This document shows positions 1 to 64,000 of a DNA stretch of 64,000 bases, piece by piece (positions within the stretch are counted from its first letter, which is position 1; every line of letters starts with the position of its first letter). The DNA is from Candidatus Woesebacteria bacterium (lineage in GTDB: Bacteria; Patescibacteriota; Microgenomatia; UBA8517): contig CP055308.1 in assembly GCA_013374855.1 (NCBI GenBank), positions 725,310 through 789,309 on the forward strand, in the 5' to 3' direction. The position numbers and the translations under genes are program-made. Under the pieces are notes generated by a model. That model searched no databases, was not told the origin of the DNA, and worked only from the letters and a program-made list of their open reading frames with translations.

Positions 1-1
1 A

Positions 2-202
2 AAACTGGCTGAAATTGATTTAAAATTAAGAGGTCCAGGAGAACTTTGGGGAACAAAACAGCACGGATTTCCAAAATTCAAAGCCGCAAATTGGCAGGAT
101 ACAAAACTAATCCAGTTAGCACGAAAAATATCAAAAAAAGCTCTTGTCTCCCCCAAAAAATATAAAAACTTACTCCTTGAGGCAAACATTACGAAATTCT
201 AA
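2..202 (+). CDS. recG: ATP-dependent DNA helicase RecG, C-terminal fragment (5' end lies outside the window)
   Basis: Frame 2 translates as [33 protein letters not shown]...KF*, matching the conserved RecG C-terminal DLxxRGPGExxGxxQxG motif. TAA stop at 200-202. Confidence 0.6.
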
Positions 203-249
203 AATACCTATTGCACAAAAACAGCAAAACAGGATAAAATAAAACCTGT

Positions 250-405
250 ATGACACCTTTACCAAAAAGAAAACACACACATTCAAGAACAGGCAAAAGA
301 AAAAATAGCAGTTCCAATCGCTATTCCCTGCCACAAACTGCAAGATGCCCGAATTGCAAAAAACTAAAGATTATCCATCAAGTCTGTCTCCATTGCGGAA
401 AGTAA
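250..405 (+). CDS. rpmF: 50S ribosomal protein L32 (51 aa; below the ORF-track size cutoff)
   Basis: Translates as MTPLPKRKHTHSRTGKRKNSSSNRYSLPQTARCPNCKKLKIIHQVCLHCGK*. It has the L32 basic N-terminus plus the CPxC...H-x-VC-x2-CG zinc ribbon. The stop lies 1 nt before the nusB ATG. Confidence 0.75.
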   Translation: MTPLPKRKHTHSRTGKRKNSSSNRYSLPQTARCPNCKKLKIIHQVCLHCGK

Positions 406-406
406 A

Positions 407-772
407 ATGAAATCTCCCTATGACCCTCGACACCAAAAAAGAAGAGAGATAATAAAAGTACTTTTTGCAGAGGAATTTGTTCATCAAGAAAGAGACTTCT
501 CACTCATAGATAAAATACTTAAAAAGAAAAGCAGGATAGATAAAATGATAGAGGAATCAGCTCCCGAGTGGCCAATTGACAAAATTAATAAAATAGACCT
601 AGCTATACTGCGTCTTTCAGTTTTTGAGATGATTGAAAAAAAGGCTCCGCCCAAGGTTATAATAGACGAGGCAGTAGAACTTGCAAAAGAATTTGGCAGC
701 GAAAGTTCGCCTGCATTTGTAAACGGAGTTTTAGGAAGTATATACAAAAAAATTGAAAATGGAAAAAACTGA
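407..772 (+). CDS. nusB: transcription antitermination factor NusB
   Basis: DKIDLAILRLSVFEM...IDEAVELAKEFGSESSPAFVNGVLGSI matches the NusB family signature region. Confidence 0.8.
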   Translation: MKSPYDPRHQKRREIIKVLFAEEFVHQERDFSLIDKILKKKSRIDKMIEESAPEWPIDKINKIDLAILRLSVFEMIEKKAPPKVIIDEAVELAKEFGSESSPAFVNGVLGSIYKKIENGKN

Positions 773-1016
773 AAAAAACTACCAGAAAATAGAGAAAATA
801 GTAAAAGAGACATTATCTGAAATGCTTGGTATTGAAACAACAGATATAAGCAGTGATGATATTCTAACAGAGCATCTTCATATGGGACCTACTGAAATTA
901 CAGACTTAACTGAAAAATTAGCTCAAAGAGGAATTATCATAGAAAATGATATCTTCAAGGAAGTAATCACCGTGGGAGAGCTTATAGAATATATAATAAA
1001 CAATGTCGATTTCTAA
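753..1016 (+). CDS. acyl carrier protein-like small helical protein (canonical DSL serine not evident)
   Basis: KIVKETLSEMLGIETTDISSDDILTEHLHMGPTEITDLTEKLAQRGII..VITVGELIEYI aligns helix-for-helix with AcpP. At the position of the conserved GADSLD motif the sequence reads GPTEITD. The neighbourhood is recG..acp-like-rnc, as in Firmicutes. Confidence 0.45.
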   Translation: MKMEKTEKNYQKIEKIVKETLSEMLGIETTDISSDDILTEHLHMGPTEITDLTEKLAQRGIIIENDIFKEVITVGELIEYIINNVDF

Positions 1017-1689
1017 AATAGAAGAAATTAAAAAAAAGTTTAAAGATAAAAAAATTATCGAGGAAGCCTTAACTCACCGCTCCTGGGTTAATGAAAACAA
1101 GGGAGAAAAAAGAGATAACAATGAAAGATTAGAATTCTTGGGAGATGCAATTCTCGAATTTATAGTCTCAAAACACCTATTTTTCCAATTCCCAAAAAAA
1201 AATGAAGGCTTTTTAACCACACTGCGGTCAAACCTAGTAAACACAACAGGTTTGGCTTCGGTAGCAAGGGAGCTCGATTTGGGTAGACACCTATACCTCT
1301 CCAAAGGGGAAGAGGAAACAGGAGGAAGAACAAACCCTTCAATTCTTGCCGATACGGTAGAGGCTATAATCGGTGCTATTTATATAGACCAAGGATTGGA
1401 AAACACAGAAAAATTTATAGAAGAAAATATACTCTACAAAATTAAAGATCTAATAAAAAAACCGCTCAAAGACCCAAAAAGTAGACTGCAGGAAAAAATA
1501 CAAGCAGAAGGGATGCCAGCACCAAAATATGTAGTAGTAAAGGAAATGGGACCTGATCACCAAAAAACTTTCGTTGTAAGGGTAAGTATTAATGGAGAAC
1601 TGCTAGAAGAAGGCGTTGGGAAAAGCAAATCCGAAGCAGAACAACAGGCAGCGCAAAAAGCTCTTGATAAATTCGATAGAGACAATTAA
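1003..1689 (+). CDS. rnc: ribonuclease III
   Basis: Carries the ERLEFLGDAILEF RNase III signature, and DTVEAIIGAIY. The C-terminal dsRBD (KSKSEAEQQAAQKAL) is present. Confidence 0.9.
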   Translation: MSISKIEEIKKKFKDKKIIEEALTHRSWVNENKGEKRDNNERLEFLGDAILEFIVSKHLFFQFPKKNEGFLTTLRSNLVNTTGLASVARELDLGRHLYLSKGEEETGGRTNPSILADTVEAIIGAIYIDQGLENTEKFIEENILYKIKDLIKKPLKDPKSRLQEKIQAEGMPAPKYVVVKEMGPDHQKTFVVRVSINGELLEEGVGKSKSEAEQQAAQKALDKFDRDN

Positions 1690-1700
1690 AATTAAGCCTT

Positions 1701-1916
1701 ATGATCAAAATAAGACTAACAAGATTGGGGAAAAGAAACAATCCTTTTTACAGAATTGTAGCAATAGAAGAAAACAAAAAAAGGGAGGGGGAACCTATTG
1801 ATATTCTAGGTTTTTGGGATAAAAGTAATAAAAAAATAGAAATTAATAAGAACAAACTCGAAGAATGGAAGAAAAAAGGGGCTGTTGTTACAAAAGCGGT
1901 TGAAAATCTGCTATAA
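1701..1916 (+). CDS. rpsP: 30S ribosomal protein S16
   Basis: MIKIRLTRLGKRNNPFYRIVAIE is the classic S16 N-terminus. Confidence 0.9.
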   Translation: MIKIRLTRLGKRNNPFYRIVAIEENKKREGEPIDILGFWDKSNKKIEINKNKLEEWKKKGAVVTKAVENLL

Positions 1917-1920
1917 AAGC

Positions 1921-2151
1921 ATGGATGAATTATTAAAATTTCTACTAAACTCCATAAGCGGGGAGGATGTTCAATTCGAAAAAAAGGAAGATTCAGGTAT
2001 AATTACTTACACTATAAAACCTAAAAAAGAAAAAACAGGCCTTATAATAGGAAAAAACGGCAAAACAATAAAAGCCATTACCCAAATACTCAAGATAAAA
2101 GCAACAATAGAAAAAAAGAGAGTTTTTGTTAACCTAGAATCTCTTCAATAA
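1921..2151 (+). CDS. KH-domain RNA-binding protein (YlqC/UPF0109 family)
   Basis: The GLIIGKNGKTIKAI GxxG KH motif is present. The gene sits immediately after rpsP, as in rpsP-ylqC operons. The ATG at 1921 follows the rpsP stop. Confidence 0.7.
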   Translation: MDELLKFLLNSISGEDVQFEKKEDSGIITYTIKPKKEKTGLIIGKNGKTIKAITQILKIKATIEKKRVFVNLESLQ

Positions 2152-2168
2152 ACTCTAACAAAAAAGAA

Positions 2169-2897
2169 TCACTCAATAAAGGGGTTAGTTCTCGTGTATG
2201 GGCCTGTAGGAGACAATTGTTGACTAAATTGAAATCTTTCCATTTTGCTTAAGACTTCCAATGTTTTCTTTTCATCCTCAGTCAAATCTCTCAACGGAGT
2301 ATCAAGGCTAACAGCAGTTTTTGAGGCAATATAAGGAGACCAAAAATCTCGAATTTCCAAATCAGCAGTCAAAAGCTCACCTTCTGAAGAAAAATTAAAT
2401 CTTTCTACAGACATTAACGGAACAATATTTTCCACTCTTTTCAAGAACAAAAGAACCTGTTCCATTTCTCCAATTACTTCTAGCCTCACTCCATCAGTTA
2501 AAACCTGATCCCCTCCAGCTGATTCTGAAGAAGACAAAGAAACCTGATAGCTTTCAACAGGAAGGACATATTCTGAAAGTAAACTCTTAATCCCCATAAG
2601 AGTATTAAGAATCGGACTTTTAGTAGGCAAAAAAATAGCAGTTGAACTAAAATAAATAGGCACCGCATCGGAATTAAGCTTTTCCAACTTATTCTTTTTC
2701 TCAAGCAATAAAGACTCTTTCTTTCTTAGGTTATCTATTGTTCTTTTTTGTTCCAATACTTTAGATAAACCAACCTTAAAAACGACAATTATCAATAAGA
2801 GAAACATAAAAAAAGAAATAAAAGGCACAAAATCCGACAAATTAAACGTGTTGGTGTTAATTTTAACTCTAGAACCTGCACTTATATTTTCTTTCAT
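2169..2897 (-). CDS. pilO: type IV pilus assembly protein PilO-like (single TM plus coiled-coil/periplasmic domain)
   Basis: Has an N-terminal TM helix (FISFFMFLLLIIVVF) followed by a coiled-coil segment. It is the last gene after pilM and pilN. Confidence 0.45.
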   Translation of the reverse strand: MKENISAGSRVKINTNTFNLSDFVPFISFFMFLLLIIVVFKVGLSKVLEQKRTIDNLRKKESLLLEKKNKLEKLNSDAVPIYFSSTAIFLPTKSPILNTLMGIKSLLSEYVLPVESYQVSLSSSESAGGDQVLTDGVRLEVIGEMEQVLLFLKRVENIVPLMSVERFNFSSEGELLTADLEIRDFWSPYIASKTAVSLDTPLRDLTEDEKKTLEVLSKMERFQFSQQLSPTGPYTRTNPFIE

Positions 2898-3418
2898 ATT
2901 TTAAAATCTAACTGCAACTTATAACCTGAACTAGGACTAAACTCCAAGGAATCAACAACTACATTTTTGTAATTTTGATTTTCCTTAATAGCAGAAAGCA
3001 ACCCCATCAAATCCTGATAACTGAAAACCACCAAAGAAAATGACAAGCTGCCTTTGTTAATTTCTCCTTTTTCTAAACTCCAAGAATTAATTTTATCCAA
3101 AAAAGACTTTAAATCTTCAGCTCTTTTCAAAGAATCACGCGAAGATAAAATTACCTGAGCTTTTTGAGCTCTATCACCAATGAAATTGTACTTTTCTTCA
3201 ACTTCAGTAAGTGCTTTCAGATCATTTTGTAAAGAGGACTCGCTTCTCTTTAAAGAATCTATTTTACCTTGATTCAAAATTATCAAAAAAACAAAAACCA
3301 AAGAAAAAACAAAAAAAATCAAAGCCAAGACTAAACTTACACCTCTCAGAGAACGACCTGCTTCTGAAAAAGACAAAACCCTACGCCTCTTGGAAATTAG
3401 TAAATTTACTTCACTCAT
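2894..3418 (-). CDS. pilN: type IV pilus assembly protein PilN-like
   Basis: Short cytoplasmic N-terminus, one TM helix (VSLVLALIFFVFSLVFVFLIIL), then a coiled coil. Overlaps pilM and pilO by 4 nt. Confidence 0.5.
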   Translation of the reverse strand: MSEVNLLISKRRRVLSFSEAGRSLRGVSLVLALIFFVFSLVFVFLIILNQGKIDSLKRSESSLQNDLKALTEVEEKYNFIGDRAQKAQVILSSRDSLKRAEDLKSFLDKINSWSLEKGEINKGSLSFSLVVFSYQDLMGLLSAIKENQNYKNVVVDSLEFSPSSGYKLQLDFKI

Positions 3419-3421
3419 AAA

Positions 3422-4429
3422 TTATTCCCTTTCAGCTAGTCCTACAGCCACACCATACAAATGAGAATAATCAGAAATTTGCTTCCTTAATTCTTCAGAT
3501 AAAGAAATATTTGCAAAAGAGTCTCCCAAAATAACTTCCTGGCTAAACTCTTTAACAAGATAAGACAACAAACCCGGCATACCTGCCGTTCCTCCACAAA
3601 TAATTATTTGTTTCACCTGAGATCTTTCTTCAGATTCAAAATATTGTATAGCCTTCTTAATCTCATCTAAAACAAAACGTAGTGGAAACTCCATAGCCTG
3701 AAGTAATTTTCTATCAAGTTTATCCTCTAATAGGCCATAGGATTTTTTATACTCTTCAGCTTGCATCGCTTCTATTCTCAAATTTTGAACTATAGCCCTC
3801 GTCAAAGATTCGCCTCCCCCTTGAATAGAACGAGAAAAATAAAGATTTCCATTTTTGGCTATACCAACATCTACAGACAAAGAACCAAAATTAACAATAG
3901 CAACAGGTTCAGAAACTCTGCCAAATACACGGGAAACAGAGATTAATTCGTTCTCTACAGCCAATACTTTAAGACCTGCCATCTCTGCTAAAGCTAAATA
4001 CTTTTCAATATAAGACGATCTGGCTGCAACCAAAAGAACTTTAACACCCTCTGAAATATTATTGCTCCTCTCCAATATCTTGTTTTGCACAACTGCTTCC
4101 TCAAGCGGTATCGGAATGTACTGGTCAAGCTGCCATTTAAGAGCAGCCTCTATTTCATGATCTGAAAGGGAAGGGAAATTAACGGTTTTAACAAAAACAA
4201 ACCTTTCAGGAAGCGAAATATTCACACTTCGTGAAGATATCTTTGCTTCATTAAAAAGCTTCCTTATCAAATCAGCAACAGGCACCAGCTCCTTCTCCTC
4301 TTTGACAGCTTCAAGAGAAACTCCAGAATAAGCCACTATACCAGAACCCTTGAGAGCAAAGCCTTCACCTTCCTTGGTTAGTTCTACTACTTTAATTGTT
4401 TTGGAGCCTATATCAAGACCTACAGACAT
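3422..4429 (-). CDS. pilM: type IV pilus assembly protein PilM (actin-like ATPase fold)
   Basis: MSVGLDIGSKTIKVVEL... shows the FtsA/PilM-like fold, with the ...ICGGTAGMPGL glycine motif. Confidence 0.8.
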   Translation of the reverse strand: MSVGLDIGSKTIKVVELTKEGEGFALKGSGIVAYSGVSLEAVKEEKELVPVADLIRKLFNEAKISSRSVNISLPERFVFVKTVNFPSLSDHEIEAALKWQLDQYIPIPLEEAVVQNKILERSNNISEGVKVLLVAARSSYIEKYLALAEMAGLKVLAVENELISVSRVFGRVSEPVAIVNFGSLSVDVGIAKNGNLYFSRSIQGGGESLTRAIVQNLRIEAMQAEEYKKSYGLLEDKLDRKLLQAMEFPLRFVLDEIKKAIQYFESEERSQVKQIIICGGTAGMPGLLSYLVKEFSQEVILGDSFANISLSEELRKQISDYSHLYGVAVGLAERE

Positions 4430-4432
4430 TTT

Positions 4433-5302
4433 TTACTTTGTAAGACCCCCAGTTTTGCTGACTAAACCTGCTTCAAAGATAGAAAGTGGAGCACGATAGA
4501 GCTCAACTACTTCAACTCTCCTTGAGGCTTGCCCCGCAGTACCCAAAGAACTAATCCTACGTCCTTGAGAAGGAAAACTCTGACCCACAGGAGCTTTAAC
4601 CGCAAAGCTCTGGGGAGTTGAATTATAAATGAACCTAATGCGAGCAAAAAGAGGTCCTAAAAACGGATTGATAGGAATAGAATCAACAGTGGCTTTATAA
4701 GAATAATCTCCGCAATCCTCTACTGAAGGAGTAGCAAAACCCGGAGAACGACCCGCCTGAGGATCAAAAGCATACCTTTTAACTCTTATGCTAGAAAAAT
4801 TTCCACCAAATACTTGATCTCTGTTCCCATAATAAACTACAACTTCTAAAGCAGGCAGATCAGAATTAGAACCCCAGCACAAATCGAAGCTATTACCACT
4901 AAAACATGGCTTACCTGTGCAAGTCATTTGATTAGGGTTATTATCGTCATGAGAAACAAACCAAAGTGTGGCTACCTCTCCGTTTTTATACCTAGAATCA
5001 AAATCAGCAAAATTAATAAAATTCCCCGCTCCCAAATCCGAAGGTACTACATTAAAGCTTGCTCCAGATTCGGTAAAGTTACCAGTTGTAACGCCACTTG
5101 AAAGAAAATTTTCAATCCCCGCCTCTGCTGCTGAAAAAGCTTTAGAAGATTCCTCTTCTGTTGTAGTTATAGAAACATCGGTTACTGACCTTGAAGCAAT
5201 AGAAAGAACAACGGTTAATACAACAGCCATCCCCAAAAGAACAAGCAAAACAGCCTGACCCGAATTTCTGCCTGAACTTTTAAAAAAGGCAGGAACACTC
5301 AT
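4433..5302 (-). CDS. pilus-associated protein with N-terminal TM anchor (PilX-like/minor pilin-like)
   Basis: N-terminal hydrophobic helix AVLLVLLGMAVVLTVVLSIA without a GFTLIE cleavage motif. Its position between the minor pilins and pilM supports the call. Confidence 0.35.
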   Translation of the reverse strand: MSVPAFFKSSGRNSGQAVLLVLLGMAVVLTVVLSIASRSVTDVSITTTEEESSKAFSAAEAGIENFLSSGVTTGNFTESGASFNVVPSDLGAGNFINFADFDSRYKNGEVATLWFVSHDDNNPNQMTCTGKPCFSGNSFDLCWGSNSDLPALEVVVYYGNRDQVFGGNFSSIRVKRYAFDPQAGRSPGFATPSVEDCGDYSYKATVDSIPINPFLGPLFARIRFIYNSTPQSFAVKAPVGQSFPSQGRRISSLGTAGQASRRVEVVELYRAPLSIFEAGLVSKTGGLTK

Positions 5303-5345
5303 AGTTTCATTGTAAATAACCCAAAAAAAAAGTCAAGAGCAGATA

Positions 5346-5843
5346 CTAATAATTCCGCAAAACAACACGACCTGTAACACTTATCGCATCAGACTCAATA
5401 CTTGTTACACCTTTAGTTCTTGCAGCAAGATAGATCGTTACGTATTTATCTGTAGGGGAAAAACTAAAATTGCAAGAAGTAATAAAAAGATTTGAACCAG
5501 TTAAATCTTGACCATCCATTACCAATTTTCTATCAGAACCAGAAACAATAGGGCATGAAACACTTACATTTTGATCGTTTTGATTTTTGAAAATAATACT
5601 AGTCGAGCCAACCGCCACAGTACCTGTTTTCGCTTCTCTTAAATTTCTTTCAATCCTAGCAATAGCATTCTCAAGTTCAGCCCTTACTTTTACTGCAGAT
5701 TCACTCTTTTTAGACCCCTTCACAGAATACAAAACCATAGAACCAATAAGAACGGCCAAACCAGCAAAAACACCTGTTACCACAAGCATCTCAATTAAAG
5801 AAAAACCACCAATATTGGAAAAACCTTTCATATTATTCCTCAC
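5346..5843 (-). CDS. prepilin-type N-terminal cleavage/methylation domain protein (minor pilin)
   Basis: Contains the KGFSNIGGFSLIEMLVVTGVFAGLAVL class-III signal motif. Confidence 0.6.
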   Translation of the reverse strand: MRNNMKGFSNIGGFSLIEMLVVTGVFAGLAVLIGSMVLYSVKGSKKSESAVKVRAELENAIARIERNLREAKTGTVAVGSTSIIFKNQNDQNVSVSCPIVSGSDRKLVMDGQDLTGSNLFITSCNFSFSPTDKYVTIYLAARTKGVTSIESDAISVTGRVVLRNY

Positions 5844-6303
5844 TAGTAAATACTGTAGTCAAAGTTACTATGTGCTCTCCCTGATTGTCTGTCCATTTTA
5901 CATCAACAGTTGATTTGACACTCTGTTTTCCAATACCAGTCAAATACCTATATAACCTCGCCTCACGCTTGTAAATTTTACCTGTCATATTGTTCACACA
6001 ACTCCCAGAAGAAGACCAATTCAAATTATTTAGACAATAGTCGGTATCATTAGAACCGTCATCACCATCTGCTTTATTATAAAAATCGGACCAATTTCTC
6101 TTCTTTTCGCTTCTTAACCATTCCATTGCCTCTTCCGCCAAACGTTTTGCTTCTGTGTCTTGCTTTGCACGGTAGGCAGTTTTAATCGAAACTGCCGAAA
6201 GCCCAACAACAGCAACAACAATCATCACAGCCAAAGTTAAAGCTACAAGAAGCTCTATTAAAAATTGTCCTTTATCTTTCTTAATATTTATTTTGATTAC
6301 CAT
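5833..6303 (-). CDS. minor pilin-like protein (PilV/PilW-like)
   Basis: KGQFLIELLVALTLAVMIVVAV N-terminal prepilin-like helix. Confidence 0.5.
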   Translation of the reverse strand: MVIKINIKKDKGQFLIELLVALTLAVMIVVAVVGLSAVSIKTAYRAKQDTEAKRLAEEAMEWLRSEKKRNWSDFYNKADGDDGSNDTDYCLNNLNWSSSGSCVNNMTGKIYKREARLYRYLTGIGKQSVKSTVDVKWTDNQGEHIVTLTTVFTSEE

Positions 6304-6306
6304 TCT

Positions 6307-6825
6307 CTATTGTTCAGCCACACTAATTTGTCCTCCAGGAGTAATAAAAACACTAACCGGGAATAAACCAGAGAGTAACGACACAGTTACTTGCTTAGTT
6401 GCCAACAAACTTGTATTTCCCTTTGGGGTATAAAAAACAACACCATCCAAACCATAAGAATCACTGGGAGAATTAAAATTGCCAATTGTAAAAGAGCTCG
6501 GAATGCTTACACTCAAGCTATTAATATAAGAATTACTACCTCCACTCCTACATACACCCCTAATTTGATACGTTGTACCACTCAACCAACGAAACTGATA
6601 ACCAAGTAAATAACCTGAAGCACAACTACCTTTACCAGACATAGCATAACTTTGAGCCTTGCGCAAGTCACCCTCAATCTTTCTTGCTGCCGCCCAAACT
6701 GCCTGTCTCTGAGAATAGCGACGAAAGTTAGCATAACCCAAGCCAAATAAAATAGAAATAACAAGAACAGAAACTAAAACTTCTATTAATGTGAAACCAA
6801 AATAAAAGGGCGGTCTATCACGCAT
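6307..6825 (-). CDS. minor pilin (FimT/GspH-like)
   Basis: FYFGFTLIEVLVSVLVISILFGL prepilin motif. Confidence 0.55.
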   Translation of the reverse strand: MRDRPPFYFGFTLIEVLVSVLVISILFGLGYANFRRYSQRQAVWAAARKIEGDLRKAQSYAMSGKGSCASGYLLGYQFRWLSGTTYQIRGVCRSGGSNSYINSLSVSIPSSFTIGNFNSPSDSYGLDGVVFYTPKGNTSLLATKQVTVSLLSGLFPVSVFITPGGQISVAEQ

Positions 6826-6828
6826 AAA

Positions 6829-7287
6829 TTAAGGATTGGTAACTTTATAATTGCAACTAACACCACTGCCACAAGAGGTTCCACAACCAGACACAGAACC
6901 ACTTGCTGACTCAAGAGAAGCACAAAGAGCATAAGAAACACAATTTCCACTAACACTAGAGGTGCAGGAATAAGTATAATTTCTAGTAGTCCCTAAAGGA
7001 TCTGTAGGAATCGAGCTTATATAATTAGGGACAAGAGAAGGAATGGAAGATAGATTCATACCTGAACTAGTGGATGGGTATTTACCATTGTCCGCCTTAT
7101 ACATCTCAAGTGCAGATCTCACTGCTTCCAAATCAGATTTTCTTTTGGCATCACGCGAACTCCTCCGAGCATTTTGAATTCCAAAAAAAGAAAGGGAGAG
7201 CAATATCCCAATAATAGAAATTACAACTAAAAGTTCTACTAAAGTAAAACCTTCTGTTTTATTAGCTAACTTCCTCATAACATACAA
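6829..7287 (-). CDS. type IV pilin
   Basis: EGFTLVELLVVISIIGIL...RRSSRDAKRKSDLEAVRSALEMYKADNGKYP, with a Cys-rich C-terminus. Confidence 0.75.
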   Translation of the reverse strand: MYVMRKLANKTEGFTLVELLVVISIIGILLSLSFFGIQNARRSSRDAKRKSDLEAVRSALEMYKADNGKYPSTSSGMNLSSIPSLVPNYISSIPTDPLGTTRNYTYSCTSSVSGNCVSYALCASLESASGSVSGCGTSCGSGVSCNYKVTNP

Positions 7288-7290
7288 ACA

Positions 7291-7734
7291 TTATAAAGGA
7301 CAAACATTAGATTGACTCGGAATAGTATTTGTTTCGCCGGATTTACCATTGGAACAAACAACCCAGTATTGATAAGTTGAATAAGCTTCTAAATTAGCTC
7401 TCAAAGAATATTGAGATTGATCGCTACTATAAACATAAAAATAGGTACTAGATCCACCTGATGGGTCATTGGGACAGTTAGACAAACCTAAACTAGTGCA
7501 AAGATTAGAAAAGATAACATTAGGATAAAGACCATTATTATTATTTGCATAATTCTCAAGAGCTGTCTGGTATTGCCTTAAATCAGATTTTCTTCTTGTA
7601 TCCCGAGCCTGCTTTTGAGAACGAGAATAAGAAACTAAAGCCAACGAAGCAAGTATACCAATAATGGAAATAACTACCAAGAGCTCAATAAGAGTAAATC
7701 CAAAAATCTTACTTTTGCCTTTCTTAACTAACAT
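7291..7734 (-). CDS. type IV pilin
   Basis: FGFTLIELLVVISIIGILASLA...RDTRRKSDLRQYQTALENY. Confidence 0.75.
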   Translation of the reverse strand: MLVKKGKSKIFGFTLIELLVVISIIGILASLALVSYSRSQKQARDTRRKSDLRQYQTALENYANNNNGLYPNVIFSNLCTSLGLSNCPNDPSGGSSTYFYVYSSDQSQYSLRANLEAYSTYQYWVVCSNGKSGETNTIPSQSNVCPL

Positions 7735-7736
7735 AA

Positions 7737-8219
7737 TCAGGGTTTAACAAAATACTCACAACCACTAGCCGAAGGGAATCTATTTGACGAACAACTTGTA
7801 TAAATACACTTATCATCAGCCTTATTTTCTAAACAAGCATACAAAGTATAATCACCGGTAGCAGAATCATAGTCATAATAATAACTTCTATCAGAAGAGG
7901 GATCTTTTGGCAATACATTCATATAAACAACCCCATTAGAAGAAAAGGAACCGCCCCAATCACAAACTGACGAACCAGTCCCACAACCTGATATCCTACC
8001 GCTACTTGCTGGCGGATATCTACCCTTGTCATTATAGTAAACTCTCAAAGCTGTCTGAATATTTCGAAGATCAGACTTCCTTTGCGCATCACGAGCACGT
8101 TGACGCGTAGCGTTGTAGTTAGCAACAAGTAAAGTTGCCAAAATTCCAATTATGGACACTACAACCAAAAGTTCAACCAAAGTAAAACCGAAAGAATTTA
8201 TCTTTGAATTTTTTATCAT
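7737..8219 (-). CDS. type IV pilin
   Basis: FGFTLVELLVVVSIIGILATL...RDAQRKSDLRNIQTALRVYYNDKGRYP. Confidence 0.75.
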   Translation of the reverse strand: MIKNSKINSFGFTLVELLVVVSIIGILATLLVANYNATRQRARDAQRKSDLRNIQTALRVYYNDKGRYPPASSGRISGCGTGSSVCDWGGSFSSNGVVYMNVLPKDPSSDRSYYYDYDSATGDYTLYACLENKADDKCIYTSCSSNRFPSASGCEYFVKP

Positions 8220-8222
8220 ATC

Positions 8223-8771
8223 CTAAGGCAGAGCAGTATCCGTTGGTCTTACATTAGCACTAGTTATGGCAAAGTTGCAAGGCCCCCCACAACTACTACC
8301 AGCAGGTATTCCTGTAGAAGAACAATCAGAATTAACACAATTTTGATCTTTAGGATTTTCTAAATGTGCGTAAAGCTGGAACGCAGAAGACGAGGCCACA
8401 TAATAATAAGAAAATCCAGAAGGATCAGCAGGTAGCGCTTTAAAATAAATTACCCCAGTTGAGCTATCTTTAAATTCGCCAGAACCCCAAGAACACGTTC
8501 CAGTAGAGTAAGGACAAGCAACAATCTGACCATTATTTGAAGCAGGATAACGACCTTTATCTGAGTAAAACATCTCCAATGCATTGGCAATTTGCTTTAG
8601 ATCTGATTTTCTTTTCGCATCACGAGATCTCATCTGAGAAGACTGAAAACTATTTAAACCAACAGTAGACAAAATTCCCAAAATAGCTATTACTACAAGA
8701 AGCTCTATTAAAGTAAAACCAGATTGCTTTTTACACCTAAAGTTATAATTAGTTTTAGGCAGTCTAAACAT
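8223..8771 (-). CDS. type IV pilin
   Basis: SGFTLIELLVVIAILGILSTV...RDAKRKSDLKQIANALEMFYSDKGRYP. Confidence 0.75.
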   Translation of the reverse strand: MFRLPKTNYNFRCKKQSGFTLIELLVVIAILGILSTVGLNSFQSSQMRSRDAKRKSDLKQIANALEMFYSDKGRYPASNNGQIVACPYSTGTCSWGSGEFKDSSTGVIYFKALPADPSGFSYYYVASSSAFQLYAHLENPKDQNCVNSDCSSTGIPAGSSCGGPCNFAITSANVRPTDTALP

Positions 8772-8789
8772 ATAATTATATTAACAAGT

Positions 8790-9359
8790 CTATTTAACCA
8801 CCGCAACACCATTAGTCCTGGCTGTATTGCAAAAACGCACACCGCAACTTATCTTTTGATAAAGAATGTTCTTACTGTAATCGGGCATTCTTTTAGTTTC
8901 ATAAGCTGCATAAATAAAATATTTACCATCCTTAAAAAAATATATATAACTAAAACCTTTATAAGATAGGGGGTCTTGGGGAATTTTTTCAAGAAAAGGA
9001 GGATAATTGCTATCTAAAGGATCACGGAGGCTATCCTTACCCCAATCGCAAGGGACCATATCTACAATTTTGTCTCTCAAAGCACCAGACTCTTTTACAC
9101 TCATACCTGTCTTATCTCTTAATACTTTCGTATTATCATCTGCACAAGCAATTATTCTACCGTCTTCACTAGAATCTGGATAATATCCAAACACCCTCCT
9201 GTAATCTTCCAGAGCTCGGGCAATATTACCAATATCTTCACTTCTTCTTAAATCTCTCTCTCTTTTGAGAGACTCACTAAAGCCAAAAACTGAGACCAAA
9301 AAAACAATAAAAAAAATTAAAAACAACCTCAAAATGTCTTTTATTAATAAGGGTTGCAT
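8790..9359 (-). CDS. divergent pilin-like protein without the canonical prepilin cleavage motif
   Basis: Keeps the post-helix pilin block RDLRRSEDIGNIARALEDY...GYYP. However, the hydrophobic segment (ILRLFLIFFIVFLVSVF) precedes rather than follows the GF dipeptide, so it looks like a Sec-type signal. Confidence 0.45.
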   Translation of the reverse strand: MQPLLIKDILRLFLIFFIVFLVSVFGFSESLKRERDLRRSEDIGNIARALEDYRRVFGYYPDSSEDGRIIACADDNTKVLRDKTGMSVKESGALRDKIVDMVPCDWGKDSLRDPLDSNYPPFLEKIPQDPLSYKGFSYIYFFKDGKYFIYAAYETKRMPDYSKNILYQKISCGVRFCNTARTNGVAVVK

Positions 9360-9958
9360 TGGTTACCGGCAGAACAATAACCATTACAATTAGGATCAGT
9401 GTAATTAGGCTGGCACTCAGGCATACCATCATCTCTGTAAGTTATGGGTTGGCAAACACCAGAGAAACAACCATAGATAGGCGGTTTTCTATAAGGATCA
9501 GGTGCATTAGGACTTGCCACATAATAATTATAACCATAATTTGTATCCGGCCCGCATATATTTCCAACACAACCAAGTTCTATAGCCTGTTGATCTTTAC
9601 TATTCTCTAAATTGGCAAAAATCCAAAACCACTTGCTACAAGTTGAGGAGGTATCAGGTTGATAACGATAATTATCTTTTGTCCGGGGGTCACAAGGTAT
9701 CTTTGAGATATATGTTTTCATAAAATTCGCATCTGGGTCTTTACAATTAGGCAGGGAAGAGGGATAACAATTATAATCCTTCTCATACTCTTCAAGAGCA
9801 ATCTTAATTCTATTTAAATCAGATTTTCTCCTTGCATCATAACCCTTAAAAATTTGTCTTTTATAAACAAAAACACCCAACAAGACCAATAAAGACAAAA
9901 AGGCAACTACAACAAGAAGCTCTATCATTGTTAATCCCAAAAACAATTTCCTTTTCAT
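9344..9958 (-). CDS. type IV pilin (Cys-rich C-terminal domain)
   Basis: MKRKLFLGLTMIELLVVVAFLSLL...YDARRKSDLNRIKIALEEY. A start at the internal Met (9958) avoids overlap with pilD; the track ORF extends to 9997. Confidence 0.7.
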   Translation of the reverse strand: MKRKLFLGLTMIELLVVVAFLSLLVLLGVFVYKRQIFKGYDARRKSDLNRIKIALEEYEKDYNCYPSSLPNCKDPDANFMKTYISKIPCDPRTKDNYRYQPDTSSTCSKWFWIFANLENSKDQQAIELGCVGNICGPDTNYGYNYYVASPNAPDPYRKPPIYGCFSGVCQPITYRDDGMPECQPNYTDPNCNGYCSAGNQCNPY

Positions 9959-9959
9959 A

Positions 9960-10739
9960 TTAAAAAAAGCTAAATTTATCCTCCAAGAACAAAACAAGCC
10001 AAAAAGAAAAAATCAAGAAAGGACCAAAAGGTACAGGTCTGCCAAATTTTGCCTTGCCCATTAAAACAAGAATAATCCCAACTAAAGCACCAGTCAAGAA
10101 AGAAACAAAGATCCACACCAAAGCACTAGGAAAACCCAAAAAAAATCCCAAAGGCAAGGCGAGTTTTACATCCCCCAAACCCATCCCTCTACCTTTTGTA
10201 ATAAGGCTTAAGAAAAGCAAAATAAAAGACAACAAAAAAGCAAAAAATAATCGCATCCAAAAAACACTATCTGAAATCAGAATAGAGGTAATAATAAAAA
10301 GGAAAAATAAAAAGAACACAGGAATATCAAAGATAACTTTATACTCCAAATCAATGATAAAAATAATTTCAAGGACTAAAAAGACTATCAACAAATAGGG
10401 CAAAGCAACCCAGGACAGGGAGGACAGGGTCGGATCCTGTCCAATAAAAAATATTCCATTTTTGAGAAAAATATAGACCAAAACAAAACCAACAGCAGTA
10501 GAAAATTCAATAAAGGGGTAGCGCCAAGAAATTCTCTTTTTACAGTTGCGGCATTTGCCGCCAAGTGCGATAAAGGAAAAAAGAGGAATATTGTCATACC
10601 AGCTGATTGTTTTTTTACAGATAGGGCAAAACGACCTCTCAAAAACAAAAGGTATTCCCCGTGGCAGTCTATAAGTCAAAGCGCTTATAAAAGAACCAAA
10701 GATTAAACCCAAAAGGAAAATAAAAAATACGAACAACAT
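9960..10739 (-). CDS. pilD: prepilin peptidase (A24 family) PilD
   Basis: N-terminal CPICKK...CRNCKK zinc-binding tetracysteine, about 8 TM helices, and the GMGLGDVKL catalytic Asp box. Confidence 0.85.
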   Translation of the reverse strand: MLFVFFIFLLGLIFGSFISALTYRLPRGIPFVFERSFCPICKKTISWYDNIPLFSFIALGGKCRNCKKRISWRYPFIEFSTAVGFVLVYIFLKNGIFFIGQDPTLSSLSWVALPYLLIVFLVLEIIFIIDLEYKVIFDIPVFFLFFLFIITSILISDSVFWMRLFFAFLLSFILLFLSLITKGRGMGLGDVKLALPLGFFLGFPSALVWIFVSFLTGALVGIILVLMGKAKFGRPVPFGPFLIFSFWLVLFLEDKFSFF

Positions 10740-10844
10740 ATACTAAAAAATAGTAAAACAAAAAAAATAACAAAGCAAATTAACAACTGAGACACAAAAA
10801 ACTACCAAGGAAAAGCTCACAAAAAAGGAGAAAAGTTGTAAAAA

Positions 10845-11438
10845 CTACGGAAGACAAATATAACACCCAGTAGCGCTACCAGAATCTGGAGCAGTCTTAC
10901 ATGTAGCATCATTCGGACAAGCGTCAGGAGGAAAATCAACTGGTAATGTAGCTTTACACCTCTTCCAAGCTTCATCTCTAAAATTTGCAGAATATGGCTT
11001 CCAACAAACATAAGTACTATCTCCCTGGGTCTGCCTGTTATAAATAAAGAGATGCTTCTGGCTGCCCGTTATTCTAGTTACAAAAGATGCTTTCAACTCA
11101 GAGGTGCCACCAGCAGAAAGATTTTTCAGCATTGGCTGACCACCGTTAACAGGATCCCTATCGCTTTTAATTTCCACCAGACCGCTGCTGAGAGGCTTAG
11201 TAGTATCATTAGCACTGGAATTCCAAGGATAGTAACCATTAGATGTATAGAACCTATCTATTCCACCAATCAACTGTTCTGCGTCTGATCTCAAACCAGT
11301 ATCTTTACTCCTATTTATTTGTTCAATCGGATTGATAGCAGACAATACTGCAACGGCAAGAATTCCAAGAACAGCAATAACAATTAGAAGCTCAATGAGG
11401 GTAAATCCTTTTTTGTAACTATGCATATCTATTTTCAA
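10845..11438 (-). CDS. pilA: type IV pilin, probable major pilin
   Basis: KKGFTLIELLIVIAVLGILAVAVLSAINPIEQ. It is the gene nearest the repeat-rich upstream region. The track ORF starts at a TTG (11438); an ATG at 11426 gives the leader MHSYKKG|FTLIE. Confidence 0.75.
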   Translation of the reverse strand: MKIDMHSYKKGFTLIELLIVIAVLGILAVAVLSAINPIEQINRSKDTGLRSDAEQLIGGIDRFYTSNGYYPWNSSANDTTKPLSSGLVEIKSDRDPVNGGQPMLKNLSAGGTSELKASFVTRITGSQKHLFIYNRQTQGDSTYVCWKPYSANFRDEAWKRCKATLPVDFPPDACPNDATCKTAPDSGSATGCYICLP

Positions 11439-11439
11439 T

Positions 11440-11754
11440 ATAGAACAATATTTTCCAACTTGTCAAGAGGCAACTTCTCCACTTTATCAACTCTACAAAT
11501 AATTTCACCAATTCTGATACACGAAAACAGAAATTCTAAACTCCAAATCCTAAACAAATGATTAATGGCTAATGGTCAATGGTTAAGGTGTTTTGTTTAT
11601 GGTTTGGAATTTGTAAAATTGGATATTGTTTGAGATTTAGGATTTAGATATTAGGATTTATTGCATCAGCCATCGGTAAATTGTTATTTGTCTAGAATTT
11701 AGATATTAGAATTTAGAATTTATTGCATTAACCATCAACCATTAATCATTAATA
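11440..11754 (-). promoter_or_regulatory. pilA upstream regulatory region with a -35/-10-like pair and direct and inverted repeats
   Basis: On the minus strand a TTGACA is at 11466-11461 and a TATATT at 11442-11437. Two copies of an ATTTAGATATTAG(G/A)A...TTTATTGCAT motif sit at 11641-11666 and 11697-11729. Imperfect inverted repeats ATGATTAATGGCTAATGGTCAATGGTT (11558-11584) and AACCATCAACCATTAATCATTAAT (11730-11753) flank them. Confidence 0.4.
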
Positions 11755-12966
11755 CTAAAACTGACTTGTAAGATTATAAATTGGCAGGATCACAGCAATA
11801 ACTAAAAACCCTACGCCTATTCCTAAAACAATCATAACTAAAGGCTCAATAGCAGCAGTTAAAGCCTTTACTTTCTGATCAGACTCTACTTCAAACACAT
11901 GGCTGACTTTAGCCAAGACTTCACTCATCTTGCCGGTCTCTTCTCCAACTGCAATCATCTGAGAAAGTATATAAGGAAAAGCTTCAGGATGTTTACTAAA
12001 AGAAAAAGCAATGGGAAAGCCCTTTTCAACATCTTTGGCAGACTCATCAAGAGCCTCAGAAATTACCGCGTTTCCTACAACCTGCGAGGAAATACTCAAC
12101 GAATCAAGAATGGAGACCCCAGTACCTGTTAGAAGACTTAACGTTCTTGTCAGTTCCGTTAAGATAACCTGTCTTTGTAAATCACCAAAGATGGGAATCT
12201 TCAAAATAAGTTCATCCACCTTACGCTTCCCCGACTTTGTCTTGCGATAACCAATAAAAAAATTAAGGAAGACAGCAAAAGCAGCTAAAAACAACCACCA
12301 AAACTTAGCAAAAAAACCGGAGACATTCATTAGTATTTTAGTGGGGGTAGGGAGTTCGGCCCCAAACTCGGAATACAAAGAAAGCATCTTGGGAATTACA
12401 AAAACCATCATCACAAAAGCAACAACAATCATTCCTATAACTACTATAACAGGGTAAATAAGAGCTCCTTTTACTTTACCTTTAAACTCAATCTGTTTCT
12501 CCAAAGTATCAGACAGACGAGAGAGAACATTATCCAAAACACCACCAGCTTCCCCTGCCTTTATTAAAGCGACATATGTTTGACTGAAAACATCAGGATA
12601 CTTGGATATAGCGGAAGAAAATGACTGTCCCTCTTCCACATCAGCTAAAATCTGAGAAACAATCTCCTGCATTCTGCCTCGCGATTGTACTTTTAATATA
12701 TTCAATGCCTCCGTTATTGGAAGACCTGCACCGACCATTGTAGAGATCTGACGAGTAAAATTACTCACTTCCTCCGCTTTTACTTTCTTTCCCAAACCTT
12801 CTATAAGAGATAGTAAATTACTCTTTGCTTCAACAGAAAGGGAAATCAATATCAACCCCTTTTCCCTAATAAGCTGGGCCGCATACTTCTCATCATTTGC
12901 CTCCACTTTTCCCCTCACTAACTTGCCGTTTTTGTCTTTTGCCTTGAAATTAAAGGTTTTCATCAA
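11755..12966 (-). CDS. pilC: type IV pilus inner-membrane platform protein PilC (GspF family)
   Basis: Two GspF repeats (..FSSAISKYPDVFSQTYVALIKAGEAGG.. and ..FSFSKHPEAFPYILSQMIAVGEETG..) plus TM helices. Confidence 0.85.
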   Translation of the reverse strand: MMKTFNFKAKDKNGKLVRGKVEANDEKYAAQLIREKGLILISLSVEAKSNLLSLIEGLGKKVKAEEVSNFTRQISTMVGAGLPITEALNILKVQSRGRMQEIVSQILADVEEGQSFSSAISKYPDVFSQTYVALIKAGEAGGVLDNVLSRLSDTLEKQIEFKGKVKGALIYPVIVVIGMIVVAFVMMVFVIPKMLSLYSEFGAELPTPTKILMNVSGFFAKFWWLFLAAFAVFLNFFIGYRKTKSGKRKVDELILKIPIFGDLQRQVILTELTRTLSLLTGTGVSILDSLSISSQVVGNAVISEALDESAKDVEKGFPIAFSFSKHPEAFPYILSQMIAVGEETGKMSEVLAKVSHVFEVESDQKVKALTAAIEPLVMIVLGIGVGFLVIAVILPIYNLTSQF

Positions 12967-12971
12967 AGATG

Positions 12972-14030
12972 TTAACCAACTCCCAGCAGACGAGCCAACT
13001 CGTCAGGGCGGAGAGAATAAGATTGAGCTACCTCCAACGAGATTTTGCCAGATTTTACAAGCTCGACCAAAGAGGATTCCATTGTCCTCATACCAAACTC
13101 GTGGGAAGTCTGGATGATGTTATCAAGAAGATGAGTTTTTCCTTCTCTTATAACTGTCCGAACAGCAGGTGTGCCAAGCATAACTTCATAAGCAACCACA
13201 CGCCCCCCACCAATTGCCGGCAAAAGCCGCATAGAAAAAACGCCTTCAAGAGTATTAGAAAGCTGCAATCTCACTTGACCCTGTTGGTTTTGTGGAAAAA
13301 CATCAACAATCCTATCTATAGTCTGAGATGCCGAATTAGTGTGGAGAGTAGCAAAAACAAGGTGGCCAGTTTCGGCAATAGTTAGAGCAGCAGCTATTGT
13401 TTCATAATCCCTCATCTCCCCAACCATTACAACATTCGGGTCCTCGCGTAAAACGCTCCTTAGTGCTATTTGCCAAGAATGAGTATCATTACCCACTTCT
13501 CTTTGAGAGATAATAGACTTCTTAGGCGGTATAACAAACTCAATCGGATCCTCAATCGTTACAATATGTTCACTCCTTGTCCTATTAATCTCATCAAGTA
13601 CTGCAGCCAAAGTAGTAGACTTCCCGTGTCCCGTAGGCCCCGTGACGAGAATAAAACCCTGCCTTAGATTTGCAAATGAATGAAGAATCTTGGGCAAGCC
13701 GAGTTCTTCTATTGTCAAAATCTGACTAGGAATTACATGAAAAGAAAGAGAGTAAAATCCCCTCTGGTAATAAGCATTAACCCTAAAACGAGAGTTCGAA
13801 AGGTAAAAGGAAAAATCAAGATCTCTATTAACCTTAAATCTCTCGTACTGCTCAGGTTTTAACACCAAAGGAAGAGCTTCTTCCATGAACTCCCTCGTCA
13901 CAATTGGTTCGTTCGGAACAGAATATAAGCTCCCATCTATCCTAATACAAGGAGGAACCCCGACTATCAGGTGAAGATCTGAGGCTTTTTTCTCAACCGC
14001 TAAATTTAAAAGCTCTATTACGCTCAACAT
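12972..14030 (-). CDS. pilT: twitching-motility (retraction) ATPase PilT
   Basis: Walker A GPTGHGKST, plus the AHLVFATLHTNSA and His-box motifs of PilT/GspE ATPases. About 350 aa, with no N-terminal GSPII domain. Confidence 0.85.
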   Translation of the reverse strand: MLSVIELLNLAVEKKASDLHLIVGVPPCIRIDGSLYSVPNEPIVTREFMEEALPLVLKPEQYERFKVNRDLDFSFYLSNSRFRVNAYYQRGFYSLSFHVIPSQILTIEELGLPKILHSFANLRQGFILVTGPTGHGKSTTLAAVLDEINRTRSEHIVTIEDPIEFVIPPKKSIISQREVGNDTHSWQIALRSVLREDPNVVMVGEMRDYETIAAALTIAETGHLVFATLHTNSASQTIDRIVDVFPQNQQGQVRLQLSNTLEGVFSMRLLPAIGGGRVVAYEVMLGTPAVRTVIREGKTHLLDNIIQTSHEFGMRTMESSLVELVKSGKISLEVAQSYSLRPDELARLLGVG

Positions 14031-14083
14031 AGGGCAGCTACATCATTATAACAACAATACCACAAAACACCAAGAAACAAAAT

Positions 14084-15814
14084 CTACTCCTGGGCAACTC
14101 TCAAAACTTCTTCTACAGTTGATATTCCCTCAATAACCTTCAAGTATCCGTCTTGCTTCATTGTAACCATACCTTCTGATCTTGCTTGCTTCTCAATTTC
14201 TGCTGCAGGGCTTCGTTCTAAAATCATTCTACTTATTTTTTCAGTAACAGGCATTACTTCAAAAATTCCAATCCTCCCGTAATATCCACTATCTCCACAT
14301 CCTGCGCAACCTTTCCCGCGATACAAAATGTTATCCTTCTTGTTAGACGGCCAAAGGCTACCCAACACCTCCTTAATTTCTTTTATAACCTTCTCATCTG
14401 CTTCATACTCCTCTTTGCAATCCTCGTGGATCTTTCTCACTACCCTTTGTGCCAAAACGGCGGTCATTGATGAAGCTAAAAGATAAGGCTCAGCACCCAT
14501 ATCAAGTAAGCGAGGCAGAGCCCCAGAAGCATCGTTCGTATGAAGTGTGGAAAAGACCAAATGACCAGTTAATGAAGCCTGTATTGCAAGATCTGCAGTC
14601 TCACGATCCCTTATCTCTCCAACAAGAATAATATTCGGATCTTGCCTTAAAAACGCCCTTAAACCTGAAGCAAAAGTCAATCCTGCTGCTGGGTTAACCT
14701 GAACCTGATTAACACCCGGTATCTTGTATTCTATCGGGTCTTCAAGAGTAACAATATTAACCTTCGGAGTATTAATTCTTGAAATAATAGAGTAAAGAGT
14801 AGTTGTCTTACCAGAACCTGTAGGGCCGCAGATTATTATTATTCCATGAGGACGCAAGATGGCCTCTTCCAGATTTTTAAGTGCAAGTCCCCGCAATCCA
14901 AGTTCAGGAAGATCGGGTACTCCACCAGTCTTTTTCAAAAGCCTCATTACAACCTTTTCCCCCCAAGCTGTGGGTAACGTAGAAACACGAAGGTCAACAT
15001 CTTCTGAAGCTTCTGTAAAATTAAATCTTCCATCCTGTGGCACCCGCTTCTCATCAATCTTAAGACCAGAAAGAATCTTAATCCTTGAAACCAAAGCATC
15101 ATGCAAAGGTTTTGGAACCGTTAATTTTTCCTGCAAGATACCATCAATTCTGTAACGCACTCGGGTCGTTTTTTCCTGCGGCTCTATATGAATATCTGAT
15201 GCTCTAGCTCTTACCGCAAAATCAAGAATATTCCTTACAATTTCTGCTATTTTTTCGTCTTTTATAAAAGTCTGTCGGCCAACATCAATAATTTTAGAAT
15301 AACCTGATTCAGTTGTAACATCCTTTAAAGCCTCCGTGACTTCTTTTGATAAAGAGGTGGCATATTTTACAGCAATAAATTCATCTATTTGTCCTTCTTC
15401 AGCTGCCAATGGCCTTACTTTAAAACCAGTTTTTTGTTCTACAAACTCTATAGCAAACATATCCAGAGGATTAGCCATTGCAAGTTCCATAACATTCGTT
15501 GTTCTATCAATTGACAAGGGGAAAACCTTAAATCTTTCGGCTATTTCTTTGGGTAGAACAGCCATAGCCTCTGGAGATAATGGTTGAGTAGAAAGATCCA
15601 CAAAGTCAAAATTATTAAGAGATGCTTTGGCTTTAGCTAAATCTTGAGAAGAAACGACATTCAAAGATTTAATAATTTCCTCTTCATCCTTTCCAGTTTG
15701 AACCACCTTAAGCTTAACTTCCTCTGCTTTCTCTTGATTTAGAACACCTTCCTTAACAAGAAAATCAATCAAACCTGTATTTTGTTGAAAGCCGTTCTTT
15801 TTATGGGCAGACAT
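14084..15814 (-). CDS. pilB: type IV pilus assembly (extension) ATPase PilB/GspE
   Basis: N-terminal GSPII-type domain, Walker A GPTGSGKTTTL, HLVFSTLHTNDA, and a CxxC...CxxC tetracysteine. Confidence 0.85.
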   Translation of the reverse strand: MSAHKKNGFQQNTGLIDFLVKEGVLNQEKAEEVKLKVVQTGKDEEEIIKSLNVVSSQDLAKAKASLNNFDFVDLSTQPLSPEAMAVLPKEIAERFKVFPLSIDRTTNVMELAMANPLDMFAIEFVEQKTGFKVRPLAAEEGQIDEFIAVKYATSLSKEVTEALKDVTTESGYSKIIDVGRQTFIKDEKIAEIVRNILDFAVRARASDIHIEPQEKTTRVRYRIDGILQEKLTVPKPLHDALVSRIKILSGLKIDEKRVPQDGRFNFTEASEDVDLRVSTLPTAWGEKVVMRLLKKTGGVPDLPELGLRGLALKNLEEAILRPHGIIIICGPTGSGKTTTLYSIISRINTPKVNIVTLEDPIEYKIPGVNQVQVNPAAGLTFASGLRAFLRQDPNIILVGEIRDRETADLAIQASLTGHLVFSTLHTNDASGALPRLLDMGAEPYLLASSMTAVLAQRVVRKIHEDCKEEYEADEKVIKEIKEVLGSLWPSNKKDNILYRGKGCAGCGDSGYYGRIGIFEVMPVTEKISRMILERSPAAEIEKQARSEGMVTMKQDGYLKVIEGISTVEEVLRVAQE

Positions 15815-15873
15815 ACACTAACTTTACATCAGAAAAAATATTGTATCAAGTCCAGGTAAAAATCTGATAATAT

Positions 15874-16491
15874 ATGCCTATGCACGCGTACCTCTTGCAT
15901 TCTAGAAAAAACAATTCCATTTTGGAAGAAGAAATAAACAAAATTCTCCAAAAAGAGGGGGCAAAAAAAATCGAGTTTCCAGTTAAAACAATAAAAGAAG
16001 TTGAGGAATTAAAAAAAACTACAAAAATAATAAATCCACAAAAGAAAGCATTAATCATGCGAGATATAGAAAAAGCCTCTTTACCAGCACTCAACGCCAT
16101 GCTTAAAATTCTAGAAGAGCCTCCCGGCAATACTTGTTTTATTCTCACAACCCGTAACTTAAATTCAGTTATTGGTACTATAAAGTCAAGATGTCAAATA
16201 ATTACTATTCGCGAAAAAGCCGTACTTGAAAAAGAAAAGGAAGAAGAAATCCAAAAATTCCTAGAGGCAAAAGAGGGAGAAAAATTTTTGTTTATAAATA
16301 AAATAAAAAAAAGAGAAGAAGCTATAAATCTTCTGGAAAACTTAATAAGCTATATTGAACCAAAAATAAAAGACAACCCAAACAAATCAGAACTTGCCAA
16401 AATACTAGAACTTTCCAAAAACGCACTAATTGCTATAAAATCAAACGGTAATATAAAACTTCAGTTGACAAAAATAGCAATCAACCTTTAG
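15874..16491 (+). CDS. holB: DNA polymerase III delta-prime-like subunit (short)
   Basis: ..LKILEEPPGNTCFILTTRNLNSVIGTIKSRCQII.. shows the clamp-loader sensor motifs. Only ~205 aa. Confidence 0.55.
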   Translation: MPMHAYLLHSRKNNSILEEEINKILQKEGAKKIEFPVKTIKEVEELKKTTKIINPQKKALIMRDIEKASLPALNAMLKILEEPPGNTCFILTTRNLNSVIGTIKSRCQIITIREKAVLEKEKEEEIQKFLEAKEGEKFLFINKIKKREEAINLLENLISYIEPKIKDNPNKSELAKILELSKNALIAIKSNGNIKLQLTKIAINL

Positions 16492-16535
16492 GATACCTTT
16501 ATCATCAAAATAAATCTAATTTGAGGTATAATTAA

Positions 16536-18485
<1,950 letters not shown>

Positions 18486-18553
18486 TTCTCCTATTGACAC
18501 AAAATACGCCAAAAAATAAAATAGCCGTAAGCTAAACTGAAACCTCTTTCTTT

Positions 18554-20653
18554 ATGGAAAACATAAACCTATTTTTGGAAATAATAATCGCAATAAGTGT
18601 TATCGGAATATCCTTCGGAATCTACTTGGCAAAATATGTTCTATCACAAAAATTACCTAAAGGAGAAGCAGAAGAAGTGAGTAAAGCCATACAATCAGGA
18701 GCAAATGCATATCTTAAAAGGCAGTTTAAAACAATTACACCTCTTGTGGTAGTTATAACGATTTTCCTTTACATCACCGCTCCTGTAAAAGAATTGGCAT
18801 TAGCTCGATCGCTAGCATTTGTTATGGGAGCTTTATTCTCAAGCATTATAGGAACAGTTGGAATGAATATCGCTACAAAAGCAAACGCAAGAGTAACTCA
18901 AGCTGCAAACAAAGGATTCAAAGAAGCTATGGTTCTAGCCTTCAGAGCAGGAGCAACTACAGGAATGTTTACAATAGGGCTCGGCCTTTTGGGTGCCACA
19001 ATCATATATTCAATTTTTAGGGAAAAAGCAACAGAAGTCTTAGTTGGATTTGGATTTGGGGGATCACTTCTTGCTCTTTTTATGAGAGTTGGAGGGGGGA
19101 TTTACACTAAGGCAGCAGACATCGGAGCAGATCTTGTAGGTAAAGTAGAAAAAAACATACCAGAAGATGATCCAAGAAACGCTGCCGTTATAGCTGATCA
19201 AGTAGGAGATAATGTAGGAGATTGCGCAGGAATGGCAGCTGATATTTTCGAATCCTACGAAGTAACTTTGGTTGCCGCAATGATATTAGGAGGGATAACT
19301 TTCGGACTTCCCGGTGTTCTTTTTCCACTGGCAGTTAGGGCACTGGGGATTATCACATCAATGATAGGAATACTCTCTGTTAAACCAAAAGGAAATACTG
19401 TATCTGACGGTTCGAGAGCAATTATCAAGTCTTTCTTGATTTCCTCAATTTTCTCAATCGCAGGATTCTGGTATTTTTCCAATTCTATTCTCCACAGCTC
19501 AAACCCAGCCATTGCTGCTACTTTGGGAATAGTCTTGGCTTTTGTAATATTCCTGCTAACAGATTATGCTACAGGAAACCATGCCCCAGTCAAAAACATA
19601 GCCAAACAAGCGCAAAGCGGAGCAGCGACTACTATTTTAAGTGGTTTGGTTGAAGGATTTTCTTCTACAGCTTGGGCAATTGTTGTTATAGGTGTTACTA
19701 TAATAGCTTCATTTCTTATCTTCAACGACCCACTTGAGGCAGCCTACGGTGTAGCTCTTGCTGGTATGGGAATGTTAACAACTACAGGGTTAATTGTTTC
19801 AATGGATTCCTTTGGTCCTATCGCCGACAACGCCCAAGGGGTAGCAGAGCTTGCCAAGATGAAAGGGAAAATTCTAAACATACTTCCCAAATTAGACAGC
19901 ATCGGAAACACAACTAAAGCAACAACTAAAGGTTTTGCTATAGGAAGCGCTGTTATTGCAGCAGTATCTCTATTTGAATCTTATATGACTGATGCTGGTC
20001 TTTCAGGAATAAACATAGCAACACCATACTCCTTTGTAGGTCTCCTCATAGGTGGGGCAATACCCTTCCTTTTTTCTGCACTAAGTATAAAAGCAGTTTC
20101 AGAGAGTGCCTATGCTGTTATAAATGAGGTAAGAAAACAATTTAAAGAGATACCAGGTATTATGAAAGGAACCACAAAACCCAATTACGGAAAGGTTGTA
20201 GATCTTACAACAAAAGCAGCTCTTTCTGCTCTTGCAACACCTGCAATTATTGCCATAACCACACCTATTTTAGTAGGATTACTTCTTAAAGCAGAAGGGT
20301 TAGGAGCTTTTCTTGCAGGATCAATACTTTCAGGCCAACTTCTAGCGGTATTTATGGCTAACGCTGGAGGAGCCTGGGACAATGCAAAGAAAATGATAGA
20401 AGATGGGCTATATGGTGGAAAAGGATCAGATACCCACAAAGCAGCGGTTGTAGGAGATACCGTAGGAGATCCTCTAAAAGATACTGCGGGTCCTGCTATG
20501 AATCCTCTTATAAAAGTAATTAATCTGGTAGCTTTGCTTATTGCTCCAATTGTAAAAAACCAAATACACCAAACAACTACCATCATTGTATCAATCATCC
20601 TAATAATAACAATTATCACCTCTCTCTATAGAGGGTATCAAAAAACATTGTAA
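18554..20653 (+). CDS. hppA: membrane-bound proton-translocating pyrophosphatase, K+-independent type
   Basis: [49 protein letters not shown], and [16 protein letters not shown] (a Lys at the K+-dependence position). Confidence 0.9.
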
Positions 20654-20699
20654 GTCTAATACTAATTGAATAATAAAGCCAATTTTGATAAAAAAACTA

Positions 20700-22480
20700 A
20701 TGGCTAAAAAAATCACAGGACAGAGTTTAAGAAAATACTTGCTGGAATTTCTATATCCATATTATTTGCAGCAATAGGTATCTATATCTCGCTGAACACT
20801 AAAAAAAAACTCGAACTAAGCAAGGCTAACTCTGAAGAAACAGAGGAAACGCTTTTTCAAAACTCACCTTCATCTTCACCAAATGAAATAATAATTAAAT
20901 ACAAACCAAGTAAAGAGGGAAAAATAACCAAAGAAATTGAAAAATATTCTAAGGGGAATCTAAACAAAAAATTTGGGAGCGTTTATACTCTTGAAGTAGG
21001 CGAAAATCAAGTAGATCAAGCTATTTCTGAAATACAAAAATCAAATGATGTTGAATACGCAGAACCAAACTATTACCTTGAATATCATTTAACTCCAAAC
21101 GACCCTTTATTCAAAGATCAATGGTGGCTTGCAAAAATCGAAGCTGAGAAAGCTTGGAACATAACACAAGGAAGCGAAACAGTAAAAGTAGGGATAGTAG
21201 ACTCTGGAATAACAAATAATCACAATGATCTAACTCCAAAGGTAGTTGGTTGGAAAAGCTTTGCAGGTGATTTATACGACATGACAGGACATGGTTCTCT
21301 TACAAGTGGTATAGTGGGGGCTATCACTAACAATAACATTGGTATATCAAGCATTGGTTTTAAAGTTAACCTCATTTCAATAAAAGTGGGTAATAGAAAG
21401 GCATCTGCAGCAGACGTTGCCAGTGGCATAAGGTGGGCTGCTGACAACAACATAGGAATAATCAACATGAGTCTAGGTTCACTTGAAGATGTCAGAACGA
21501 TAAAAGAGGCAATAGCATACGCATCCAGCAAAGGAGTTTTTATTGTTGCTTCAGCCGGGAACACAGGCAGAAACAAACGAACTTATCCTGCTGCATACCC
21601 CAATGTTTTCTCCGTTGCCGCAACCAATGAAAACGATGAAAAGGCAAATTTCTCCACATATGGAGACTGGGTAGACATAGCTGCCCCTGGAGTAAACATT
21701 CTATCAACCGATAAATCAGGTAGCTATAGTAGTTGGGATGGAACTAGTTTTTCTGCTCCAATTGTAGCAGGAATAGCAGCCCTACTCAAATCAAAGTTCC
21801 CAAACTATACAAACTCCCAAATAGAACAAAGACTTTGTGATACTGCTGATAAAATAAACAAAACTGGTGAATTCTGGAAATGTGGAAGAATCAACGCTTA
21901 TAAAGCCCTAGTAGGCAATGATTTTGCCACTCCTTCTCCAACAGCAACCCCCCAAACAACCCCTTCTCCACCTCCCAATCCGTCAAACACCTTAAGAGTA
22001 AACATCAGATTTCAAGGAATCACCTCAAAAGCAAATCATCAGAAATCAATTATTGAATTATTTCAAAACTCAAAAAGCATTTACCAATTGGACCAAAAAA
22101 TCGAGAATAACGAAAACGGAATTTACTCTTTTTACATTAACAACTCAGACCAAAAAATCAAACCGGGAAATTACGAAATTCGTGTAAAGGGGGAATCCCA
22201 TCTTGGTAAGAAATTCAAAAATGTAGAAATTAAATCAATAAATGATACCTTAAATTTAACATCAGAAGACATAAAAGCAGGAGATGTAGATAATGATAAC
22301 AAAATAACTATAACAGATATCGCTCAAGTCCTTTCTTTTTATAAATCATTCTCAAACAAAGTAGACGAAAATAACTCTAAAATGATTCAATCAGACATAA
22401 ATAAAGATGGGAAAATTACTATAATAGATGTCGCCCTCGTTGCTCTAAATTGGTCAATTTTAAATTTCAGTGGGGAATAA
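20700..22480 (+). CDS. subtilisin-like S8 serine protease with I9 propeptide and C-terminal dockerin domain; the 5' end is frameshifted or lacks a standard start
   Basis: Track ORF 21281-22480 (HGS..GTSFSAP..dockerin DVDNDNKITITD and DINKDGKITIID). About 575 nt upstream are open in the same frame. They encode a signal anchor (KKILAGISISILFAAIGIYISLN), a propeptide (..YTLEVGENQVDQAISEIQKSNDVEYAEPNYYLEYH), and the Asp box (TVKVGIVDSGI) with no ATG/GTG/TTG. The ATG at 20700 (MAKKITGQSLRKY) is in a different frame, offset at an A4 run near 20730. Confidence 0.75.
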
Positions 22481-22483
22481 GTA

Positions 22484-23236
22484 TTATCTAATGCAAAAAA
22501 AGTTTGCCACTGGTTTAACCTCACCCAATTTCAAATTATAGTTATAGAAAAAACTAGCAGTTCCTCCATCAAGATTGACAGCATCCGCTATGTTTAGGTC
22601 AAAACCTTTATTAATTTCTTCAATCAAATAAGGAACTTCCTCCAAAGATGGTCCCTTTAAAAAATTATCCTGAGACCAAAAAACCAAAAAAACAGGCTTA
22701 TTCTCACCTGTAACCCCCACAACAACACGCCTTTCAAAAACAGCAGAGCTCTTAATTGCAATTTTTCTGCCATTTTCAAAAACCAAAGGACCAGACTGAA
22801 GAGCAACCCGCAATGGGTCTTGAGGTACTTCTCTAGTAATTCTTGCTGTGTCAAATCTGTTTATAGAAAAAACTGCATTAAAAAGTCTGTTCTTTTGCCA
22901 AGGAGATATTTCTTTTCCTTCAGATATCAAAAGACCTATTGGTTTAAAATAAGGGTCGTAAAAACCACCATTTATTAAATAACTGCAGCCAAACTTATCT
23001 TCAACCTCACTTCCAGAAAGCTTGTTTTCATTCGGATAAAGAAAAACACGATTTGAATCAACAATTATGTAATCAAAATTGTAAACATCATTAAAACCGA
23101 CAATCTTTCTGAATTCAATCTCTTGCTTTGTTCCAAGGGTTTTTTCTTGAAACTTTTTACTTGTATTTAAAAAATAAAAACTCAACAAAGCAAAGCTTAA
23201 AAAAATAAAAATCCCAAAAATCAATTTTTTAATCAT
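22484..23236 (-). CDS. phosphodiester glycosidase family (DUF2233-like) exported protein
   Basis: Signal anchor FGIFIFLSFALLSFYFL, then ..NGGFYDP.. and ..NLDGGTAS.. motifs recalled from DUF2233. Confidence 0.45.
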   Translation of the reverse strand: MIKKLIFGIFIFLSFALLSFYFLNTSKKFQEKTLGTKQEIEFRKIVGFNDVYNFDYIIVDSNRVFLYPNENKLSGSEVEDKFGCSYLINGGFYDPYFKPIGLLISEGKEISPWQKNRLFNAVFSINRFDTARITREVPQDPLRVALQSGPLVFENGRKIAIKSSAVFERRVVVGVTGENKPVFLVFWSQDNFLKGPSLEEVPYLIEEINKGFDLNIADAVNLDGGTASFFYNYNLKLGEVKPVANFFCIR

Positions 23237-23497
23237 TTTCTAAAGTATAGAATGCAAAGAAAAGGAAAACAAATCAAACGAATAATTAAAAGACAAAATC
23301 AAAAATTTAGAATTAAAATTTAAGATCATCATTACTAAAATCTAAGACTTCTGACTCTTAATTTTTGAATTAACCATCTTTATTTCTTGAAATCTAAATC
23401 TTTTGGTTTTGCATCCTATGTGGTCGATAAATCATAACATATCTCGAAATTCTCATGTACCCCCTTGCTTTAAGACCACCTTACAATTAAAATTATT

Positions 23498-23526
23498 AAA
23501 GGCTAGGGGTAGGCCTTTATTTTTTG
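23498..23526 (+). promoter_or_regulatory. stem-loop plus U-run in the gyrA leader
   Basis: AAAGGC-taggggta-GGCCTTT followed by ATTTTTTG, ending 8 nt before the gyrA ATG. Confidence 0.3.
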
Positions 23527-23533
23527 TCTAAAA

Positions 23534-26161
23534 ATGGATATCGGAAAAGTAAGAGAAGTTGAAATAACAGAAGAGCTTTCCAAAAGCTACCTTGACTATG
23601 CAATGAGCGTCATCGTCGCTCGTGCTCTTCCTGATATAAGAGACGGCTTCAAACCAGTTCATCGAAGAATACTTTATGCTATGCACTTGATGGGCTTGGA
23701 ACCCGGAAAACAATTCTCAAAGTCAGCCAAAGTTGTTGGTGAAGTATTGGGTAAATATCATCCACATGGGGATATGGCTGTTTATGATGCTTTAGTGCGC
23801 TTAGCGCAAGATTTTTCGATGAGATATCCCCTTGTTGAAGGGCAGGGAAATTTTGGATCAGTAGACGGCGACCCGCCGGCGGCAATGCGATACACCGAAG
23901 TGAGGCTTTCCAAATACGCGCCTTTCATGCTTGCAGATATCGAAAAGGATACGGTTGACTTTGTTGACAATTTCGATGCAACTCTTAAAGAACCTGTATT
24001 CCTACCTGCGCTTTTACCTAATCTTCTATTAATGGGGTCCGAAGGCATTGCAGTTGGAATGGCCACAAAAATTCCGCCACACAATTTAACTGAGGTATCA
24101 GATGCAATAATCGCTTCAATCCAAAAGGGCAGGGTAGTGTTTTTGGACCAAGAAAAACAAGAAGAAGAAACCGATTTTGTCATCAAAAAAATCAACCTAG
24201 TTGCTGCAGGAGAAGAAGAAAAATTAAAAGATGAAGAGCTGACTCCAAAAAACGTTTCTTTCGAAAGTGACATTACAATTGATGAGCTTGTAAAAATTAT
24301 CCCCGGACCTGACTTTCCAACTGGAGGGGCAATATACGACGCTCAATCTCTAAAAGAGGTATATGCCACAGGCAGAGGAAAAATAATAGTAAGGGGAATA
24401 GCCGAAATAGAAGAGACCAAAGGTGGAAAACAGCAAATAGTAATTTCAGAAATTCCATATCAGGTAAATAAAGCCCAACTTGTAAAAGCAATAGCTGATC
24501 TTGTTAAAGACAAAAAACTAAACGGCATAGCAAACCTAAGAGATGAATCAGACAAGGAAGGACTAAGAGTAGTTGTAGAACTCAAAAGAGATGCAAAACC
24601 AAAATCTGTTCTCAACAATCTCTACAAGCACACTAAACTACAAACTACCTTTCCTGCCAATTTTGTTGCCTTAATTGATGGAACACCGCACCTTGTTAAC
24701 CTAAAACAGATAATAATCGAGTATATTAAACACCGCCAAAGGGTAGTTACAAGAAGAACTATTTTTGAGTTAACTGCAGCCAAAAAACGCGCCCATATCT
24801 TGGAAGGGCTAAAAATCGCACTTGATAATTTAGACGAGGTTATAAAAACAATCAGAAACTCAAAAACTCAAGAGGACGCCAAGAATAACCTTATGTCAAA
24901 ATTTGGACTAACTGCAATTCAGGCAAACGCTATTCTTGATATGCAGTTGCGAAGGCTGGCTGCTTTAGAGCGAGAAAAAATAGAAAAAGAATACGAAGAG
25001 GTTAAAAAGTTAATAGATCGGCTTACCTTAATTCTTAAAAATCCAGAGAAAGTCTTGGAAATTATCAAAAAGGAGGTAGAAGATCTAAAGGAAAAATTCA
25101 AAGACGAGAGAAGAACTAAAATATTCTCCCAAAAGATAGGTGAATTCAAAGAAGAAGATCTTATTCCACTTGAAGAAAACTTAATAACCATTACAAAAAC
25201 CGGCTACATAAAGAGAGTCCCAAGAAATACTTTTAAATCTCAAAAAAGAGGCGGTAAAGGAATAAGCGGAATGGCTGTAAAGGAAGAAGATGAAATAGAA
25301 CACATAGTTGCCGCCACCACGCACGACAATATCCTGTTTTTCACCAACAAAGGAAAAGTTTACGGCAGCAAAGTCTGGGAAATTCCAGAATCATCAAGAA
25401 CATCAAAAGGACAGGCTGTAGTGAACATTATAAACATAGAGCAAGACGAAAAGATAATGTCCATTTTGCCTTTCAAAGAAGCCCAAGAAGACGAATTCTT
25501 CGTAATGGTAACCAAAAAAGGGATTATTAAAAAAACAATGGTGGGCGAATTCAAAAACATGAGAGCTTCTGGAATAATTGCTATCAGATTAGAGAAAGAC
25601 GACCTTTTGGTTTCAGTTGGTAAGACCACAGGATCGGACCATATCTTACTTGTCACAAAAAAGGGGATGTCCATTAGATTTTCTGAAACCGATGTTAGAC
25701 CAATGGGAAGACCAACATCAGGCATGCGGGGTATAAAGCTAATGCCAGAAGATGAGGTTATTGGTATGGATATTTTCAACCCAAAAACTCCCGAAATTAA
25801 AGATAAAAGAAGAAAAACATTCAGGGATATACTAACTGTGTCTGAAAATGGAATTGGTAAAAGAACACCAATCGATCTTTTCCCTCTTCAGAAAAGAGCA
25901 GGGAAGGGGGTTAAAGTAGCGGTTATTAACAACAAAACAGGAAATTTAGCTGCAGTTGCAACAGTTACCGAAAAAGTAGATCAAATAGTCTTAACTTCAG
26001 CATCAGGACAAGTAATCAAGCTTCCTCTCAAAAACATCCCGCAAATGGGAAGATCTACTCAGGGAGTTATTCTTATGAGATTTGCCAAAAAAGATGACTG
26101 GGTTGCGGGAGTTGCCTGCCTCCTTAAAAATCACGAGGAAGAAGAAAATCCTCAAAATTGA
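23534..26161 (+). CDS. gyrA: DNA gyrase subunit A
   Basis: [19 protein letters not shown], the active-site region AAMRYTE, and the C-terminal beta-pinwheel repeats. Confidence 0.95.
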
Positions 26162-27121
26162 TTAGCCTTGAGATTTGCTGTGAAAAGTATCATAAATTTC
26201 CTTCAGATGTCTATGAGTAACATGAGTGTAAATTTGAGTTGTTTGGATATTTTTATGACCAAGCATTTCCTGAACTGAGCGAATATCAGCTCCTGCCATC
26301 AAAAGATCTGTGGCAAATGAATGGCGCAAGACATGAGGCGTTGCCTCAATCGGCAATTTTACCTTTCTTGAATACTTCTTCAAAATGCGCTGTACCGATC
26401 TAACGCTTAAGCGCATATCCTCATCTGAAGCTGTTGGTTTAACATTTTTAGAATGCCTTATAAAAAGAGGCTTAAACTTGTCTTCGCGTGCAGATAGATA
26501 TTCTTCAAGCCAAGAAACTGCCCTTGATGAAAGAAACACTACACGAGCTCTACCACCTTTTCCAACAACACCAAATTCTCTTCTTTTCAAGTTAACAGTG
26601 TCGCGATTTAAACTTACAAGCTCTGAAACTCGAAGACCCGTTGAAAAAAGCACCTCTAAAATAGCCTTGTCCCTTTTACCAACAATTGTTGATAAAGAAG
26701 GCGCGTTCAAAAGCCTGTCAACATCCTTTCCTGTTAGAAATTTAACCTGTCTTTCAGCAATTTTAGGCAGTTCTATCTTCTCAGGGGCCATCACATCCAA
26801 ATCATTTTTCAAACACCACTTAAGAAAGCTTCTAATAGCTATGCAATGATATCCTTGGGTCTTTCGGGAAAGTGTCCTGCCACGGTTATCTGTAACCCTT
26901 GCCAAGAAAAGACGATACTGGTGAACCAAAGTAGGATTAATGCTTTTAAGATTCAAGGGAATATTTTGCCTTTGCAACCAATAATAAAATCTCATCAAAT
27001 AATGCCTATAGTTTCGAAGGGTTAGGGCAGAGGAGCCTTTTTCAACTTCCAAATATTCCAAAAAATCTTCCAGAGTTTCAAACAGCTGATTCTTTGGTTT
27101 GTCGGACAGATTTTGAACCAT
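26162..27121 (-). CDS. tyrosine site-specific recombinase XerC/XerD-like
   Basis: ..HVLRHSFATDLLMAGADIRSVQEMLGHKNIQTTQIYTHV.. is the catalytic R..HxxR..Y tetrad region. The track ORF extends to 27202; a start at the internal MVQNLSDK (27121) is more plausible. It is convergent with gyrA, and the two stops abut. Confidence 0.75.
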   Translation of the reverse strand: MVQNLSDKPKNQLFETLEDFLEYLEVEKGSSALTLRNYRHYLMRFYYWLQRQNIPLNLKSINPTLVHQYRLFLARVTDNRGRTLSRKTQGYHCIAIRSFLKWCLKNDLDVMAPEKIELPKIAERQVKFLTGKDVDRLLNAPSLSTIVGKRDKAILEVLFSTGLRVSELVSLNRDTVNLKRREFGVVGKGGRARVVFLSSRAVSWLEEYLSAREDKFKPLFIRHSKNVKPTASDEDMRLSVRSVQRILKKYSRKVKLPIEATPHVLRHSFATDLLMAGADIRSVQEMLGHKNIQTTQIYTHVTHRHLKEIYDTFHSKSQG

Positions 27122-27624
27122 CAGTAAATTAATTCTAAACCCCCATTTTCTGTTTGTCAATAACATTGTGCGACATTGTAACAATTTACAAAAAATGTTC
27201 ACTAATTTCTATCACCAACTAATCCCTGTCGTCTGCTACTAACTACCAACTACTTATAACAAACAACTCACAATAATTATTCTATAATTAAATTATTATT
27301 GGGGAATACTTTTTCAGATAGAAAAGACCCACTTCTTGCAGCTTTAAAATTGGCTTTACCAAATCAATTATAAGAGGGGTTTCTCAATGAAGATGATTAA
27401 TACATCGTCTTAATAAAGTTGTTTTTATCCCTAAAATACGGACAAAACGACAGAAACAACTTTTTTAATGTTTAACCATTAATCTTCGGGTTTAATTTGG
27501 AAAAATAAAAATAAGAAAGATCAAATAGAAAAGGCAAATAAAAAAAGACCACATTTAATCTGAAATAAAAGAAAATTTAAAAAAAGAGAAATTGGAAATT
27601 CCCCAGTCTTTGATAATTAATTAT

Positions 27625-27648
27625 GTCGTAAAATCTATATTGTGCGAC
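27625..27648. other. candidate dif-like Xer recombination site (imperfect 9-6-9 palindrome)
   Basis: GTCGTAAAA-TCTATA-TTGTGCGAC has arms matching 7/9 as an inverted repeat with a 6-bp centre. The flanks TTATG..TAAAAT resemble dif XerD-arm features. It lies ~500 bp upstream of the xer gene in a long ORF-free stretch. Confidence 0.25.
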
Positions 27649-28089
27649 TAAAATAAAGCGAGCACCCCAAACAATTTGTAAAAAACAAAAGACATAAATC
27701 AATATAGGGGAGCAAAATTTTAATATTTTAAAAAGAAAGCAAATAACAATCACCCAAGCCTATTTAAACAAAGCAATCCAAAGGTGATTAACAAACTTCT
27801 ATATGAACAAAAATAAAACTTATCCACAAAACAAACTAGCACTTAGACTTGCCAGGCGATAATAAATCTAAACTACCTATCAAACTATATCAACTAGCCT
27901 CAAATTCCTTTTTCGGTTACTTTTTGTTTTTTAGTTTATTCTAGTTTCCTCTATATTTTCGTGAAAAATAGAAACAATATTCGTGAAAACAAAAACTATG
28001 GGACATACTATAGGTTAATTCATTCTCCCCTCTCCCCCATCGTAATGTCTCTCCTTTTTTAAAAACAAAATCTGCCAAAAAAGTTTTCA

Positions 28090-28860
28090 TTATCGCCCCC
28101 AAGAAGTTGCAAAAAACATAGAAATAAGCACAAAAAAACCTACCAAAAGGTATTCCCTGATAGTTTGAGGAAAAAGCCTACTTTCAAGCTTCGCCTGCAC
28201 TAAACCCAAGAGAACATAGACAAGAGAAGTCAAAAACAAAGAACCAACAACAACCGTCGTTGGCCAGAAGAAAAGCAAAACACTAATTTGTGTCAAAAAA
28301 AAAGACAAGAAAAGCGAATAAACAACAAGATCCTTATCAAAAGAAAAGTTAAGCAGGACCTGCCACAAACCCTGAAAAAAAATTAAAAAACTTGCCGAAA
28401 AAACAAGCAGAGCCTCCCACCATACAAAAAGTTTTAAAGAAAGAATCGTATTAAACAACAGAAAAGAAACAAGAAGTGTCAAAACAAATCCAACACCCCT
28501 TGCAGCTCGCAAAAGCGCAATTGTCCTAATTGCAGCTACGGTAAAGATATTCTGTGTTAGACAAAGTGAATAAACAACCAAACCATAAAACAAAAGAATT
28601 GGTACTTGAGTAAAGATATTAGCAGGTAACAAAAACCAAAAAAAACCAACTCCAATGGTGAACAAAAACGGCAAAACTAAAGAAACCAAAGTAAAATTGA
28701 AACCCAAACCTTCGTAAAGCGACCAGTAAAAAAGTGGTAATGTTAAAATACCCAAAGAAGCAATTCCTATAAACTTATATTTTTGCTCCAAAAATTGTAT
28801 AACGGCAAAGCCCAAAGTTAGCAAAAATGAAGTTATTAGAAACCTTTTGCGCTTACTCAT
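28090..28860 (-). CDS. polytopic integral membrane protein, function unknown
   Basis: About 8 predicted TM helices and no recognisable catalytic motif. Confidence 0.4.
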   Translation of the reverse strand: MSKRKRFLITSFLLTLGFAVIQFLEQKYKFIGIASLGILTLPLFYWSLYEGLGFNFTLVSLVLPFLFTIGVGFFWFLLPANIFTQVPILLFYGLVVYSLCLTQNIFTVAAIRTIALLRAARGVGFVLTLLVSFLLFNTILSLKLFVWWEALLVFSASFLIFFQGLWQVLLNFSFDKDLVVYSLFLSFFLTQISVLLFFWPTTVVVGSLFLTSLVYVLLGLVQAKLESRLFPQTIREYLLVGFFVLISMFFATSWGR

Positions 28861-28866
28861 TCAAAA

Positions 28867-29598
28867 TCAACTCAGAATTGACTCGTCGTAATCAAGATTA
28901 GAGTAGACATTCTGAACATCTTCATGGCTCTCAAGAGACTCAATAAAAGAAATAACTTTCTTAACATCATCTTTATTCTGTAAAGACATATATGTCCTTG
29001 GTTTTTTAACTAGGTCTGAAGAAACAAGAATATAGCCCAAAGCTTCAATTTTACCTTTAATTTCTTGAAACTTATCAACAGGAGCATAAACCTCAAAAGC
29101 TTCTCCAACATCATCAATATCCTCTACCCCCAAATCAATAAGTGAAAGTATCTGTGAATCAGGATCTGAGGTCTTGTCAATTACAAATACAGACTTCTGT
29201 TCAAAATTATAGGAAACTGCACCAGGTCCGGCCAAACTCCCCCCCGCCCTTTCAAAAAGATTTTTAATTTCCTGCGCAGTTCTGTTTCTGTTGTTTGTAA
29301 CAGCATCTACAATCACCCCAACACCAAATGGCCCATACCCCTCGTAGGTAACTTCCTCCAAATCCCCCATTTCTTGGCTTCTCTGAAGAATTCTTTCAAT
29401 ATTGGCTTTTGGCATATTATCCGCTTTTGCTTGTTCTATAGCAAAACGAAGCCTTGAATTAAGCTCAGGATCTGCGCTTCCCCCTGTCTTAATAGCAAGA
29501 GCAATAGCCTTAGAGTGACGGGAAAAAATCTTGCCTTTAGCTTGATCTTTTGCCTCCTTTTGTCTTTTAATTGTCGCAAAATGAGAATGCCCACTCAT
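28867..29598 (-). CDS. yebC: YebC/PmpR family DNA-binding transcriptional regulator
   Basis: MSGHSHFATIKRQKEAKDQAKGKIFSRHSKAIALAIKTGG is the characteristic YebC N-terminus. Confidence 0.85.
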   Translation of the reverse strand: MSGHSHFATIKRQKEAKDQAKGKIFSRHSKAIALAIKTGGSADPELNSRLRFAIEQAKADNMPKANIERILQRSQEMGDLEEVTYEGYGPFGVGVIVDAVTNNRNRTAQEIKNLFERAGGSLAGPGAVSYNFEQKSVFVIDKTSDPDSQILSLIDLGVEDIDDVGEAFEVYAPVDKFQEIKGKIEALGYILVSSDLVKKPRTYMSLQNKDDVKKVISFIESLESHEDVQNVYSNLDYDESILS

Positions 29599-29606
29599 AA
29601 TTACAC

Positions 29607-30338
29607 TTGACAGCTATTATACAACACTTATACTTTTTCTTAAAGCAAGAAATGGATGATTTATCTCAAAAAGCAATAACAGCCGCTACCTCCGGAAACT
29701 GGAATGAGGCAATAGATATCAATCTTAAAATTCTGAAAAATTCCCCAGAGGATATAGACGCTCTAAACAGATTAGCCAAAGCCTACGCCGAATTAGGCAA
29801 AATTCCAAAGGCAATTTCAACCGTAAGAAAGGTGTTAAAAATCAATCCATTCGATCGAATAGCCAGCAAAAACCTGGAAAAATGGAAAAAAGCAAAATCA
29901 GGTCAAACATCACCTTGCAATCAAGCAACCGCTGATAGCTTTATCGAAGAGCCAGGAAAAACCAAAATTGTTTCTCTTGTTTACACTGCAGACCCAAAAA
30001 CAATAGCATCTCTTGATGCAGGAGATGAGGTTTCTATTCTCCTAAAGGGAGGTTCCCTGCAAATATTGACAAAAGACGGAAGATACATTGGCAGGTTAAC
30101 CGACGATATAGCTTCAAGATTAAAGAAATTAATAAAAATGGGTAACATCTATCAACTGTTTATTAAAAGCATAGAATCAAACAAAGTAAAAGTATTCATA
30201 AGAGAGGTCAAAAGATCTAAGAAAGCAGAGAAAATTCCATCCTTCATAGGTGAAAAAATTGATTATGTTCCATTTACTCCACCCGAACTTGTTCACAATA
30301 AAGAAGAAATAAAACTTACAGAAGAAGAGGAGGAATAA
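29607..30338 (+). CDS. hypothetical protein with TPR-like N-terminal repeats and acidic C-terminus
   Basis: Helical repeat pattern (..NWNEAIDINLKILKNSPEDIDALNRLAKAYAELGK..). An alternative start sits at 29652 (MDDLSQ). Confidence 0.35.
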   Translation: MTAIIQHLYFFLKQEMDDLSQKAITAATSGNWNEAIDINLKILKNSPEDIDALNRLAKAYAELGKIPKAISTVRKVLKINPFDRIASKNLEKWKKAKSGQTSPCNQATADSFIEEPGKTKIVSLVYTADPKTIASLDAGDEVSILLKGGSLQILTKDGRYIGRLTDDIASRLKKLIKMGNIYQLFIKSIESNKVKVFIREVKRSKKAEKIPSFIGEKIDYVPFTPPELVHNKEEIKLTEEEEE

Positions 30339-30342
30339 TTCC

Positions 30343-31236
30343 TTACCACCTTACCAAAAACTTCTTCCCTATCTTTATTACTACCTCGTTGATTTCCAAA
30401 GGAAAAGGAGCAAACTTATCTTTTTTGCAACCAAAAACAGAGGCAAAGACATTAGCAATATTCTCATCTTTGGAATAAACAAGGCAATCAATATTTGAGG
30501 AATTCTGGTTTTCTACAGAAATCAACCTAGCCCCCATTGTATCAAAAACCTTACTCATCTTACTAACCACAATGGAATTTCCAGATTCATTAATAACAGA
30601 GACAAAAACTTCTCTTTCCTCAAAAAGAGGTTCTCTTAGATAAGACAGGAGACTAACTGGTAAATCAGCGTCGATTAAAAACCCACTTTGACCAGTCTTA
30701 AGTGTAACTTCTTTAAGCATCCCAGAATTAGTTAATCTAACTCTATCAACCTTCATCCGACCAAGAGTAGAGACAAAAGCCAATTTTGTACGTAAAAATA
30801 AATCTATGTTCGTATTACGCAAAAAAACAAAATAATTAAACTTAAAAAAAGGGCCACCATCAACAAAAATTTTATCTCTGGGAGCCATCCAAAGATAAAC
30901 AGGAATAAAAAAGTTCTTACGAACAGTGCTAACAAGAAGTCTGCCACCACCAATTTTCTCCTGTTCTCCAAGTTGCCAAACAGACCCCAATTCCCATTGA
31001 CCAAGATTATAGGAAACATCAACTTGTGTATTTTTAGGAATATCTATTATAAGGATCCCCTTTCGTGTAAAATCAAAATTTACAACATAAACACTATCTA
31101 CCCCCATCGAAACAAAAAGAATTCTTTTATCTTTCTTCCTTACAAACAAAATGGTCAAAATTAAAAGACATAAAAACAACAATAAAATGAAAAATAACCT
31201 CCTATTCTTTCCTTTACTTTTCTGCTTATAATACAT
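30343..31236 (-). CDS. LytR/CpsA/Psr (LCP)-like cell-envelope protein (tentative)
   Basis: N-terminal TM anchor, then ..SVYVVNFDFTRKGILIIDIPKNTQVDV...IGGGRLL..TVRKNFFIPV.., resembling the LCP core. Confidence 0.35.
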   Translation of the reverse strand: MYYKQKSKGKNRRLFFILLLFLCLLILTILFVRKKDKRILFVSMGVDSVYVVNFDFTRKGILIIDIPKNTQVDVSYNLGQWELGSVWQLGEQEKIGGGRLLVSTVRKNFFIPVYLWMAPRDKIFVDGGPFFKFNYFVFLRNTNIDLFLRTKLAFVSTLGRMKVDRVRLTNSGMLKEVTLKTGQSGFLIDADLPVSLLSYLREPLFEEREVFVSVINESGNSIVVSKMSKVFDTMGARLISVENQNSSNIDCLVYSKDENIANVFASVFGCKKDKFAPFPLEINEVVIKIGKKFLVRW

Positions 31237-31238
31237 AG

Positions 31239-32954
31239 CTAGCCTCGAGATATTGTATGTTGCCTTCTTAAACTTCTTAAATTCAAACTTATCTCAGACT
31301 TACTTTTCCCCAAAGCAGCCAAAACCGAAGAGACTATCCCAAGCGCTGCTTCAAATTCCGGTTGCACCACTTTGTCCACTCTTAAAAACCCAAGCCTGTG
31401 AAAATCTTCATCTAAGTGAGCTCGGGCAAATATCTTAACAGAAGAAGAAATAGTTTGAATCTGAGTAATTAGTTCCTCTTGAGCACCCCTATCCGGTATC
31501 GCTATAACTACGCACAATGCGCTACCCATACTTGCCTTGTCAATAATTTCAGGCTGACAAACATCTCCATATATTGTTTTGAAACCTTTTAGTTTTGCCT
31601 CTCTAATTGATTTTTCATTATAATCAACAACCAAAAAATCCACCCCCAACGAATCAAGAGCCCTACAAACCCACTTGCCTACTCTTCCATAACCACAAAC
31701 TACAATATGACCTGTCAAATTAAAACTATCTTCGCTATTCGACAAGCCTTTATCTAAATGTCTTTCCTTCAAAAACTTTATCCAAAAATGCGACTTTGAA
31801 AAATAGAAAGAAATTTTCTTCCAAAAATAAAAACGGAAGTTAAAAACAAAAGGACTAAAAACCAAAGACAAAACAGTAATCGCAACTCCCAACGAAAAAA
31901 CTTCTTTGCTTATAACCCCATAATTAGCACTTTGAGAAAAAACAATAAAAGCAAACTCTCCAACTTGTGTAAGACCTATACTTGAAAAAAAGGCTATCCT
32001 ACCCCGATAACCAAACAAAAAATTAACAAATAAAAAGACAAAGAATTTAACAGCAAAAACAAGAAAAAGCAACAAAACTATTCTCCCAAAATTTCCATAT
32101 ATAAATTGAAAAGAAAGACCAAATCCCAACGTCACAAAAAATAAAGCTACAAAAAGATCCCTTAGAGGCCTTGTTTCAGAAAACACAGCATGCTTTTCTT
32201 GCGTCTCAGAAATAACAAGCCCCGCAAGAAAGGCACCAATTGCAGCAGAAAATCCAAAAAAATTGGCAAGAAGAGCCGTTCCCAAAGCAAAAACAAACGA
32301 AACAAGAAGTAAAACTTCCCGTGAGTTAAGAATTGCAACTTGATGAATCACAAAAGGAACAACTCTCTTGGCAAAATAAAAAGCCGTCACAAGAAGAAAT
32401 GTAGCCTTAATAGAAGAAATAGCCAAAGAACCAAAAGAAAATCCCTCCCCCACAGAAAGAGAATTAACCAGAATCATAATAGGTAAAACTGCCAAATCCT
32501 GAACTATCAACCAGCCAATCATCAACTGACCATAGACAGACTCCAGCTCTCCTTTTTCTGAAAGAATTTTTACCACAACCGCAGTAGATGAAAGCGAAAA
32601 GCCCAATGACAAAATTAAAGCAGATCTTACATCAAAACCTAAAAATCGAATAAATAAAATGAAAATTAAAGTAGAAAAAAGTATTTGTAAAAACCCACCC
32701 AATAAAGCAATCTTAAAAACTTTTTCGATTCTTTTTAGAGACATCTCTACACCTAAAGAAAAAAGAAGCAAAATTGCCCCGATTTCCGCCAATTTCTCCA
32801 CTTCCCAAAAGCCAAGTGGCAGAAAAGAAGATACCAAAACACCAGCCAAAATATAACCCACAAACGCCTCTACTTTAAAAAGTAAGACCAAAATTCCTCC
32901 AACCAAAGATGCTATAAGAAAAAAGAAAATCGCAGTTATTAAAGAAGAATCCAT
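31239..32954 (-). CDS. Kef-type monovalent cation:proton antiporter with C-terminal RCK/TrkA-N domain
   Basis: About 11 TM helices, then a GxGxxG Rossmann motif (HIVVCGYGRVGKWVCRAL..VVDYN). Confidence 0.75.
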   Translation of the reverse strand: MDSSLITAIFFFLIASLVGGILVLLFKVEAFVGYILAGVLVSSFLPLGFWEVEKLAEIGAILLLFSLGVEMSLKRIEKVFKIALLGGFLQILFSTLIFILFIRFLGFDVRSALILSLGFSLSSTAVVVKILSEKGELESVYGQLMIGWLIVQDLAVLPIMILVNSLSVGEGFSFGSLAISSIKATFLLVTAFYFAKRVVPFVIHQVAILNSREVLLLVSFVFALGTALLANFFGFSAAIGAFLAGLVISETQEKHAVFSETRPLRDLFVALFFVTLGFGLSFQFIYGNFGRIVLLLFLVFAVKFFVFLFVNFLFGYRGRIAFFSSIGLTQVGEFAFIVFSQSANYGVISKEVFSLGVAITVLSLVFSPFVFNFRFYFWKKISFYFSKSHFWIKFLKERHLDKGLSNSEDSFNLTGHIVVCGYGRVGKWVCRALDSLGVDFLVVDYNEKSIREAKLKGFKTIYGDVCQPEIIDKASMGSALCVVIAIPDRGAQEELITQIQTISSSVKIFARAHLDEDFHRLGFLRVDKVVQPEFEAALGIVSSVLAALGKSKSEISLNLRSLRRQHTISRG

Positions 32955-32996
32955 ATAAATCCATTTTAGAAGAAAAACAAGGCCCTGTAAACAAAA

Positions 32997-33761
32997 TTAG
33001 TTTATTTTTTCAAGTTTTTCCAAAGTTTGTTGAAGATCAGAAGGCAGATCACTCACTAATTCAATCTTCCTAGAATCCACCGGGTGAAAAAAACAAAGAT
33101 AAAAAGCGTGCAAAAAAAGGCGCGGACACCATAAAAGATCATTTCTCGATACCTTTCTCCCAGCATAAAAAGTATCAGAAACCAAAGGATTACCTAAATA
33201 TTTAAAATGTACTCTAATCTGGTGAGTCCTTCCAGTTTTTGGAAATATTTTAACCAAGCTAAAAAATTCACCCGTATTCTTGTTTTTATAAACAGCTTCA
33301 AGTTGGTAAAAAGTACTCGCTTCCCTACCCCCAGGGAAAACTCCAAAACGTTCTCTGTTCCAAGGCAATCTACCCACAGGAGCATTTATCTCGCCCTGAA
33401 GGCAAGAAATCCTGCCATGAGCTAAAGCAAGATAACCCTTTTTTATCTCCCTTTTCTTGAATTGACTTTGCAAAGCAAAAAAAACATTTCTCTCTTTTGC
33501 CACCAGAACAAGACCACTTGTAGGTTTATCTAAACGGTGCACTATTCCACTTCTCAAATTCTCATCAGATGAGATAGTGTAAGAAAAATTTTTCTTTAGG
33601 TAATCTTGCAAAACAAAATCATCGCTTCTTATTGTAGAAGAATCGTTTACCACCCAACCTGCTGGTTTGTCGAAAACTAAGATAAAATCATCCTCAAAAA
33701 CCACACGAGGAAAAATCTTTTTTGGAGCTATTTCTCCTTTTCGGCTTGACATTTGGCACAC
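32997..33761 (-). CDS. RluA-family pseudouridine synthase
   Basis: GIVHRLDKPTSGLVLVAKE holds the catalytic Asp motif. Confidence 0.8.
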   Translation of the reverse strand: MCQMSSRKGEIAPKKIFPRVVFEDDFILVFDKPAGWVVNDSSTIRSDDFVLQDYLKKNFSYTISSDENLRSGIVHRLDKPTSGLVLVAKERNVFFALQSQFKKREIKKGYLALAHGRISCLQGEINAPVGRLPWNRERFGVFPGGREASTFYQLEAVYKNKNTGEFFSLVKIFPKTGRTHQIRVHFKYLGNPLVSDTFYAGRKVSRNDLLWCPRLFLHAFYLCFFHPVDSRKIELVSDLPSDLQQTLEKLEKIN

Positions 33762-34138
33762 AAAGTGGCCTCTGGATAAACAACCAATCTATCTGTATCT
33801 ATCATTTTGCCACAGCTTTCACAAATACCATACTTCCCAATCTTAATCCTTGCCAAAGCTTTCCTCGTTTGGATAATCTTGCGGTCCACTTCTTTTCTAA
33901 TTGCACTAACTCTGGCATGACCAAATTGTTCTGCCGCATCATCATCAGGAGAAGCATTACTGACCAATCTTTCTGTATCTTGAAAAGGATCTTCTTTAAC
34001 TATTCTGTCTCTGGTTCTCAGGAGATTACTAAGACTGCTTCTTAGAAACAAAGAGACCGGCTTCAAAACAGAAGCAGGAAAACGAACTATTCTATCTTCC
34101 CTTTCTTTTCCTTTAATTTCTCCTTTCTTACTTTTCAT
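33728..34138 (-). CDS. DksA/TraR-family C4 zinc-finger protein
   Basis: C-terminal ICESCGKMIDTDRLVVYPEATLCAKCQ. Confidence 0.6.
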   Translation of the reverse strand: MKSKKGEIKGKEREDRIVRFPASVLKPVSLFLRSSLSNLLRTRDRIVKEDPFQDTERLVSNASPDDDAAEQFGHARVSAIRKEVDRKIIQTRKALARIKIGKYGICESCGKMIDTDRLVVYPEATLCAKCQAEKEK

Positions 34139-34743
34139 CTTGATAAGAACAATAATAACAAAAAAAACAAAAAAGCAAAAGCTACTGATAAGATTTTATC
34201 CGCACTACCTGCAAAGGATAGCATAAAAGGAAAAAAATATGCAACCAGAAAACGAATTAGGAAAAAAACAATTGAAACACTAAGACCGGAAAAACCAATT
34301 TTACCCGACTTGTACCAAGTGAATTGTTTGTATCTCAGATTCAAAAATACATAAAGCAAAATTAGTAACCAAATAAGAACAAATCCTAAAAAGGAAAACC
34401 AGCTTAAAGTCTTCATTGCATCAAGTAAAAATATGAAGCTAAACCAGGGTAAGATGGAAATAAAAGAAGCCTCATATGTCTCAAAAAAACGAAGCTTAAA
34501 TCTCCAGACAGAAAACAGAACAGAAATCAAGAAAACAAAGAAGGCAGCCCAAAACCAAAAGTCCGTTGAGTAAAAATTTAGAACCAAAAACAAAAGACAA
34601 AAACCAATAATTATCAAGAAAGAGGTCGAAAATATCTGAGATGAAGTATAGTCTTCCTTCATTTTCTTCCAAAAAAGAAAAAGGAAGATAAAAATTCCCA
34701 GCAAATTAAAGAAAAAAACATAAAACAGCATAAATTCAAACAA
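34135..34743 (-). CDS. integral membrane protein, unknown function
   Basis: About 6 TM helices and no conserved motifs recognised. Confidence 0.35.
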   Translation of the reverse strand: MFEFMLFYVFFFNLLGIFIFLFLFWKKMKEDYTSSQIFSTSFLIIIGFCLLFLVLNFYSTDFWFWAAFFVFLISVLFSVWRFKLRFFETYEASFISILPWFSFIFLLDAMKTLSWFSFLGFVLIWLLILLYVFLNLRYKQFTWYKSGKIGFSGLSVSIVFFLIRFLVAYFFPFMLSFAGSADKILSVAFAFLFFLLLLFLSR

Positions 34744-34802
34744 TTATAACATTAAGCACAAATAAGTAAAAAATATAACACTAGCAATGAATCTCAAATA
34801 AA

Positions 34803-35336
34803 TTGCGCTCTGTGCTTTTGCTGTTTTTCACAACACTGTTGACCTTATGGATCAAAAAATATAAAATAAAGCTTGTGCTTGAGACACCACATACATTAGT
34901 TGGGGCCGCACTGGCTACCAAAATTCCAAACCCATTTATTTCTCTGCCACTTGCGCTAGCAAGTCATTTTATTCTTGATAAACTGCCTCACTGGAACCCA
35001 CATCTTTATACCGAAAAAAAAGAAAATGGAAAAATAAGCAAAAAATCATTTGCCATCGTAGTTCTTGATTCCTCAGTAGCTCTTGTAAGTGGAATATTAA
35101 TTGCCTTAACTCAATCAAAAAGCATTATGCATTTCTTCATAATAATAGCTGCTTGTTTCCTATCAGTTCTTCCTGACATAGTCGAATCTCCCTATTTTTT
35201 CTTAAATAAAAAATCCGTCCTAATGGAAAAATGGGTTATTTTTCAAAAATCGATACAAAACAACAGCAATTTTCTCTGGGGAATAACAACTCAAATAATA
35301 ACAGCAGGAGCAGCTATATGGTGGATATTAGGTTGA
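34803..35336 (+). CDS. integral membrane protein, unknown function
   Basis: About 5 TM helices. Confidence 0.35.
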   Translation: MRSVLLLFFTTLLTLWIKKYKIKLVLETPHTLVGAALATKIPNPFISLPLALASHFILDKLPHWNPHLYTEKKENGKISKKSFAIVVLDSSVALVSGILIALTQSKSIMHFFIIIAACFLSVLPDIVESPYFFLNKKSVLMEKWVIFQKSIQNNSNFLWGITTQIITAGAAIWWILG

Positions 35337-35343
35337 AAGCACT

Positions 35344-35907
35344 TTAGTCTTTAGCTCTTTCCACATACTGGCCTGTCCTAGTGTCAACTCTTATTAAATC
35401 CCCCTTATTTATAAAAAGTGGCACTTTAACATCAAGACCATTCTCCAGCTTGGCGGGCTTGTAGACATTAGTAGCAGAATTACCTTTGACCCCCGGTGTA
35501 GTATCCACTACCCTCAAAACAACCTTCGGTGGAATAGAAACTGAAAGTGGTTTGTCTTCCCAAAAAAGAACATCAACAGCATCACCCTCTTTAAGATAAT
35601 GGATCTCGTTTTCAATAACATCAACAGATATTTCCACCTGCTCAAAAGTAGAAGGGTCTAAAAAAAAGGCAGAATTGCTGTCAGAATAAAGAAAATTAAG
35701 TTTTTTCTTTGAGGTTAGCACTTCTTCAACTTTAATATTGGAACTAAATGTCTTGTCTTCAACCGAACCATCTATCAAATTACGTGCAGTTACCCTTACA
35801 ATAGCCCCACCCCGCCCCATCTTAATAAGGCTATATTTTATAACCTGATACGGCTTTCCATTTGCAAGAAAAGCTACTCCAGCTTTTAAGTCAGTTGCTC
35901 CGATCAT
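35344..35907 (-). CDS. efp: elongation factor P
   Basis: ..MIGATDLKAGVAFLANGKPYQVIKYSLIKMGRGGAIVRV.. is the KOW-like N-domain with the conserved K/R loop. The track ORF extends to 35940; the internal Met is the more likely start. Confidence 0.85.
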   Translation of the reverse strand: MIGATDLKAGVAFLANGKPYQVIKYSLIKMGRGGAIVRVTARNLIDGSVEDKTFSSNIKVEEVLTSKKKLNFLYSDSNSAFFLDPSTFEQVEISVDVIENEIHYLKEGDAVDVLFWEDKPLSVSIPPKVVLRVVDTTPGVKGNSATNVYKPAKLENGLDVKVPLFINKGDLIRVDTRTGQYVERAKD

Positions 35908-36015
35908 ACAAGGCTTTATTTTATCTCTAGCACAGAACAAGAGTCAACAACACAAATAGCATTCTATTCCTCTTAATTTTTAAGATTTATGATAAAATAT
36001 AACTTGCACTTTTGA

Positions 36016-36101
36016 GGGCAAGTGCTGAAATTGGCAGACAGGCAAGTCTCAAAAACTTGTGGTGCGAAAGCATCGTGAGGGTTCGAATCCCTCCTTGCCC
36101 A
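36016..36101 (+). tRNA. tRNA-Leu (anticodon CAA), class II with long variable arm
   Basis: Acceptor GGGCAAG/CTTGCCC, anticodon stem CAAGT/ACTTG with loop CTCAAAA, variable arm TGGTGCGAAAGCATCGT, and T-arm GAGGGTTCGAATCCCTC. The discriminator is A and CCA is not encoded. Confidence 0.85.
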
Positions 36102-36166
36102 CCCTCAACCATCATTAGAATTTAGACATAAAAATCTAATTCCCAAATCATAAATTTTCATCTCCA

Positions 36167-37477
36167 CTACTCCCTCTTTGTCTCCCTCCCATAAAATCTA
36201 ATCCTATCCCCCTTGAAGTAAAGCTTAATAGAAGAGAGGGGACCATTCCGATGTTTGGCTATATCGAGTGTAACATTCTCTAGATTCTCCTCATCATCAC
36301 GCCAAAGAAACATAACAACATCTGCATCCTGCTCTATAGAACCCGATTCACGAAGATCCGCCAATTGTGGCCTCTTCTCTCCCCTCTGTTCAACCGCTCG
36401 TGAAAGTTGAGACAAAGCAAGAACTGGAATCTTAAGCTCGCGAGCTAAATTTTTAAGACCCTGAGAAATTTCAGAAACCTCCTGAACCCTGTTCTCCAAT
36501 TGGCGTGATCGTGCAAGCTGCAAGTAATCCACAATAAGCAAATCTATACCCACATCAATCTGTAACTTTCTTGCTCTTGTTCTCATTTCCATAATAGACA
36601 AAGCTGGGGTGTCATCAATATAAATAGGGGCTTCTGCCAAAACACCCATCGCATTGGAAAGAGCGGTGAAATCATCCTCTGACAATTTACCTGTTTTTAG
36701 TCTCCAGGCATCAATATCTGCTTGAGCAACCAAAAGCCTGTCCACAAGCTCCTCTTTGCTCATTTCCAAAGAAAATATAGCAACAGGGCGAGAATACTCA
36801 ACAGCCAAATTTTGAGCGATATTTAAGGCAAGAGTTGTCTTCCCCACACCAGGACGAGCAGCCAAAATCAAAAGATTAGATCTTTGCATCCCAGCCAACA
36901 CATTATCAAGATCCTTAAAACCCGTTGGCACACCTCTTAACCCTTCAGCCTGTTTATGCAACTCATCTAACCTATCAAAACTTTCAGCTAAAGCTTCTCT
37001 CACTGGTGTGAAAGTACGAAAAACATGTTTTTGGGAGATGGAAAAAATTTGAGATTCTGCTTTATCAAGAAGCTCATCCGCTGAAATACCCTCATCAAAA
37101 GACATTTCAACCACTTTACTTGCAATAGAAATAAGATTTCTTCTTGTTGATAAATCTTTAACTATCTTTGCATAATGCTCAACATGGGCTGCTGTTGGAA
37201 CCTGAGATGCAAGCTCTGCCAAATAAGAAGAACCCCCTGCTTTCTTAAGCATTTTTTTCTTTTTCAATTTATCACTAACCGTCAATATATCAATCGGCGA
37301 CCTCTCTTCATAGAGAGAAAGACATGCTTCAAAAATAAGTCTGTGTGCAGTTTCATAAAAATCTTCAGGTAGCAAAATTTCAGCAACCGCAATAATTGCG
37401 TGTTTGTCGATAAGCAATGAACCCAACACTGAACTTTCTGCTTCCTTTGAGTAAGGAGGAACTCGCAAATCTGACAT
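36167..37477 (-). CDS. dnaB: replicative DNA helicase DnaB
   Basis: Walker A ARPGVGKTTLALNIAQN, an N-terminal DnaB domain and a RecA-like C-domain (SLEMS..). Confidence 0.9.
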   Translation of the reverse strand: MSDLRVPPYSKEAESSVLGSLLIDKHAIIAVAEILLPEDFYETAHRLIFEACLSLYEERSPIDILTVSDKLKKKKMLKKAGGSSYLAELASQVPTAAHVEHYAKIVKDLSTRRNLISIASKVVEMSFDEGISADELLDKAESQIFSISQKHVFRTFTPVREALAESFDRLDELHKQAEGLRGVPTGFKDLDNVLAGMQRSNLLILAARPGVGKTTLALNIAQNLAVEYSRPVAIFSLEMSKEELVDRLLVAQADIDAWRLKTGKLSEDDFTALSNAMGVLAEAPIYIDDTPALSIMEMRTRARKLQIDVGIDLLIVDYLQLARSRQLENRVQEVSEISQGLKNLARELKIPVLALSQLSRAVEQRGEKRPQLADLRESGSIEQDADVVMFLWRDDEENLENVTLDIAKHRNGPLSSIKLYFKGDRIRFYGRETKRE

Positions 37478-37495
37478 ATTTAAAAGAAGGCAGAA

Positions 37496-38143
37496 TTATT
37501 TACGCTCAAGCAAAAACACCCTCTGATCTTCACTCAAATCTTCTGGTCTTAAAGAAAGTTTGGCTGCTTTCTCTACTGGCAGTAAGGATTCCTTAAGAAA
37601 CTCTTCCACTGGCAACAAACCATCAAAATAATCTCTATTTATACCTTCAAAACAAAAATGCATTGGCACCACAATCTGTGGCTCAAGAAGCTTTACCATT
37701 TCTACAGCTTCTTTAGGCCCAAGTGAATACTTACCACCAACCGGAACAATCAATACATTAACTTCTCCAATTTCTTCCACCAATTTATCGGATATAATAT
37801 GACCCAGATCACCAAGATGCAAAACTTTTATACCCTCCACCTCCAAAAGATAAATGGTGTTTTTCCCCCTTTCTTCCCCACTTCTTTTGTCATGAAAGGT
37901 AGAGTATCCAAAAATTGAAATTCCACCCACCTCATACTCACCGGGAAAAGAAATTACCTTCCGATATCCTCGGGCTCTTTCAATACAACTATGATCGGGA
38001 TGGGTGTGACTTACAAGAACAACATCCACTTCTTGAATTGGCAAAGGAATACCAACCATTTTGGGGTCAAAAGGATCAACTAAGACTTTTGTCTGTTTTG
38101 ATTTTATATTAAAGCAGGCATGACCCAAATAAGATATATCCAT
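37496..38143 (-). CDS. MBL-fold metallo-hydrolase
   Basis: VLVSHTHPDHS is the HxHxDH motif. The likely start is the internal Met (MDISYLGHACF); the track ORF runs to 38215. Confidence 0.7.
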   Translation of the reverse strand: MDISYLGHACFNIKSKQTKVLVDPFDPKMVGIPLPIQEVDVVLVSHTHPDHSCIERARGYRKVISFPGEYEVGGISIFGYSTFHDKRSGEERGKNTIYLLEVEGIKVLHLGDLGHIISDKLVEEIGEVNVLIVPVGGKYSLGPKEAVEMVKLLEPQIVVPMHFCFEGINRDYFDGLLPVEEFLKESLLPVEKAAKLSLRPEDLSEDQRVFLLERK

Positions 38144-38208
38144 ACCATGGATACTAACAAACCAGAAAAAAATTGGCAATACCCACAATTGAATAGCAAT
38201 AAAATCCC

Positions 38209-38688
38209 TTGACAAAAACGGTTTATAAATTTATATTTAAGCCCGAAGCCCAAAAATTTATGCGAAAAGAAATTTTCTTTGCACTCTTAACGGGAATAGC
38301 TTTTGGCTTAGTAGTCGCCTTTGGAATCTGGAAAACTAATTACAAGACAGAACCAACCTCCGAGGAAAAACAAACTATCATCTCAGAAAACAAAGAAAAA
38401 CAACAAGAAAAAGAAACCAGCAACGGAATTACAATATTTAAACCAGAAGAAAACGAAATTTTAAATCAAGAAACTACTATAATCGAAGGCATAACAGAAC
38501 CTAACGCTAAATTAGCCATTTCTGCTGAAGAAAAAGATTATTTAATAACCGCTGACCAAAATGGTGGATTCAGCCAAGAAATAAAACTAACAGGAGGAAT
38601 AAACGAAATTTTAATCACCGCATTTACCCAAAAAGGAGAAGTTAATACACTACTGCCCATCGTTTACTCAAAAGAATTTGAAAGATGA
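38209..38688 (+). CDS. hypothetical membrane-anchored/secreted protein
   Basis: TM anchor IFFALLTGIAFGLVVAFGIW, then a low-complexity segment. Confidence 0.3.
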   Translation: MTKTVYKFIFKPEAQKFMRKEIFFALLTGIAFGLVVAFGIWKTNYKTEPTSEEKQTIISENKEKQQEKETSNGITIFKPEENEILNQETTIIEGITEPNAKLAISAEEKDYLITADQNGGFSQEIKLTGGINEILITAFTQKGEVNTLLPIVYSKEFER

Positions 38689-39326
38689 TAAACAAAAAAA
38701 TCACAATCACAATTTTTATTACACTTGCCTTAGTCAAGACGTGCCCAATTAAGGCTCAAGATGTTTCAACCTCCTCCGATGAAATCAGAAAAAAAGTGCA
38801 AGAAAAGATAGCTCAAATAAGTCAAAAGCCAAAGGGGTACGTTGGCACAATCACAGATATTTCAACCAACACCATCCAAGCAAGAAAATACATATTTGAT
38901 AATAACAACAAAAAAACAGGTGATATTTTCCAAATAAAGATAACTGAAAACACTAGCTTTTCAGACAATAAAGAGACCGCAAGACAAATAAAGTTTCAGG
39001 ACTTGGCAATTGGTGATTTTGCCATATTTATGGGTAAGGGAGTAAACGGAGGAACTTTTGAAGCATCAAGAATAGTTGTTATAAAACCACTTGCCCCAAT
39101 CAAAAGAGCGAGCTTAAGATTGAAAATAACAAAGGTAGAAAAACAAAAAATAATCGCTTCAAGTTCAAACGGAGACTATACAATAATAACTGACAAAAAC
39201 ACATCTATAGTTGATTCCAAAGGTAAAAAAACTGACACAAAGGATTTAGAAAAAGAGACTTCAATAATAGTCTGTGGCGAAAAAGAAGAAAAAACAATCA
39301 AAGCAAGAACAATATTTTTGGAATAA
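38685..39326 (+). CDS. hypothetical secreted protein
   Basis: Signal peptide KITITIFITLALVKTCPIKA. No motif recognised. Confidence 0.3.
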   Translation: MINKKITITIFITLALVKTCPIKAQDVSTSSDEIRKKVQEKIAQISQKPKGYVGTITDISTNTIQARKYIFDNNNKKTGDIFQIKITENTSFSDNKETARQIKFQDLAIGDFAIFMGKGVNGGTFEASRIVVIKPLAPIKRASLRLKITKVEKQKIIASSSNGDYTIITDKNTSIVDSKGKKTDTKDLEKETSIIVCGEKEEKTIKARTIFLE

Positions 39327-39367
39327 AAGCAAAAATTAATTTTCACTCTCCCGTTTATCTGTAGCAA

Positions 39368-40321
39368 TTGAAAGATCTCTCTCATTTTTTCTATAATTTT
39401 GCAATGCCCAACAACAAAAGATTAAAAGCATACCTATACCTACTTTTAGTATCTATAATTTGGGGTGCAGCAGGACCTGTAATTAAGTATACCCTTTCCG
39501 GTATCTCTGCTATACCATTTCTGTTCTATCGTTTTCTTATTTCCTCTACAATTTCTTTAATAATTCTTTTAAAAAACAAAAATCTGTTTCCTCCACTCTC
39601 AAAATTACCACTTGTAATACTATACTCAATCTTTGCTGTAAGCCTTTCACTCGGTTTCCTTTTCATGGGGCTTGAAAAAACCACAATGCTTGAAACCGTT
39701 ATTATTACCACCTTCAATCCTCTTCTTATAACATTAGCTGGAGCATTGTTTTTCAGAGATCAAATAACCAAACAAGAAAAACTCGGAACCGCTATCGCAT
39801 TTGCCGGCACTGCTATTGCTGTATCTCAACCTTTGTTTAATGGAGAAGATGGCACCACTCTTTCGGGAAACATTCTGGTTTTTTCCTACTTAATTACCAA
39901 CACCGCCGGGGCTATACTTGCCAAAAAATTAGCAAGAAATAACATATCGCCAACTTTCACTTCCAACTTTTCTTTTATCATCGGTCTTATCACACTTACT
40001 CCCTTTGCTCTAAAAGAAAAGGAACTAGCCTTCCAATCAATTTATAACTTAAGTCCCAACTTCCATCTTGGTGTTTTGTACATGGCAATTATTTCCGGGA
40101 ATTTAGCCTACTACCTTTGGGTTAGAGGACAAAAAACAATAGAAATAAGCGAGGCGTCACTTTTTTCCTATCTTCAACCTCTGTTTTCCACCCCACTTGC
40201 CGTACTTTGGCTTGGAGAGACAATAACCCCAATATTTATAATAGGAGCAACTCTTATTGCAACAGGTGTGACAATTGCAGAAAGCAAAAAAAGTCTTGTT
40301 GCCTCATTAAGAAGGCAGTGA
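39368..40321 (+). CDS. EamA/DMT-family transporter
   Basis: 10 TM helices in two EamA-like halves (..LVSIIWGAAGPVIKY..). Confidence 0.65.
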   Translation: MKDLSHFFYNFAMPNNKRLKAYLYLLLVSIIWGAAGPVIKYTLSGISAIPFLFYRFLISSTISLIILLKNKNLFPPLSKLPLVILYSIFAVSLSLGFLFMGLEKTTMLETVIITTFNPLLITLAGALFFRDQITKQEKLGTAIAFAGTAIAVSQPLFNGEDGTTLSGNILVFSYLITNTAGAILAKKLARNNISPTFTSNFSFIIGLITLTPFALKEKELAFQSIYNLSPNFHLGVLYMAIISGNLAYYLWVRGQKTIEISEASLFSYLQPLFSTPLAVLWLGETITPIFIIGATLIATGVTIAESKKSLVASLRRQ

Positions 40322-40333
40322 TATAATTTAATT

Positions 40334-40636
40334 ATGAAAGCGGGAATTCATCCAAAATGGTATCCGGATTGTAAAGTAACCTGTGCTTGTGGAAACACAT
40401 TCACAATTGGTGCAGCAGTGCCTGAGATAAAAGTTGAAGTATGTTCAGCTTGTCACCCATTTTACACAGGTCAAATGAAATATGTCGACACATCGGGCCG
40501 TGTTGAAGCTTTCTTAAACAAAAGAAGCAAAGCTAAAAAGAAAGTTATTTCCAAGAAAGAAAAGAGGCTTCTCAAGAAACAAAAAAGGATTGAAAAAGAG
40601 CTTGAAAAACCTGAAACTTTGGCTGAATTAAGATAA
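40334..40636 (+). CDS. rpmE: 50S ribosomal protein L31 type A with Lys-rich C-terminal extension
   Basis: [33 protein letters not shown], then about 30 extra residues ([30 protein letters not shown]). Confidence 0.85.
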
Positions 40637-40659
40637 AATCTTCCTCTAAACTAGACTCT

Positions 40660-41355
40660 ATGGAAAACTTCCAAACTATATACATTGAAGTAAAAGGTGC
40701 AACAGGTGGAGACGAGGCGAAATTGTGGGCAACAGATCTATTGAGAATGTACCTAAAATATGCAACGCGCAAAGGATGGAAAGCCGCTCCTGCAGATGAA
40801 AATACACTTATTGTAAAAGGCTTTGAGGCCTTTGATTGTCTTAAAAATGAAACAGGAGTACACCGCGTTCAAAGAATACCAGTAACAGAAAAAAGAGGAC
40901 GAATTCACACTTCAACCGCCACAGTTGTAGTATTGCCTGAAATAAAAGAAAGCGAAATAAATATTGATCCAAAAGACATTGAGATTCAATTTTTCAGAGC
41001 TGGCGGTCACGGCGGACAAAATGTGAACAAAGTTTCAACTGCAGTAAGAATAATTCATAAACCCACAGGAATTGTAACAACAGCTTCTCAAGAAAGGTTT
41101 CAGGAACAAAACAGACAAATTGCAATGTCTTTGCTTCGCTCAAGACTTTGGGAATTAGAAGAAGAAAGAAAATCAAGAGAAATAGCAAATTACCGCTCCC
41201 CTATTGGAAGAGGAAAAAGATCAGAAAAAATAAGAACCTATAATTTTCCCCAAGACAGATTAACTGACCACAGAATCGGCAAATCTTTTGGAAATCTCGA
41301 AGACATACTTGATGGCAATCTAGACAAAGTAATAGAACTAACAAAAAATTTGTAA
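40660..41355 (+). CDS. prfA: peptide chain release factor 1-like protein comprising domains 2-4 only (N-terminal domain 1 absent)
   Basis: GGQ motif ([14 protein letters not shown]). The PVT tripeptide ([23 protein letters not shown]) is the RF1 PxT type. It aligns to E. coli RF1 from about residue 112. Only 231 aa, starting 23 nt after rpmE. Confidence 0.75.
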
Positions 41356-41370
41356 AGCAGAGAAAAGAAA

Positions 41371-42171
41371 CTAGGATCTAAAATCCATTAGCTCTCCCCT
41401 TTTCTGCAAAATACCAAATAACATTTTCCCAATTTTTCTAATTCTTAAAACTGCCTGAGATATTCTTTTATCTGAGACCATAGCTCCCATAAAATAATGT
41501 TTTCCCCCCAATTCAAATATGCCACAATTATTTACCCAATAAACATCTTCAATTTTAGCTGTTCCAGTCTTTGTGCCCAAAATGTTTATCTCTATCTGAT
41601 CAAAAAGATAATAAATATTTCGAGAAGTTCGAAGTTTATCCCTCAAAAATTTCCAATTCTTCCCACTTTTAGAATAAATAAACTGGAAAATAGTCAAGAA
41701 ATCAAAAAGTGAAAATTTACTAACCACTTCATCATTTTTTTCCAACAAAACGGCATTTTTCAACCCCCATATATTCTTTGCTCTGTCCTGTAGAAATTTT
41801 CTCTCTGGTAGGAATTCTTTGGATAAAATCAAAGTTGAACTGTTGCAACTGTATTTAATCATCAGCCCCATTAAGGTCAATGCATCAACAAAAACCCTAT
41901 TTTTTCCACCAACTATATCAACCAACACATCGGTACCGGTGCCCTCCAAATCATTTTTTTGAACCTTGACAACTCTGTTCTTTATCTTGCCTTCATCAAT
42001 CAATCTTAACAACTCTGCAGCCAAAAAAACTTTTACAAGACTTGCAGCGGGAAGAGCTGTCTTGGCGTTCTTTTCGTAAATCACGCAGCAAGCTCCATCT
42101 TTTAATAATTCAGCCAGAAGAAAAGATTCAGAAATTAAGCCAGACATTTTCATCCTTATAACTAACTTCAA
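41371..42171 (-). CDS. class A beta-lactamase-like serine hydrolase family protein
   Basis: SxxK (PAASLVKVF), an SxN-like motif (YSCNSS) and KTG (GTKTGTA), in class A order and spacing. Confidence 0.5.
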   Translation of the reverse strand: MKLVIRMKMSGLISESFLLAELLKDGACCVIYEKNAKTALPAASLVKVFLAAELLRLIDEGKIKNRVVKVQKNDLEGTGTDVLVDIVGGKNRVFVDALTLMGLMIKYSCNSSTLILSKEFLPERKFLQDRAKNIWGLKNAVLLEKNDEVVSKFSLFDFLTIFQFIYSKSGKNWKFLRDKLRTSRNIYYLFDQIEINILGTKTGTAKIEDVYWVNNCGIFELGGKHYFMGAMVSDKRISQAVLRIRKIGKMLFGILQKRGELMDFRS

Positions 42172-42172
42172 G

Positions 42173-43438
42173 TCAACTAACTATCTTCATGGGAACAGAA
42201 AAACCAGTACCAGCGTTTATTTTTCCTTTTGAGGATCCAAACTGAGATTCCAAACAACCAAACCCTTCTACACTAACTTTTATCTCTTCGTTATCGTTCC
42301 ACCAATAAACTCTATGCAAAATTCTGACCTCTTCCTCATTACCCCCAATTCTTATTTTGGTGCGGAGAGGTTCAAGATCTTCTTGGCCAAGCCAAAATAC
42401 CTCATTATCAGGAACATCCTCCAACACTTCTCTTACTCTTCTAAGATTATTAGCATCCCCTCCATTTTTTCCATCCAACAAATTTTCAAACCCCCCAAAA
42501 TCACGATTTATTAGACAAACAAGAGCTTCTTTTGCCCAGGTGCGCAATCTATTATAATTTACCACATACTCAAAACCACCAGCCTCCAGTTTTATCCAAG
42601 GAAAAAAAGAAACAGTCTCCTTATCAACATTGCCATCAAACCAATATTGATTTGGAAATAGATCTGGTAATTCTCTAGAAACTAACAACAACCAGCCTCT
42701 GTATCCATAAAAAGAAGAAGTAAGAGAATTCACTATAGGTATTTTATGTCTTCTTATTACAAACTCCAGATCTCTAGAAAAACCAGATCTCACAAACTGC
42801 TCATTACTGCAAAACCTTAAAATAACATCCGGAACGTAACCACTATTATGATAATTATCCAAAAAGGTAGCTAAATCCAAAAAGTAAGCTTCTTTACCAG
42901 TTCGCTCAATCATTGCCCTAACCCGTTCGTAACCTCTCCAAAAAGGATTTTTCCTACTACCCAAAAGAAGAACTTTATTGTAATCACTACCGTTAAGCCA
43001 CTCCAGCATATGCCCCAAAAGAGAAGGTTGATTAGTCAGCCCAAGTTCTTCTTGTCTAAAATCCTGCAACCCCATTGCCTGAGCTCTTGGATTCACTTCA
43101 AGAATTCTAAATCCTTGAGTGGGATCTTTATAAACATCCAAGCCCCCATACATCATCCTAGACCCACCATAAGAATCAATAAGTAAACAGTCTTTCATAT
43201 AAGAAGAATCAGCGCCAATTTTACAAGCTTGGTCTAAACTAATAGGATTAAGTTCTATAAATTCAGATACCCTTCTAGCAATTGAAGAAAGCTCTTGATA
43301 ATCCTCTCCAGAAATTTCTAGAGGTTCGTCTGAAATTAACGTCTCCTGGATATTATCCCCTTCTGGACCAAAATAACGGGGGCTATTAGCATCAGGTAAA
43401 AGTCCTTTTCTCTCTATGCCAACAGATATTAAACTCAT
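42173..43438 (-). CDS. hypothetical protein, possibly ATP-grasp-related
   Basis: ..GFRILEVNPRAQAMG.. resembles the ATP-grasp EVN(P/A)R motif. The rest is unrecognised. Confidence 0.3.
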   Translation of the reverse strand: MSLISVGIERKGLLPDANSPRYFGPEGDNIQETLISDEPLEISGEDYQELSSIARRVSEFIELNPISLDQACKIGADSSYMKDCLLIDSYGGSRMMYGGLDVYKDPTQGFRILEVNPRAQAMGLQDFRQEELGLTNQPSLLGHMLEWLNGSDYNKVLLLGSRKNPFWRGYERVRAMIERTGKEAYFLDLATFLDNYHNSGYVPDVILRFCSNEQFVRSGFSRDLEFVIRRHKIPIVNSLTSSFYGYRGWLLLVSRELPDLFPNQYWFDGNVDKETVSFFPWIKLEAGGFEYVVNYNRLRTWAKEALVCLINRDFGGFENLLDGKNGGDANNLRRVREVLEDVPDNEVFWLGQEDLEPLRTKIRIGGNEEEVRILHRVYWWNDNEEIKVSVEGFGCLESQFGSSKGKINAGTGFSVPMKIVS

Positions 43439-43647
43439 ACTTTAGGAATAACGTTAATTATACTATACAAAAATTAATTTTTAAAATTCATAAGGGTAAA
43501 TTCCAACTAAAAATTAGAGTTAAAAAAACAACAAATTCAAAAAACAGACTATAACAACAAGAGGAAACACAACATAAAAAATCTGCTTTTTTAAGCTATT
43601 CTCTGGGAACTAAGGTTTAGAATTTATTTCTCAATTACCAAAGTAAC

Positions 43648-44817
43648 CTATTCCGCCTCTCCCAATACAGCAGTTAGTTCTCTTTCTTCTTCATTTCTCC
43701 AAACCAAAATTTTAACTCTATCCCCTGGTTTTTTCGAAGAAACTATATCAGAAAGACTTTTGTCTGAATCAAGTTTTTGTCCATCTATCTGAACAATAAT
43801 ATCATCTGCCAAAATACCAGCTTCCTCTGCCGGAGAACCCTCCACAACCTCTATAACATAAGCTCCTTGTGGAACTTGATTCGCTAAAGCAGTTTTTTTA
43901 TCAATAATCTGATATCTTACCCCTAAGAACGGCTTTGCAGGAAATTTTCCTGTCTCATTAAACTTGGAAAGACTATCTTTGAAAACATTCACAGGTATGG
44001 CAAAACCAATATTTTGTGCTCCTTGTGCAACTGCCACATTTATACCTATCACCTGTCCGGTCGAATTCAAAAGCGGACCCCCAGAGTTCCCGGGATTAAT
44101 AGCCGCATCGGTCTGAATAACGTTATCAAGTCTTTCAACATAGCCTTCATAGATACTTCCTGCTACAATTCCCCTACCAAGACCAGATACAACACCTGTT
44201 GTCACAGTATGCCTAAATTCACCAAGTGCTGTTCCAATTGCAATCACAAATTGACCAACTTTTAAATCTGAAGAGTTGCCTAATTCTACAGGTTTTAGCT
44301 TAAATTCAGGATGATCTTTTGGATCAATCTTTAGAATAGCAATATCATTCGACGGATCTCGGCTTATCTCTTTTACCTCATATTCTTTATCATCTTTAGT
44401 AATAACCTTATATTTTGCCCTTGTATTTGAAACAACATGTTTATTTGTCACCACCAAACCATTCTCAGAAACTATGAAACCACTTCCTATATCCTGTTCT
44501 ACTCCATCCTCAACTCCCCTTCTAAAGCCAAAAAAGGGAGAAAATTGAATAACTTCCCTTTGTGGGGTTTTTATAGAAACAGTTACTACCGAAGGAGAAA
44601 CTTTTTCAGCAACTTCAATAACAACTGACTCTTCATTTACAACCTTTTGATCAACTGATACACCAACCCTCAAACCCTTTTCTTCTCTTGATAAAAACCT
44701 GTCAATAAATCCAAAATTAAAAAGTCTGTCTGCTAAAGCACCTGTCAGAAAAATGGAAAGAATAGCAATTCCCAAAAAAATACCAATAGTAAAGCTTCTC
44801 AAATCAATCCTTTTCAT
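43648..44817 (-). CDS. htrA: HtrA/DegP-family serine protease with PDZ domain
   Basis: Catalytic GNSGGPLLN motif. The His (..TNKHVV..) and Asp (DIAILK) are positioned correctly. A C-terminal PDZ domain is present. Confidence 0.85.
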   Translation of the reverse strand: MKRIDLRSFTIGIFLGIAILSIFLTGALADRLFNFGFIDRFLSREEKGLRVGVSVDQKVVNEESVVIEVAEKVSPSVVTVSIKTPQREVIQFSPFFGFRRGVEDGVEQDIGSGFIVSENGLVVTNKHVVSNTRAKYKVITKDDKEYEVKEISRDPSNDIAILKIDPKDHPEFKLKPVELGNSSDLKVGQFVIAIGTALGEFRHTVTTGVVSGLGRGIVAGSIYEGYVERLDNVIQTDAAINPGNSGGPLLNSTGQVIGINVAVAQGAQNIGFAIPVNVFKDSLSKFNETGKFPAKPFLGVRYQIIDKKTALANQVPQGAYVIEVVEGSPAEEAGILADDIIVQIDGQKLDSDKSLSDIVSSKKPGDRVKILVWRNEEERELTAVLGEAE

Positions 44818-44844
44818 AATAAATAAAATAATAGAAGAAAAAAA

Positions 44845-46086
44845 CTAGCTTTTCAAGACTTCAATTGCCTTTAACAATTGCTCATCTTCTTTTGTTTCAA
44901 CATCCTCTTCTACCTTGACATCTGGTTCTAATCCTTTCTCGTTAACCCAATATCCACTAGGAGTAAGCCAGCGAGCAATAGTTACGTGAAGACCAGCTCC
45001 GCCATTTATCTGCTTTGGCTCCTGAACCGTCCCCTTGCCAAAAGTATTTTTGCCCACAATCTTTATTTTTGCCTGATCCCTCAGAGCACCTGCCAAGATC
45101 TCACTAGCTGACGCCGAACCCTCATTTACTAAAACAACAAGCTTATAACCAGACAAACGAGGACTACGGCTAGTTTTAAGTTCCTGTTTAACTCCATTAA
45201 CTTCTTCATAAACAGCTACCGTACCTGTTTTAAGAAAATCACCAGCTATATCAACCGCTTCCTGTAAATAACCACCGGGGTTATTCCTCAAATCAAGAAC
45301 GATATAATTGGCCTTGCTTGATAAAATTTCAGAAACTGCTTTATTCCACTCCTTATTAGTCTCCCCACCAAATTTAAGAAGCTTCAAATGAGCTATCTCT
45401 TTATTATCCCCCTCAAACGAAAGAACAACAGAAGGAACCACAATATCTGCTCTTGTTATCTTTACTTCCCTCGGCTCATTTTCGTTATCTCGAAGCAAAG
45501 TGAGAGTAACTTCAGTACCCGCTTTTCCTCTTATTAACTGCACAGCCTCTGGCAAAGACAGACCAGATGTTGAAACATTTACACCCTTTTTCTCGTCCTT
45601 GATGGCTAAGATAAAATCACCAGCTTTAATACCAGCTTTTTCAGCTGGAGTATCAGGAAGAGGAGCTATTACCGCCAATTGCTTTCCCTTGAAACCGATC
45701 TGAATCCCCACCCCACCAAAACTTCCTTCCAAATCTTCCTGAACTACTTTATTTTCTTCAGGTGGCAGATATACAGTGTAAGGGTCACCAATTGCAGCAA
45801 CCATACCTTGAATTGCACCCTGAACCATCTTAACAGGATCAAGTTTCGATTTGTCGTAGTAAGAAGAGCCAACCATATCCCAGACTTTCCAGAAAAGAGA
45901 AAAATCTATATTCTGCTTATCAGGAGGATTCGTCCTTTCAATTTTAAAATTAAAAAAGCTGGTTTGGCTTACCTTATAACCCTTAACACCTACCAAATAA
46001 CCCAATGAAAAAATTAAAGAGAAAGTAAAAACTTTAACCAAAAAACGTCTCAAGAAAACAATGTCTACCTTAAAAGTATAATGCAT
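44845..46086 (-). CDS. ctpA: carboxy-terminal processing peptidase (S41)
   Basis: PDZ domain (GIKAGDFILAI) plus the S41 motifs (GSASASEILAGAL, ..GKNTFGKG..). Confidence 0.85.
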   Translation of the reverse strand: MHYTFKVDIVFLRRFLVKVFTFSLIFSLGYLVGVKGYKVSQTSFFNFKIERTNPPDKQNIDFSLFWKVWDMVGSSYYDKSKLDPVKMVQGAIQGMVAAIGDPYTVYLPPEENKVVQEDLEGSFGGVGIQIGFKGKQLAVIAPLPDTPAEKAGIKAGDFILAIKDEKKGVNVSTSGLSLPEAVQLIRGKAGTEVTLTLLRDNENEPREVKITRADIVVPSVVLSFEGDNKEIAHLKLLKFGGETNKEWNKAVSEILSSKANYIVLDLRNNPGGYLQEAVDIAGDFLKTGTVAVYEEVNGVKQELKTSRSPRLSGYKLVVLVNEGSASASEILAGALRDQAKIKIVGKNTFGKGTVQEPKQINGGAGLHVTIARWLTPSGYWVNEKGLEPDVKVEEDVETKEDEQLLKAIEVLKS

Positions 46087-46093
46087 AAAAAAA

Positions 46094-46327
46094 CTATTCG
46101 ATTCTCTCTATAAAAGGAAGAAGACCCAAATAGCGGGCTCTCTTAATTTCCCTTCCCAATCTTCTCTGATGCTTAGCACAAACCCCGGTTCTAGAAGAAG
46201 GCATTATTCTTGCCCTGTCAGATAAAAACCTGGAGAGTTGTTCATAATCCTTATAATCAGGATCTTTGCCTTTTTTACAAAAAGGACAATAAGAAAACTC
46301 CGGTTTGACACTAACTGGTCTTGTCAT
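46094..46327 (-). CDS. rpsR: 30S ribosomal protein S18
   Basis: ..YKDYEQLSRFLSDRARIMPSSRTGVCAKHQRRL.. is the S18 signature. Confidence 0.9.
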   Translation of the reverse strand: MTRPVSVKPEFSYCPFCKKGKDPDYKDYEQLSRFLSDRARIMPSSRTGVCAKHQRRLGREIKRARYLGLLPFIERIE

Positions 46328-46333
46328 AAAAAA

Positions 46334-46855
46334 TTAAAAAGGTATATCTTCTTCTTTGAGAGAATCATCTTGATTATCCTTTGGCGATTGTTCCTCTGCT
46401 TCAGAAGTTTCAACATCTTGTATGACATCTTCTTTTTGCGCCTCTACCACCTCTTCAGGCGGAGCAACTTGATCTTCAGAATGAGCAGGAACATCAAACT
46501 CCTCTAAAGATTCGCCTTCTCTCTTTGAATCCAATAAAATCATATCTGTAACCACAACTTCTGTGGTTGATCTCTGAGACCCATCCTGTCCTGTCCAGTT
46601 TCTAGTCTGAAGTCTTCCTTCTATATAAACTTTTCTTCCCTTCTTAAGAAGCTGAGCACAAATTTCTGCTAATTTATTCCAGGCAACAAGGCGATGAAAC
46701 TCTACATCTTCTTTCTTCTCTCCAGAATCGGTAGCCCATTGCCGATTAGTAGCAATACTAAAAGAGCAAACCGCTGTTCCCTGAGGGGTGTAGCGCAGTT
46801 CCGGATCGCGTGTTAAATTTCCTATTAATAAAACTTTATTTAAACTTCTTGTCAT
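46334..46855 (-). CDS. ssb: single-stranded DNA-binding protein
   Basis: OB-fold NKVLLIGNLTRDPELRYTPQG...FHRLVAWNKLAE, an acidic tail, and a terminal DIPF. Confidence 0.9.
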   Translation of the reverse strand: MTRSLNKVLLIGNLTRDPELRYTPQGTAVCSFSIATNRQWATDSGEKKEDVEFHRLVAWNKLAEICAQLLKKGRKVYIEGRLQTRNWTGQDGSQRSTTEVVVTDMILLDSKREGESLEEFDVPAHSEDQVAPPEEVVEAQKEDVIQDVETSEAEEQSPKDNQDDSLKEEDIPF

Positions 46856-46886
46856 AGAACCATTCTATAACCAAAAAACAAAATCT

Positions 46887-47168
46887 TCAATTAGATTTTA
46901 CCAAAAGATAACGCAAAACATCTTCTTCTAACTTTAATTTATCTCTTAAAGACTTTACTTTATCAGCAGGCAGTTCCAATTCCCAAAAAAGATAAAGAGC
47001 ATTCTTATTTTTTTTGATAGAATAAGCCAAATCCAAAACTCCCCATTCTTTTGACTTGACAACTTTTCCAGAAAAAGAGGAAATTATCTTTTCAATACCT
47101 TCCGAAAATTTCTTTTTTTTAGCAGGACTTGACTTTCCATCAAGCAAAACTGTCAATTCGTATTTCAT
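46887..47168 (-). CDS. rpsF: 30S ribosomal protein S6
   Basis: MKYELTVLL... The rpsF-ssb-rpsR operon order is conserved. The internal Met is the likely start. Confidence 0.85.
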   Translation of the reverse strand: MKYELTVLLDGKSSPAKKKKFSEGIEKIISSFSGKVVKSKEWGVLDLAYSIKKNKNALYLFWELELPADKVKSLRDKLKLEEDVLRYLLVKSN

Positions 47169-47213
47169 AACAGGCAAATTATAACAGGCAAAAAAGAGAC
47201 AGACAAGAGGAAA

Positions 47214-48317
47214 CTATCTACCTACCAAAAACTCAATCACATCCCCATCCGAAACTATATAATCTTTCCCTTCACTTCTTACCTTGCCTGCATCACGCGC
47301 TGCTTTCCAACCTCCAAAACTGACAAATGTTTTAAAATCAACTACATCTGCCTTTATAAACTTCTGACAAAAATCAGAATGAATTACAGAAGCCGCCTCC
47401 TGTGCATTGGTACCACTTTTGATAGTCCAAGCACGCACCTCTTTAACCCCTGCCGTTAAAAAGCTAATAAGGCCCAAGGTTGAAAAAGCTTTTCTAATAA
47501 GCCTCTCCAACCCAAGTTGTGAAATTCCAAGTGAAGCTAAATATTCTTTCTGTTCTTGCTCCGAAAGCCCTGCTAACTCACTTTCAACTTTTGCTGAAAC
47601 ACAAATAACTTGATCCTCTTTTAAGTTTAGCCTTTCTGAAAAATAAGAAGACACCTCATCTGCCCTTTTAAGATCCTCTTCATCCACGTTCAAAACAATA
47701 ATTACAGGCTTGGCAGTCAAAAGCCCCAACATTTTTGATAATCTTACCTCATCATCCTTTAAATCAAGACTTCTAACAGGTATTCCTTTAGCAAGAGCTT
47801 CTTTAAACCTACAAATAATTTCCCAGTTGCGTTTTGCTTCTTTATCAGGAGTATTACCCGGATCTTTTTGCTTTTCCAAAGTTTGAAGATCAGAAAGTGC
47901 TAGCTCTGTCTCAACAACCAGAAAATCATCCTGAGGCGAAACAGAACCTTCCTTAACTACAGAAGGATCAGAAAAGACACGAATCACATGGCAAATAGCT
48001 GAAGTTTCCCTAATATGGGCTAAAAATTTATTACCCAACCCTTCCCCTTTTGAAGCACCAGCAATAAGCCCGGCAATATCTACAAACTCAACAGTCGAAG
48101 GAGCAATAGGTGGCAAGTAAGATAAATTTTCTTCTTTTTGAACCACTTCAGCGAGTTTGATCAGTCGGTAATCAGGCACCGGCACTACTCCAATATTTGG
48201 TTCAATAGTAGCAAAAGGAAAATTGGCAACATAAGCCTGCTGCTTTTTAAGAAGAGCGTTAAAAAGAGTGCTTTTACCTACATTCGGCAGTCCAACTATT
48301 CCGACCGATAGGTTCAT
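47214..48317 (-). CDS. ychF: ribosome-binding ATPase YchF
   Basis: MNLSVGIVGLPNVGKSTLFNAL P-loop, and a C-terminal TGS domain. Confidence 0.9.
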   Translation of the reverse strand: MNLSVGIVGLPNVGKSTLFNALLKKQQAYVANFPFATIEPNIGVVPVPDYRLIKLAEVVQKEENLSYLPPIAPSTVEFVDIAGLIAGASKGEGLGNKFLAHIRETSAICHVIRVFSDPSVVKEGSVSPQDDFLVVETELALSDLQTLEKQKDPGNTPDKEAKRNWEIICRFKEALAKGIPVRSLDLKDDEVRLSKMLGLLTAKPVIIVLNVDEEDLKRADEVSSYFSERLNLKEDQVICVSAKVESELAGLSEQEQKEYLASLGISQLGLERLIRKAFSTLGLISFLTAGVKEVRAWTIKSGTNAQEAASVIHSDFCQKFIKADVVDFKTFVSFGGWKAARDAGKVRSEGKDYIVSDGDVIEFLVGR

Positions 48318-49950
48318 GTCCCAACTTTTCGGTGGAAGTCAGAGCCAGTTGTGGTAGTGGTATGTGACATAAGACTTCTACCTCACTCCTTTCTTTTATA
48401 ATTACTTTCTCTATTATATCTCGAATGAAGTTCTTTTTGTCATACAACTTAAGGCTTTTGAGAGTCTTTCTTGCTTCAGCACATAATTCATCAGCCTCAA
48501 TGTTGACTACTTCGGGTGAGACTCTGGCTTTTAGCTCCTCTAATTGCCTTTGATATCCCTCTTTCTTTCGTCTGGCTGCCCTTACTAACTCCATATACTG
48601 GTCAAACTCCATCACACCTGAACCATAGGCTTTGGCGTAGCGATTGATTTCTTCTGTCAGTTTGTCGATTTGCTCCTGAATCTTTAATCTCTCTTGGGTA
48701 TCTGCTGATCGGTTTGCCTGTTCTCGAATCCATTCCTCAGCGTGCTTTTTAAGGAGCTCTGAATTAGTTAAATGGTTTGTCAATTCTTTCCAGACCAATG
48801 CGTCTAAAACTCTGGCATTTACCCCTCCAATGTGGCAACGGCGTTGTTCTTTGGGAAAATGGTGTAATCTTTCTTCACAGCGGTAGTAGTAGTGTCCGTT
48901 TCTGTTACAACCATCTCCTGCCCTACGGTTACCACATCCACACCACAATACCTCTGAGAGAAGATAATCAAACTTTCTGTGCTTCTTAGCATATCTTCGG
49001 TTGTATTCCATAATCTCTTGGGCTTTATCGTATAAAAATCTGTCCTCCATAATTATCGGCACCTTGAAGGGATACCACTCCTCTTTGGGTCGAAGGCGAC
49101 GGCTATTTTTCTTTACTTTACGATATTTATCATTTTTAATCCTAGTTTTAGACTCTACAGCCTCATGCTTATTGTAATAAGCGATTCCTGTCCAGTAGGT
49201 TTCGCAACGAAGCATTCTTGTTATCGAACCTTTCGTCCAAAAATCACTTCTTCTTTTCCTAGGCTTAATACCCAAATCGTATAAACGCCTAATAATACCG
49301 TTTATGGATACTCTTTCGATCACAAACCAGTCAAAAACTAATTTTATTGTCCGTATTTCTTCTTCGTTTCTCTCCCAGTGAGCAGGCGTGGTATCGGTTC
49401 TCTTAACATAGTTGTAGCCATACAAGGCACTCCCGCTTATGACAACGCCGTTTTTAGCTTTGTAGAGTTTACCTCTCCTGAAGCGCTCGGCTATCTTTAC
49501 CCTCTCATAATCATGGAAACAGCCCAACACATTTCTCATAAGACCTTGTTCTTCATTTATTGGATTAATATCGTGGAGGGAAATAACTTTGATCCCCGCT
49601 TCTTCAAATTCTCTAAGGAGAACAAGCTGATATGTAAAATCCCTCGATAGACGACCAATATCATAAACATACAGGACTTGAATTTCCTGTCTTTTAATTG
49701 AGTCACGAAGTGCGTCTAAACCTGGTCGAGCCAACATCGTGCCTGTCCAGCCATCATCCAAGAACATGTGCTTATCTGAGAGAATGTTGCCGTCAGCCTT
49801 AATTCGATTTTTAATCTCATCGACTTGTGACTCTATCGTTTGCTCGTTCTCTTGCCTTCCAGTTGAAACTCTGGCATAAAGCCCCGTAACTAGCGGTTGC
49901 TTGGTTTGACCGTTTCCTGTATGCTGTGTGTTAGGCAGTAAATCTTCCAT
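48274..49950 (-). CDS. large serine recombinase (resolvase/invertase N-domain plus recombinase domain plus zinc ribbon/coiled coil)
   Basis: LYARVSTGRQ...IESQ (catalytic Ser region), ..YVYDIGRLSRD.., then a C-terminal Cys cluster (CGCGNRRAGDGCNRNGHYYYRC) and coiled coil. Confidence 0.85.
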   Translation of the reverse strand: MEDLLPNTQHTGNGQTKQPLVTGLYARVSTGRQENEQTIESQVDEIKNRIKADGNILSDKHMFLDDGWTGTMLARPGLDALRDSIKRQEIQVLYVYDIGRLSRDFTYQLVLLREFEEAGIKVISLHDINPINEEQGLMRNVLGCFHDYERVKIAERFRRGKLYKAKNGVVISGSALYGYNYVKRTDTTPAHWERNEEEIRTIKLVFDWFVIERVSINGIIRRLYDLGIKPRKRRSDFWTKGSITRMLRCETYWTGIAYYNKHEAVESKTRIKNDKYRKVKKNSRRLRPKEEWYPFKVPIIMEDRFLYDKAQEIMEYNRRYAKKHRKFDYLLSEVLWCGCGNRRAGDGCNRNGHYYYRCEERLHHFPKEQRRCHIGGVNARVLDALVWKELTNHLTNSELLKKHAEEWIREQANRSADTQERLKIQEQIDKLTEEINRYAKAYGSGVMEFDQYMELVRAARRKKEGYQRQLEELKARVSPEVVNIEADELCAEARKTLKSLKLYDKKNFIRDIIEKVIIKERSEVEVLCHIPLPQLALTSTEKLGHEPIGRNSWTAECR

Positions 49951-50009
49951 AGGTTTATTTGCTTATCAGAGGTCTTCACGCTGTTAACAGGAGACCTCTG
50001 ATTTTTTGA

Positions 50010-50216
50010 TTAAGTTTTCGTCATAGACTTCTCAAATAACTGAGCCAGCTTGATATTGCTTATTCTCCAGGCTTTACCCAGCTTTGCCGCTGGTAATTGC
50101 CCACGCCTTGCCATTCGATAAATGGTTATCTTAGCAAGTTTTAGCTTTTCAGCTGCCTCATTTATAGTTAAGTATTCTTGGTTTTCCATAAGGCTAAATG
50201 ATATTGTTTGATACAC
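50010..50216 (-). CDS. excisionase/MerR-like helix-turn-helix DNA-binding protein (candidate recombination directionality factor)
   Basis: LTINEAAEKLKLAKITIYRMARRGQLPAAKLGKAWRI is an HTH_17-type motif, immediately upstream of the recombinase. Confidence 0.55.
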   Translation of the reverse strand: MYQTISFSLMENQEYLTINEAAEKLKLAKITIYRMARRGQLPAAKLGKAWRISNIKLAQLFEKSMTKT

Positions 50217-50224
50217 TCAACACA

Positions 50225-50443
50225 CTACCCAGAGGGTCTATGTAAGTCAAGTGTGATCGCTAATGATCTTTTATCTACCTTTTGTCTTTCTATAATGTTT
50301 TGTCTTGCCATCATAAAAACACGGTCATAGACTAGCTTCAGGCGCTCGGTGCTTTCTGGCTTATCGGTATAAATAAACTTGATGTTAGGTGACATTATCT
50401 TTCTCATGTTTGTAATACTTTCCTGCACCAATTTGCTCATCAT
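50225..50443 (-). CDS. hypothetical small protein
   Basis: ORF only. Overlaps its neighbour by 59 nt, so the start is uncertain. Confidence 0.2.
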   Translation of the reverse strand: MMSKLVQESITNMRKIMSPNIKFIYTDKPESTERLKLVYDRVFMMARQNIIERQKVDKRSLAITLDLHRPSG

Positions 50444-51014
50444 TCCAATCCTTGATCACTTCGCTAACCCTTCTACTTAACTCGATCTCTTCTGGTGTTA
50501 AGGGTTTTTGCTGGGTCTCATCAATGTAATCTTTTGAAACTTCATATTTCCCCACAGACTCTCCCCACTCGATTCTTGTCATCTCCCAAAGTTGCCGAAC
50601 TTCCTGAACAGTTGCTGGCTCACCTGCCTGCATTTGTTTCTTCAAGGCTTGAAGTTTGTTCCAAAAAGCCTCGGTAATTAGATACGCTCGCTTCTGTCGT
50701 ATCTGGGTTGTCTTATGTTTCAGTCCTTCTAAATCTTCAGCCAGCTTCGCATCTGCCCGCTCCACCCAACGGTATTTAACCGACCAACGCTCAATCGTTC
50801 TTTCTGAGGGTAAATCGCCGAGTTTAGAGCCAAAAATCACCGACAACTCTCCTGCTGAACTCCGACTTATTTGCTCCCATGCTTGAATTAGTTTGGAAAC
50901 ACTCCCAACTTCGCAATACAGCAAGAAAGCTGTATATTGCTTTTCGGTCTCCCCAGGCATTTTTGATGTTGTTGGTTTTTCAGGTTTTGTTGTTTGCATA
51001 TAATTCTTCTCCAT
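50385..51014 (-). CDS. hypothetical protein (possible HTH near N-terminus)
   Basis: ..QYTAFLLYCEVGSVSKLIQAW..ERTIERWSVKYRW.. is HTH-like. No family assigned. Confidence 0.3.
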   Translation of the reverse strand: MEKNYMQTTKPEKPTTSKMPGETEKQYTAFLLYCEVGSVSKLIQAWEQISRSSAGELSVIFGSKLGDLPSERTIERWSVKYRWVERADAKLAEDLEGLKHKTTQIRQKRAYLITEAFWNKLQALKKQMQAGEPATVQEVRQLWEMTRIEWGESVGKYEVSKDYIDETQQKPLTPEEIELSRRVSEVIKDWNDEQIGAGKYYKHEKDNVT

Positions 51015-51666
51015 GCGGGCAAACGCCAGTTGATTCCCAAAGCGACTCGTCTATTTCCTGCATCGTTTTTATGTCTAAGTTATTTGCGTCTTTCTCTAAC
51101 ATCTCCCGATACTCTTCATTACTCCTATGACCATTGCGAAGATTACATCCACACTTAAAGGAACTTAAAGGTTTATAATCGGCTCTTTGCATCTTTGCAA
51201 CGGATTGAGGAGAATTGTCGTCATTCTCTTTAGAGACTTTCTGTTGCAAATCTGAATGAGGTTGTTGTGCTTCTGCAACGACGCCTTGCAAATCTGCAAT
51301 ATGTTCTTGCAGGTCAACGATCTTTTTCTCTTTAACAATTTCAGTTAGCTTCTCCCGAATATCAAAATCAACCACATACACCCTCTTGCCTTGTTTTCTC
51401 CAAAAACCAAGCGAGTAGAGCTTGCCTGCGTTTCTGCTCACCTTAGAAGGACTCCAACCTATCAACCAACCGATTTCCCAAAGCGCATACTCAAAGCTTC
51501 CATATACTTCTCCATGACTTTTATCCCAATCAGCAAGGCACGAGTAGCTCAAATCCCACAAGATATACTCCTGATCAGACAACAACTTCCTATGAAGAAG
51601 TAAAAACCTCCCTCTAAAATGACGGTCAAACCCACTTAATCTGTTCATAATCTTTGTTTGTTGCAT
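50980..51666 (-). CDS. hypothetical protein
   Basis: ORF with good coding appearance and no recognisable motif. Confidence 0.3.
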   Translation of the reverse strand: MQQTKIMNRLSGFDRHFRGRFLLLHRKLLSDQEYILWDLSYSCLADWDKSHGEVYGSFEYALWEIGWLIGWSPSKVSRNAGKLYSLGFWRKQGKRVYVVDFDIREKLTEIVKEKKIVDLQEHIADLQGVVAEAQQPHSDLQQKVSKENDDNSPQSVAKMQRADYKPLSSFKCGCNLRNGHRSNEEYREMLEKDANNLDIKTMQEIDESLWESTGVCPHGEELYANNKT

Positions 51667-51677
51667 ACTGATTCTTA

Positions 51678-51977
51678 TTAGACTTTTTCTGAATATAGCC
51701 TCTCTTTCAGGCTTTTAATGACTGTTACTGCCTTACGAAAGTCCACTAAAACCTCTGGAGAGTTTTCCTCCGCAAAATTGAAAGCCCTAAGAATTTCTTG
51801 TCGACTTGGGGAATCTTTCAGAACAAAAACTGATCTATTAGGATTTGAAGAAGGCTGGATTGATATAAGCTCCAAGCCTCGGAGCATCAAAAAAACTGCC
51901 GAGTAGAAGCTACTTGTGTAATACTGATTATCTTTTGATTTTTGACCAGACATAAATACGCCTTTCTCCAGCCACAA
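51678..51977 (-). CDS. hypothetical small protein
   Basis: ORF only. Confidence 0.25.
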   Translation of the reverse strand: MWLEKGVFMSGQKSKDNQYYTSSFYSAVFLMLRGLELISIQPSSNPNRSVFVLKDSPSRQEILRAFNFAEENSPEVLVDFRKAVTVIKSLKERLYSEKV

Positions 51978-52449
51978 AAAAAGGACTGCATTACTACAGC
52001 TACACTGCCATTTCTTGCGTGTTGCTATCGTGCAGTCCGTCTATTGCGTTCGATTATGTCTGAAAACCTCTTGCAGGAAAAAAGAGGATTTGCCCTTGGC
52101 ATTCCGAAGATCCTGCTGCATGCCCTTATTGCGAGTTGCTTTCGTGCGTTCTTGCTTTCCGAGTCCTATCGTTTGCGAATTTCAACTTAAGGCAGTTGTG
52201 CCTTAGTAGCTATATTTTTACAAAATTCCTATCTTCTTGTCAAGAGTTTCTTGATTAAAAATGTAGTAAGAAAGTCTCCAAATTGATACAATATAAGTAT
52301 AAAGCCTAAACCCCTTCTGGGGCATGGCTAAGAAAACCCATCACAGGCGGTAAGCTCCTCGTCAGAGCACCTGTGATGGGTCATATCCCGAAAGGGGTAT
52401 GGGTAGTCGAAAGGCTATCGCTGGCGGGGAGCTTTTTGTTTCCCTTGAT

Positions 52450-52479
52450 TTGACAATCTCCCCCAAGCGAAGTTAATAT
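52450..52479 (+). promoter_or_regulatory. sigma70-like promoter P1 (TTGACA-17/18-TAATAT) upstream of the secreted-protein gene pair
   Basis: GATTTGACAATCTCCCCCAAGCGAAGTTAATATAGCC lies about 20 nt upstream of the ATG at 52498. Confidence 0.4.
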
Positions 52480-52497
52480 AGCCAACCATATCAAAAT

Positions 52498-53166
52498 ATG
52501 ACAATGAAAATAAAAAATAAGGCTCGTATTATCGCTCCGTTTCTGTTTGTTGCCCTCCTGTTATTGGCTGGTGGTCTGTATTGGTATAAGTCATCCCAGG
52601 ACAGGTTTGCTGCTCCTCGTAAAGATGCTCCGATGGTTAAATTTCGAGTTGATAAACAAAATACCCTCATGGCGGTTACTGGCAATCTTGTCTACTACGG
52701 CTTTGTTAAAGATGAGGAAGCACTCAAATATGCTCTGGAATACACCAAAGACAATACTCCTGGTAAGCCTGGGGCAATCAAGGTGGGCAACAACACCATC
52801 GATACCGAGACCGTCTATGATATTTCTCAATCAATGAACGCCTGGGAGATTGCCCGAATTCTTCTTAATGAAGGCACGCCCAGTGTCAGGGATTGCGATC
52901 ATGGTTGTGAAGAATATAACCCCTTTACTCCAGCCCTTCTGCCTGGAGGAGATATTGCTCCTACTTGGCAAGAGCGTATGCGGGCTAAATATAGCTGGGT
53001 AAAAAACTATGATGACTGTCTTAAAGCTATTGGTCATGATGGGGGTCAAGTAACTTCTGAGGAGGCTTCCAAGCGCACTGGTCACCCAAGAGTGTGTAAT
53101 ACAGCAGACGGTCGTTATTTTATTCAAGGAAAAGAAGGCTGGAGTGATTATCCGCCTTACCCGTAA
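52498..53166 (+). CDS. hypothetical exported protein (signal anchor; Cys-containing)
   Basis: MTMKIKNKARIIAPFLFVALLLLAGGLYW signal anchor, and ..CDHGCEEY.. in the body. Confidence 0.4.
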   Translation: MTMKIKNKARIIAPFLFVALLLLAGGLYWYKSSQDRFAAPRKDAPMVKFRVDKQNTLMAVTGNLVYYGFVKDEEALKYALEYTKDNTPGKPGAIKVGNNTIDTETVYDISQSMNAWEIARILLNEGTPSVRDCDHGCEEYNPFTPALLPGGDIAPTWQERMRAKYSWVKNYDDCLKAIGHDGGQVTSEEASKRTGHPRVCNTADGRYFIQGKEGWSDYPPYP

Positions 53167-53179
53167 AGGAGGTGAGAAT

Positions 53180-53890
53180 ATGAAGATAAAAATTGTCATT
53201 GCACTACTGGTTATTGCCATTTTGGGAGGTGTTTTTGTTTGGTCAAGACAAAGTAGCAAGACCGCTTTATTACCATCAAAACAAACAACTGATGTAACAA
53301 CCCAGGAAGAGACGGTTATCCGTAATTTCATGGCAGAGCCTAACCTCAAGCTGTCTTTTGTTAAGACTGATTTACCGTTTCCAAATTACTTCAGGGTCGG
53401 TAAAGTCACTCAGGTAAATGGTGGTGAGAATATGGAGGCGGTAGAGGAGTGGACACGCCAGGTTAATGTTTATCGCCAAAAGGAATTACTTAATGGACAA
53501 TGCTCGGTTTATGAGTATCACATTGATCCCAGAAGTCATTCCTTGGTAGCAGTTGTCGTTGCGGGGTTAAAGCCTAATGAAATTGAGGCATACAAGGTAA
53601 AGGGTATTGAGTGTAAGACCGAGGTTCACAACTTGCCAGAAATATCTAAGGCAGAGGCTGAAAGTGTTGCCATGGAATATCTAAAACGAGTCTTACCCAA
53701 CTTTGACCAAATTAAAGACAGGTTTGTTTATTCCCATGGTAAAACGCACAGTTGGCTGTGGGAGGACAAAAGCTATAAACTGCCAGATGGTCTAGTGGGT
53801 AGACCTTACTCGTATCCCACGATCCGCATATCGGTAGACAACACCAAAAACATTCAGTATTGGAATACCGTCTCGTTATTCCAAAACTAA
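53180..53890 (+). CDS. hypothetical exported protein, N-terminus paralogous to the preceding gene
   Basis: MKIKIVIALLVIAILGGVFVW signal anchor. The track ORF begins at 53144. Confidence 0.4.
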   Translation: MKIKIVIALLVIAILGGVFVWSRQSSKTALLPSKQTTDVTTQEETVIRNFMAEPNLKLSFVKTDLPFPNYFRVGKVTQVNGGENMEAVEEWTRQVNVYRQKELLNGQCSVYEYHIDPRSHSLVAVVVAGLKPNEIEAYKVKGIECKTEVHNLPEISKAEAESVAMEYLKRVLPNFDQIKDRFVYSHGKTHSWLWEDKSYKLPDGLVGRPYSYPTIRISVDNTKNIQYWNTVSLFQN

Positions 53891-53906
53891 GGTCTATCGG
53901 GAGACC
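53891..53906 (+). terminator. short stem-loop after the secreted-protein pair
   Basis: GGTCT-atcgg-GAGACC followed by TTATCATT. Confidence 0.3.
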
Positions 53907-54092
53907 TTATCATTCCTCCCATTCAACGATTTCTTGCCCGCCAGCGGTGAGGAGAGATTTTCTGGCGTGATAGACAGTAGGCTCTGGGAGGTCGGACATT
54001 CCTCCATCTACGAGCGGTAGCATCCGAATTTCTACCCTCAGTAGCCTACCAAGCTGAAACATAAAGAAAAATGGAGAAAATATCAATTCGAT

Positions 54093-54121
54093 TTGACAAT
54101 ATCTTTTAACGAAGTTAAATT
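54093..54121 (+). promoter_or_regulatory. second copy of the promoter-like motif (P2)
   Basis: GATTTGACAATATCTTTTAACGAAGTTAAATTACC shares GATTTGACAAT and CGAAGTTAA blocks with P1 at the same spacing. Confidence 0.3.
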
Positions 54122-54332
54122 ACCACTGGTTTTGACGCTCGAAATACACCCTTTATAAGGGGAAACTCTCCAGGCGAGCCCAATCAAGTATGGAGGTTTT
54201 AGGAGTCCTCCCAGAACCACTGCAGATTACCTCAACAAATCCCCAACGAGGCTGGTGAAGCTGAATAGAGGTAAAAACTATGCCACCCCAGGCACGAAAA
54301 CCCCACAGAAGGCGACACACGGGGCAACGGGG

Positions 54333-55166
54333 TTAATACAACTTAGTATTCCTTCGCAAGACTTCGTCGGCGATTTTCTGCATAAAATGCAGATCTAAAT
54401 CTATGTTAGTATAAAAATCTAAAAGTAGTGGGTAAAACACCTTTTTTGCTTGCCATGACTTCGCTCCACCGCCGTGAGCTACGGCACATCGCACATATTT
54501 ATAAAAACGGTTCACAAATCTTTTAGTCACTTTGTAACCAGCATAGACTGGTGCTCCTGTCTTAACATGCCAACCTGTTCTCTCTCTGACGGTTTTAAGG
54601 GAAACGATTTCGTTTACCAACTCTGTGTCTTTTTTCTTATACCACCCCTCAAAAAATCTCCATAACTGCAAAACTCTATAATCAATCGGTTTGCTTTCAT
54701 CACGAGCCTCTCGATAAAAATGGAGAACACGCCTGGGATTTTTCTTCTTATTTAAGAAATCAAGATTTCTGCAGAATCCGTCGCCTCCGTTAATAACTTG
54801 CGTTTTCTTCCATTCTTCTGCCTCCTCGAAGCTGCCTTCATGCAGTAACCATGTCTTTGAGTTATATTGACAGGTCACAGGGAAAGCAAAATAGGCATAG
54901 GTTTGATATTTAGCTGCGCAGGCGCTCAAAGTCATGAGCGCAAAACCATAAGCCTGTATAAGAATTTCTGATTCTTTAACTTTCCTTTTCTCTAATTCAG
55001 AAACATCCACCGCTAAACCTGAAAGATTCTGAAAACGCTCTGGGGGATTACTGCTGGGGAGATTAGAACTCGAAGTTGGATCGGCAACAAATCTTCCTCC
55101 CTGGAAACTTAGAGTTCCTTGTATACAGAGTCCCGTCCGTAAATTCTTAAAGATAACTTCGCTCAT
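54333..55166 (-). CDS. hypothetical protein with C-terminal R-x4-H motif (possible HEPN-like)
   Basis: ..KYVRCAVAHGGGAK.. It is the last gene of the five-gene cassette. No family assigned. Confidence 0.3.
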   Translation of the reverse strand: MSEVIFKNLRTGLCIQGTLSFQGGRFVADPTSSSNLPSSNPPERFQNLSGLAVDVSELEKRKVKESEILIQAYGFALMTLSACAAKYQTYAYFAFPVTCQYNSKTWLLHEGSFEEAEEWKKTQVINGGDGFCRNLDFLNKKKNPRRVLHFYREARDESKPIDYRVLQLWRFFEGWYKKKDTELVNEIVSLKTVRERTGWHVKTGAPVYAGYKVTKRFVNRFYKYVRCAVAHGGGAKSWQAKKVFYPLLLDFYTNIDLDLHFMQKIADEVLRRNTKLY

Positions 55167-55534
55167 ATTTCCTTTTTATGCTCTGTCAATTTCTGCTCTA
55201 AATCTTTGATAACTTTACCGCTTTGACTAACAAACTTTTTGTAGTAATTCTTGGTTCTGTCTATTACTTGGTGAATAAAAACTGGTTTTCCGTCTCTCCC
55301 TACTCGCTCGCCAATAAGTTGCTCATGATTCCACCTATGATCCTTTGAAAAACTATCCTTGCCCTTTTTCTTTACGCCCAATAAATCGTATGCCTTTATT
55401 GAGTCATGAAGACTAAGTCTCACAAACTTATGCCCGCATTCGAGCAGATGATCTATTCGGCTTCCCCGTCGGGTTGTCGTTTTTATTCTTCTTTCAGCAT
55501 TACAAGCTGAGCAAAAAACCTTAGCCATTTTCAT
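55163..55534 (-). CDS. small zinc-ribbon protein
   Basis: N-terminal CSAC-x19-ECGH (C-x2-C...C-x-H). Confidence 0.35.
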   Translation of the reverse strand: MKMAKVFCSACNAERRIKTTTRRGSRIDHLLECGHKFVRLSLHDSIKAYDLLGVKKKGKDSFSKDHRWNHEQLIGERVGRDGKPVFIHQVIDRTKNYYKKFVSQSGKVIKDLEQKLTEHKKEI

Positions 55535-56405
55535 TTTTGAAAACTCCAGATTGTTGTAACTTACGCACCTCTCCGAGCAGATAGTCTAAGTCCATATAAA
55601 AAGGTATCGATTTTTCCGCTCCAAGGATCAGCGCACCTCCATCAATCACAATCCCTTTGTGACTATCAAAGGTTACCTTACCGCCAGTTGCTATAAAACC
55701 TTGATCAAAATCAATCGTTCCACCACTGGAAGATCTCAAAAAAAGTTTTCCGCCGAATTTTGTATCAATAACATGACCGTCAAGATAATTTTTGATTTCT
55801 ATAATTTGTAACCTGCTGGGAGGAGTGAATTTGAGATGTAGAAAAATGTCTCTGAGGCTACCCCTAACAATTACCTCAGCGCCTTTTGTCTCCACATCCC
55901 AGCTACCAACACTTGCCATAATTTCATTTTCGACAATTTCCAGCGTTTCTCCTTTGACTGACTTGAAATAGGCACTAACCAGCGGAGGTTCGTCCTTATT
56001 TAGTTGTTTTACTGATAAAAGATCTTTTTGATCCGCTTTAAGTAAAACTCCATCGGGAGATATAAATACAATTCCTCCAAGAGCGATCTCCAACGGATAT
56101 TCCATATCTTCAAAAAGATAATGAGGTTTATTACCCTGCTTACAAAAAGGCTTACTGTCAGCAATTTTTATTCGTTTACAGCTTAATCTTTTTCTTGTAG
56201 CATCATCGTGATGTTTTGCACACAAAAGAGTTATTCCTTTGGCATTATGCTTTCTGGCTTCGCTGAAAGGAGGATCGAAGTGTTCGTATTCGCAAAACAG
56301 AGATCCACACAGCACACAGCCATAGCCACACCGTTGCCTTACCTCTCGTTTGACATTAAAAGGTATATCTCTCGATAAACCATATTTATTTACTTTCTTG
56401 GACAT
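55521..56405 (-). CDS. HNH endonuclease domain protein with Gly-rich C-terminal domain of unknown function
   Basis: ..REVRQRCGYGCVLCGSLFCEYEHFDPPFSEARKHNAKGITLLCAKHHD.. is an HNH finger. The track ORF extends to 56525; the internal Met at 56405 is the likely start. Confidence 0.6.
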   Translation of the reverse strand: MSKKVNKYGLSRDIPFNVKREVRQRCGYGCVLCGSLFCEYEHFDPPFSEARKHNAKGITLLCAKHHDDATRKRLSCKRIKIADSKPFCKQGNKPHYLFEDMEYPLEIALGGIVFISPDGVLLKADQKDLLSVKQLNKDEPPLVSAYFKSVKGETLEIVENEIMASVGSWDVETKGAEVIVRGSLRDIFLHLKFTPPSRLQIIEIKNYLDGHVIDTKFGGKLFLRSSSGGTIDFDQGFIATGGKVTFDSHKGIVIDGGALILGAEKSIPFYMDLDYLLGEVRKLQQSGVFKNENG

Positions 56406-57123
56406 ATGCGCTTTTGTGAAAGAGATTTTTAACCAAGCTGTCTGCAAATCCAAAAACTTGAAAAACCATTTCCCTGTCAACAAATCTTTTAGCAAAGCCC
56501 CAAACAATGGGATTATCCTTTGCATCTAAATCAACCTCTTTTACTTCTCTTGTTTTAATATCAAGCCTTTTTACCTTTCTGGCTGCTACATTTTTCGTTA
56601 TTTTCTTGATGTTATAATGCAAATAAGGATTTCTAATTGAGTCTTTGAAGCTAATTAACCTTTTTTCTGTTTCTTTATCAATAACACCTAATTGTTTCGC
56701 CTCATTGATAGCTGGATTAAGCTCCATGCTTTCAATCCTATCCCACTCGCTTTCTTTGTAAGTGTTCCCAAATTTCTTTCTGACAATGGCATGTTTGAGA
56801 GAAAACTCAACTAAAACAGCGCTTAGTGAGATGGCAGCTCCATAAAGTCCGAATAGAATACACTCCCGAATTTCATCATAAAGAAAGCCAATTGTAGGGA
56901 TAGCAATATCTGGCGGAGGAGAGAATTTAGTTATGTTAGCTAAGGCAATGGTTTTTCTTTGGGAAAATATCTTTTCGACAGCTTGTTCAGGAGTCAATCT
57001 TTGGGGTTCGTCAAACTTTATTCCTTGCTTCTGGAGTTCCTTTATTGTTTCTGGCTTGCTGATGATGTGGGTTGCACCCTTAGCCAGTTCAGTTAGAAGA
57101 TCATTTATGTTTTTCATAACCAT
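56386..57123 (-). CDS. DUF4145/HEPN-like protein (tentative)
   Basis: ..YDEIRECILFGLYGAAISLSAVLVEFSLKHAI.. plus ..SIRNPYLHY.. (R-N-x3-H) resemble the DUF4145/HEPN pattern, recalled from memory. Confidence 0.35.
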   Translation of the reverse strand: MVMKNINDLLTELAKGATHIISKPETIKELQKQGIKFDEPQRLTPEQAVEKIFSQRKTIALANITKFSPPPDIAIPTIGFLYDEIRECILFGLYGAAISLSAVLVEFSLKHAIVRKKFGNTYKESEWDRIESMELNPAINEAKQLGVIDKETEKRLISFKDSIRNPYLHYNIKKITKNVAARKVKRLDIKTREVKEVDLDAKDNPIVWGFAKRFVDREMVFQVFGFADSLVKNLFHKSAYVQESK

Positions 57124-57148
57124 TTACAAAATTGCCTTGGTTGTTTAA

Positions 57149-57754
57149 TTAGACACGCAGGAACAATCCCAAAACAATAAGAATTATCCCTATCATAAAT
57201 AAAATCAACTGTCCGTTTTCAATCTTTTGAGCATCCAGGTGTATAAAATTCAGAATTTTGTTTATCTGTTTCTGCCTCTTTTTAAGATCGGCATCATATT
57301 CTTTCTTAAAGCTCTCTGAGTATGAAAGTATTTCTTTTTCTGGGCTGATGTCGAGACGATAAAACTTTTCAAGAAAATCAAGCGCCTGCTTCTGCTGAAA
57401 TAAATTACTGCTTTCCTCTAATTGAATTTCAAATCGCTTTGATTCAAGACCAAAAAACAGTGAAGCTACACCCAATATCAATGACACGCCCAAACCAGCA
57501 AAACCCAGTTTTGTCAGCAGTGAAACATCAAAGTTTCCTTGTAGGGCGACAAAGATAGAAATTGTTCCACCAGAAATGGTAATTAACTGTAGTCTGAAGT
57601 TTTCGGAGTCTTTTAGCAGACTTTTATGTCTCTCAGAAATTCTTTTTAAGTCTTCAGTGACTTTATCCCTAAAATCTGATAGTGCTTTCTCACCATAGGG
57701 CTTCAGAAATTCTTCAAGATCCTTTTTAGGATTAAAGTTTTTTATATCGATCAT
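57149..57754 (-). CDS. three-TM membrane protein with cytoplasmic helical N-domain (possible effector/pore component)
   Basis: TM helices LQLITISGGTISIFVALQG, LGFAGLGVSLILGVASLFF, and C-terminal LILFMIGIILIVLGLFLRV. Confidence 0.4.
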   Translation of the reverse strand: MIDIKNFNPKKDLEEFLKPYGEKALSDFRDKVTEDLKRISERHKSLLKDSENFRLQLITISGGTISIFVALQGNFDVSLLTKLGFAGLGVSLILGVASLFFGLESKRFEIQLEESSNLFQQKQALDFLEKFYRLDISPEKEILSYSESFKKEYDADLKKRQKQINKILNFIHLDAQKIENGQLILFMIGIILIVLGLFLRV

Positions 57755-57822
57755 ACTTATTTTTTACAAAAACTGCCCAATTAAGGGCAGTTAAACCAGT
57801 AATCTTTGAGAGAAGTATCTGA

Positions 57823-59604
57823 TTACACCTCTTTTGTAACCAGAACTTCTTCTCCTAACATGTCAATGACTTTGACTGCCACTTTGGTTGGTTTTTCGCT
57901 TATTTCAAGCTCATATTCGCCCTTAACCAAATCGTTCTGTTTTTCTGGGACATCCGAGAAACCAATCTTGAATACTTCACCGTCATAATTTGTATCAACC
58001 AACACTACATCGATCATTGATCTGAGATCTGGGATTTTTTTCTGCAAAAGTCCTGGTTCAAGCTCTAAGCGTTTAATGATTGTAGGGGAGATAAAGGATG
58101 TGATTTTAATCTTTACTTTGTCTTTGCCTATTCGCTTGATTTCTACTTCCGCTTTTGATGGTTCGTAACTTACAAAATTCTTGTCTTTGAGGTCAAAGAT
58201 AATAAACTGACGCATGCGTTTCTTGGTTCTGGTGTCTTTATAAGGCTGTTTTTTATTCCATTCTTCAATCCAAGCATCTACCTTTGTCTCCCGACCAAGT
58301 GAGATAACCACCACATCTCTATCCTCGTCTGGGCGCTTATTGAGCTCGTCAACGATTAGCTGGAGGTCAAGTAGGGTTAAGGGATGATTAAAATCTATAA
58401 TTTTTACCAGTTCACCACTATCCCGCAAACCGTCAAAGAAAGTGTCCGTCTTAACCTTAGTAATTCCATATTGCTGGATTGCCAGTTCCTTTGCTTCAGT
58501 TTTTAAGATTCTCAAATCGTAGTTATTAACCTTGTAAATGGCGAAGGTAGGATATTTTGTTTCCTTTTGACCCTTGATAATTTTTTGTAGCCTTTTACTT
58601 GTAACCTGAATTGCCCCCTTATTTACATCAACCCCAATCCAGCGTCTGCCCAGTTTTTGAGCAGCAGCACAAGTTGTTCCAGAACCCATAAAACAGTCCA
58701 GAATCAAATCATCTTCATCCGAAGAAGCCAGGATTACTTTTTCCAAAAGCCTTTCTGGCTTTTGAGTTGCATAATCTGTTCTTTCCAAAGCCATCGCATT
58801 TATAGCTGGTATCCTCCACACATCGGTTGGTAGTCTTAAATCGTTTTTAGCTCTGGTAGCTGATTCAACACCCGTAGCCAATCTTCTCAACACTTCTTCT
58901 CCTCGTTTCTCCAAAATATTCTGAGGGTTAAAGGTGAAGTTAGCACTTTTTGTGTAAAACAATATATTATCGTGTTTTTTACCATACTCATTTTTACTTA
59001 CCCCGCCCGTTTCGTAATTCCAAACAATTTCGGCTTTTAACCCATCTTCGCCAAACACTTCGTCCATTAAAACCTTGATGTAATGCACCATCCTATAATC
59101 CAAGTGAACATAAATACTGCCTGTTTCTGCCAGCAATTCTTTCAATAAAATTAACCGCTCATACATAAACTGGAAGTATTCGTCCCTTTTCCAAATATCT
59201 TCATACATTGTCTGCTGAATGATCGATTCGCTGTCTTCTTCGATCCTGCCTAAATCTTTTAATCCCCGCAGTTCAACTTTTCTCATGTAGTCTTTGTTGC
59301 TGGCAAATGGAGGATCGATATAAATAAGGTCAACTTTACCTCTAAATCCAAGTTCTAAGAGTGTTGCTAAAACTTCTTTGTTATCTCCATGAAATAAGAG
59401 ATTGTGCCAATTTTTTTCAAGCTCTTTGTATTCTGGAATTTTGATTATTTTATTTGTCTGTTTTGGATCAAATGCTTCAATTAGCTGTGTCGGGTAACCT
59501 TGAACTTCTTCAATCGGTTTTTTACCAACCCAGTGGAGCATTGGTCTGCCTTTTGGCGTCGTGATTTTTAGCTTTTTAGCGCTATCTTTCATACCCTTTG
59601 ACAA
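57823..59604 (-). CDS. mod: Type III restriction-modification DNA methyltransferase (Mod), beta-class N6-adenine/N4-cytosine MTase
   Basis: Motif IV DPPF (LIYIDPPFASNKDY) precedes motif I (LDCFMGSGTTCAAAQ), with a variable region between, as in Type III Mod. Confidence 0.8.
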   Translation of the reverse strand: MSKGMKDSAKKLKITTPKGRPMLHWVGKKPIEEVQGYPTQLIEAFDPKQTNKIIKIPEYKELEKNWHNLLFHGDNKEVLATLLELGFRGKVDLIYIDPPFASNKDYMRKVELRGLKDLGRIEEDSESIIQQTMYEDIWKRDEYFQFMYERLILLKELLAETGSIYVHLDYRMVHYIKVLMDEVFGEDGLKAEIVWNYETGGVSKNEYGKKHDNILFYTKSANFTFNPQNILEKRGEEVLRRLATGVESATRAKNDLRLPTDVWRIPAINAMALERTDYATQKPERLLEKVILASSDEDDLILDCFMGSGTTCAAAQKLGRRWIGVDVNKGAIQVTSKRLQKIIKGQKETKYPTFAIYKVNNYDLRILKTEAKELAIQQYGITKVKTDTFFDGLRDSGELVKIIDFNHPLTLLDLQLIVDELNKRPDEDRDVVVISLGRETKVDAWIEEWNKKQPYKDTRTKKRMRQFIIFDLKDKNFVSYEPSKAEVEIKRIGKDKVKIKITSFISPTIIKRLELEPGLLQKKIPDLRSMIDVVLVDTNYDGEVFKIGFSDVPEKQNDLVKGEYELEISEKPTKVAVKVIDMLGEEVLVTKEV

Positions 59605-59682
59605 AACTGTTAATAAATGTTATTATAATTATGCTGAAAACTGGAGCGAGAGCGTGATGCCTCAAACCAGTTTTTTTGCATT

Positions 59683-60459
59683 TTACGGCAAAACTTTGTA
59701 ACTTTCTATTTTTGTATAAAACTTCTTTTTCTTATCTCCTGTCTGCGGGTGAACAGCGAACAGTTTATGATTAAATACATTTAAGATATTTTTGTCGTAA
59801 TAAGACAGATCCTCGTTTGGTTTATCAAGAAATTTTACCTTGGCGCCATAAGCTAAAAGATCAGCTATTTGCTCTTCGATATCAAAATTTTTCTTCGTGA
59901 CAAATGAAATTTCAGTTAAGTGTTCTTGGACCTTTTCGTAAGAAATTCCAATATCTGATATTCCCGCTGATAAATAAAAACCGGCAGTTTTATGATAAAT
60001 AAAATCTCTTTCTGTTGAAGCGGATTCAATTACCAATCTTCCTCGGCTGTTAGTGGCAAGAAGAGCAAGGATAAAATTTTTAATCATTATATTGGCTGTT
60101 TCTTTATAAACTTTTTGGCTATTCCAATTCTTTTTTGTCGCTTTTTTGTTGTCTACGATGACTGTAAATATTTGATAGCTGCCTTTATTTAGGAAATCAA
60201 ATAAAAGTTTCTTAAAGTTTTTGTCTATTTCCTTGTCTTTAAGAATAGAGAAATCACCCATTTGTCTTCCAATTTCTCTTGAATGAAAAACAATATCGGT
60301 TTTCTCCCAAAACTTAAATTTAATTTGATCAGATTTTACCTTCAACAACTCTCGATTATCATCGTTTATCAAACAACCGCATAATATATAACAACCGTTT
60401 TTATTAGCCTTTGGGTTAGCAAAACCAGATTCGTCAATAAAAAGATTTTGTAATTTCAT
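59683..60459 (-). CDS. DUF3800-family protein embedded between res and mod
   Basis: The N-terminal LFIDESGFAN motif is characteristic of DUF3800, and the length of about 258 aa fits. Confidence 0.55.
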   Translation of the reverse strand: MKLQNLFIDESGFANPKANKNGCYILCGCLINDDNRELLKVKSDQIKFKFWEKTDIVFHSREIGRQMGDFSILKDKEIDKNFKKLLFDFLNKGSYQIFTVIVDNKKATKKNWNSQKVYKETANIMIKNFILALLATNSRGRLVIESASTERDFIYHKTAGFYLSAGISDIGISYEKVQEHLTEISFVTKKNFDIEEQIADLLAYGAKVKFLDKPNEDLSYYDKNILNVFNHKLFAVHPQTGDKKKKFYTKIESYKVLP

Positions 60460-63038
60460 TTTTGTTTGTAAATCCAGTCAATGACCGGTTGAACTTTACC
60501 AAATACCGATTCTCCTTCCTCTAAAAGCAGAAGTTCATACTTAATTTTATCAGGATTTATCGTTTCCAACTTTTTCATCTCTTTTTCAGCCTCTTTAATC
60601 CTATATTTTGGCGCTTTTACCTCTACAATTAAGGACTTGCCATCTTTCTTGCGAATCAAAAAGTCAGGTGTATAACTGTGCCAATCTCCTTTGTCGTCTT
60701 TGTATTCAAAGATAAAATCAGTTTTTTCTGGATCGTTAATTGCACCTGTATAATAAATGTCCTCAACATTATCGGGGTCTTCACCGAGTTTAGTAAGCAT
60801 TCGCTCAAAAAACTCCCGTTCGTCCTCCGAATCAAAGTTATACGGATCATAATGAAAGCCAAAGAGCGGCAGCTGCCCAGTTTGATGTTGATATTTTTCT
60901 ATACTCAAAACGTAATCATCAAGTTTACTTTTATTTACCCTTATTTCAGTTGTCCAAATTTCTTCTTTATTTTTTTCTTCTTTAACAAAACCCTTCTTTT
61001 TAACGATTGCTATTGCTTCTTCAACGGTTTCATTAACTACCTTATAGCGTATGCTTTGTTTTTCTATTTGCGAGCGGATAAGTTCCAGCTCAAACGCTCC
61101 GATTTCACCCTCTGGGTATAAGCCTTCAAGCAGTTTATAAGTTTTGAGCGAGTCTAAACGGTAGGCATGAGCCAGAACTACGGCTGCTTGAAATAAATCA
61201 ATCTTCCTGTCTGTTACCACTCCCTTTTTAGTTCCCACTTCAACTAAAACCCCTTTTCTTTGAGCTTTGGACATGGAGTAAAGAGTCTTTTCAAAGGATT
61301 TGACTGCCCGTTCCTCTGGTTTATTGATTTTTATGCCTTCCGCAGCTTTTAAATCTTCTGGGACTATCTTTTGGACGAGCTTTTTGATTAGTAGCGGTTC
61401 AGGTGTGGTTTTTTTAAGAGTTACTTTAACTGTTACGGTGTCGGCAGAGACCCTGTTAAGATCATCTAGACCCTCACCAAAGGTTTCTTGCAACTGCCGA
61501 TCAAGAATGGAGACATTGTCTTTTGAGAGGTAAATCTTGGCTTTTTTGGTGTTGTTGGGAACTTGTCTCAAACAGCGGCTGGCAGCTTGTAAAACAAAGT
61601 TATTGCTCGAAGTGAGTTTCCTTGCCAGGGCTGTAGCAAATAAAGATAAGCAGTTCCATCCTTCCGTGCCTTTGTTAACAAGTAAGAAGACCCTGTAGGG
61701 CAGTTTAGGGTCGTTAATGCGGTTGTCAAAAAGGTCTTTGACCTCGTCAGTTGACTTGTTATGCACTGGCAGGACAACTGATGGGTCAATTTTTAGAGAG
61801 ATGAGAGTTTGCTCGACTACTGGTTGAGCTTTTTCCAAATCACCGATCTGGGGGAAGTAAATTGCCAGCTTTGCATATTCGCCGCTCCCAACTCGGACAT
61901 CTTTGTATTCCTGAAAGAAATCTTTGACAACATCAACAATAAAATCCTTATCCGAGACTTCTGGATAAGCCATGATATTGCCTCTAACTTCCTTGAGAAT
62001 GCCGTCTTCAATGCCCTGGGACAAGCCATACCAGTAAATAACATCCCGTAGAAGCTGTCTTTGGTAGTAAGGCGTGCCTGTGGTGTTCACTACGGCTAAG
62101 AGATTGGTCTTCTCGGCAATGTAGTTGATTGTCTGCCTAACTCGCTTCAGGTCGCTTGCCAGCTCTTGCCCATAGGTGTGGTGAGCCTCATCCGAGAAAA
62201 CGGCTAAGTGAGGCAGAGAGGTGATGGTTTGTAGCCTTAAATTAGCTACCAGCTCTTTTGCTTCTTCAACTTCCAGTTTCAACTGCCCAGAGAGAAGGGT
62301 TTTGGGGATGCTGTTTTTTTGAAGTCGTATTTTCTCGGTGTTGGTGACGATGACATTAAATGAGCTGCCTCGAATAACAGGAATGTCTTTTTCACCATCT
62401 CTGGTGTAGGTGAACTTAACATTGATAATAAAAGATTTATAAAAACGGGGAGGAAGTATCTTGTCATAGGGAGTATCTGAGATTTCTCTCAAAGCACCTA
62501 AAATGGTTTTTCCAGGCGCAAATACCAGGGCATTTTTGATAAAGATGCCGTCTTCATCCTGATATTCCAAAGCCATCGCAAACTCACTAGCAATGATGGA
62601 AGCAATCAGGATTGTCTTACCCGCTCCCATTGCCAGTGCCAGGATATAACTTGGGTATGAGAGAGTGAGCGTCTCCCTTAGTGCTTCGAGTTTATATTTC
62701 TTAACAAAGGTATTATCAGTTTTTACCTTTTCGAAGATTGCGTCTATTCCGCCTCCAGCTAGTAATAGGTCGGTTAGATCTTCCTCTGACAGGGAGATCC
62801 CAAGAGCTTTCAGGAGATCCCTACCTTGGAAGTATTCTTTATAAAGCTCGAAGATGTTGGGAGTGTTTTTAACCAGTCTCAAATACCAGTAAGTTTCTAA
62901 TGCCTCAAATTGTGCTTTTCTTAGGAAGTTGTTCTGATTGTGTTGGAGGATGGTGGCGATGGCAGGGTAAGAAGAAGGGTATCCTTGCTGTCTCCAGTTA
63001 GTGACATCTAATTTTAACTTTTGGTAAAGATTGGTCAT
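60456..63038 (-). CDS. res: Type III restriction enzyme Res subunit (SF2 DEAH helicase plus C-terminal PD-(D/E)xK nuclease)
   Basis: Walker A MGAGKTIL, DEAH box (VFSDEAHH), and the C-terminal ..YTPDFLIRKKDGKSLIVEVKAPKY.. nuclease motif. Confidence 0.8.
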   Translation of the reverse strand: MTNLYQKLKLDVTNWRQQGYPSSYPAIATILQHNQNNFLRKAQFEALETYWYLRLVKNTPNIFELYKEYFQGRDLLKALGISLSEEDLTDLLLAGGGIDAIFEKVKTDNTFVKKYKLEALRETLTLSYPSYILALAMGAGKTILIASIIASEFAMALEYQDEDGIFIKNALVFAPGKTILGALREISDTPYDKILPPRFYKSFIINVKFTYTRDGEKDIPVIRGSSFNVIVTNTEKIRLQKNSIPKTLLSGQLKLEVEEAKELVANLRLQTITSLPHLAVFSDEAHHTYGQELASDLKRVRQTINYIAEKTNLLAVVNTTGTPYYQRQLLRDVIYWYGLSQGIEDGILKEVRGNIMAYPEVSDKDFIVDVVKDFFQEYKDVRVGSGEYAKLAIYFPQIGDLEKAQPVVEQTLISLKIDPSVVLPVHNKSTDEVKDLFDNRINDPKLPYRVFLLVNKGTEGWNCLSLFATALARKLTSSNNFVLQAASRCLRQVPNNTKKAKIYLSKDNVSILDRQLQETFGEGLDDLNRVSADTVTVKVTLKKTTPEPLLIKKLVQKIVPEDLKAAEGIKINKPEERAVKSFEKTLYSMSKAQRKGVLVEVGTKKGVVTDRKIDLFQAAVVLAHAYRLDSLKTYKLLEGLYPEGEIGAFELELIRSQIEKQSIRYKVVNETVEEAIAIVKKKGFVKEEKNKEEIWTTEIRVNKSKLDDYVLSIEKYQHQTGQLPLFGFHYDPYNFDSEDEREFFERMLTKLGEDPDNVEDIYYTGAINDPEKTDFIFEYKDDKGDWHSYTPDFLIRKKDGKSLIVEVKAPKYRIKEAEKEMKKLETINPDKIKYELLLLEEGESVFGKVQPVIDWIYKQK

Positions 63039-63040
63039 AT

Positions 63041-63232
63041 TTATTTTTTGTTTTTTAGTATTGCTTCAATGTCTTTGGGGTCATAGCGCCTGTCGCCTCG
63101 CTTATTAACTCTAACAGCTTTTAATTTCCCGCTTTTGCCCCACCTCCGCAAAGTCTCTACATGCACATTTAGGATTTCCGCTGCTTGTTTTATGGTTAGG
63201 AGTTTTGGTAAATCAAATTTATTTTTACTCAT
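63041..63232 (-). CDS. excisionase/AlpA-like helix-turn-helix protein
   Basis: LLTIKQAAEILNVHVETLRRWGKSGKLKAV is an HTH_17-type motif. Confidence 0.55.
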   Translation of the reverse strand: MSKNKFDLPKLLTIKQAAEILNVHVETLRRWGKSGKLKAVRVNKRGDRRYDPKDIEAILKNKK

Positions 63233-63234
63233 AT

Positions 63235-64000
63235 TTAATGTTGACTATTTAATTTTGTTGCTATGGCTTCTTGTTCATCGTATAGAGCTTTGTCCTGATC
63301 AATCATTTTCTGCTCGGCTGCTGTTAGCCATTGATTAGACTCCATCCTTGTAACGATTGCCGAAATATTAGCGATTCTTGTCGATATTATCTCATTAATT
63401 CTATCAATATCGCTTTTATTTTTCTCATAAAATTCTTTGTATTCTTTTAACTTTGCCCAACCTGGTTGAATTTCTTTTAATCTTTCAAGTGAAGTTCTCC
63501 AACTATCTATTACTTCTTTTGAATAGTTGGGTGGTACATAACCTGCAAAATGCTGAACGATTACTTGAGTGGGGCAACCATTGATTTCTCCTTCTACCTC
63601 AGCGATGCCTACCTCTTGATAGGTTTTATCTGTTAAAAATTTTTTGGATTCTGGAAACTGGAATTGGTTGTCAATTAACTCTTCTGCTTCGTAATAACCC
63701 TGTGTAGGTGCTTCACCCCAAACAATATTGGAGTAATTAGTCTCCCTCATAGCCTTTTCCATTGTGTAACCACTTCTTGTTGCCTCAAAGGAGAAATCGT
63801 CAAACTTTAAGATTGTCTCGCCTCTTTTTTGAGCCGACAGTTCAAGTTTTGGTTGGTATTTTAGTTCTCTTGCACCTGCCTCTTTTCGCTTTTCGTTAAG
63901 AAGTGTTAAGTATTTTTCTTTATCAAGTTTTATCTTTGAGGATTCATCAAAATCTCTTGAGGTATCTCGCCAGTATTTAGCAAGATCACCCTTTTGATCT
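63235..64000 (-). CDS. hypothetical protein, 5' end outside the window
   Basis: The open frame continues past the MEKAMRE Met of the track ORF (…RSGYTMEKAMRETNYSNIVWGEAPTQGYY…) to the window edge. Confidence 0.3.
   Translation of the reverse strand, partial: DQKGDLAKYWRDTSRDFDESSKIKLDKEKYLTLLNEKRKEAGARELKYQPKLELSAQKRGETILKFDDFSFEATRSGYTMEKAMRETNYSNIVWGEAPTQGYYEAEELIDNQFQFPESKKFLTDKTYQEVGIAEVEGEINGCPTQVIVQHFAGYVPPNYSKEVIDSWRTSLERLKEIQPGWAKLKEYKEFYEKNKSDIDRINEIISTRIANISAIVTRMESNQWLTAAEQKMIDQDKALYDEQEAIATKLNSQH

Follow-up and report, generated by a model that had tools for sequence, protein, structure and literature searches.

The prfA gene considered in the present work occupies positions 40660–41355 (stop codon included) on the forward strand of the window, by which we mean the whole stretch of 64,000 nucleotides that was analysed. 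It starts with ATG, stops with TAA and has 231 codons for a protein of 231 amino acids, and profile, PDB, model and Foldseek matches assign it as a prfA orthologue, encoding a release factor 1 (RF1) without domain 1. The conserved upstream neighbour on the same strand is rpmE (40334–40636, stop codon at 40634–40636), which codes for a bL31 protein of 100 amino acids and is identified by Pfam and NCBIfam matches together with its adjacency. The two genes are separated by a spacer of 23 nucleotides (40637–40659, +), in which there is no Shine-Dalgarno-like purine run ahead of the prfA ATG. The original prediction, made from the DNA alone, was that of a class-I release factor lacking its entire N-terminal domain 1. 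Canonical bacterial release factors are described as always having this domain (Burroughs & Aravind 2019, PMC6514570), and we found no description in the literature of a natural CPR RF1 without it.

The window is low in GC (about 0.33–0.44) and belongs, judging from its genes and nearest relatives, to the Microgenomates within the Patescibacteria (CPR). A block at 48274–63038 has a higher GC content (0.41–0.44) and a reversed AT skew, and contains genes for a large serine recombinase (48274–49950), an N6/N4 DNA methylase (57823–59604), a DUF3800 protein (59683–60459) and a ResIII/TnsA-like protein of 860 amino acids (60456–63038); this block is probably a defence island or a mobile element that has integrated. 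On the reverse strand at 2169–15814 there is a type IV pilus-like cluster with seven consecutive small ORFs (5346–11438) that have the pilin-type N-terminus GFTLIELLVV, and the large ORFs adjoining them may be assembly ATPase and platform genes.

Results and Discussion

The Pfam PCRF family (PF03462) matches residues 6–89 of the protein with its C-terminal half only, i.e. with profile positions 101–194 of 194 (E 8e-31), and this decoding domain 2 is encoded at 40675–40926 (+). The RF-1 domain (PF00472) is complete (positions 2–116 of 116, E 7e-38) and covers residues 97–205, which correspond to the GGQ domain 3 and the beginning of domain 4 (40948–41274, +). The tripeptide PVT, located from sequence and alignment at residues 74–76 (40879–40887, +) within a decoding segment consisting of residues 68–86, is the RF1-type PxT stop-codon reader. 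No variation is seen among 42 homologues at its P74 and T76, nor in the GGQ motif (residues 118–120, 41011–41019, +). In the alignment of these homologues (69–94% identity), PVT, GGQ, HRVQR and IHTST show little or no variation, and the invariant decoding and catalytic residues include the GGDEA helix tip, GVHRVQR, TSTAT, GGQNV and the YNxPQ region. The RF1 decoding elements are intact, that is, the GxGGDE tip of helix alpha5, PVT, the Gln of RVQR and the Thr of RIHTS. Compared to canonical RF1, the alignments place a deletion of 10 residues in a beta-hairpin of domain 2, between D46 and E47 (40795–40800, +).

The NCBIfam model for prfA (TIGR00019) aligns with the protein over profile positions 112–344 of 361 and gives 302.4 bits against a cut-off of 423.25, and the RF1 model NF001859 gives 309.1 bits against 400. 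The protein stays under these equivalog cut-offs because the N-terminus is missing. With the prfB model (TIGR00020) the score is 215 bits (cut-off 370), and the tripeptide is PVT and not SPF. Among PDB structures, an end-to-end alignment is obtained with residues 89–318 of T. maritima RF1 (E 1.4e-76), and with E. coli RF1 the alignment covers residues 110–342, in good agreement with the predicted start at about residue 112. The E-values from Pfam, NCBIfam and PDB rule out a chance match, and the assignment of the 231-residue ORF as RF1-type, with PVT and GGQ, is confirmed by these matches. The AlphaFold2 model (pLDDT 78.6, pTM 0.70) retrieves RF1 structures at the top of the Foldseek list (1rq0_A, E 3.5e-22), and the predicted fold is that of RF1 domains 2–4.

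It is important to point out that a longer RF1 ORF is impossible at this locus, because an in-frame TGA (40624–40626, +), which is located in the 3'-terminal part of rpmE but in a different frame, closes the RF frame, and none of the 11 codons between this TGA and the prfA ATG is ATG, GTG or TTG. The start 23 nucleotides past the rpmE stop, as originally predicted, agrees with the coordinates, and there is indeed no space upstream for some 110 more codons, since the TGA closes the frame and rpmE fills the DNA. In L31, Pfam assigns residues 1–63 of 100 to the core, and the remainder is a Lys-rich tail of about 35 amino acids that ends with PETLAELR (40523–40633, +). A motif at the end of the tail, RP(K/D)TL(R/K)E(M/L)L (RPxTLxEML), is conserved across the Microgenomates (L001–L021, L030, L042 and L071). 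We considered the tail as a possible remnant of RF1 domain 1, and rejected this option because the motif is also found with full-length (L042) and intermediate RF1 and because the domain-1 HMM gives E = 3. The conservation of the tail and the HMM result are consistent with the earlier statement that the tail is not RF-like. As the motif is common to Microgenomates with full-length, intermediate and short RF1, it predates the loss of domain 1. Larger bL31 proteins in CPR have already been reported (PMC9297842).

A scan also located a promoter-like extended -10 site, TTGCCT-17-TG-TATAAT, at 40299–40327 (+), 6 nucleotides before the rpmE ATG. It could possibly be the promoter of an rpmE-prfA operon with a leaderless or nearly leaderless transcript, but this is a weak candidate, the number of sites in the scan (10, with 6.8 ± 2.3 expected) being not above chance.

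We now consider how the length of RF1 varies. The full ORFs extracted from 80 loci fall into three classes. The full-length class (348–365 amino acids) is found in Chloroflexi, Myxococcota and many Patescibacteria, and also in L042, a MAG labelled Woesebacteria, whose RF1 of 358 residues is an early branch of the Microgenomates group. The intermediate class (298–315 amino acids; Levyibacteria, Curtissbacteria and others) is without roughly the first 55 residues, i.e. helices alpha1–alpha2, and keeps the final helical hairpin together with a variable linker. The short class has 231–244 amino acids. An exhaustive search of the representative library gave further genuine short clusters, namely P0123 (235 amino acids), P0124 (256, Amesbacteria), P0126 (232), P0131 (242) and P0129 (269). 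Many RF1s of this library that look short or long are fragments, high-GC frameshifted ORFs or duplicated-segment mis-assemblies (P0121, P0125, P0177, P0222 and P0230), and these were left uncounted. The library also contains a protein of 394 amino acids (P0269) in which RF1 from domain 2 onward is followed by a C-terminal methyltransferase-like region (GTGSGAIAITLA); this could be a fusion of RF1 to PrmC, or an artefact of gene calling.

In a neighbour-joining tree calculated on RF1 domains 2–4, the short clade that includes the window is monophyletic (bootstrap 94) and sister to an intermediate clade of ca 300 amino acids (bootstrap 100). The support for this sister relationship (72) and for the Microgenomates group (41), in which the earlier branches are intermediate or full-length, is moderate only. 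The 10-residue hairpin deletion and a change of EAALFA to EAK(I/L)W are common to the short clade and its sister and are absent from the earlier-branching Microgenomates, and the shared deletion is a synapomorphy. Since this remodelling is present in the short clade and its sister and not in the earlier branches, the order of events can be inferred as partial loss, remodelling and complete loss. In the first step, an RF1 of ca 358 amino acids would have lost helices alpha1–alpha2 to give a protein of ca 305. Domain 2 would then have been remodelled, by the hairpin deletion and the EAALFA to EAK(I/L)W change, and finally the remaining part of domain 1 would have been lost, yielding a protein of ca 232 amino acids. 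A second short group (L024, L033 and L076; 241–242 amino acids, bootstrap 90) is located elsewhere among the Patescibacteria. It lacks the deletion, keeping both the hairpin and the sequence EAAIFA, and thus represents an independent loss. At least one further clade of the Patescibacteria has therefore lost domain 1 completely and on its own.

In 46 of the 80 loci RF1 is immediately preceded by rpmE, at every RF1 length; these include L042 (358 amino acids), intermediates and, from the second short group, L054, L067 and L076. As rpmE adjoins RF1 of all lengths, the short gene sits at the position that prfA had ancestrally. Chloroflexi, Myxococcota and many Patescibacteria are among these 46 loci, and the rpmE-prfA adjacency is therefore not specifically Firmicute-like. 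We consider it very likely that the gene is the housekeeping prfA of a Woesebacteria-like, Microgenomates-type Patescibacterium (CPR), and that it encodes a class-I release factor reduced to a minimum, with only the decoding superdomain (domains 2 and 4) and the GGQ domain 3.

Another option is that a full-length RF1 encoded elsewhere carries out termination, and that the short protein is a specialised paralogue with a side role, for example in ribosome rescue. Such a role has precedents, as PrfH and other RF homologues without domain 1 have specialised functions (PMC6514570), and the 358-residue RF1 of L042 shows that a genome labelled Woesebacteria can have the long form. However, the short gene is in the rpmE-adjacent slot of the full-length and intermediate orthologues, that of L042 included, it nests among the longer orthologues in the tree, and its RF1-specific decoding residues are all canonical. 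When the 64-kb window and ±10 kb around each of the 80 loci were searched by tblastn with E. coli RF1 and RF2, no further RF homologue came up, the genomes are just 0.6–0.8 Mb in size, and the level of conservation is that of core translation genes. The paralogue was mentioned as the alternative in the original prediction, and with synteny and phylogeny against it we regard it as improbable.

Domain 1 could also be encoded as a separate small protein that acts in trans. It is a self-contained helical bundle, the analysis covered a part of each genome, and a remote copy of such a fast-diverging domain could escape HMMs. On the other hand, HMMs built for domain 1 from the full-length and intermediate forms, which gave 4e-22 to 2e-35 for positive controls of their own length class, detected no separate domain-1 ORF among the six-frame ORFs of the window and of 13 loci whose RF1 is short or much reduced, the best E being 0.69. 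The intermediates, moreover, show gradual erosion and not relocation, and a gene split in this way is in our view very improbable. The reading as a housekeeping RF1 composed of domains 2–4 is therefore retained in the following.

The occurrence of the short form was examined at several levels. An independent Logan assembly of the same strain (run SRR6186653) contains an identical protein with unchanged gene order. A search of 5.8 billion proteins gave at least 8,000 significant matches, and the best 120 of these, which were inspected, are 69–94% identical, have 228–264 amino acids in all cases and share a common start region. Those with a named source belong to Woesebacteria, Microgenomates or Patescibacteria, and databases list relatives as 'hypothetical protein' or 'PCRF domain-containing protein'. 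Eight GTDB species representatives (L001–L008), labelled Woesebacteria, Gottesmanbacteria or 'Patescibacteria group' and including the 615-kb chromosome OZ246397.1, have RF1s of 231–237 amino acids with frames closed upstream. In AP024680.1, a single contig of 785,860 bp, the order EamA-rpmE-RF1 (233 amino acids)-HtrA-CtpB-S18-SSB-S6-YchF is collinear with the window, and the identities between the two are 78% for RF1, 76% for EF-P, 80% for L31, 72% for S18, 70% for YchF and 54% for S6. The existence of a natural RF1 without domain 1, as predicted, is thus substantiated by the best 120 homologues, the eight representative genomes and the independent assembly. The comparison with homologues that had been suggested shows that the close relatives are short at the rpmE-prfA locus, with no normal-length orthologue at this position among them. 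More distant Microgenomates have intermediate and full-length RF1 at the same locus, as a real evolutionary loss predicts. This conservation indicates that the short RF1 is under purifying selection and that the truncation is fixed in whole clades.

The possibility that the gene results from mis-assembly or a frameshift, or is a pseudogene decaying after 5' truncation, might be suggested by the scores under curated family cut-offs and by relatives named 'hypothetical protein'. However, the independent assembly has the identical sequence, the best 120 of at least 8,000 matches agree in start region and length, the functional motifs are invariant and rpmE fills the upstream DNA, so that the probability of an artefact or pseudogene is negligible.

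Two observations concern the records used in this comparison. In the window, two genes lie between prfA and htrA on the reverse strand (41371–43438) that are absent at that position in AP024680.1; they encode a class-A beta-lactamase-like protein (266 amino acids) and a protein of 421 amino acids without Pfam match. Several binchicken/SRP co-assemblies (L008, L013–L019, L021 and others) are titled 'uncultured Gammaproteobacteria bacterium'. These labels look wrong, because the assemblies have a Microgenomates-type RF1 and the L31 tail motif.

It is instructive to compare the short RF1 with the known factors. With canonical RF1 (TIGR00019; 1RQ0; the T. thermophilus and E. coli 70S structures) it has in common domains 2, 3 and 4, PxT, the GxGGDE helix tip, RVQR, IHTS, GGQ and the RTYNFPQ region, with 40–50% identity over the common part and the same position after rpmE. 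It differs in that domain 1 (ca 105–110 residues) is gone, in the 10-residue hairpin deletion in domain 2, in EAKLW replacing EAALFA in helix alpha5, in a short C-terminal tail and in scores below the equivalog cut-offs. Of the features that define the family, it thus lacks domain 1 and an equivalog-level score, and it has the other domains, the decoding elements, GGQ and the orthology. The same architecture of domains 2–4 is found in the engineered E. coli RF1 and RF2 without domain 1 of Mora et al. (2003, Mol Microbiol 50:1467, as cited in PMC6076264). Those proteins were laboratory constructs, whereas the short RF1 is a natural, fixed state with a remodelled domain 2.

PrfH (RF-H; TIGR03072; Baranov et al. 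2006, PMC1586002; PMC6514570) is a natural RF homologue without the N-terminal domain and, like the short RF1, retains a codon-recognition-type domain and GGQ. However, PrfH is an accessory factor with a divergent decoding domain and a link to RtcB, while the decoding in the short RF1 is canonical and RtcB is not among its neighbours. In ArfB, ICT1 and C12orf65 the GGQ domain does not need a domain 1 to function, as in the short RF1, but these proteins are also without the codon-recognition domain and use a basic C-terminal tail, and their match is limited to ca 35 residues around GGQ. A PrfH-like or ArfB-like rescue factor, in place of a stop-codon release factor, would have the absence of domain 1 in common with PrfH (PMC6514570) and would fit the weak matches to TIGR03072 (69 bits, cut-off 166.65; GGQ domain only) and to the ArfB model NF006718 (51 bits, cut-off 100; residues 98–133 only), but in view of the 302 bits for prfA over the whole protein, the canonical RF1 character of the PxT decoding region and the neighbours, which are EamA, L31, a beta-lactamase-like gene and HtrA with no RtcB, this option can practically be dismissed.

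The use of stop codons bears on the function of the short RF1. Among long ORFs, TAG is the stop codon of 15 out of 64 for the window and of 38 out of 161 for the short-RF1 loci, and because it terminates ca 23% of the genes, an RF1-type activity is required. TGA ends 14 of the 64 and 32 of the 161, respectively. Since TGA is a stop and the decoding residues of the present protein are those of canonical RF1, an RF2-type factor must exist elsewhere. The RF2 of the lineage was not found by tblastn in the window or the 80 loci. We also scanned metagenomes at the DNA level for RF2, using the pattern RxSPFDxxxRRHTSF with AGR codons for Arg. This resulted in 120 loci, mostly on very low-GC (24–31%) contigs that are apparently largely marine; the complete RF2 genes among them are all full-length, and none of the 120 loci could be assigned to Microgenomates from the flanking genes. 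The supplements of a 2025 mBio survey of prfB contain no Patescibacteria, and secA, smpB, lysS and ftsX are absent from the loci examined.

The RF2 motif was also found in viral contigs, at 21 unrelated loci. Three IMG/VR contigs with a GC content of 0.57 (L202, L212 and L221) have ORFs of 221 amino acids with the RF2 motif RISPFDASKRRHTSF and without the GxGGxE helix-tip motif, and these may be short phage RF2-like proteins.

A separate observation on UGA was made for L068 (JAKLIH010000002.1, labelled 'Patescibacteria group bacterium isolate RA.bin82'). Its RF1 gene, at about 9854–10720, has two in-frame TGA codons at Trp-aligned positions. TGA occurs inside 24 of the 31 ORFs of at least 120 amino acids, and the aligned positions are W 51 times and never G. 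A tRNA of 75 nucleotides (16834–16908) has the anticodon UCA, A1:U72, G73 and a Trp-like identity. This MAG thus seems to read UGA as Trp; the recoding listed for CPR is UGA=Gly only (PMC8629427).

The role of domain 1 in release factors is debated, the two proposals being recruitment via bL12/uL11 and interplay with RF3. In E. coli, the C-terminal domain of bL12 bridges domain I to uL11, and depletion of bL12 lowers the apparent RF1 affinity from 9 to 210 nM and makes binding 150-fold slower, while no contact between RF1 and RF3 was seen (Graf et al. 2018, PMC6076264). RF1 variants without domain I are still recycled by RF3, according to Mora et al. (2003) as cited in PMC6076264. Of the contacts to the stalk and to RF3 that the original prediction ascribed to domain 1, the link to RF3 is weaker than claimed (PMC6076264). 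On the basis of the bL12/uL11 and RF3-recycling results, a factor without domain 1 is expected by analogy to be catalytically competent, minus the stalk-assisted recruitment.

In the mechanism that we propose, the short RF1 would bind UAA and UAG in the A site and open, such that GGQ reaches the peptidyl-transferase centre, where peptidyl-tRNA would be hydrolysed as by canonical RF1. Recognition of UAA and UAG and peptide release by the 231-residue protein are here inferred from its sequence. The domain-1 contact to the bL12/uL11 stalk, which speeds the binding of E. coli RF1, would not be made, so that recruitment would be diffusional and probably slower, and the release from the ribosome would be independent of domain 1. 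UGA would be read by the separate RF2-type factor. Slow-growing organisms with reduced genomes may be able to bear the cost of the lost recruitment, and CPR ribosomes are already atypical (PMC9297842). It is conceivable, although we consider it rather doubtful, that in lineages of the Woesebacteria and Gottesmanbacteria type both RF1 and RF2 are without domain 1 and RF3 is absent, such that termination as a whole proceeds without bL12/uL11 recruitment. A termination of this kind might be compensated by ribosome changes specific to the lineage, for example the enlarged bL12 reported for CPR or the conserved bL31 tail.

Conclusions

The short RF1 has a practical consequence for genome analysis, in that marker-gene pipelines may score prfA as missing in such genomes, where it falls below the TIGR00019 and other NCBIfam cut-offs; TIGR00019 is, we assume, among the GTDB bac120 markers. 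The short RF1s are also ready-made minimal factors for kinetics and cryo-EM.

For the biology of the family, the results imply that domain 1, which has been treated as universal in bacterial RF1 and RF2, is dispensable in vivo in nature. Large and widespread bacterial lineages in which an RF1 without domain 1 is fixed, with stepwise intermediates and at least one independent repeat, constitute a natural experiment, in which one can ask whether changes of the ribosome, of the stalk or of the growth regime allowed the loss to be tolerated.

Follow-up and report, generated by a model that had tools for sequence, protein, structure and literature searches.

A large serine recombinase gene overlapping ychF in a Candidatus Woesebacteria contig as the probable attR of a 19.4-kb island

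The overlapping genes and their surroundings

The window, which here means the whole 64,000-nucleotide stretch that was analysed, carries on its minus strand an intact ychF gene (positions 47,214~48,317), whose 367-residue product matches the Pfam families MMR_HSR1 (2e-22) and YchF-GTPase_C (1e-32). Adjacent to it, on the same strand, lies the gene of a large serine recombinase (LSR) in its integrated form (48,274~49,950), encoding a 558-residue protein. The two genes share 44 nt (48,274~48,317, minus strand), which are read in different frames. This sharing of the 5' end of ychF with a 558-residue serine recombinase, first described in a sequence-only reading of the window, was confirmed by the open reading frame (ORF) listing and the Pfam matches. 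The N-terminus of YchF is MNLSVGIVGLPNVGKST, as given in that reading, and the recombinase tail ...HEPIGRNSWTAECR is encoded by the same DNA in another frame.

The recombinase consists of a Resolvase domain (PF00239, 6e-28, residues 24~169), followed by the Recombinase (PF07508, 1e-12) and Zn_ribbon_recom (PF13408, 3e-06) domains. The nucleophilic serine S29 and residue R27 of the motif YARVSTGRQ are invariant across 33 recombinase homologues, and the same holds for the four cysteines C337, C339, C358 and C372. The AlphaFold model of the homologue P0069, as distinct from the window protein itself, has long helices (residues 368~489) between the zinc-ribbon strands, which are predicted to form a coiled-coil insertion. 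A sequence search against solved structures matched the catalytic domain alone (TP901-1, 1.8e-06) and is therefore uninformative on the tail, and the IMG/VR viral contigs searched contained no recombinase with more than 29% identity.

Directly upstream of the recombinase gene is a gene encoding a 68-residue HTH_17 protein (50,010~50,216, minus strand; Pfam HTH_17, 2e-13), which matches the excisionase and recombination directionality factor families of PHROG and is a candidate for either role; the counterpart position is filled in L082, L085, L094, L099 and L101. A conserved backbone (50,225~51,666, minus strand) comes next, composed of a 72-aa ORF, a 209-aa small-terminase-like ORF (50,385~51,014; PHROG 6299, 9e-15) and a 228-aa ORF (50,980~51,666, minus strand); L081, L085 and L099 have similarly sized ORFs upstream of the recombinase, with the order preserved. 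The cargo includes a type III-like restriction-modification module (57,823~63,038, minus strand), recognised with Pfam and PADLOC and made up of three minus-strand genes: the Mod methylase (57,823~59,604; Pfam N6_N4_Mtase, 1e-49; PADLOC MTase_III, 6e-63), a DUF3800 protein (59,683~60,459; Pfam DUF3800) and the Res helicase-nuclease (60,456~63,038; Pfam ResIII). Among the cargo genes PADLOC recognised the methylase alone. The switch in gene content previously noticed at 48.3 kb was thus borne out by excisionase-like, small-terminase-like, HNH-like and type III restriction-modification genes.

As to the type of element, the tested ORFs across the 19.4-kb island gave no Pfam or PHROG matches to tailed-prophage genes (capsid, portal, large terminase or tail), and a tailed prophage was rejected, the small-terminase-like 209-aa protein being the sole related match. 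A pipolin was rejected as well, with no DNA polymerase B match among the tested island ORFs. Of the features of a PICI-like phage satellite, an integrase and a small-terminase-like ORF are present, but no replication initiator was recognisable in the window, and HTH_36 was found only in the counterpart of L081.

The G+C content is 36.5% for positions 1~48,300 and 39.7% for 48,301~64,000, with values of 41~44% confined to 48~56 kb (Mann-Whitney p = 0.011, 2-kb windows), whereas the 5.3-kb host flank past the far junction has 38.2%. The rise seen from 48.3 kb by the sequence-only reading is borne out only in part: it is a modest one of ~3 points and does not mark the island. The flip of AT skew at 48 kb is common to the host flank beyond the far junction and is therefore not an island marker either, and composition was discarded as a boundary marker on both counts.

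Attachment sites and the far junction

Comparison of the window with L085, an occupied ychF locus in another host, revealed zero mismatches from ~49,700 down to 48,301 (1.4 kb) and a mismatch at about every 6 nt (~80% identity) from 48,300 onwards. On this and the evidence below, the overlap is very probably the attR of a 19.4-kb island, which the LSR would have integrated by recombining attP with attB across the first codons of ychF. The symmetry of the site, together with this break of identity, places the putative crossover at the dinucleotide GG (48,301~48,302, minus strand), which forms bases 1 and 2 of ychF codon 6 (Gly) and bases 2 and 3 of the recombinase Arg550 codon CGG. The identity between the window and L085 ends with this GG, which is also the symmetry centre of the reconstructed 52-bp attP and the sole sequence at the crossover position common to all attL, attR, attP-type and empty sites compared; the crossover could nevertheless fall anywhere inside the shared GTCGG. 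The GG is flanked in attR by the P arm, or island half-site (AAGTTGGGACATGAACCTATCGGTC; 48,303~48,327, minus strand), and by the B' arm, or host half-site (AATAGTTGGACTGCCGAATGTAGGTA; 48,275~48,300, minus strand), which is the P-loop coding sequence for IVGLPNVG.

The overlap is accordingly of mixed origin in the comparison. Its first 17 nt (48,317~48,301) are island DNA, coding for HEPIGR in the recombinase and for MNLSVG in YchF, and the other 27 nt (48,300~48,274) are host DNA. In ychF, the island contributes codons 1~5 and the GG of codon 6, and the host the remainder; in the recombinase, residues 1~550 are island-encoded, and ychF DNA in a shifted frame provides the last eight (NSWTAECR) and the stop codon. 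The island side upstream of the crossover includes ATG AAC CTA TCG GTC GG. The P arm was compared among the window, L085, L081, L084, L094 and L099 as well as the attP-type sites of L101, L103, L104 and L106, and it is kept in occupied sites whose recombinases are as little as 48% identical. A search of the IMG/VR viral contigs with an 18-nt P-arm pattern returned unrelated genes only.

A crossover upstream of the ychF start, leaving ychF wholly host-derived and letting the recombinase read into host DNA, would agree with the host-encoded stop codon of the recombinase and with the homologue P0056, which has extra residues between KLG and its ychF-derived tail. It is nonetheless very improbable: the identity between the window and L085 covers the first 17 nt of ychF, ending at the GG; the sequence ATGARCCTATCRGTSGG is common to the occupied sites, whereas the empty ones use other synonymous codons; and the attL sites of L108, L099 and L094 each retain the host ATG and 5~6 codons ending in GG. 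Integration inside the 5' end of ychF, as originally suggested, is therefore retained as the preferred placement.

Between 48.3 and 64 kb of the window we found neither a second ychF start, at the protein or DNA level, nor a reverse-complement copy of the P arm, as attL is situated beyond the window. The matching site was expected beyond the window end and was indeed found 3.7 kb past it, on L108, a locus retrieved by look-up of the Res protein; exact look-ups of the recombinase and of the last ORF gave no record. Positions 9,039~22,583 of L108 are 100% identical to window positions 64,000~50,456, and L108 extends 9 kb further. Its attL lies at 5,310/5,311: positions 5,292~5,311 read ATG TCA AGT CTT TCT GTC GG and are followed by GATAGAATAAGATATTCCACAACTT, which in the recombinase frame encodes DRIRYSTTLDFRFNFLLPNKRTVRIITQRDDYGRIIRS... 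At this site the host's ychF start, MSSLSVG, runs directly into the remaining half of the phage-type site, and the survival of the host start codon and first codons here upholds the proposal that the element supplies the displaced ychF sequence. Beyond attL are genes for an rRNA adenine dimethylase (Pfam RrnaAD, KsgA-type) and SHMT. With attR at 48,301/2 and attL 3.7 kb past the window end, the island measures 19.4 kb, of which positions 48,301~64,000 lie in the window, and it runs on to the window-equivalent position 67,728. As a side observation on annotation, dozens of 'hypothetical proteins' of 50~75 residues are attL tail remnants.

Joining the half-sites reciprocally, B and B' together encode MSSLSVGIVGLPNVGKS, a normal YchF start, and P and P' together give an in-frame recombinase tail with homologues in P0069 and P0101, in which P and P' are contiguous. 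The reconstructed attB reads ...AACCAATGTCAAGTCTTTCTGTCGGAATAGTTGGACTGCCGAATGTAGG... and the reconstructed attP ...AAGTTGGGACATGAACCTATCGGTCGGGATAGAATAAGATATTCCACAACTT... The attP is ~52 bp long, quasi-palindromic and centred on GG; its ends form the inverted repeat AAGTTGGGAYA ... TRTCCCAACTT, with the end motifs AAGTTGGGACAT and ATATTCCACAACTT, and it sits within the 3' end of the recombinase reading frame. The sequence common to attL and attR is GTCGG, one mismatched base and ATAG, and nothing else. This architecture, a short and pseudo-palindromic site with a non-palindromic central dinucleotide, fits the rules of LSR sites. In the LI integrase the outer zinc-ribbon motif lies 5 bp nearer the centre in attB than in attP (PMC3783163); the B' half-sites scored with a matrix from attP positions 15~25 are best at a shift of +5 (-1.5 vs -24 at 0), with +3 and +4 close. 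The B half-sites scored with the attP outer-motif matrix showed no recognisable recombinase motif.

The 55-residue tail encoded on the far side of attP looks like a real protein segment. Alignment of five tails revealed ten invariant columns, and AlphaFold predicts three β-strands (pLDDT 60~81) after a low-confidence linker (residues 525~539), which takes in most of the residues encoded by the attP core.

Occupied and empty ychF loci and the proposed integration cycle

Among 120 recombinase homologues, with identities as low as 47%, 110 terminate in frame-shifted YchF sequence, the signature lying within the last 60 residues; the control gave 3 matches in 58,376 protein-body residues. The overlap thus far exceeds chance. 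Every DNA context retrieved for full-length ychF-tailed homologues contains the overlap, and of the 13 ychF loci taken from Patescibacteria reference genomes, 12 (L001 and 11 others) lack the recombinase. The same overlap without an island had been named as an observation that would speak against integration; the overlap is present in many genomes, but always with an island backbone and variable cargo. A second complete island, of 11.4 kb, was found in L099 (attL at ~185~250, attR at 11,607~11,625). In L081 and L082 no tail remnant was detected within 10 kb upstream, so that the island there is longer than the retrieved flank. The contigs in which P and P' are contiguous (L101~L103) are short and could represent tandem arrays instead of free circles. 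Gene calls vary at these loci: ychF is called short in some assemblies (323, 294 and 338 residues in L081, L082 and L084), and recombinases are called 3~8 residues too long or too short.

The overlap might alternatively involve no mobile element at all, being either a resident same-strand gene overlap, of the short kind that compact genomes often have, or a chimeric assembly at a repeat; for the latter one could point to the Logan contig holding L108, which, from its coordinates, stops ~114 nt short of the junction. We give this explanation hardly any credence, in view of the empty sites in relatives, the same junction in at least seven independent assemblies with differing hosts and cargo, the complementary attL, and the reciprocal reconstruction, in which the YchF start is normal and the recombinase tail homologous. 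Sequence comparison therefore supports the overlap at 48.3 kb as an integration junction.

Whether the island still moves is a separate matter, and we infer its mobility from comparison only. It may have integrated as described and since become a fixed, immobile relic, with its tail lost, its recombinase inactive and its inheritance vertical. Some copies are dead, since decayed recombinase fragments with tails lie upstream of ychF in L104 and L106, and L094 bears two tandem attL-type scars, in line with such a fate. We regard it as unlikely for the island in the window, because each of the recombinase, the HTH_17 gene and the 55-residue tail remnant is intact and in frame, and the cargo differs among otherwise similar backbones. 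Moreover, two hosts with only ~80% identity in ychF share 1.4 kb of recombinase gene at 100% identity, which points to recent transfer. Each integrated copy is necessarily without its tail, and hence tail loss alone cannot mean that the family is inactive.

We propose that integration proceeds by LSR-mediated recombination between the island attP and the attB that spans the first codons of ychF. The host upstream region, the start codon and the first codons are left at attL, 19.4 kb off, and ychF stays intact with a recoded N-terminus, from the host MSSLSVG to MNLSVG. The P arm has three uses: as a half-site, as the coding sequence for KLGHEPIGR of the recombinase and, one frame over, as the substitute YchF start MNLSVG. 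As attP lies within the recombinase frame, integration also swaps the conserved 55-residue C-terminal tail for eight residues from frame-shifted ychF, after which the integrated recombinase stops at a codon formed from the host GGT AAA codons; the tail remains at attL, in frame and intact. The truncated recombinase and the adjacent HTH_17 protein may carry out excision, a step that would regenerate the recombinase gene at full length (605 aa) along with the native ychF start. On the ychF gene strand we found no sigma-70-like promoter in the ~970 nt upstream inside the island, nor a clear ribosome-binding site upstream of ychF in the island. The earlier suggestion that the island probably supplies the ychF promoter consequently stays a guess, and, because no promoter was found, ychF in the integrated state would be transcribed by read-through from the island.

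More speculatively, the position of attP in the recombinase gene might provide a built-in state sensor, in which the 605-residue form of the free element, with its structured β-strand tail, is adapted to integration, the tail-less 558-residue form, ending in junk residues set by the host ychF codons, is inert without a partner or tuned to excision, and the island also controls the expression signals of ychF. We hold this view with low confidence. If true, directionality and host-gene control would be hard-wired in one 52-bp site, in a large family of Patescibacteria elements.

The comparison provides a natural att pair resolved to the base, whose attP spans 52 bp and whose attB falls in the P-loop codons of a GTPase found almost universally. 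The pair belongs to a large, previously uncharacterised family of serine integrases from an uncultured phylum, and such enzymes are sought for genome engineering. The coding arrangement is unusual as well, in that a single 25-nt arm serves as a predicted protein-binding site while encoding the C-terminus of one protein and the N-terminus of a second. In Patescibacteria genomes, the region upstream of ychF is an entry point of restriction-modification and defence-associated islands (SIR2, OLD-like ATPase, Mrr), and this hotspot aids the reading of gene flow in organisms that cannot be cultured.

Comparison with known systems

No relevant work came up in literature searches on prophages or integrative elements with serine recombinases in Patescibacteria or the candidate phyla radiation, or on the truncation of a serine integrase by attP. 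The gene ychF has, however, been reported as an LSR target from other phyla. LSR-encoding pipolins of Actinomycetota use ychF as integration site and carry defence-type cargo (PMC11551731); they belong to another phylum and element type, no piPolB having been seen in the window island, and their site is deduced there from the neighbouring genes, in passages that describe neither a crossover nor an att structure. In a defective prophage of Streptococcus pneumoniae, int lies directly upstream of ychF, and the element is reported to control the expression of ychF (Chen et al. 2019, in PMC8637289); the attB listed there lies between a DUF951 gene and ychF and not within the coding sequence.

The recombinase shares its three-domain organisation with the integrases of A118/LI, phiC31, Bxb1, SPbeta (SprA) and TP901-1. 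Like these classic serine integrases, it has a pseudo-palindromic attP of ~50 bp, a shorter attB, one central dinucleotide and no long direct repeats, and a gene for a small DNA-binding protein, the candidate directionality factor, adjoins it. To our knowledge, attP lies outside the int gene in the classic systems; in contrast, it lies here within the integrase frame, and integration exchanges the C-terminal tail of the enzyme.

State-dependent coding is found in systems with tyrosine integrases. Fuselloviruses of the SSV1 type have attP inside their own int gene, which is split on integration, and in the mycobacteriophages BPs and Brujita immunity depends on integration, which truncates the repressor. 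As in those systems, the integrated and free states of the island would encode different proteins; here, however, the enzyme is a serine recombinase, its last 55 residues alone are exchanged, and the same DNA encodes the start of a host gene. Prophages that insert into genes, for example at tRNA 3' ends, keep the target intact because the element brings a surrogate of the displaced end. Compared to these prophages, the end replaced in ychF is the 5' end, by just 17 nt, and its surrogate occupies another frame of the integrase gene; moreover, the host upstream region, the usual place of a promoter, is displaced and not duplicated.

The recombinase-ychF junction and the extent of the island

The large serine recombinase (LSR) ORF (558 aa, 48274-49950, minus strand) shares 44 nt with the ychF ORF (367 aa, 47214-48317, minus strand); the ORF listing and the DNA read in both frames confirmed this overlap exactly as the sequence-only reading had described it. 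Pfam assigned the two proteins, with matches to Resolvase (6e-28), Recombinase (1e-12) and Zn_ribbon_recom (3e-06) for the recombinase, and to MMR_HSR1 and YchF-GTPase_C for YchF. The 5' end of ychF is ATG AAC CTA TCG GTC GGA ATA GTT GGA CTG CCG AAT GTA GGT AAA, and the same bases in another frame form the end of the recombinase, CAT GAA CCT ATC GGT CGG AAT AGT TGG ACT GCC GAA TGT AGG TAA. Public gene calls shorten ychF to 323, 294 and 338 aa at the related loci L081, L082 and L084, compared to ~365 aa, because the caller avoids the recombinase overlap and takes an internal start.

A search of reference genomes revealed that 12 of 13 Patescibacteria ychF loci have no upstream recombinase. One of the 12, L001 of the closest relative (72% YchF identity), has the gene order of the window, ychF-rpsF-ssb-rpsR-peptidase; empty sites are known from relatives, and neither an empty site nor an excised form of the exact window strain was seen. 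The near boundary emerged from comparison with L085, a locus whose recombinase is 97% identical to that of the window. The two show no mismatch for ~1.4 kb, from ~49,700 down to 48,301, whereas from 48,300 on they differ at about every sixth base (~80% identity). Codon 6 of ychF has its third base at 48,300, which places the switch from element to host DNA at the GG of this codon (48302-48301) or just before it. Moreover, ATGARCCTATCRGTSGG is common to all occupied sites, whereas the empty sites encode the same residues with other synonymous codons, which agrees with a boundary at the GG. Further into the island, L085 and the window share only 66-90% identity, and their host ychF genes are ~80% identical; compared to this lower flanking identity, the 1.4-kb block of 100% identity indicates a mosaic recombinase gene with a breakpoint near 49,700.

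The Res protein of the window is also encoded on Logan contig L108, of which positions 9039-22583 match window positions 64000-50456 without mismatch and which reaches 9 kb beyond the window end. At 5292-5311, L108 reads ATG TCA AGT CTT TCT GTC GG (MSSLSVG), after which comes GATAGAATAAGATATTCCACAACTTTAGAC...; translated in the recombinase frame, this gives DRIRYSTTLDFRFNFLLPNKRTVRIITQRDDYGRIIRSTPPPISYESPAIPTNSL and then a stop, and this remnant matches the tail of the homologous recombinase P0069 at 3.6e-10. Past this junction are host genes for an rRNA adenine dimethylase (Pfam RrnaAD, KsgA-type), SHMT and glycosyltransferases. The matching att site, which had been predicted to lie beyond the window, is thus found at ~67,728 in window-equivalent coordinates (attL), giving an island of 19.4 kb, 15.7 kb of which is within the window.

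The G+C content is 36.5% in the host, 39.7% in the island and 38.2% in the far host flank; the rise noticed earlier at 48 kb is present but modest (36.5% to 39.7%), and composition is a weak marker. Between window 1-48000 and 48000-64000, the plus-strand AT skew switches sign at ~48 kb (+0.145 to -0.122), with the genes staying on the same strand. As the skew is also negative in the host flank past the island (L108 1-5290), the flip is a property of the chromosome around the locus, not of the island.

A frame-shifted YchF start at the recombinase C-terminus

A protein search at E <= 1e-20 yielded 670 relatives of the recombinase, of which the best 120 (identity at least 47%) were examined. Nearly all of these 120 end in ...KLG(Y/H)EPxxR(D/N)x(W/R/G)...C..., which is the conserved YchF start M-x-L-S-V-G-I-V-G-L-P-N-V-G-K in another frame. 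A search pattern built from this frame shift matched the last 60 residues of 110 of the 120 proteins, compared to three matches per 58,376 residues of protein body as a control. The 10 proteins without it comprise three truncated ones, five visible variants and two (P0069 and P0101) with a different, mutually similar tail. Differences in recombinase length appear to reflect the position of the second-frame stop made by host synonymous codons: the stop is supplied by host GGT AAA in the 558-aa window recombinase and lies at TTT AAY in the 563-aa homologues. At every fetched locus of full-length ychF-tailed homologues (L081-L085, L094-L100) the recombinase gene runs into ychF. It is closely preceded by an HTH_17 gene in L082, L083, L085, L094-L098, L099 and L100; the island cargo differs among loci. 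At the sequence level, these comparisons show that the overlap is a family-wide design. The near boundary, the far junction and this pattern all agree with the proposed integration junction, now at base resolution.

A more distant recombinase (L010 2753-4339, 33% identical to that of the window) likewise overlaps ychF; its junction has GTCGG followed by G in common, and the substitute start that it supplies, MSSSGLRVG..., is longer. Recombinases well outside the family examined here may also target this GG.

Attachment sites and proposed recombination

Beyond ...KLGYEPxSRD, P0069 and P0101 have 40-44 further conserved residues (VPYLEFxFxF..PKPR..RIIxQRDExGRIVHS). On their contigs the DNA 3' of the GG is not ychF, and the next gene in L103 encodes a SIR2-like protein. 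The junction DNA, AAGTTGGGATATGAACCTATCAGTA-GG-GATACGAATCTCGCTGTCCCATACTT, is a 52-53-bp stretch with the GG at its centre and inverted repeats at its ends. This contiguous joining of the two island half-sites, P and P', represents the attP configuration or perhaps a tandem junction, which contigs this short do not tell apart. In the AlphaFold model of P0069, residues 525-539, including most of those encoded by the attP core, have pLDDT <50, and the tail beyond them forms three β-strands (pLDDT 60-81), which fits a linker under relaxed protein constraint followed by a real protein tail.

Integrated islands also carry the tail coding sequence at their far end, with one copy in L099, at a distance of 11.4 kb from the junction of recombinase and ychF, and two copies in L094. 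Each copy is directly 3' of a host-type ychF start, preceded in all three cases by a -10-like box; the L099 far junction reads TAGAAT...ATG TCA CTA AAG ATC GG and continues with AACTCGC.... A profile built from five tails retrieved 95 further proteins, most of them 50-75-aa "hypothetical proteins", with host ychF starts, out of frame, as their N-termini; these are attL remnants called as genes. In L094 the two attL-type junctions (1137-1160 and 1896-1925) are 760 nt apart with a 188-aa gene between them, and each has its own -10-like box, ychF-like start (MSLSVG; MSQLSCG) and intact tail remnant, which suggests successive integrations at one site with loss of most of the older element. Two recombinase C-terminal fragments are still joined to the native tail: one of 185 aa (L104 10001-10558) is separated from ychF, 1.3 kb downstream of it, by a Ham1-like gene, and one of 138 aa (L106 5791-6207) adjoins CBASS-like genes (SMODS, HORMA, AAA) and an OLD-like ATPase. 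Both appear to be degraded copies within a hotspot of defence genes.

For the window island, the reconstructed attB encodes MSSLSVGIVGLPNVGKS, a normal YchF start, and the reconstructed attP, AAGTTGGGACATGAACCTATCGGTC-GG-GATAGAATAAGATATTCCACAACTT, is 52 bp with the GG exactly central; joining the P and P' halves gives a 605-aa recombinase. As read from the junction DNA, attP and attB recombined at the codon-6 GG or no more than a few bases away from it, and the P arm has a triple role as half-site, recombinase residues and surrogate YchF start. In serine integrases the outer recognition motif of attB is shifted 5 bp towards the centre relative to its place in attP (PMC3783163). In the host half-site B' the best fit of this motif is at +5, with +3 and +4 close behind, and no signal was found for it in the B half-sites; the sites may follow the 5-bp shift in part. 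The HTH_17 protein (50010-50216, minus strand) matches excisionase and RDF families and would direct excision.

At the empty sites L001, L002, L005 and L006, a -10-like box (TAAAAT or TACAAT) stops just 6-8 nt short of the ychF start codon, and a ribosome-binding site is lacking, which suggests that ychF mRNA is leaderless in several Patescibacteria. Integration would abolish this arrangement. The island promoter for ychF presumed by the sequence-only reading was not borne out, as no sigma-70-like site was found on the gene strand within ~970 nt upstream. Because such a site is lacking nearby and the host upstream region has moved to attL, ychF transcription would pass through the recombinase gene.

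Island contents and comparison with known systems

The island backbone consists of the recombinase, HTH_17, a 72-aa ORF, a 209-aa small-terminase-like ORF and a 228-aa ORF. The 209-aa protein (50385-51014, minus strand) matches PHROG 6299 "terminase small subunit" at 9e-15, and ORFs of like size are present at the equivalent place in L081, L085 and L099. The island ORFs tested showed no gene for a capsid, portal, large terminase or tail protein, and the 209-aa protein was the only packaging or virion product found among them. The most fitting description of the element is an integrative island rather than a complete prophage; it may be phage-derived or satellite-like, and the lone small-terminase-like protein hints at a satellite-like lifestyle. 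The cargo includes DUF5659, MauJ-like and HNH-like proteins, two predicted membrane/secreted ORFs (52498-53166 and 53144-53890, plus strand), a type III-like restriction-modification module, a second HTH_17/MerR-type excisionase-like ORF (63 aa, 63041-63232, minus strand) directly upstream of the Res gene, and a 601-aa S26-peptidase-domain protein (L108 7999-9804; 63235-64000 in the window) whose start lies beyond the window, so that the ORF listed at 63235-63762 (minus strand) is only its end portion. A full-length LOOT RNA match (Rfam RF03000; 52303-52419, plus strand; score 86.9 bits, gathering score 46.4) also lies within the island, just upstream of the two membrane/secreted-like ORFs.

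Two reports describe ychF as the integration site of LSR-encoding pipolins in Actinomycetota (PMC11551731), and a defective pneumococcal prophage with int just upstream of ychF and an effect on ychF expression (PMC8637289). Targeting of ychF is thus not new in itself. In the open-access literature we found no ychF-targeting LSR elements in Patescibacteria, and no description of a serine integrase with attP inside its own reading frame. The nearest known concepts are the SSV1-type split integrase genes and the integration-dependent immunity of mycobacteriophages; however, both use tyrosine integrases, whereas the window island uses a serine recombinase.

Follow-up and report, generated by a model that had tools for sequence, protein, structure and literature searches.

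Five genes, designated A to E here, lie on the minus strand between positions 54333 and 57754 of the window, which is the whole 64,000 nt stretch of a Candidatus Woesebacteria genome that was analysed, and they fill a slot spanning 3.4 kb (Table 1). The gap between A and the end of the adjacent mod gene at 57823 is 68 nt. The original prediction, made from the sequence and its ORF list, described this arrangement of five minus-strand genes 68 bp from mod correctly, but also stated that neighbouring genes overlap by 4-20 nt. This is so for the B/C (20 nt), C/D (14 nt) and D/E (4 nt) junctions but not for A and B, which are separated by a 25-nt gap. The GC content of the individual genes varies from 0.31 to 0.41, and no DNA match to the slot region was found among plasmids. 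Homologues of each of A to E exist elsewhere, which shows that these ORFs are genuine genes and did not arise by chance.

Table 1. Positions of the slot genes, the slot flanks, the restriction-modification (R-M) operon and the island end in the window
Feature	Position	Strand	Description
Large serine recombinase	48274-49950	-	Resolvase, Recombinase and Zn_ribbon_recom; island end next to ychF
Non-coding segment	54233-54323	-	~90 nt, conserved; right slot flank
E	54333-55166	-	277 aa; MauJ-family; last gene in variable slot
D	55163-55534	-	123 aa; N-terminal C-x2-C...C-x-H zinc ribbon
C	55521-56405	-	294 aa from MSKKV; longest ORF to 56525, 334 aa
B	56386-57123	-	245 aa; HEPN fold; solo accessory family, mainly Patescibacteria MAGs
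A	57149-57754	-	201 aa; three transmembrane (3-TM) helices; rare family; optional cassette
Hairpin	57766-57792	-	terminator-like, AACTGCCC-TTAATT-GGGCAGTT and T-run, between mod and slot
mod	57823-59604	-	methyltransferase; N6_N4_Mtase 1e-49; PADLOC MTase_III 5.7e-63; left conserved slot flank
DUF3800 gene	59683-60459	-	PF12686 1e-8; inserted between res and mod; optional cassette
res	60456-63038	-	helicase-nuclease subunit; ResIII 2.7e-6; TnsA-like PD-(D/E)xK C-terminus

The genes directly upstream of the slot had been predicted to be res, a DUF3800 gene and mod, and the family matches confirm mod and the DUF3800 gene and identify res through ResIII. They form an R-M operon that is Type III-like, with the order res-(insert)-mod, and none of the PADLOC REase models, including REase_III, matches res. 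In related loci (numbers prefixed by L), res is 85 % identical in L008 and L009, mod is 73-82 % identical in L008, L009 and L037, and the 3' end of mod survives as a 31-aa remnant in L006 and L036. The DUF3800 gene, with a GC content of 0.308 versus 0.41 for res, is missing in L008, and an unrelated 284-aa protein is found in its place in L009. The hairpin that follows mod folds at -17.7 kcal/mol (z = -3.4) and is conserved in L006, L008, L009 and L037. At the other side of the slot, the non-coding segment follows whichever gene is the last in the slot in L008, L009, L036, L037, L038 and L126. It was also considered as a structured RNA, which was rejected (-6.4 kcal/mol, no covariation). The large serine recombinase, which overlaps the start of ychF by 44 nt, agrees with the predicted position of the cassette on a mobile island that has a serine recombinase at its boundary, and the recombinase end is the only end of the island that lies within the window.

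When related islands were compared, the stretch from the 3' end of mod to E was found to differ in gene set, with breakpoints at gene starts; DNA homology breaks at approximately 57760, 57131, 56402-56412, 55531, 55167 and 54355-54231, which are gene boundaries. The arrangement closest to that in the window, mod-B-C-D-E without A, is present in L037 and L122-L125, at 84-94 % identity and from at least four metagenome samples. L008 and L010 have HTH-res-mod-A-B followed by a gene for a 546-aa MauJ protein, and L009 has res, the gene for the 284-aa protein, mod, A, B, a reversed HNH_5 gene and a gene for a 519-aa protein. In L006 and L007, genes for an EcoRI-type MTase and GmrSD precede the mod 3' remnant, an unrelated 3-TM protein, a kinase-like protein and D-E. 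The 3' end of mod in L036 is followed by a gene for a 304-aa PD-(D/E)xK-like protein and then by E, with no D, and L126 includes a different mod-res pair, small ORFs and then D-E. Single genes or small modules are exchanged in this slot, which is bounded by the Type III-like res/mod operon with its conserved terminator hairpin and by the ~90-nt non-coding segment. The window version is made up of five separable units, each of which occurs elsewhere without the others, with the exception of A, which has been seen only with B.

Gene A, identified correctly as encoding a 3-TM protein in the original prediction, has three hydrophobic helices in the hydropathy profile, starting at approximately residues 53, 77 and 178. 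The family includes only 25 representative clusters among 1.84 billion proteins and shares a conserved core, FxLQLIxISGGT..KLGF. No Pfam match was found for A and PADLOC returned a weak match to LeoBC (2e-4). To date, A is known from three loci that are close relatives of one another, always together with B, and is precisely missing in L037 and L122-L125, where B directly follows mod; the contexts sampled for A, as for D, come from close relatives only. Neither A nor D was found in phage records. The 211-aa 3-TM protein of L006 is not detected by the A-family HMM and is at most an analogue. The short repeat TTTTGTAAA flanks A on both sides, and repeats of about this length are common in the region.

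HEPN domains are recognised by an Rx4-6H motif with a polar residue following the R and by a second motif, E-x3-[KR] (PMC3710099). Both are found in B, where R164-N165-x3-H169 (within SIRNPYLHY) and E106-x3-K110 are invariant in 39 sequences. We are confident that B has the HEPN fold, a four-helix up-down bundle, and it is predicted to be a metal-independent RNase. The description of B as DUF4145/HEPN-like stands in respect of HEPN, but not of DUF4145 (PF13643), to which no match was obtained at E<=1. Homologues of B form at least 164 clusters. The distant ones are solo genes scattered through Patescibacteria MAGs, often adjoining R-M or other defence-type genes, such as an MTase gene with a Type II REase gene in L020 and an MTase gene with an HNH gene in L029. 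Across 23 genome loci the neighbours of B are mutually unrelated; R-M, AAA_15/21, GajB-like, DUF5677 or nuclease genes are near B in approximately 7 of 20 contexts, the others including housekeeping genes, and B is mostly away from recognisable mobile-element genes. Neither B nor E was found in IMG/VR, and a profile comparison of B with E showed no relation.

C begins with an HNH-type zinc finger nuclease domain and ends in a conserved beta-rich domain. The HNH finger with which C had been said to open, CGYGCVLCGS..EYEHFDP..LLCAKHHD, is present in the sequence and conserved in the family alignment, and on alignment the Zn-binding Cys pairs and the catalytic His of a beta-beta-alpha-metal finger are retained, with C30, C33, H42 and C62 invariant and H65/H66 present. 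H53, N160 and D170 are likewise invariant. C matches PHROG 6544 at 4e-51 and a PHROG HNH model at 3e-4. The window C has no match to Pfam HNH at E<=1, though PF01844 is matched by 11 of 33 family members (best 1.8e-5), and the family profile aligns weakly to the IscB HNH domain (E 0.068). Relatives number 64 proteins and a further 107 in IMG/VR viral contigs. C is a solo gene in >100 prophage contigs, in nin regions or beside integrases, as well as in L001 and L004, and one relative is in the early region of a Klebsiella prophage. In 15 prophage loci, serine recombinases adjoin the relatives of C, which occupy typical moron positions and do not interrupt genes.

The zinc ribbon predicted at the N-terminus of D is seen in the sequence, but neither Pfam, PADLOC nor further profile searches matched D to a family. 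Orthologues 84-87 % identical to D are found in L006, L037 and L126, each upstream of E, and the homologues on record are close ones only. D is usually but not always upstream of E, as the E in L036, which is 95 % identical, has no D upstream, and D was not found ahead of the more divergent E homologues of L032, L034 and L040 either.

E matches Pfam MauJ (PF17419) over residues 148-266 with 30.0 bits, above the gathering threshold of 28 (E 1.1e-6), and probably combines an alpha/beta domain at the N-terminus with a HEPN-like domain at the C-terminus that carries R-x4-H. The second R-x4-H motif noted originally (YVRCAVAHGGG) is indeed present, and R226-x4-H231 is invariant in 14 sequences, in which the residue following R is C or S, not N, D or H. 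Thirteen homologues of E were found, and approximately ten independent contexts were sampled. Those at 33-55 % identity are solitary, with serine recombinases, tRNA genes or a Gabija-like pair next to them; large serine recombinases directly adjoin the E-type genes in L032, L034 and L040, and E-type genes are terminal, next to tRNA genes, in L008, L036, L040 and L006. The 546-aa protein of L008, which occupies the same slot position as E, matches MauJ at 1.7e-16. Aligned directly, it and E share only an RxAxAH motif in a weak alignment, and the link between them is the shared Pfam MauJ match. Nothing relevant connecting MauJ to HEPN or to defence was found in the literature searched. A nearby skipping-rope RNA prompted a comparison of E and of the protein encoded at 53144-53890 with DUF3800, and no similarity was found.

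The 3.4-kb stretch is probably a variable cargo slot of a Patescibacteria island family, holding a mosaic of independent modules, likely for defence or addiction, rather than one system. On this interpretation the pattern would be of the ordinary defence-island type and not a new five-gene system. Defence-island-like cargo on a mobile element, as originally proposed, is supported, as is the view that no named system fits: searches of A to E against PADLOC (PADLOC-DB 2.0), NCBIfam and PDB sequences identified no named defence system, and B to E gave no PADLOC hit at all at E<=1. We infer the defence function of the cargo from its context, and some of the B neighbourhoods are housekeeping. B and E may be latent metal-independent RNases acting via the R-x4-H dyad and C a Zn-dependent DNase, and each could act singly, as a module for abortive infection, exclusion or addiction, to complement the R-M genes beside it. 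By analogy with PrrC/EcoprrI, R-M would be the first line, cutting incoming DNA, and on its failure the RNases would stop translation. A and D may be optional modulators of their downstream neighbours, A possibly as membrane anchor or sensor for B and D as a zinc-ribbon partner for E, and would not be required for the persistence of B and E. The genes are probably co-transcribed, because they are tightly spaced, but would form an assembled array and not a co-evolved unit. The tight packing, with the 4-20 nt overlaps, is operon-like and counts against a mosaic, as does the intact B-C-D-E set in several metagenome samples, where these genes may have a joint function within the lineage.

A second possibility, which we consider unlikely, is that the genes serve the mobile element and not host immunity, either in addiction or post-segregational killing or in mobility, for example with E belonging to the backbone and linked to the island end or recombinase, and C as a homing-type HNH endonuclease. 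The terminal positions of E-type genes beside tRNA genes or large serine recombinases would fit such a role, as would the C relatives beside serine recombinases in prophages, and HEPN proteins are common as toxins of TA modules (PMC3710099). However, neither B nor E has a conserved antitoxin-like partner, B is mostly far from recognisable mobile-element genes, and C keeps its conserved non-HNH C-terminal domain, occupies moron positions and interrupts no gene. Addiction and defence roles can coexist.

The original prediction took the five genes to be one compact system. In full, this view is of an operon-encoded multi-component defence system in which the products of A to E, or at least of B-C-D-E, would work jointly, A at the membrane, B and E as HEPN RNases, C as an HNH DNase and D as an adaptor with a zinc ribbon. 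Though the shared strand, the overlaps at three junctions, the recurrence of B-C-D-E in L037 and L122-L125 and the lack of a match to any named system are all in its favour, we regard it as quite improbable. The loci that repeat the set most completely do so without A and all come from a single lineage of close relatives (84-94 % identity), and hence are not independent evidence of linkage. Other close relatives pair A-B, D-E or E with unrelated genes, E is found at 95 % identity without D, and no other cassette genes lie near the more remote homologues of B, C and E. That the ORFs are chance or decayed frames without function, for which there is nothing substantial beyond the closeness of the recorded D homologues, is refuted by the conserved homologues and invariant motif residues of all five and merits virtually no credence.

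A bolder joint reading extends the mosaic interpretation, and we offer it as speculative and doubtful. The MauJ-type proteins, E and the 546-aa protein of L008, would be an unrecognised clade of HEPN RNases, fixed as the last gene of the Patescibacteria island cargo slot, where they would guard the upstream R-M or nuclease genes in a second line like that of PrrC. The B family would supply HEPN effectors of abortive infection that stand alone and are centred on the Patescibacteria, and B-C-D-E might also cooperate in their own lineage.

The mosaic interpretation invites comparison with several known systems. At least 16 HEPN clades are linked to R-M systems, a theme described in 2013 by Anantharaman et al. 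(PMC3710099). B resembles the R-M-linked HEPN RNases (PrrC/EcoprrI and the clades in PMC3710099) in its fold, in having both Ex3K and RNx3H and in the R-M operon directly upstream. B differs from PrrC and RloC in lacking an ABC-ATPase or other regulatory domain, and its RNase activity is predicted; it also matches no Pfam HEPN family, and most B homologues are not beside R-M genes. Solo HEPN Abi proteins and toxins are known (AbiV, the HEPN domain of AbiA, HEPN-MNT and HepS), but the genes here include neither an MNT antitoxin nor an AbiV partner, and there is no sequence-level membership of these families. C shares the CxxC...H...CxxH-H beta-beta-alpha-metal finger with phage HNH endonucleases, and its relatives are common in prophages, but it differs from phage HNH endonucleases in its additional conserved beta-rich domain, and the PHROG 6544 family that it matches carries no functional annotation. 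The MauJ family is named for a gene of the methylamine-utilisation cluster, but the context of E, which scores above the family threshold, is different, as it is mobile-element and R-M cargo with no mau genes nearby. Three uncharacterised candidate effector families, the solo HEPN family of B (at least 164 clusters), MauJ, read as HEPN-like, and the widespread prophage HNH family PHROG 6544, can be tested gene by gene or in pairs rather than as a five-gene block. Variable cargo hotspots are a feature of integrative elements and prophages such as P2 and P4, and here, too, conserved flanks enclose interchangeable defence-type genes beside a recombinase or tRNA gene, though in a Patescibacteria host and with cargo drawn mostly from uncharacterised families. 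The Patescibacteria (CPR), whose genomes are tiny and in which few defence systems have been recognised, carry island-borne cargo slots built as in well-studied bacteria.

The original prediction took five minus-strand genes of the window, A to E, for one candidate defence system. All five ORFs were found where it had placed them, as was every motif it had quoted from their translations, and its 68-nt spacing between mod and A agrees with the ORF coordinates. Neighbouring genes had been said to overlap, and B/C, C/D and D/E do so by 20, 14 and 4 nt, respectively, but A and B are separated by a 25-nt gap. Because each of the five has homologues elsewhere, these are real genes, not ORFs that arose by chance; none is represented in PADLOC 2.0. 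A 71-aa ORF antisense to B was rejected as a separate gene; its apparent conservation in relatives is due solely to that of B. The neighbours named there are also present: upstream lie res, encoding a ResIII and a TnsA-like nuclease domain, a DUF3800 gene and mod, matching N6_N4_Mtase and PADLOC MTase_III, and a large serine recombinase abuts ychF.

Positions of features in the window and in compared loci (L numbers: related or homologue-bearing loci)
Feature	Locus	Position	Strand
A	window	57149-57754	-
B	window	56386-57123	-
C	window	55521-56405	-
D	window	55163-55534	-
E	window	54333-55166	-
ORF antisense to B	window	56933-57148	+
DUF3800 gene	window	59683-60459	-
Large serine recombinase	window	48274-49950	
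Recombinase/ychF overlap	window	48274-48317	
LOOT RNA	window	52303-52419	+
LOOT RNA	L009	15043-15156	
LOOT RNA	L038	2677-2784	
Skipping-rope RNA	window	53980-54046	-
~90-nt segment	window	54233-54323	-
~90-nt segment	L008	12359-12529	
~90-nt segment	L009	12912-12984	
~90-nt segment	L036	1842-1949	
~90-nt segment	L126	8827-8917	
tRNA nearest MauJ-type gene	L008	12818-12893	
tRNA nearest MauJ-type gene	L036	2179-2252	
tRNA nearest MauJ-type gene	L040	696-768	
tRNA nearest MauJ-type gene	L006	11828-11900	
C homologue and preceding genes	L001	4320-7782	
211-aa protein region	L006	8054-9636	

When the region from the 3' end of mod to E was compared among close relatives of the island (73-96 % protein identity), the five genes were not found to travel together beyond one close lineage (L037 and L122-L125), which has the order mod-B-C-D-E and is itself without A. 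In L008/L010, HTH-res-mod-A-B is followed by a 546-aa protein whose C-terminus matches MauJ (1.7e-16), while L009 (Woesebacteria GW2011_GWC1_42_9) carries res, a 284-aa protein, mod, A, B, a reversed HNH_5 gene and a 519-aa protein. L006/L007 include an EcoRI-type MTase, GmrSD/HNH, a 31-codon mod remnant, an unrelated three-TM protein, a kinase-like protein and D-E; L036 has the end of mod, a 304-aa PD-(D/E)xK-like protein and E (95 % identical) without D, and L126 a different mod-res pair, two small ORFs and D-E. Breaks in DNA homology with the window (about 57760, 57131, 56402-56412, 55531, 55167 and 54355-54231) fall at gene boundaries. In substance, the comparative data reveal no co-occurrence of the five genes elsewhere, an outcome that the original prediction had itself named as counting against a single system. 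The best-supported reading is that A to E are a mosaic, in which an integrative island would have gathered independent accessory modules on the downstream side of its Type III-like R-M operon.

The slot holding these modules has a conserved terminator-like hairpin behind mod as one boundary; the other is a conserved non-coding segment of ~90 nt, which trails whichever gene is last (E, the 546-aa MauJ protein or the L009 519-aa protein) and is possibly a flank for recombination or else a regulatory site; a secondary-structure check gave no supported RNA structure for it. Between E and the recombinase end lies a strong match to LOOT RNA (RF03000; 86.9 bits vs a gathering score of 46.4); it is kept in two related islands and so apparently belongs to the island backbone. 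The recombinase gene and ychF share 44 nt, the 3' end of the former running into the annotated start of the latter, which suggests integration of the island at, or within, the 5' end of ychF. The DUF3800 gene is an insertion between res and mod of deviant GC content (0.308 vs 0.41 for res), missing in L008 and replaced in L009 by the 284-aa protein, an unrelated zinc-ribbon/helical protein. Skipping-rope RNAs are possibly linked with DUF3800-type genes (Weinberg et al. 2017, PMC5737381). A match to this RNA (RF02924), whose 36.7 bits equal the gathering score, lies 5.6 kb from the DUF3800 gene; the homologous stretches of L009 and L038 score below threshold, and DUF3800 similarity was not found in the proteins flanking the match.

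The assignment of B to DUF4145 was not borne out, as no Pfam, NCBIfam or PADLOC model, DUF4145 included, matches it. In an alignment of 39 homologues, E106-x3-K110 and R164-N165-x3-H169 are invariant, and these are the two signature motifs by which Anantharaman et al. 2013 (PMC3710099) define HEPN domains. Its AlphaFold structure is predicted with confidence (pLDDT 89.8), and we infer that B is a latent HEPN RNase. Homologues occur at 23 loci from species-representative genomes, 15 of them labelled as Patescibacteria lineages (some MAG organism labels may be unreliable), and their neighbours are mutually unrelated. Housekeeping genes (def, NUDIX, PolA, DnaX) lie near some, and about 7 of 20 contexts contain defence-type genes, namely an MTase with a Type II REase, an MTase with an HNH gene, an AAA_15/21 ATPase, a GajB-like helicase, DUF5677 with SEC-C, or DUF2779.

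E matches Pfam MauJ slightly above threshold, and in its family alignment neither R226-x4-H231 nor a DYRxLQxWRFFE stretch varies. Its predicted structure is moderately good (pLDDT 76), and the loop that follows the R-x4-H motif is weak. E is probably also a latent HEPN RNase; MauJ is read here as HEPN-like, and nothing on such a link was found in the literature searched. In a small context sample, homologues at 33-55 % identity lack D; they adjoin large serine recombinases, a Gabija-like pair or a tRNA gene. The MauJ-type gene is the one nearest a tRNA in four contexts, which fits a location at the island edge beside tRNA attachment sites. The tRNA types there are Asn, Gln, Glu and Gly. No relatives of B or E were found in viral contigs. 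An addiction or island-maintenance role, especially for E, is a live alternative to defence.

The HNH finger recognised earlier in C is upheld, since the CxxC...H...CxxC/H-H residues are conserved across the family alignment and 11/33 members match Pfam HNH; the family profile also gives a weak alignment to the HNH domain of IscB. A second, beta-rich domain is conserved (N160 and D170 invariant), and C is predicted to be an HNH DNase. It matches PHROG 6544 (4e-51), which has no assigned function. Homologues are solo in L001, L004 and the early region of a Klebsiella prophage, and 107 further relatives in IMG/VR contigs lie in nin-type regions or adjoin serine recombinases, with no constant partner gene found among them. 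Three uncharacterised proteins (482, 447 and 196 aa) precede the L001 homologue (51 % identical); RNxxAHG motifs occur in two of them and a weak HEPN_RiboL-PSP match (3.7e-4) in one, making this a second HNH and HEPN-like neighbourhood, unrelated to that of the window.

The three-TM protein A (~200 aa) comes from a very small family, with 1.84 billion proteins yielding 25 representative clusters. A CxxC...CxH zinc ribbon is present in D, for which no family was detected in Pfam, PADLOC or further profile databases. Both may modulate their downstream neighbours; in the small context sample of related loci, both are dispensable for the persistence of those neighbours. The L006 slot encodes, after the mod remnant and hairpin, a 211-aa protein with the architecture of A (helical N-domain, two central TM helices, C-terminal TM helix) upstream of the kinase-like protein (NGDFNPRN...LIDWN). 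It was rejected as a relative of A, the A-family HMM giving no detection.

HEPN RNases have been proposed to support R-M systems in multi-pronged defence, with PrrC/EcoprrI as an example and at least 16 R-M-linked HEPN clades (PMC3710099). By analogy, the location of B, E and C beside R-M genes fits this idea, and the HEPN RNases of the mosaic would back up the adjacent R-M system much as PrrC does EcoprrI. We consider it unlikely that the cargo slot has a fixed terminal guard in MauJ-type HEPN proteins, or that B, C, D and E act together in the lineage that shares them.

What is new lies in the HEPN-like reading of MauJ and in the particular families, as the B family is an unnamed, uncharacterised HEPN family centred on Patescibacteria and the PHROG 6544 family, to which C belongs, is uncharacterised. 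The arrangement itself is already known and is the same as in defence islands with interchangeable cargo, in HEPN genes beside R-M systems and in HNH morons of prophages.
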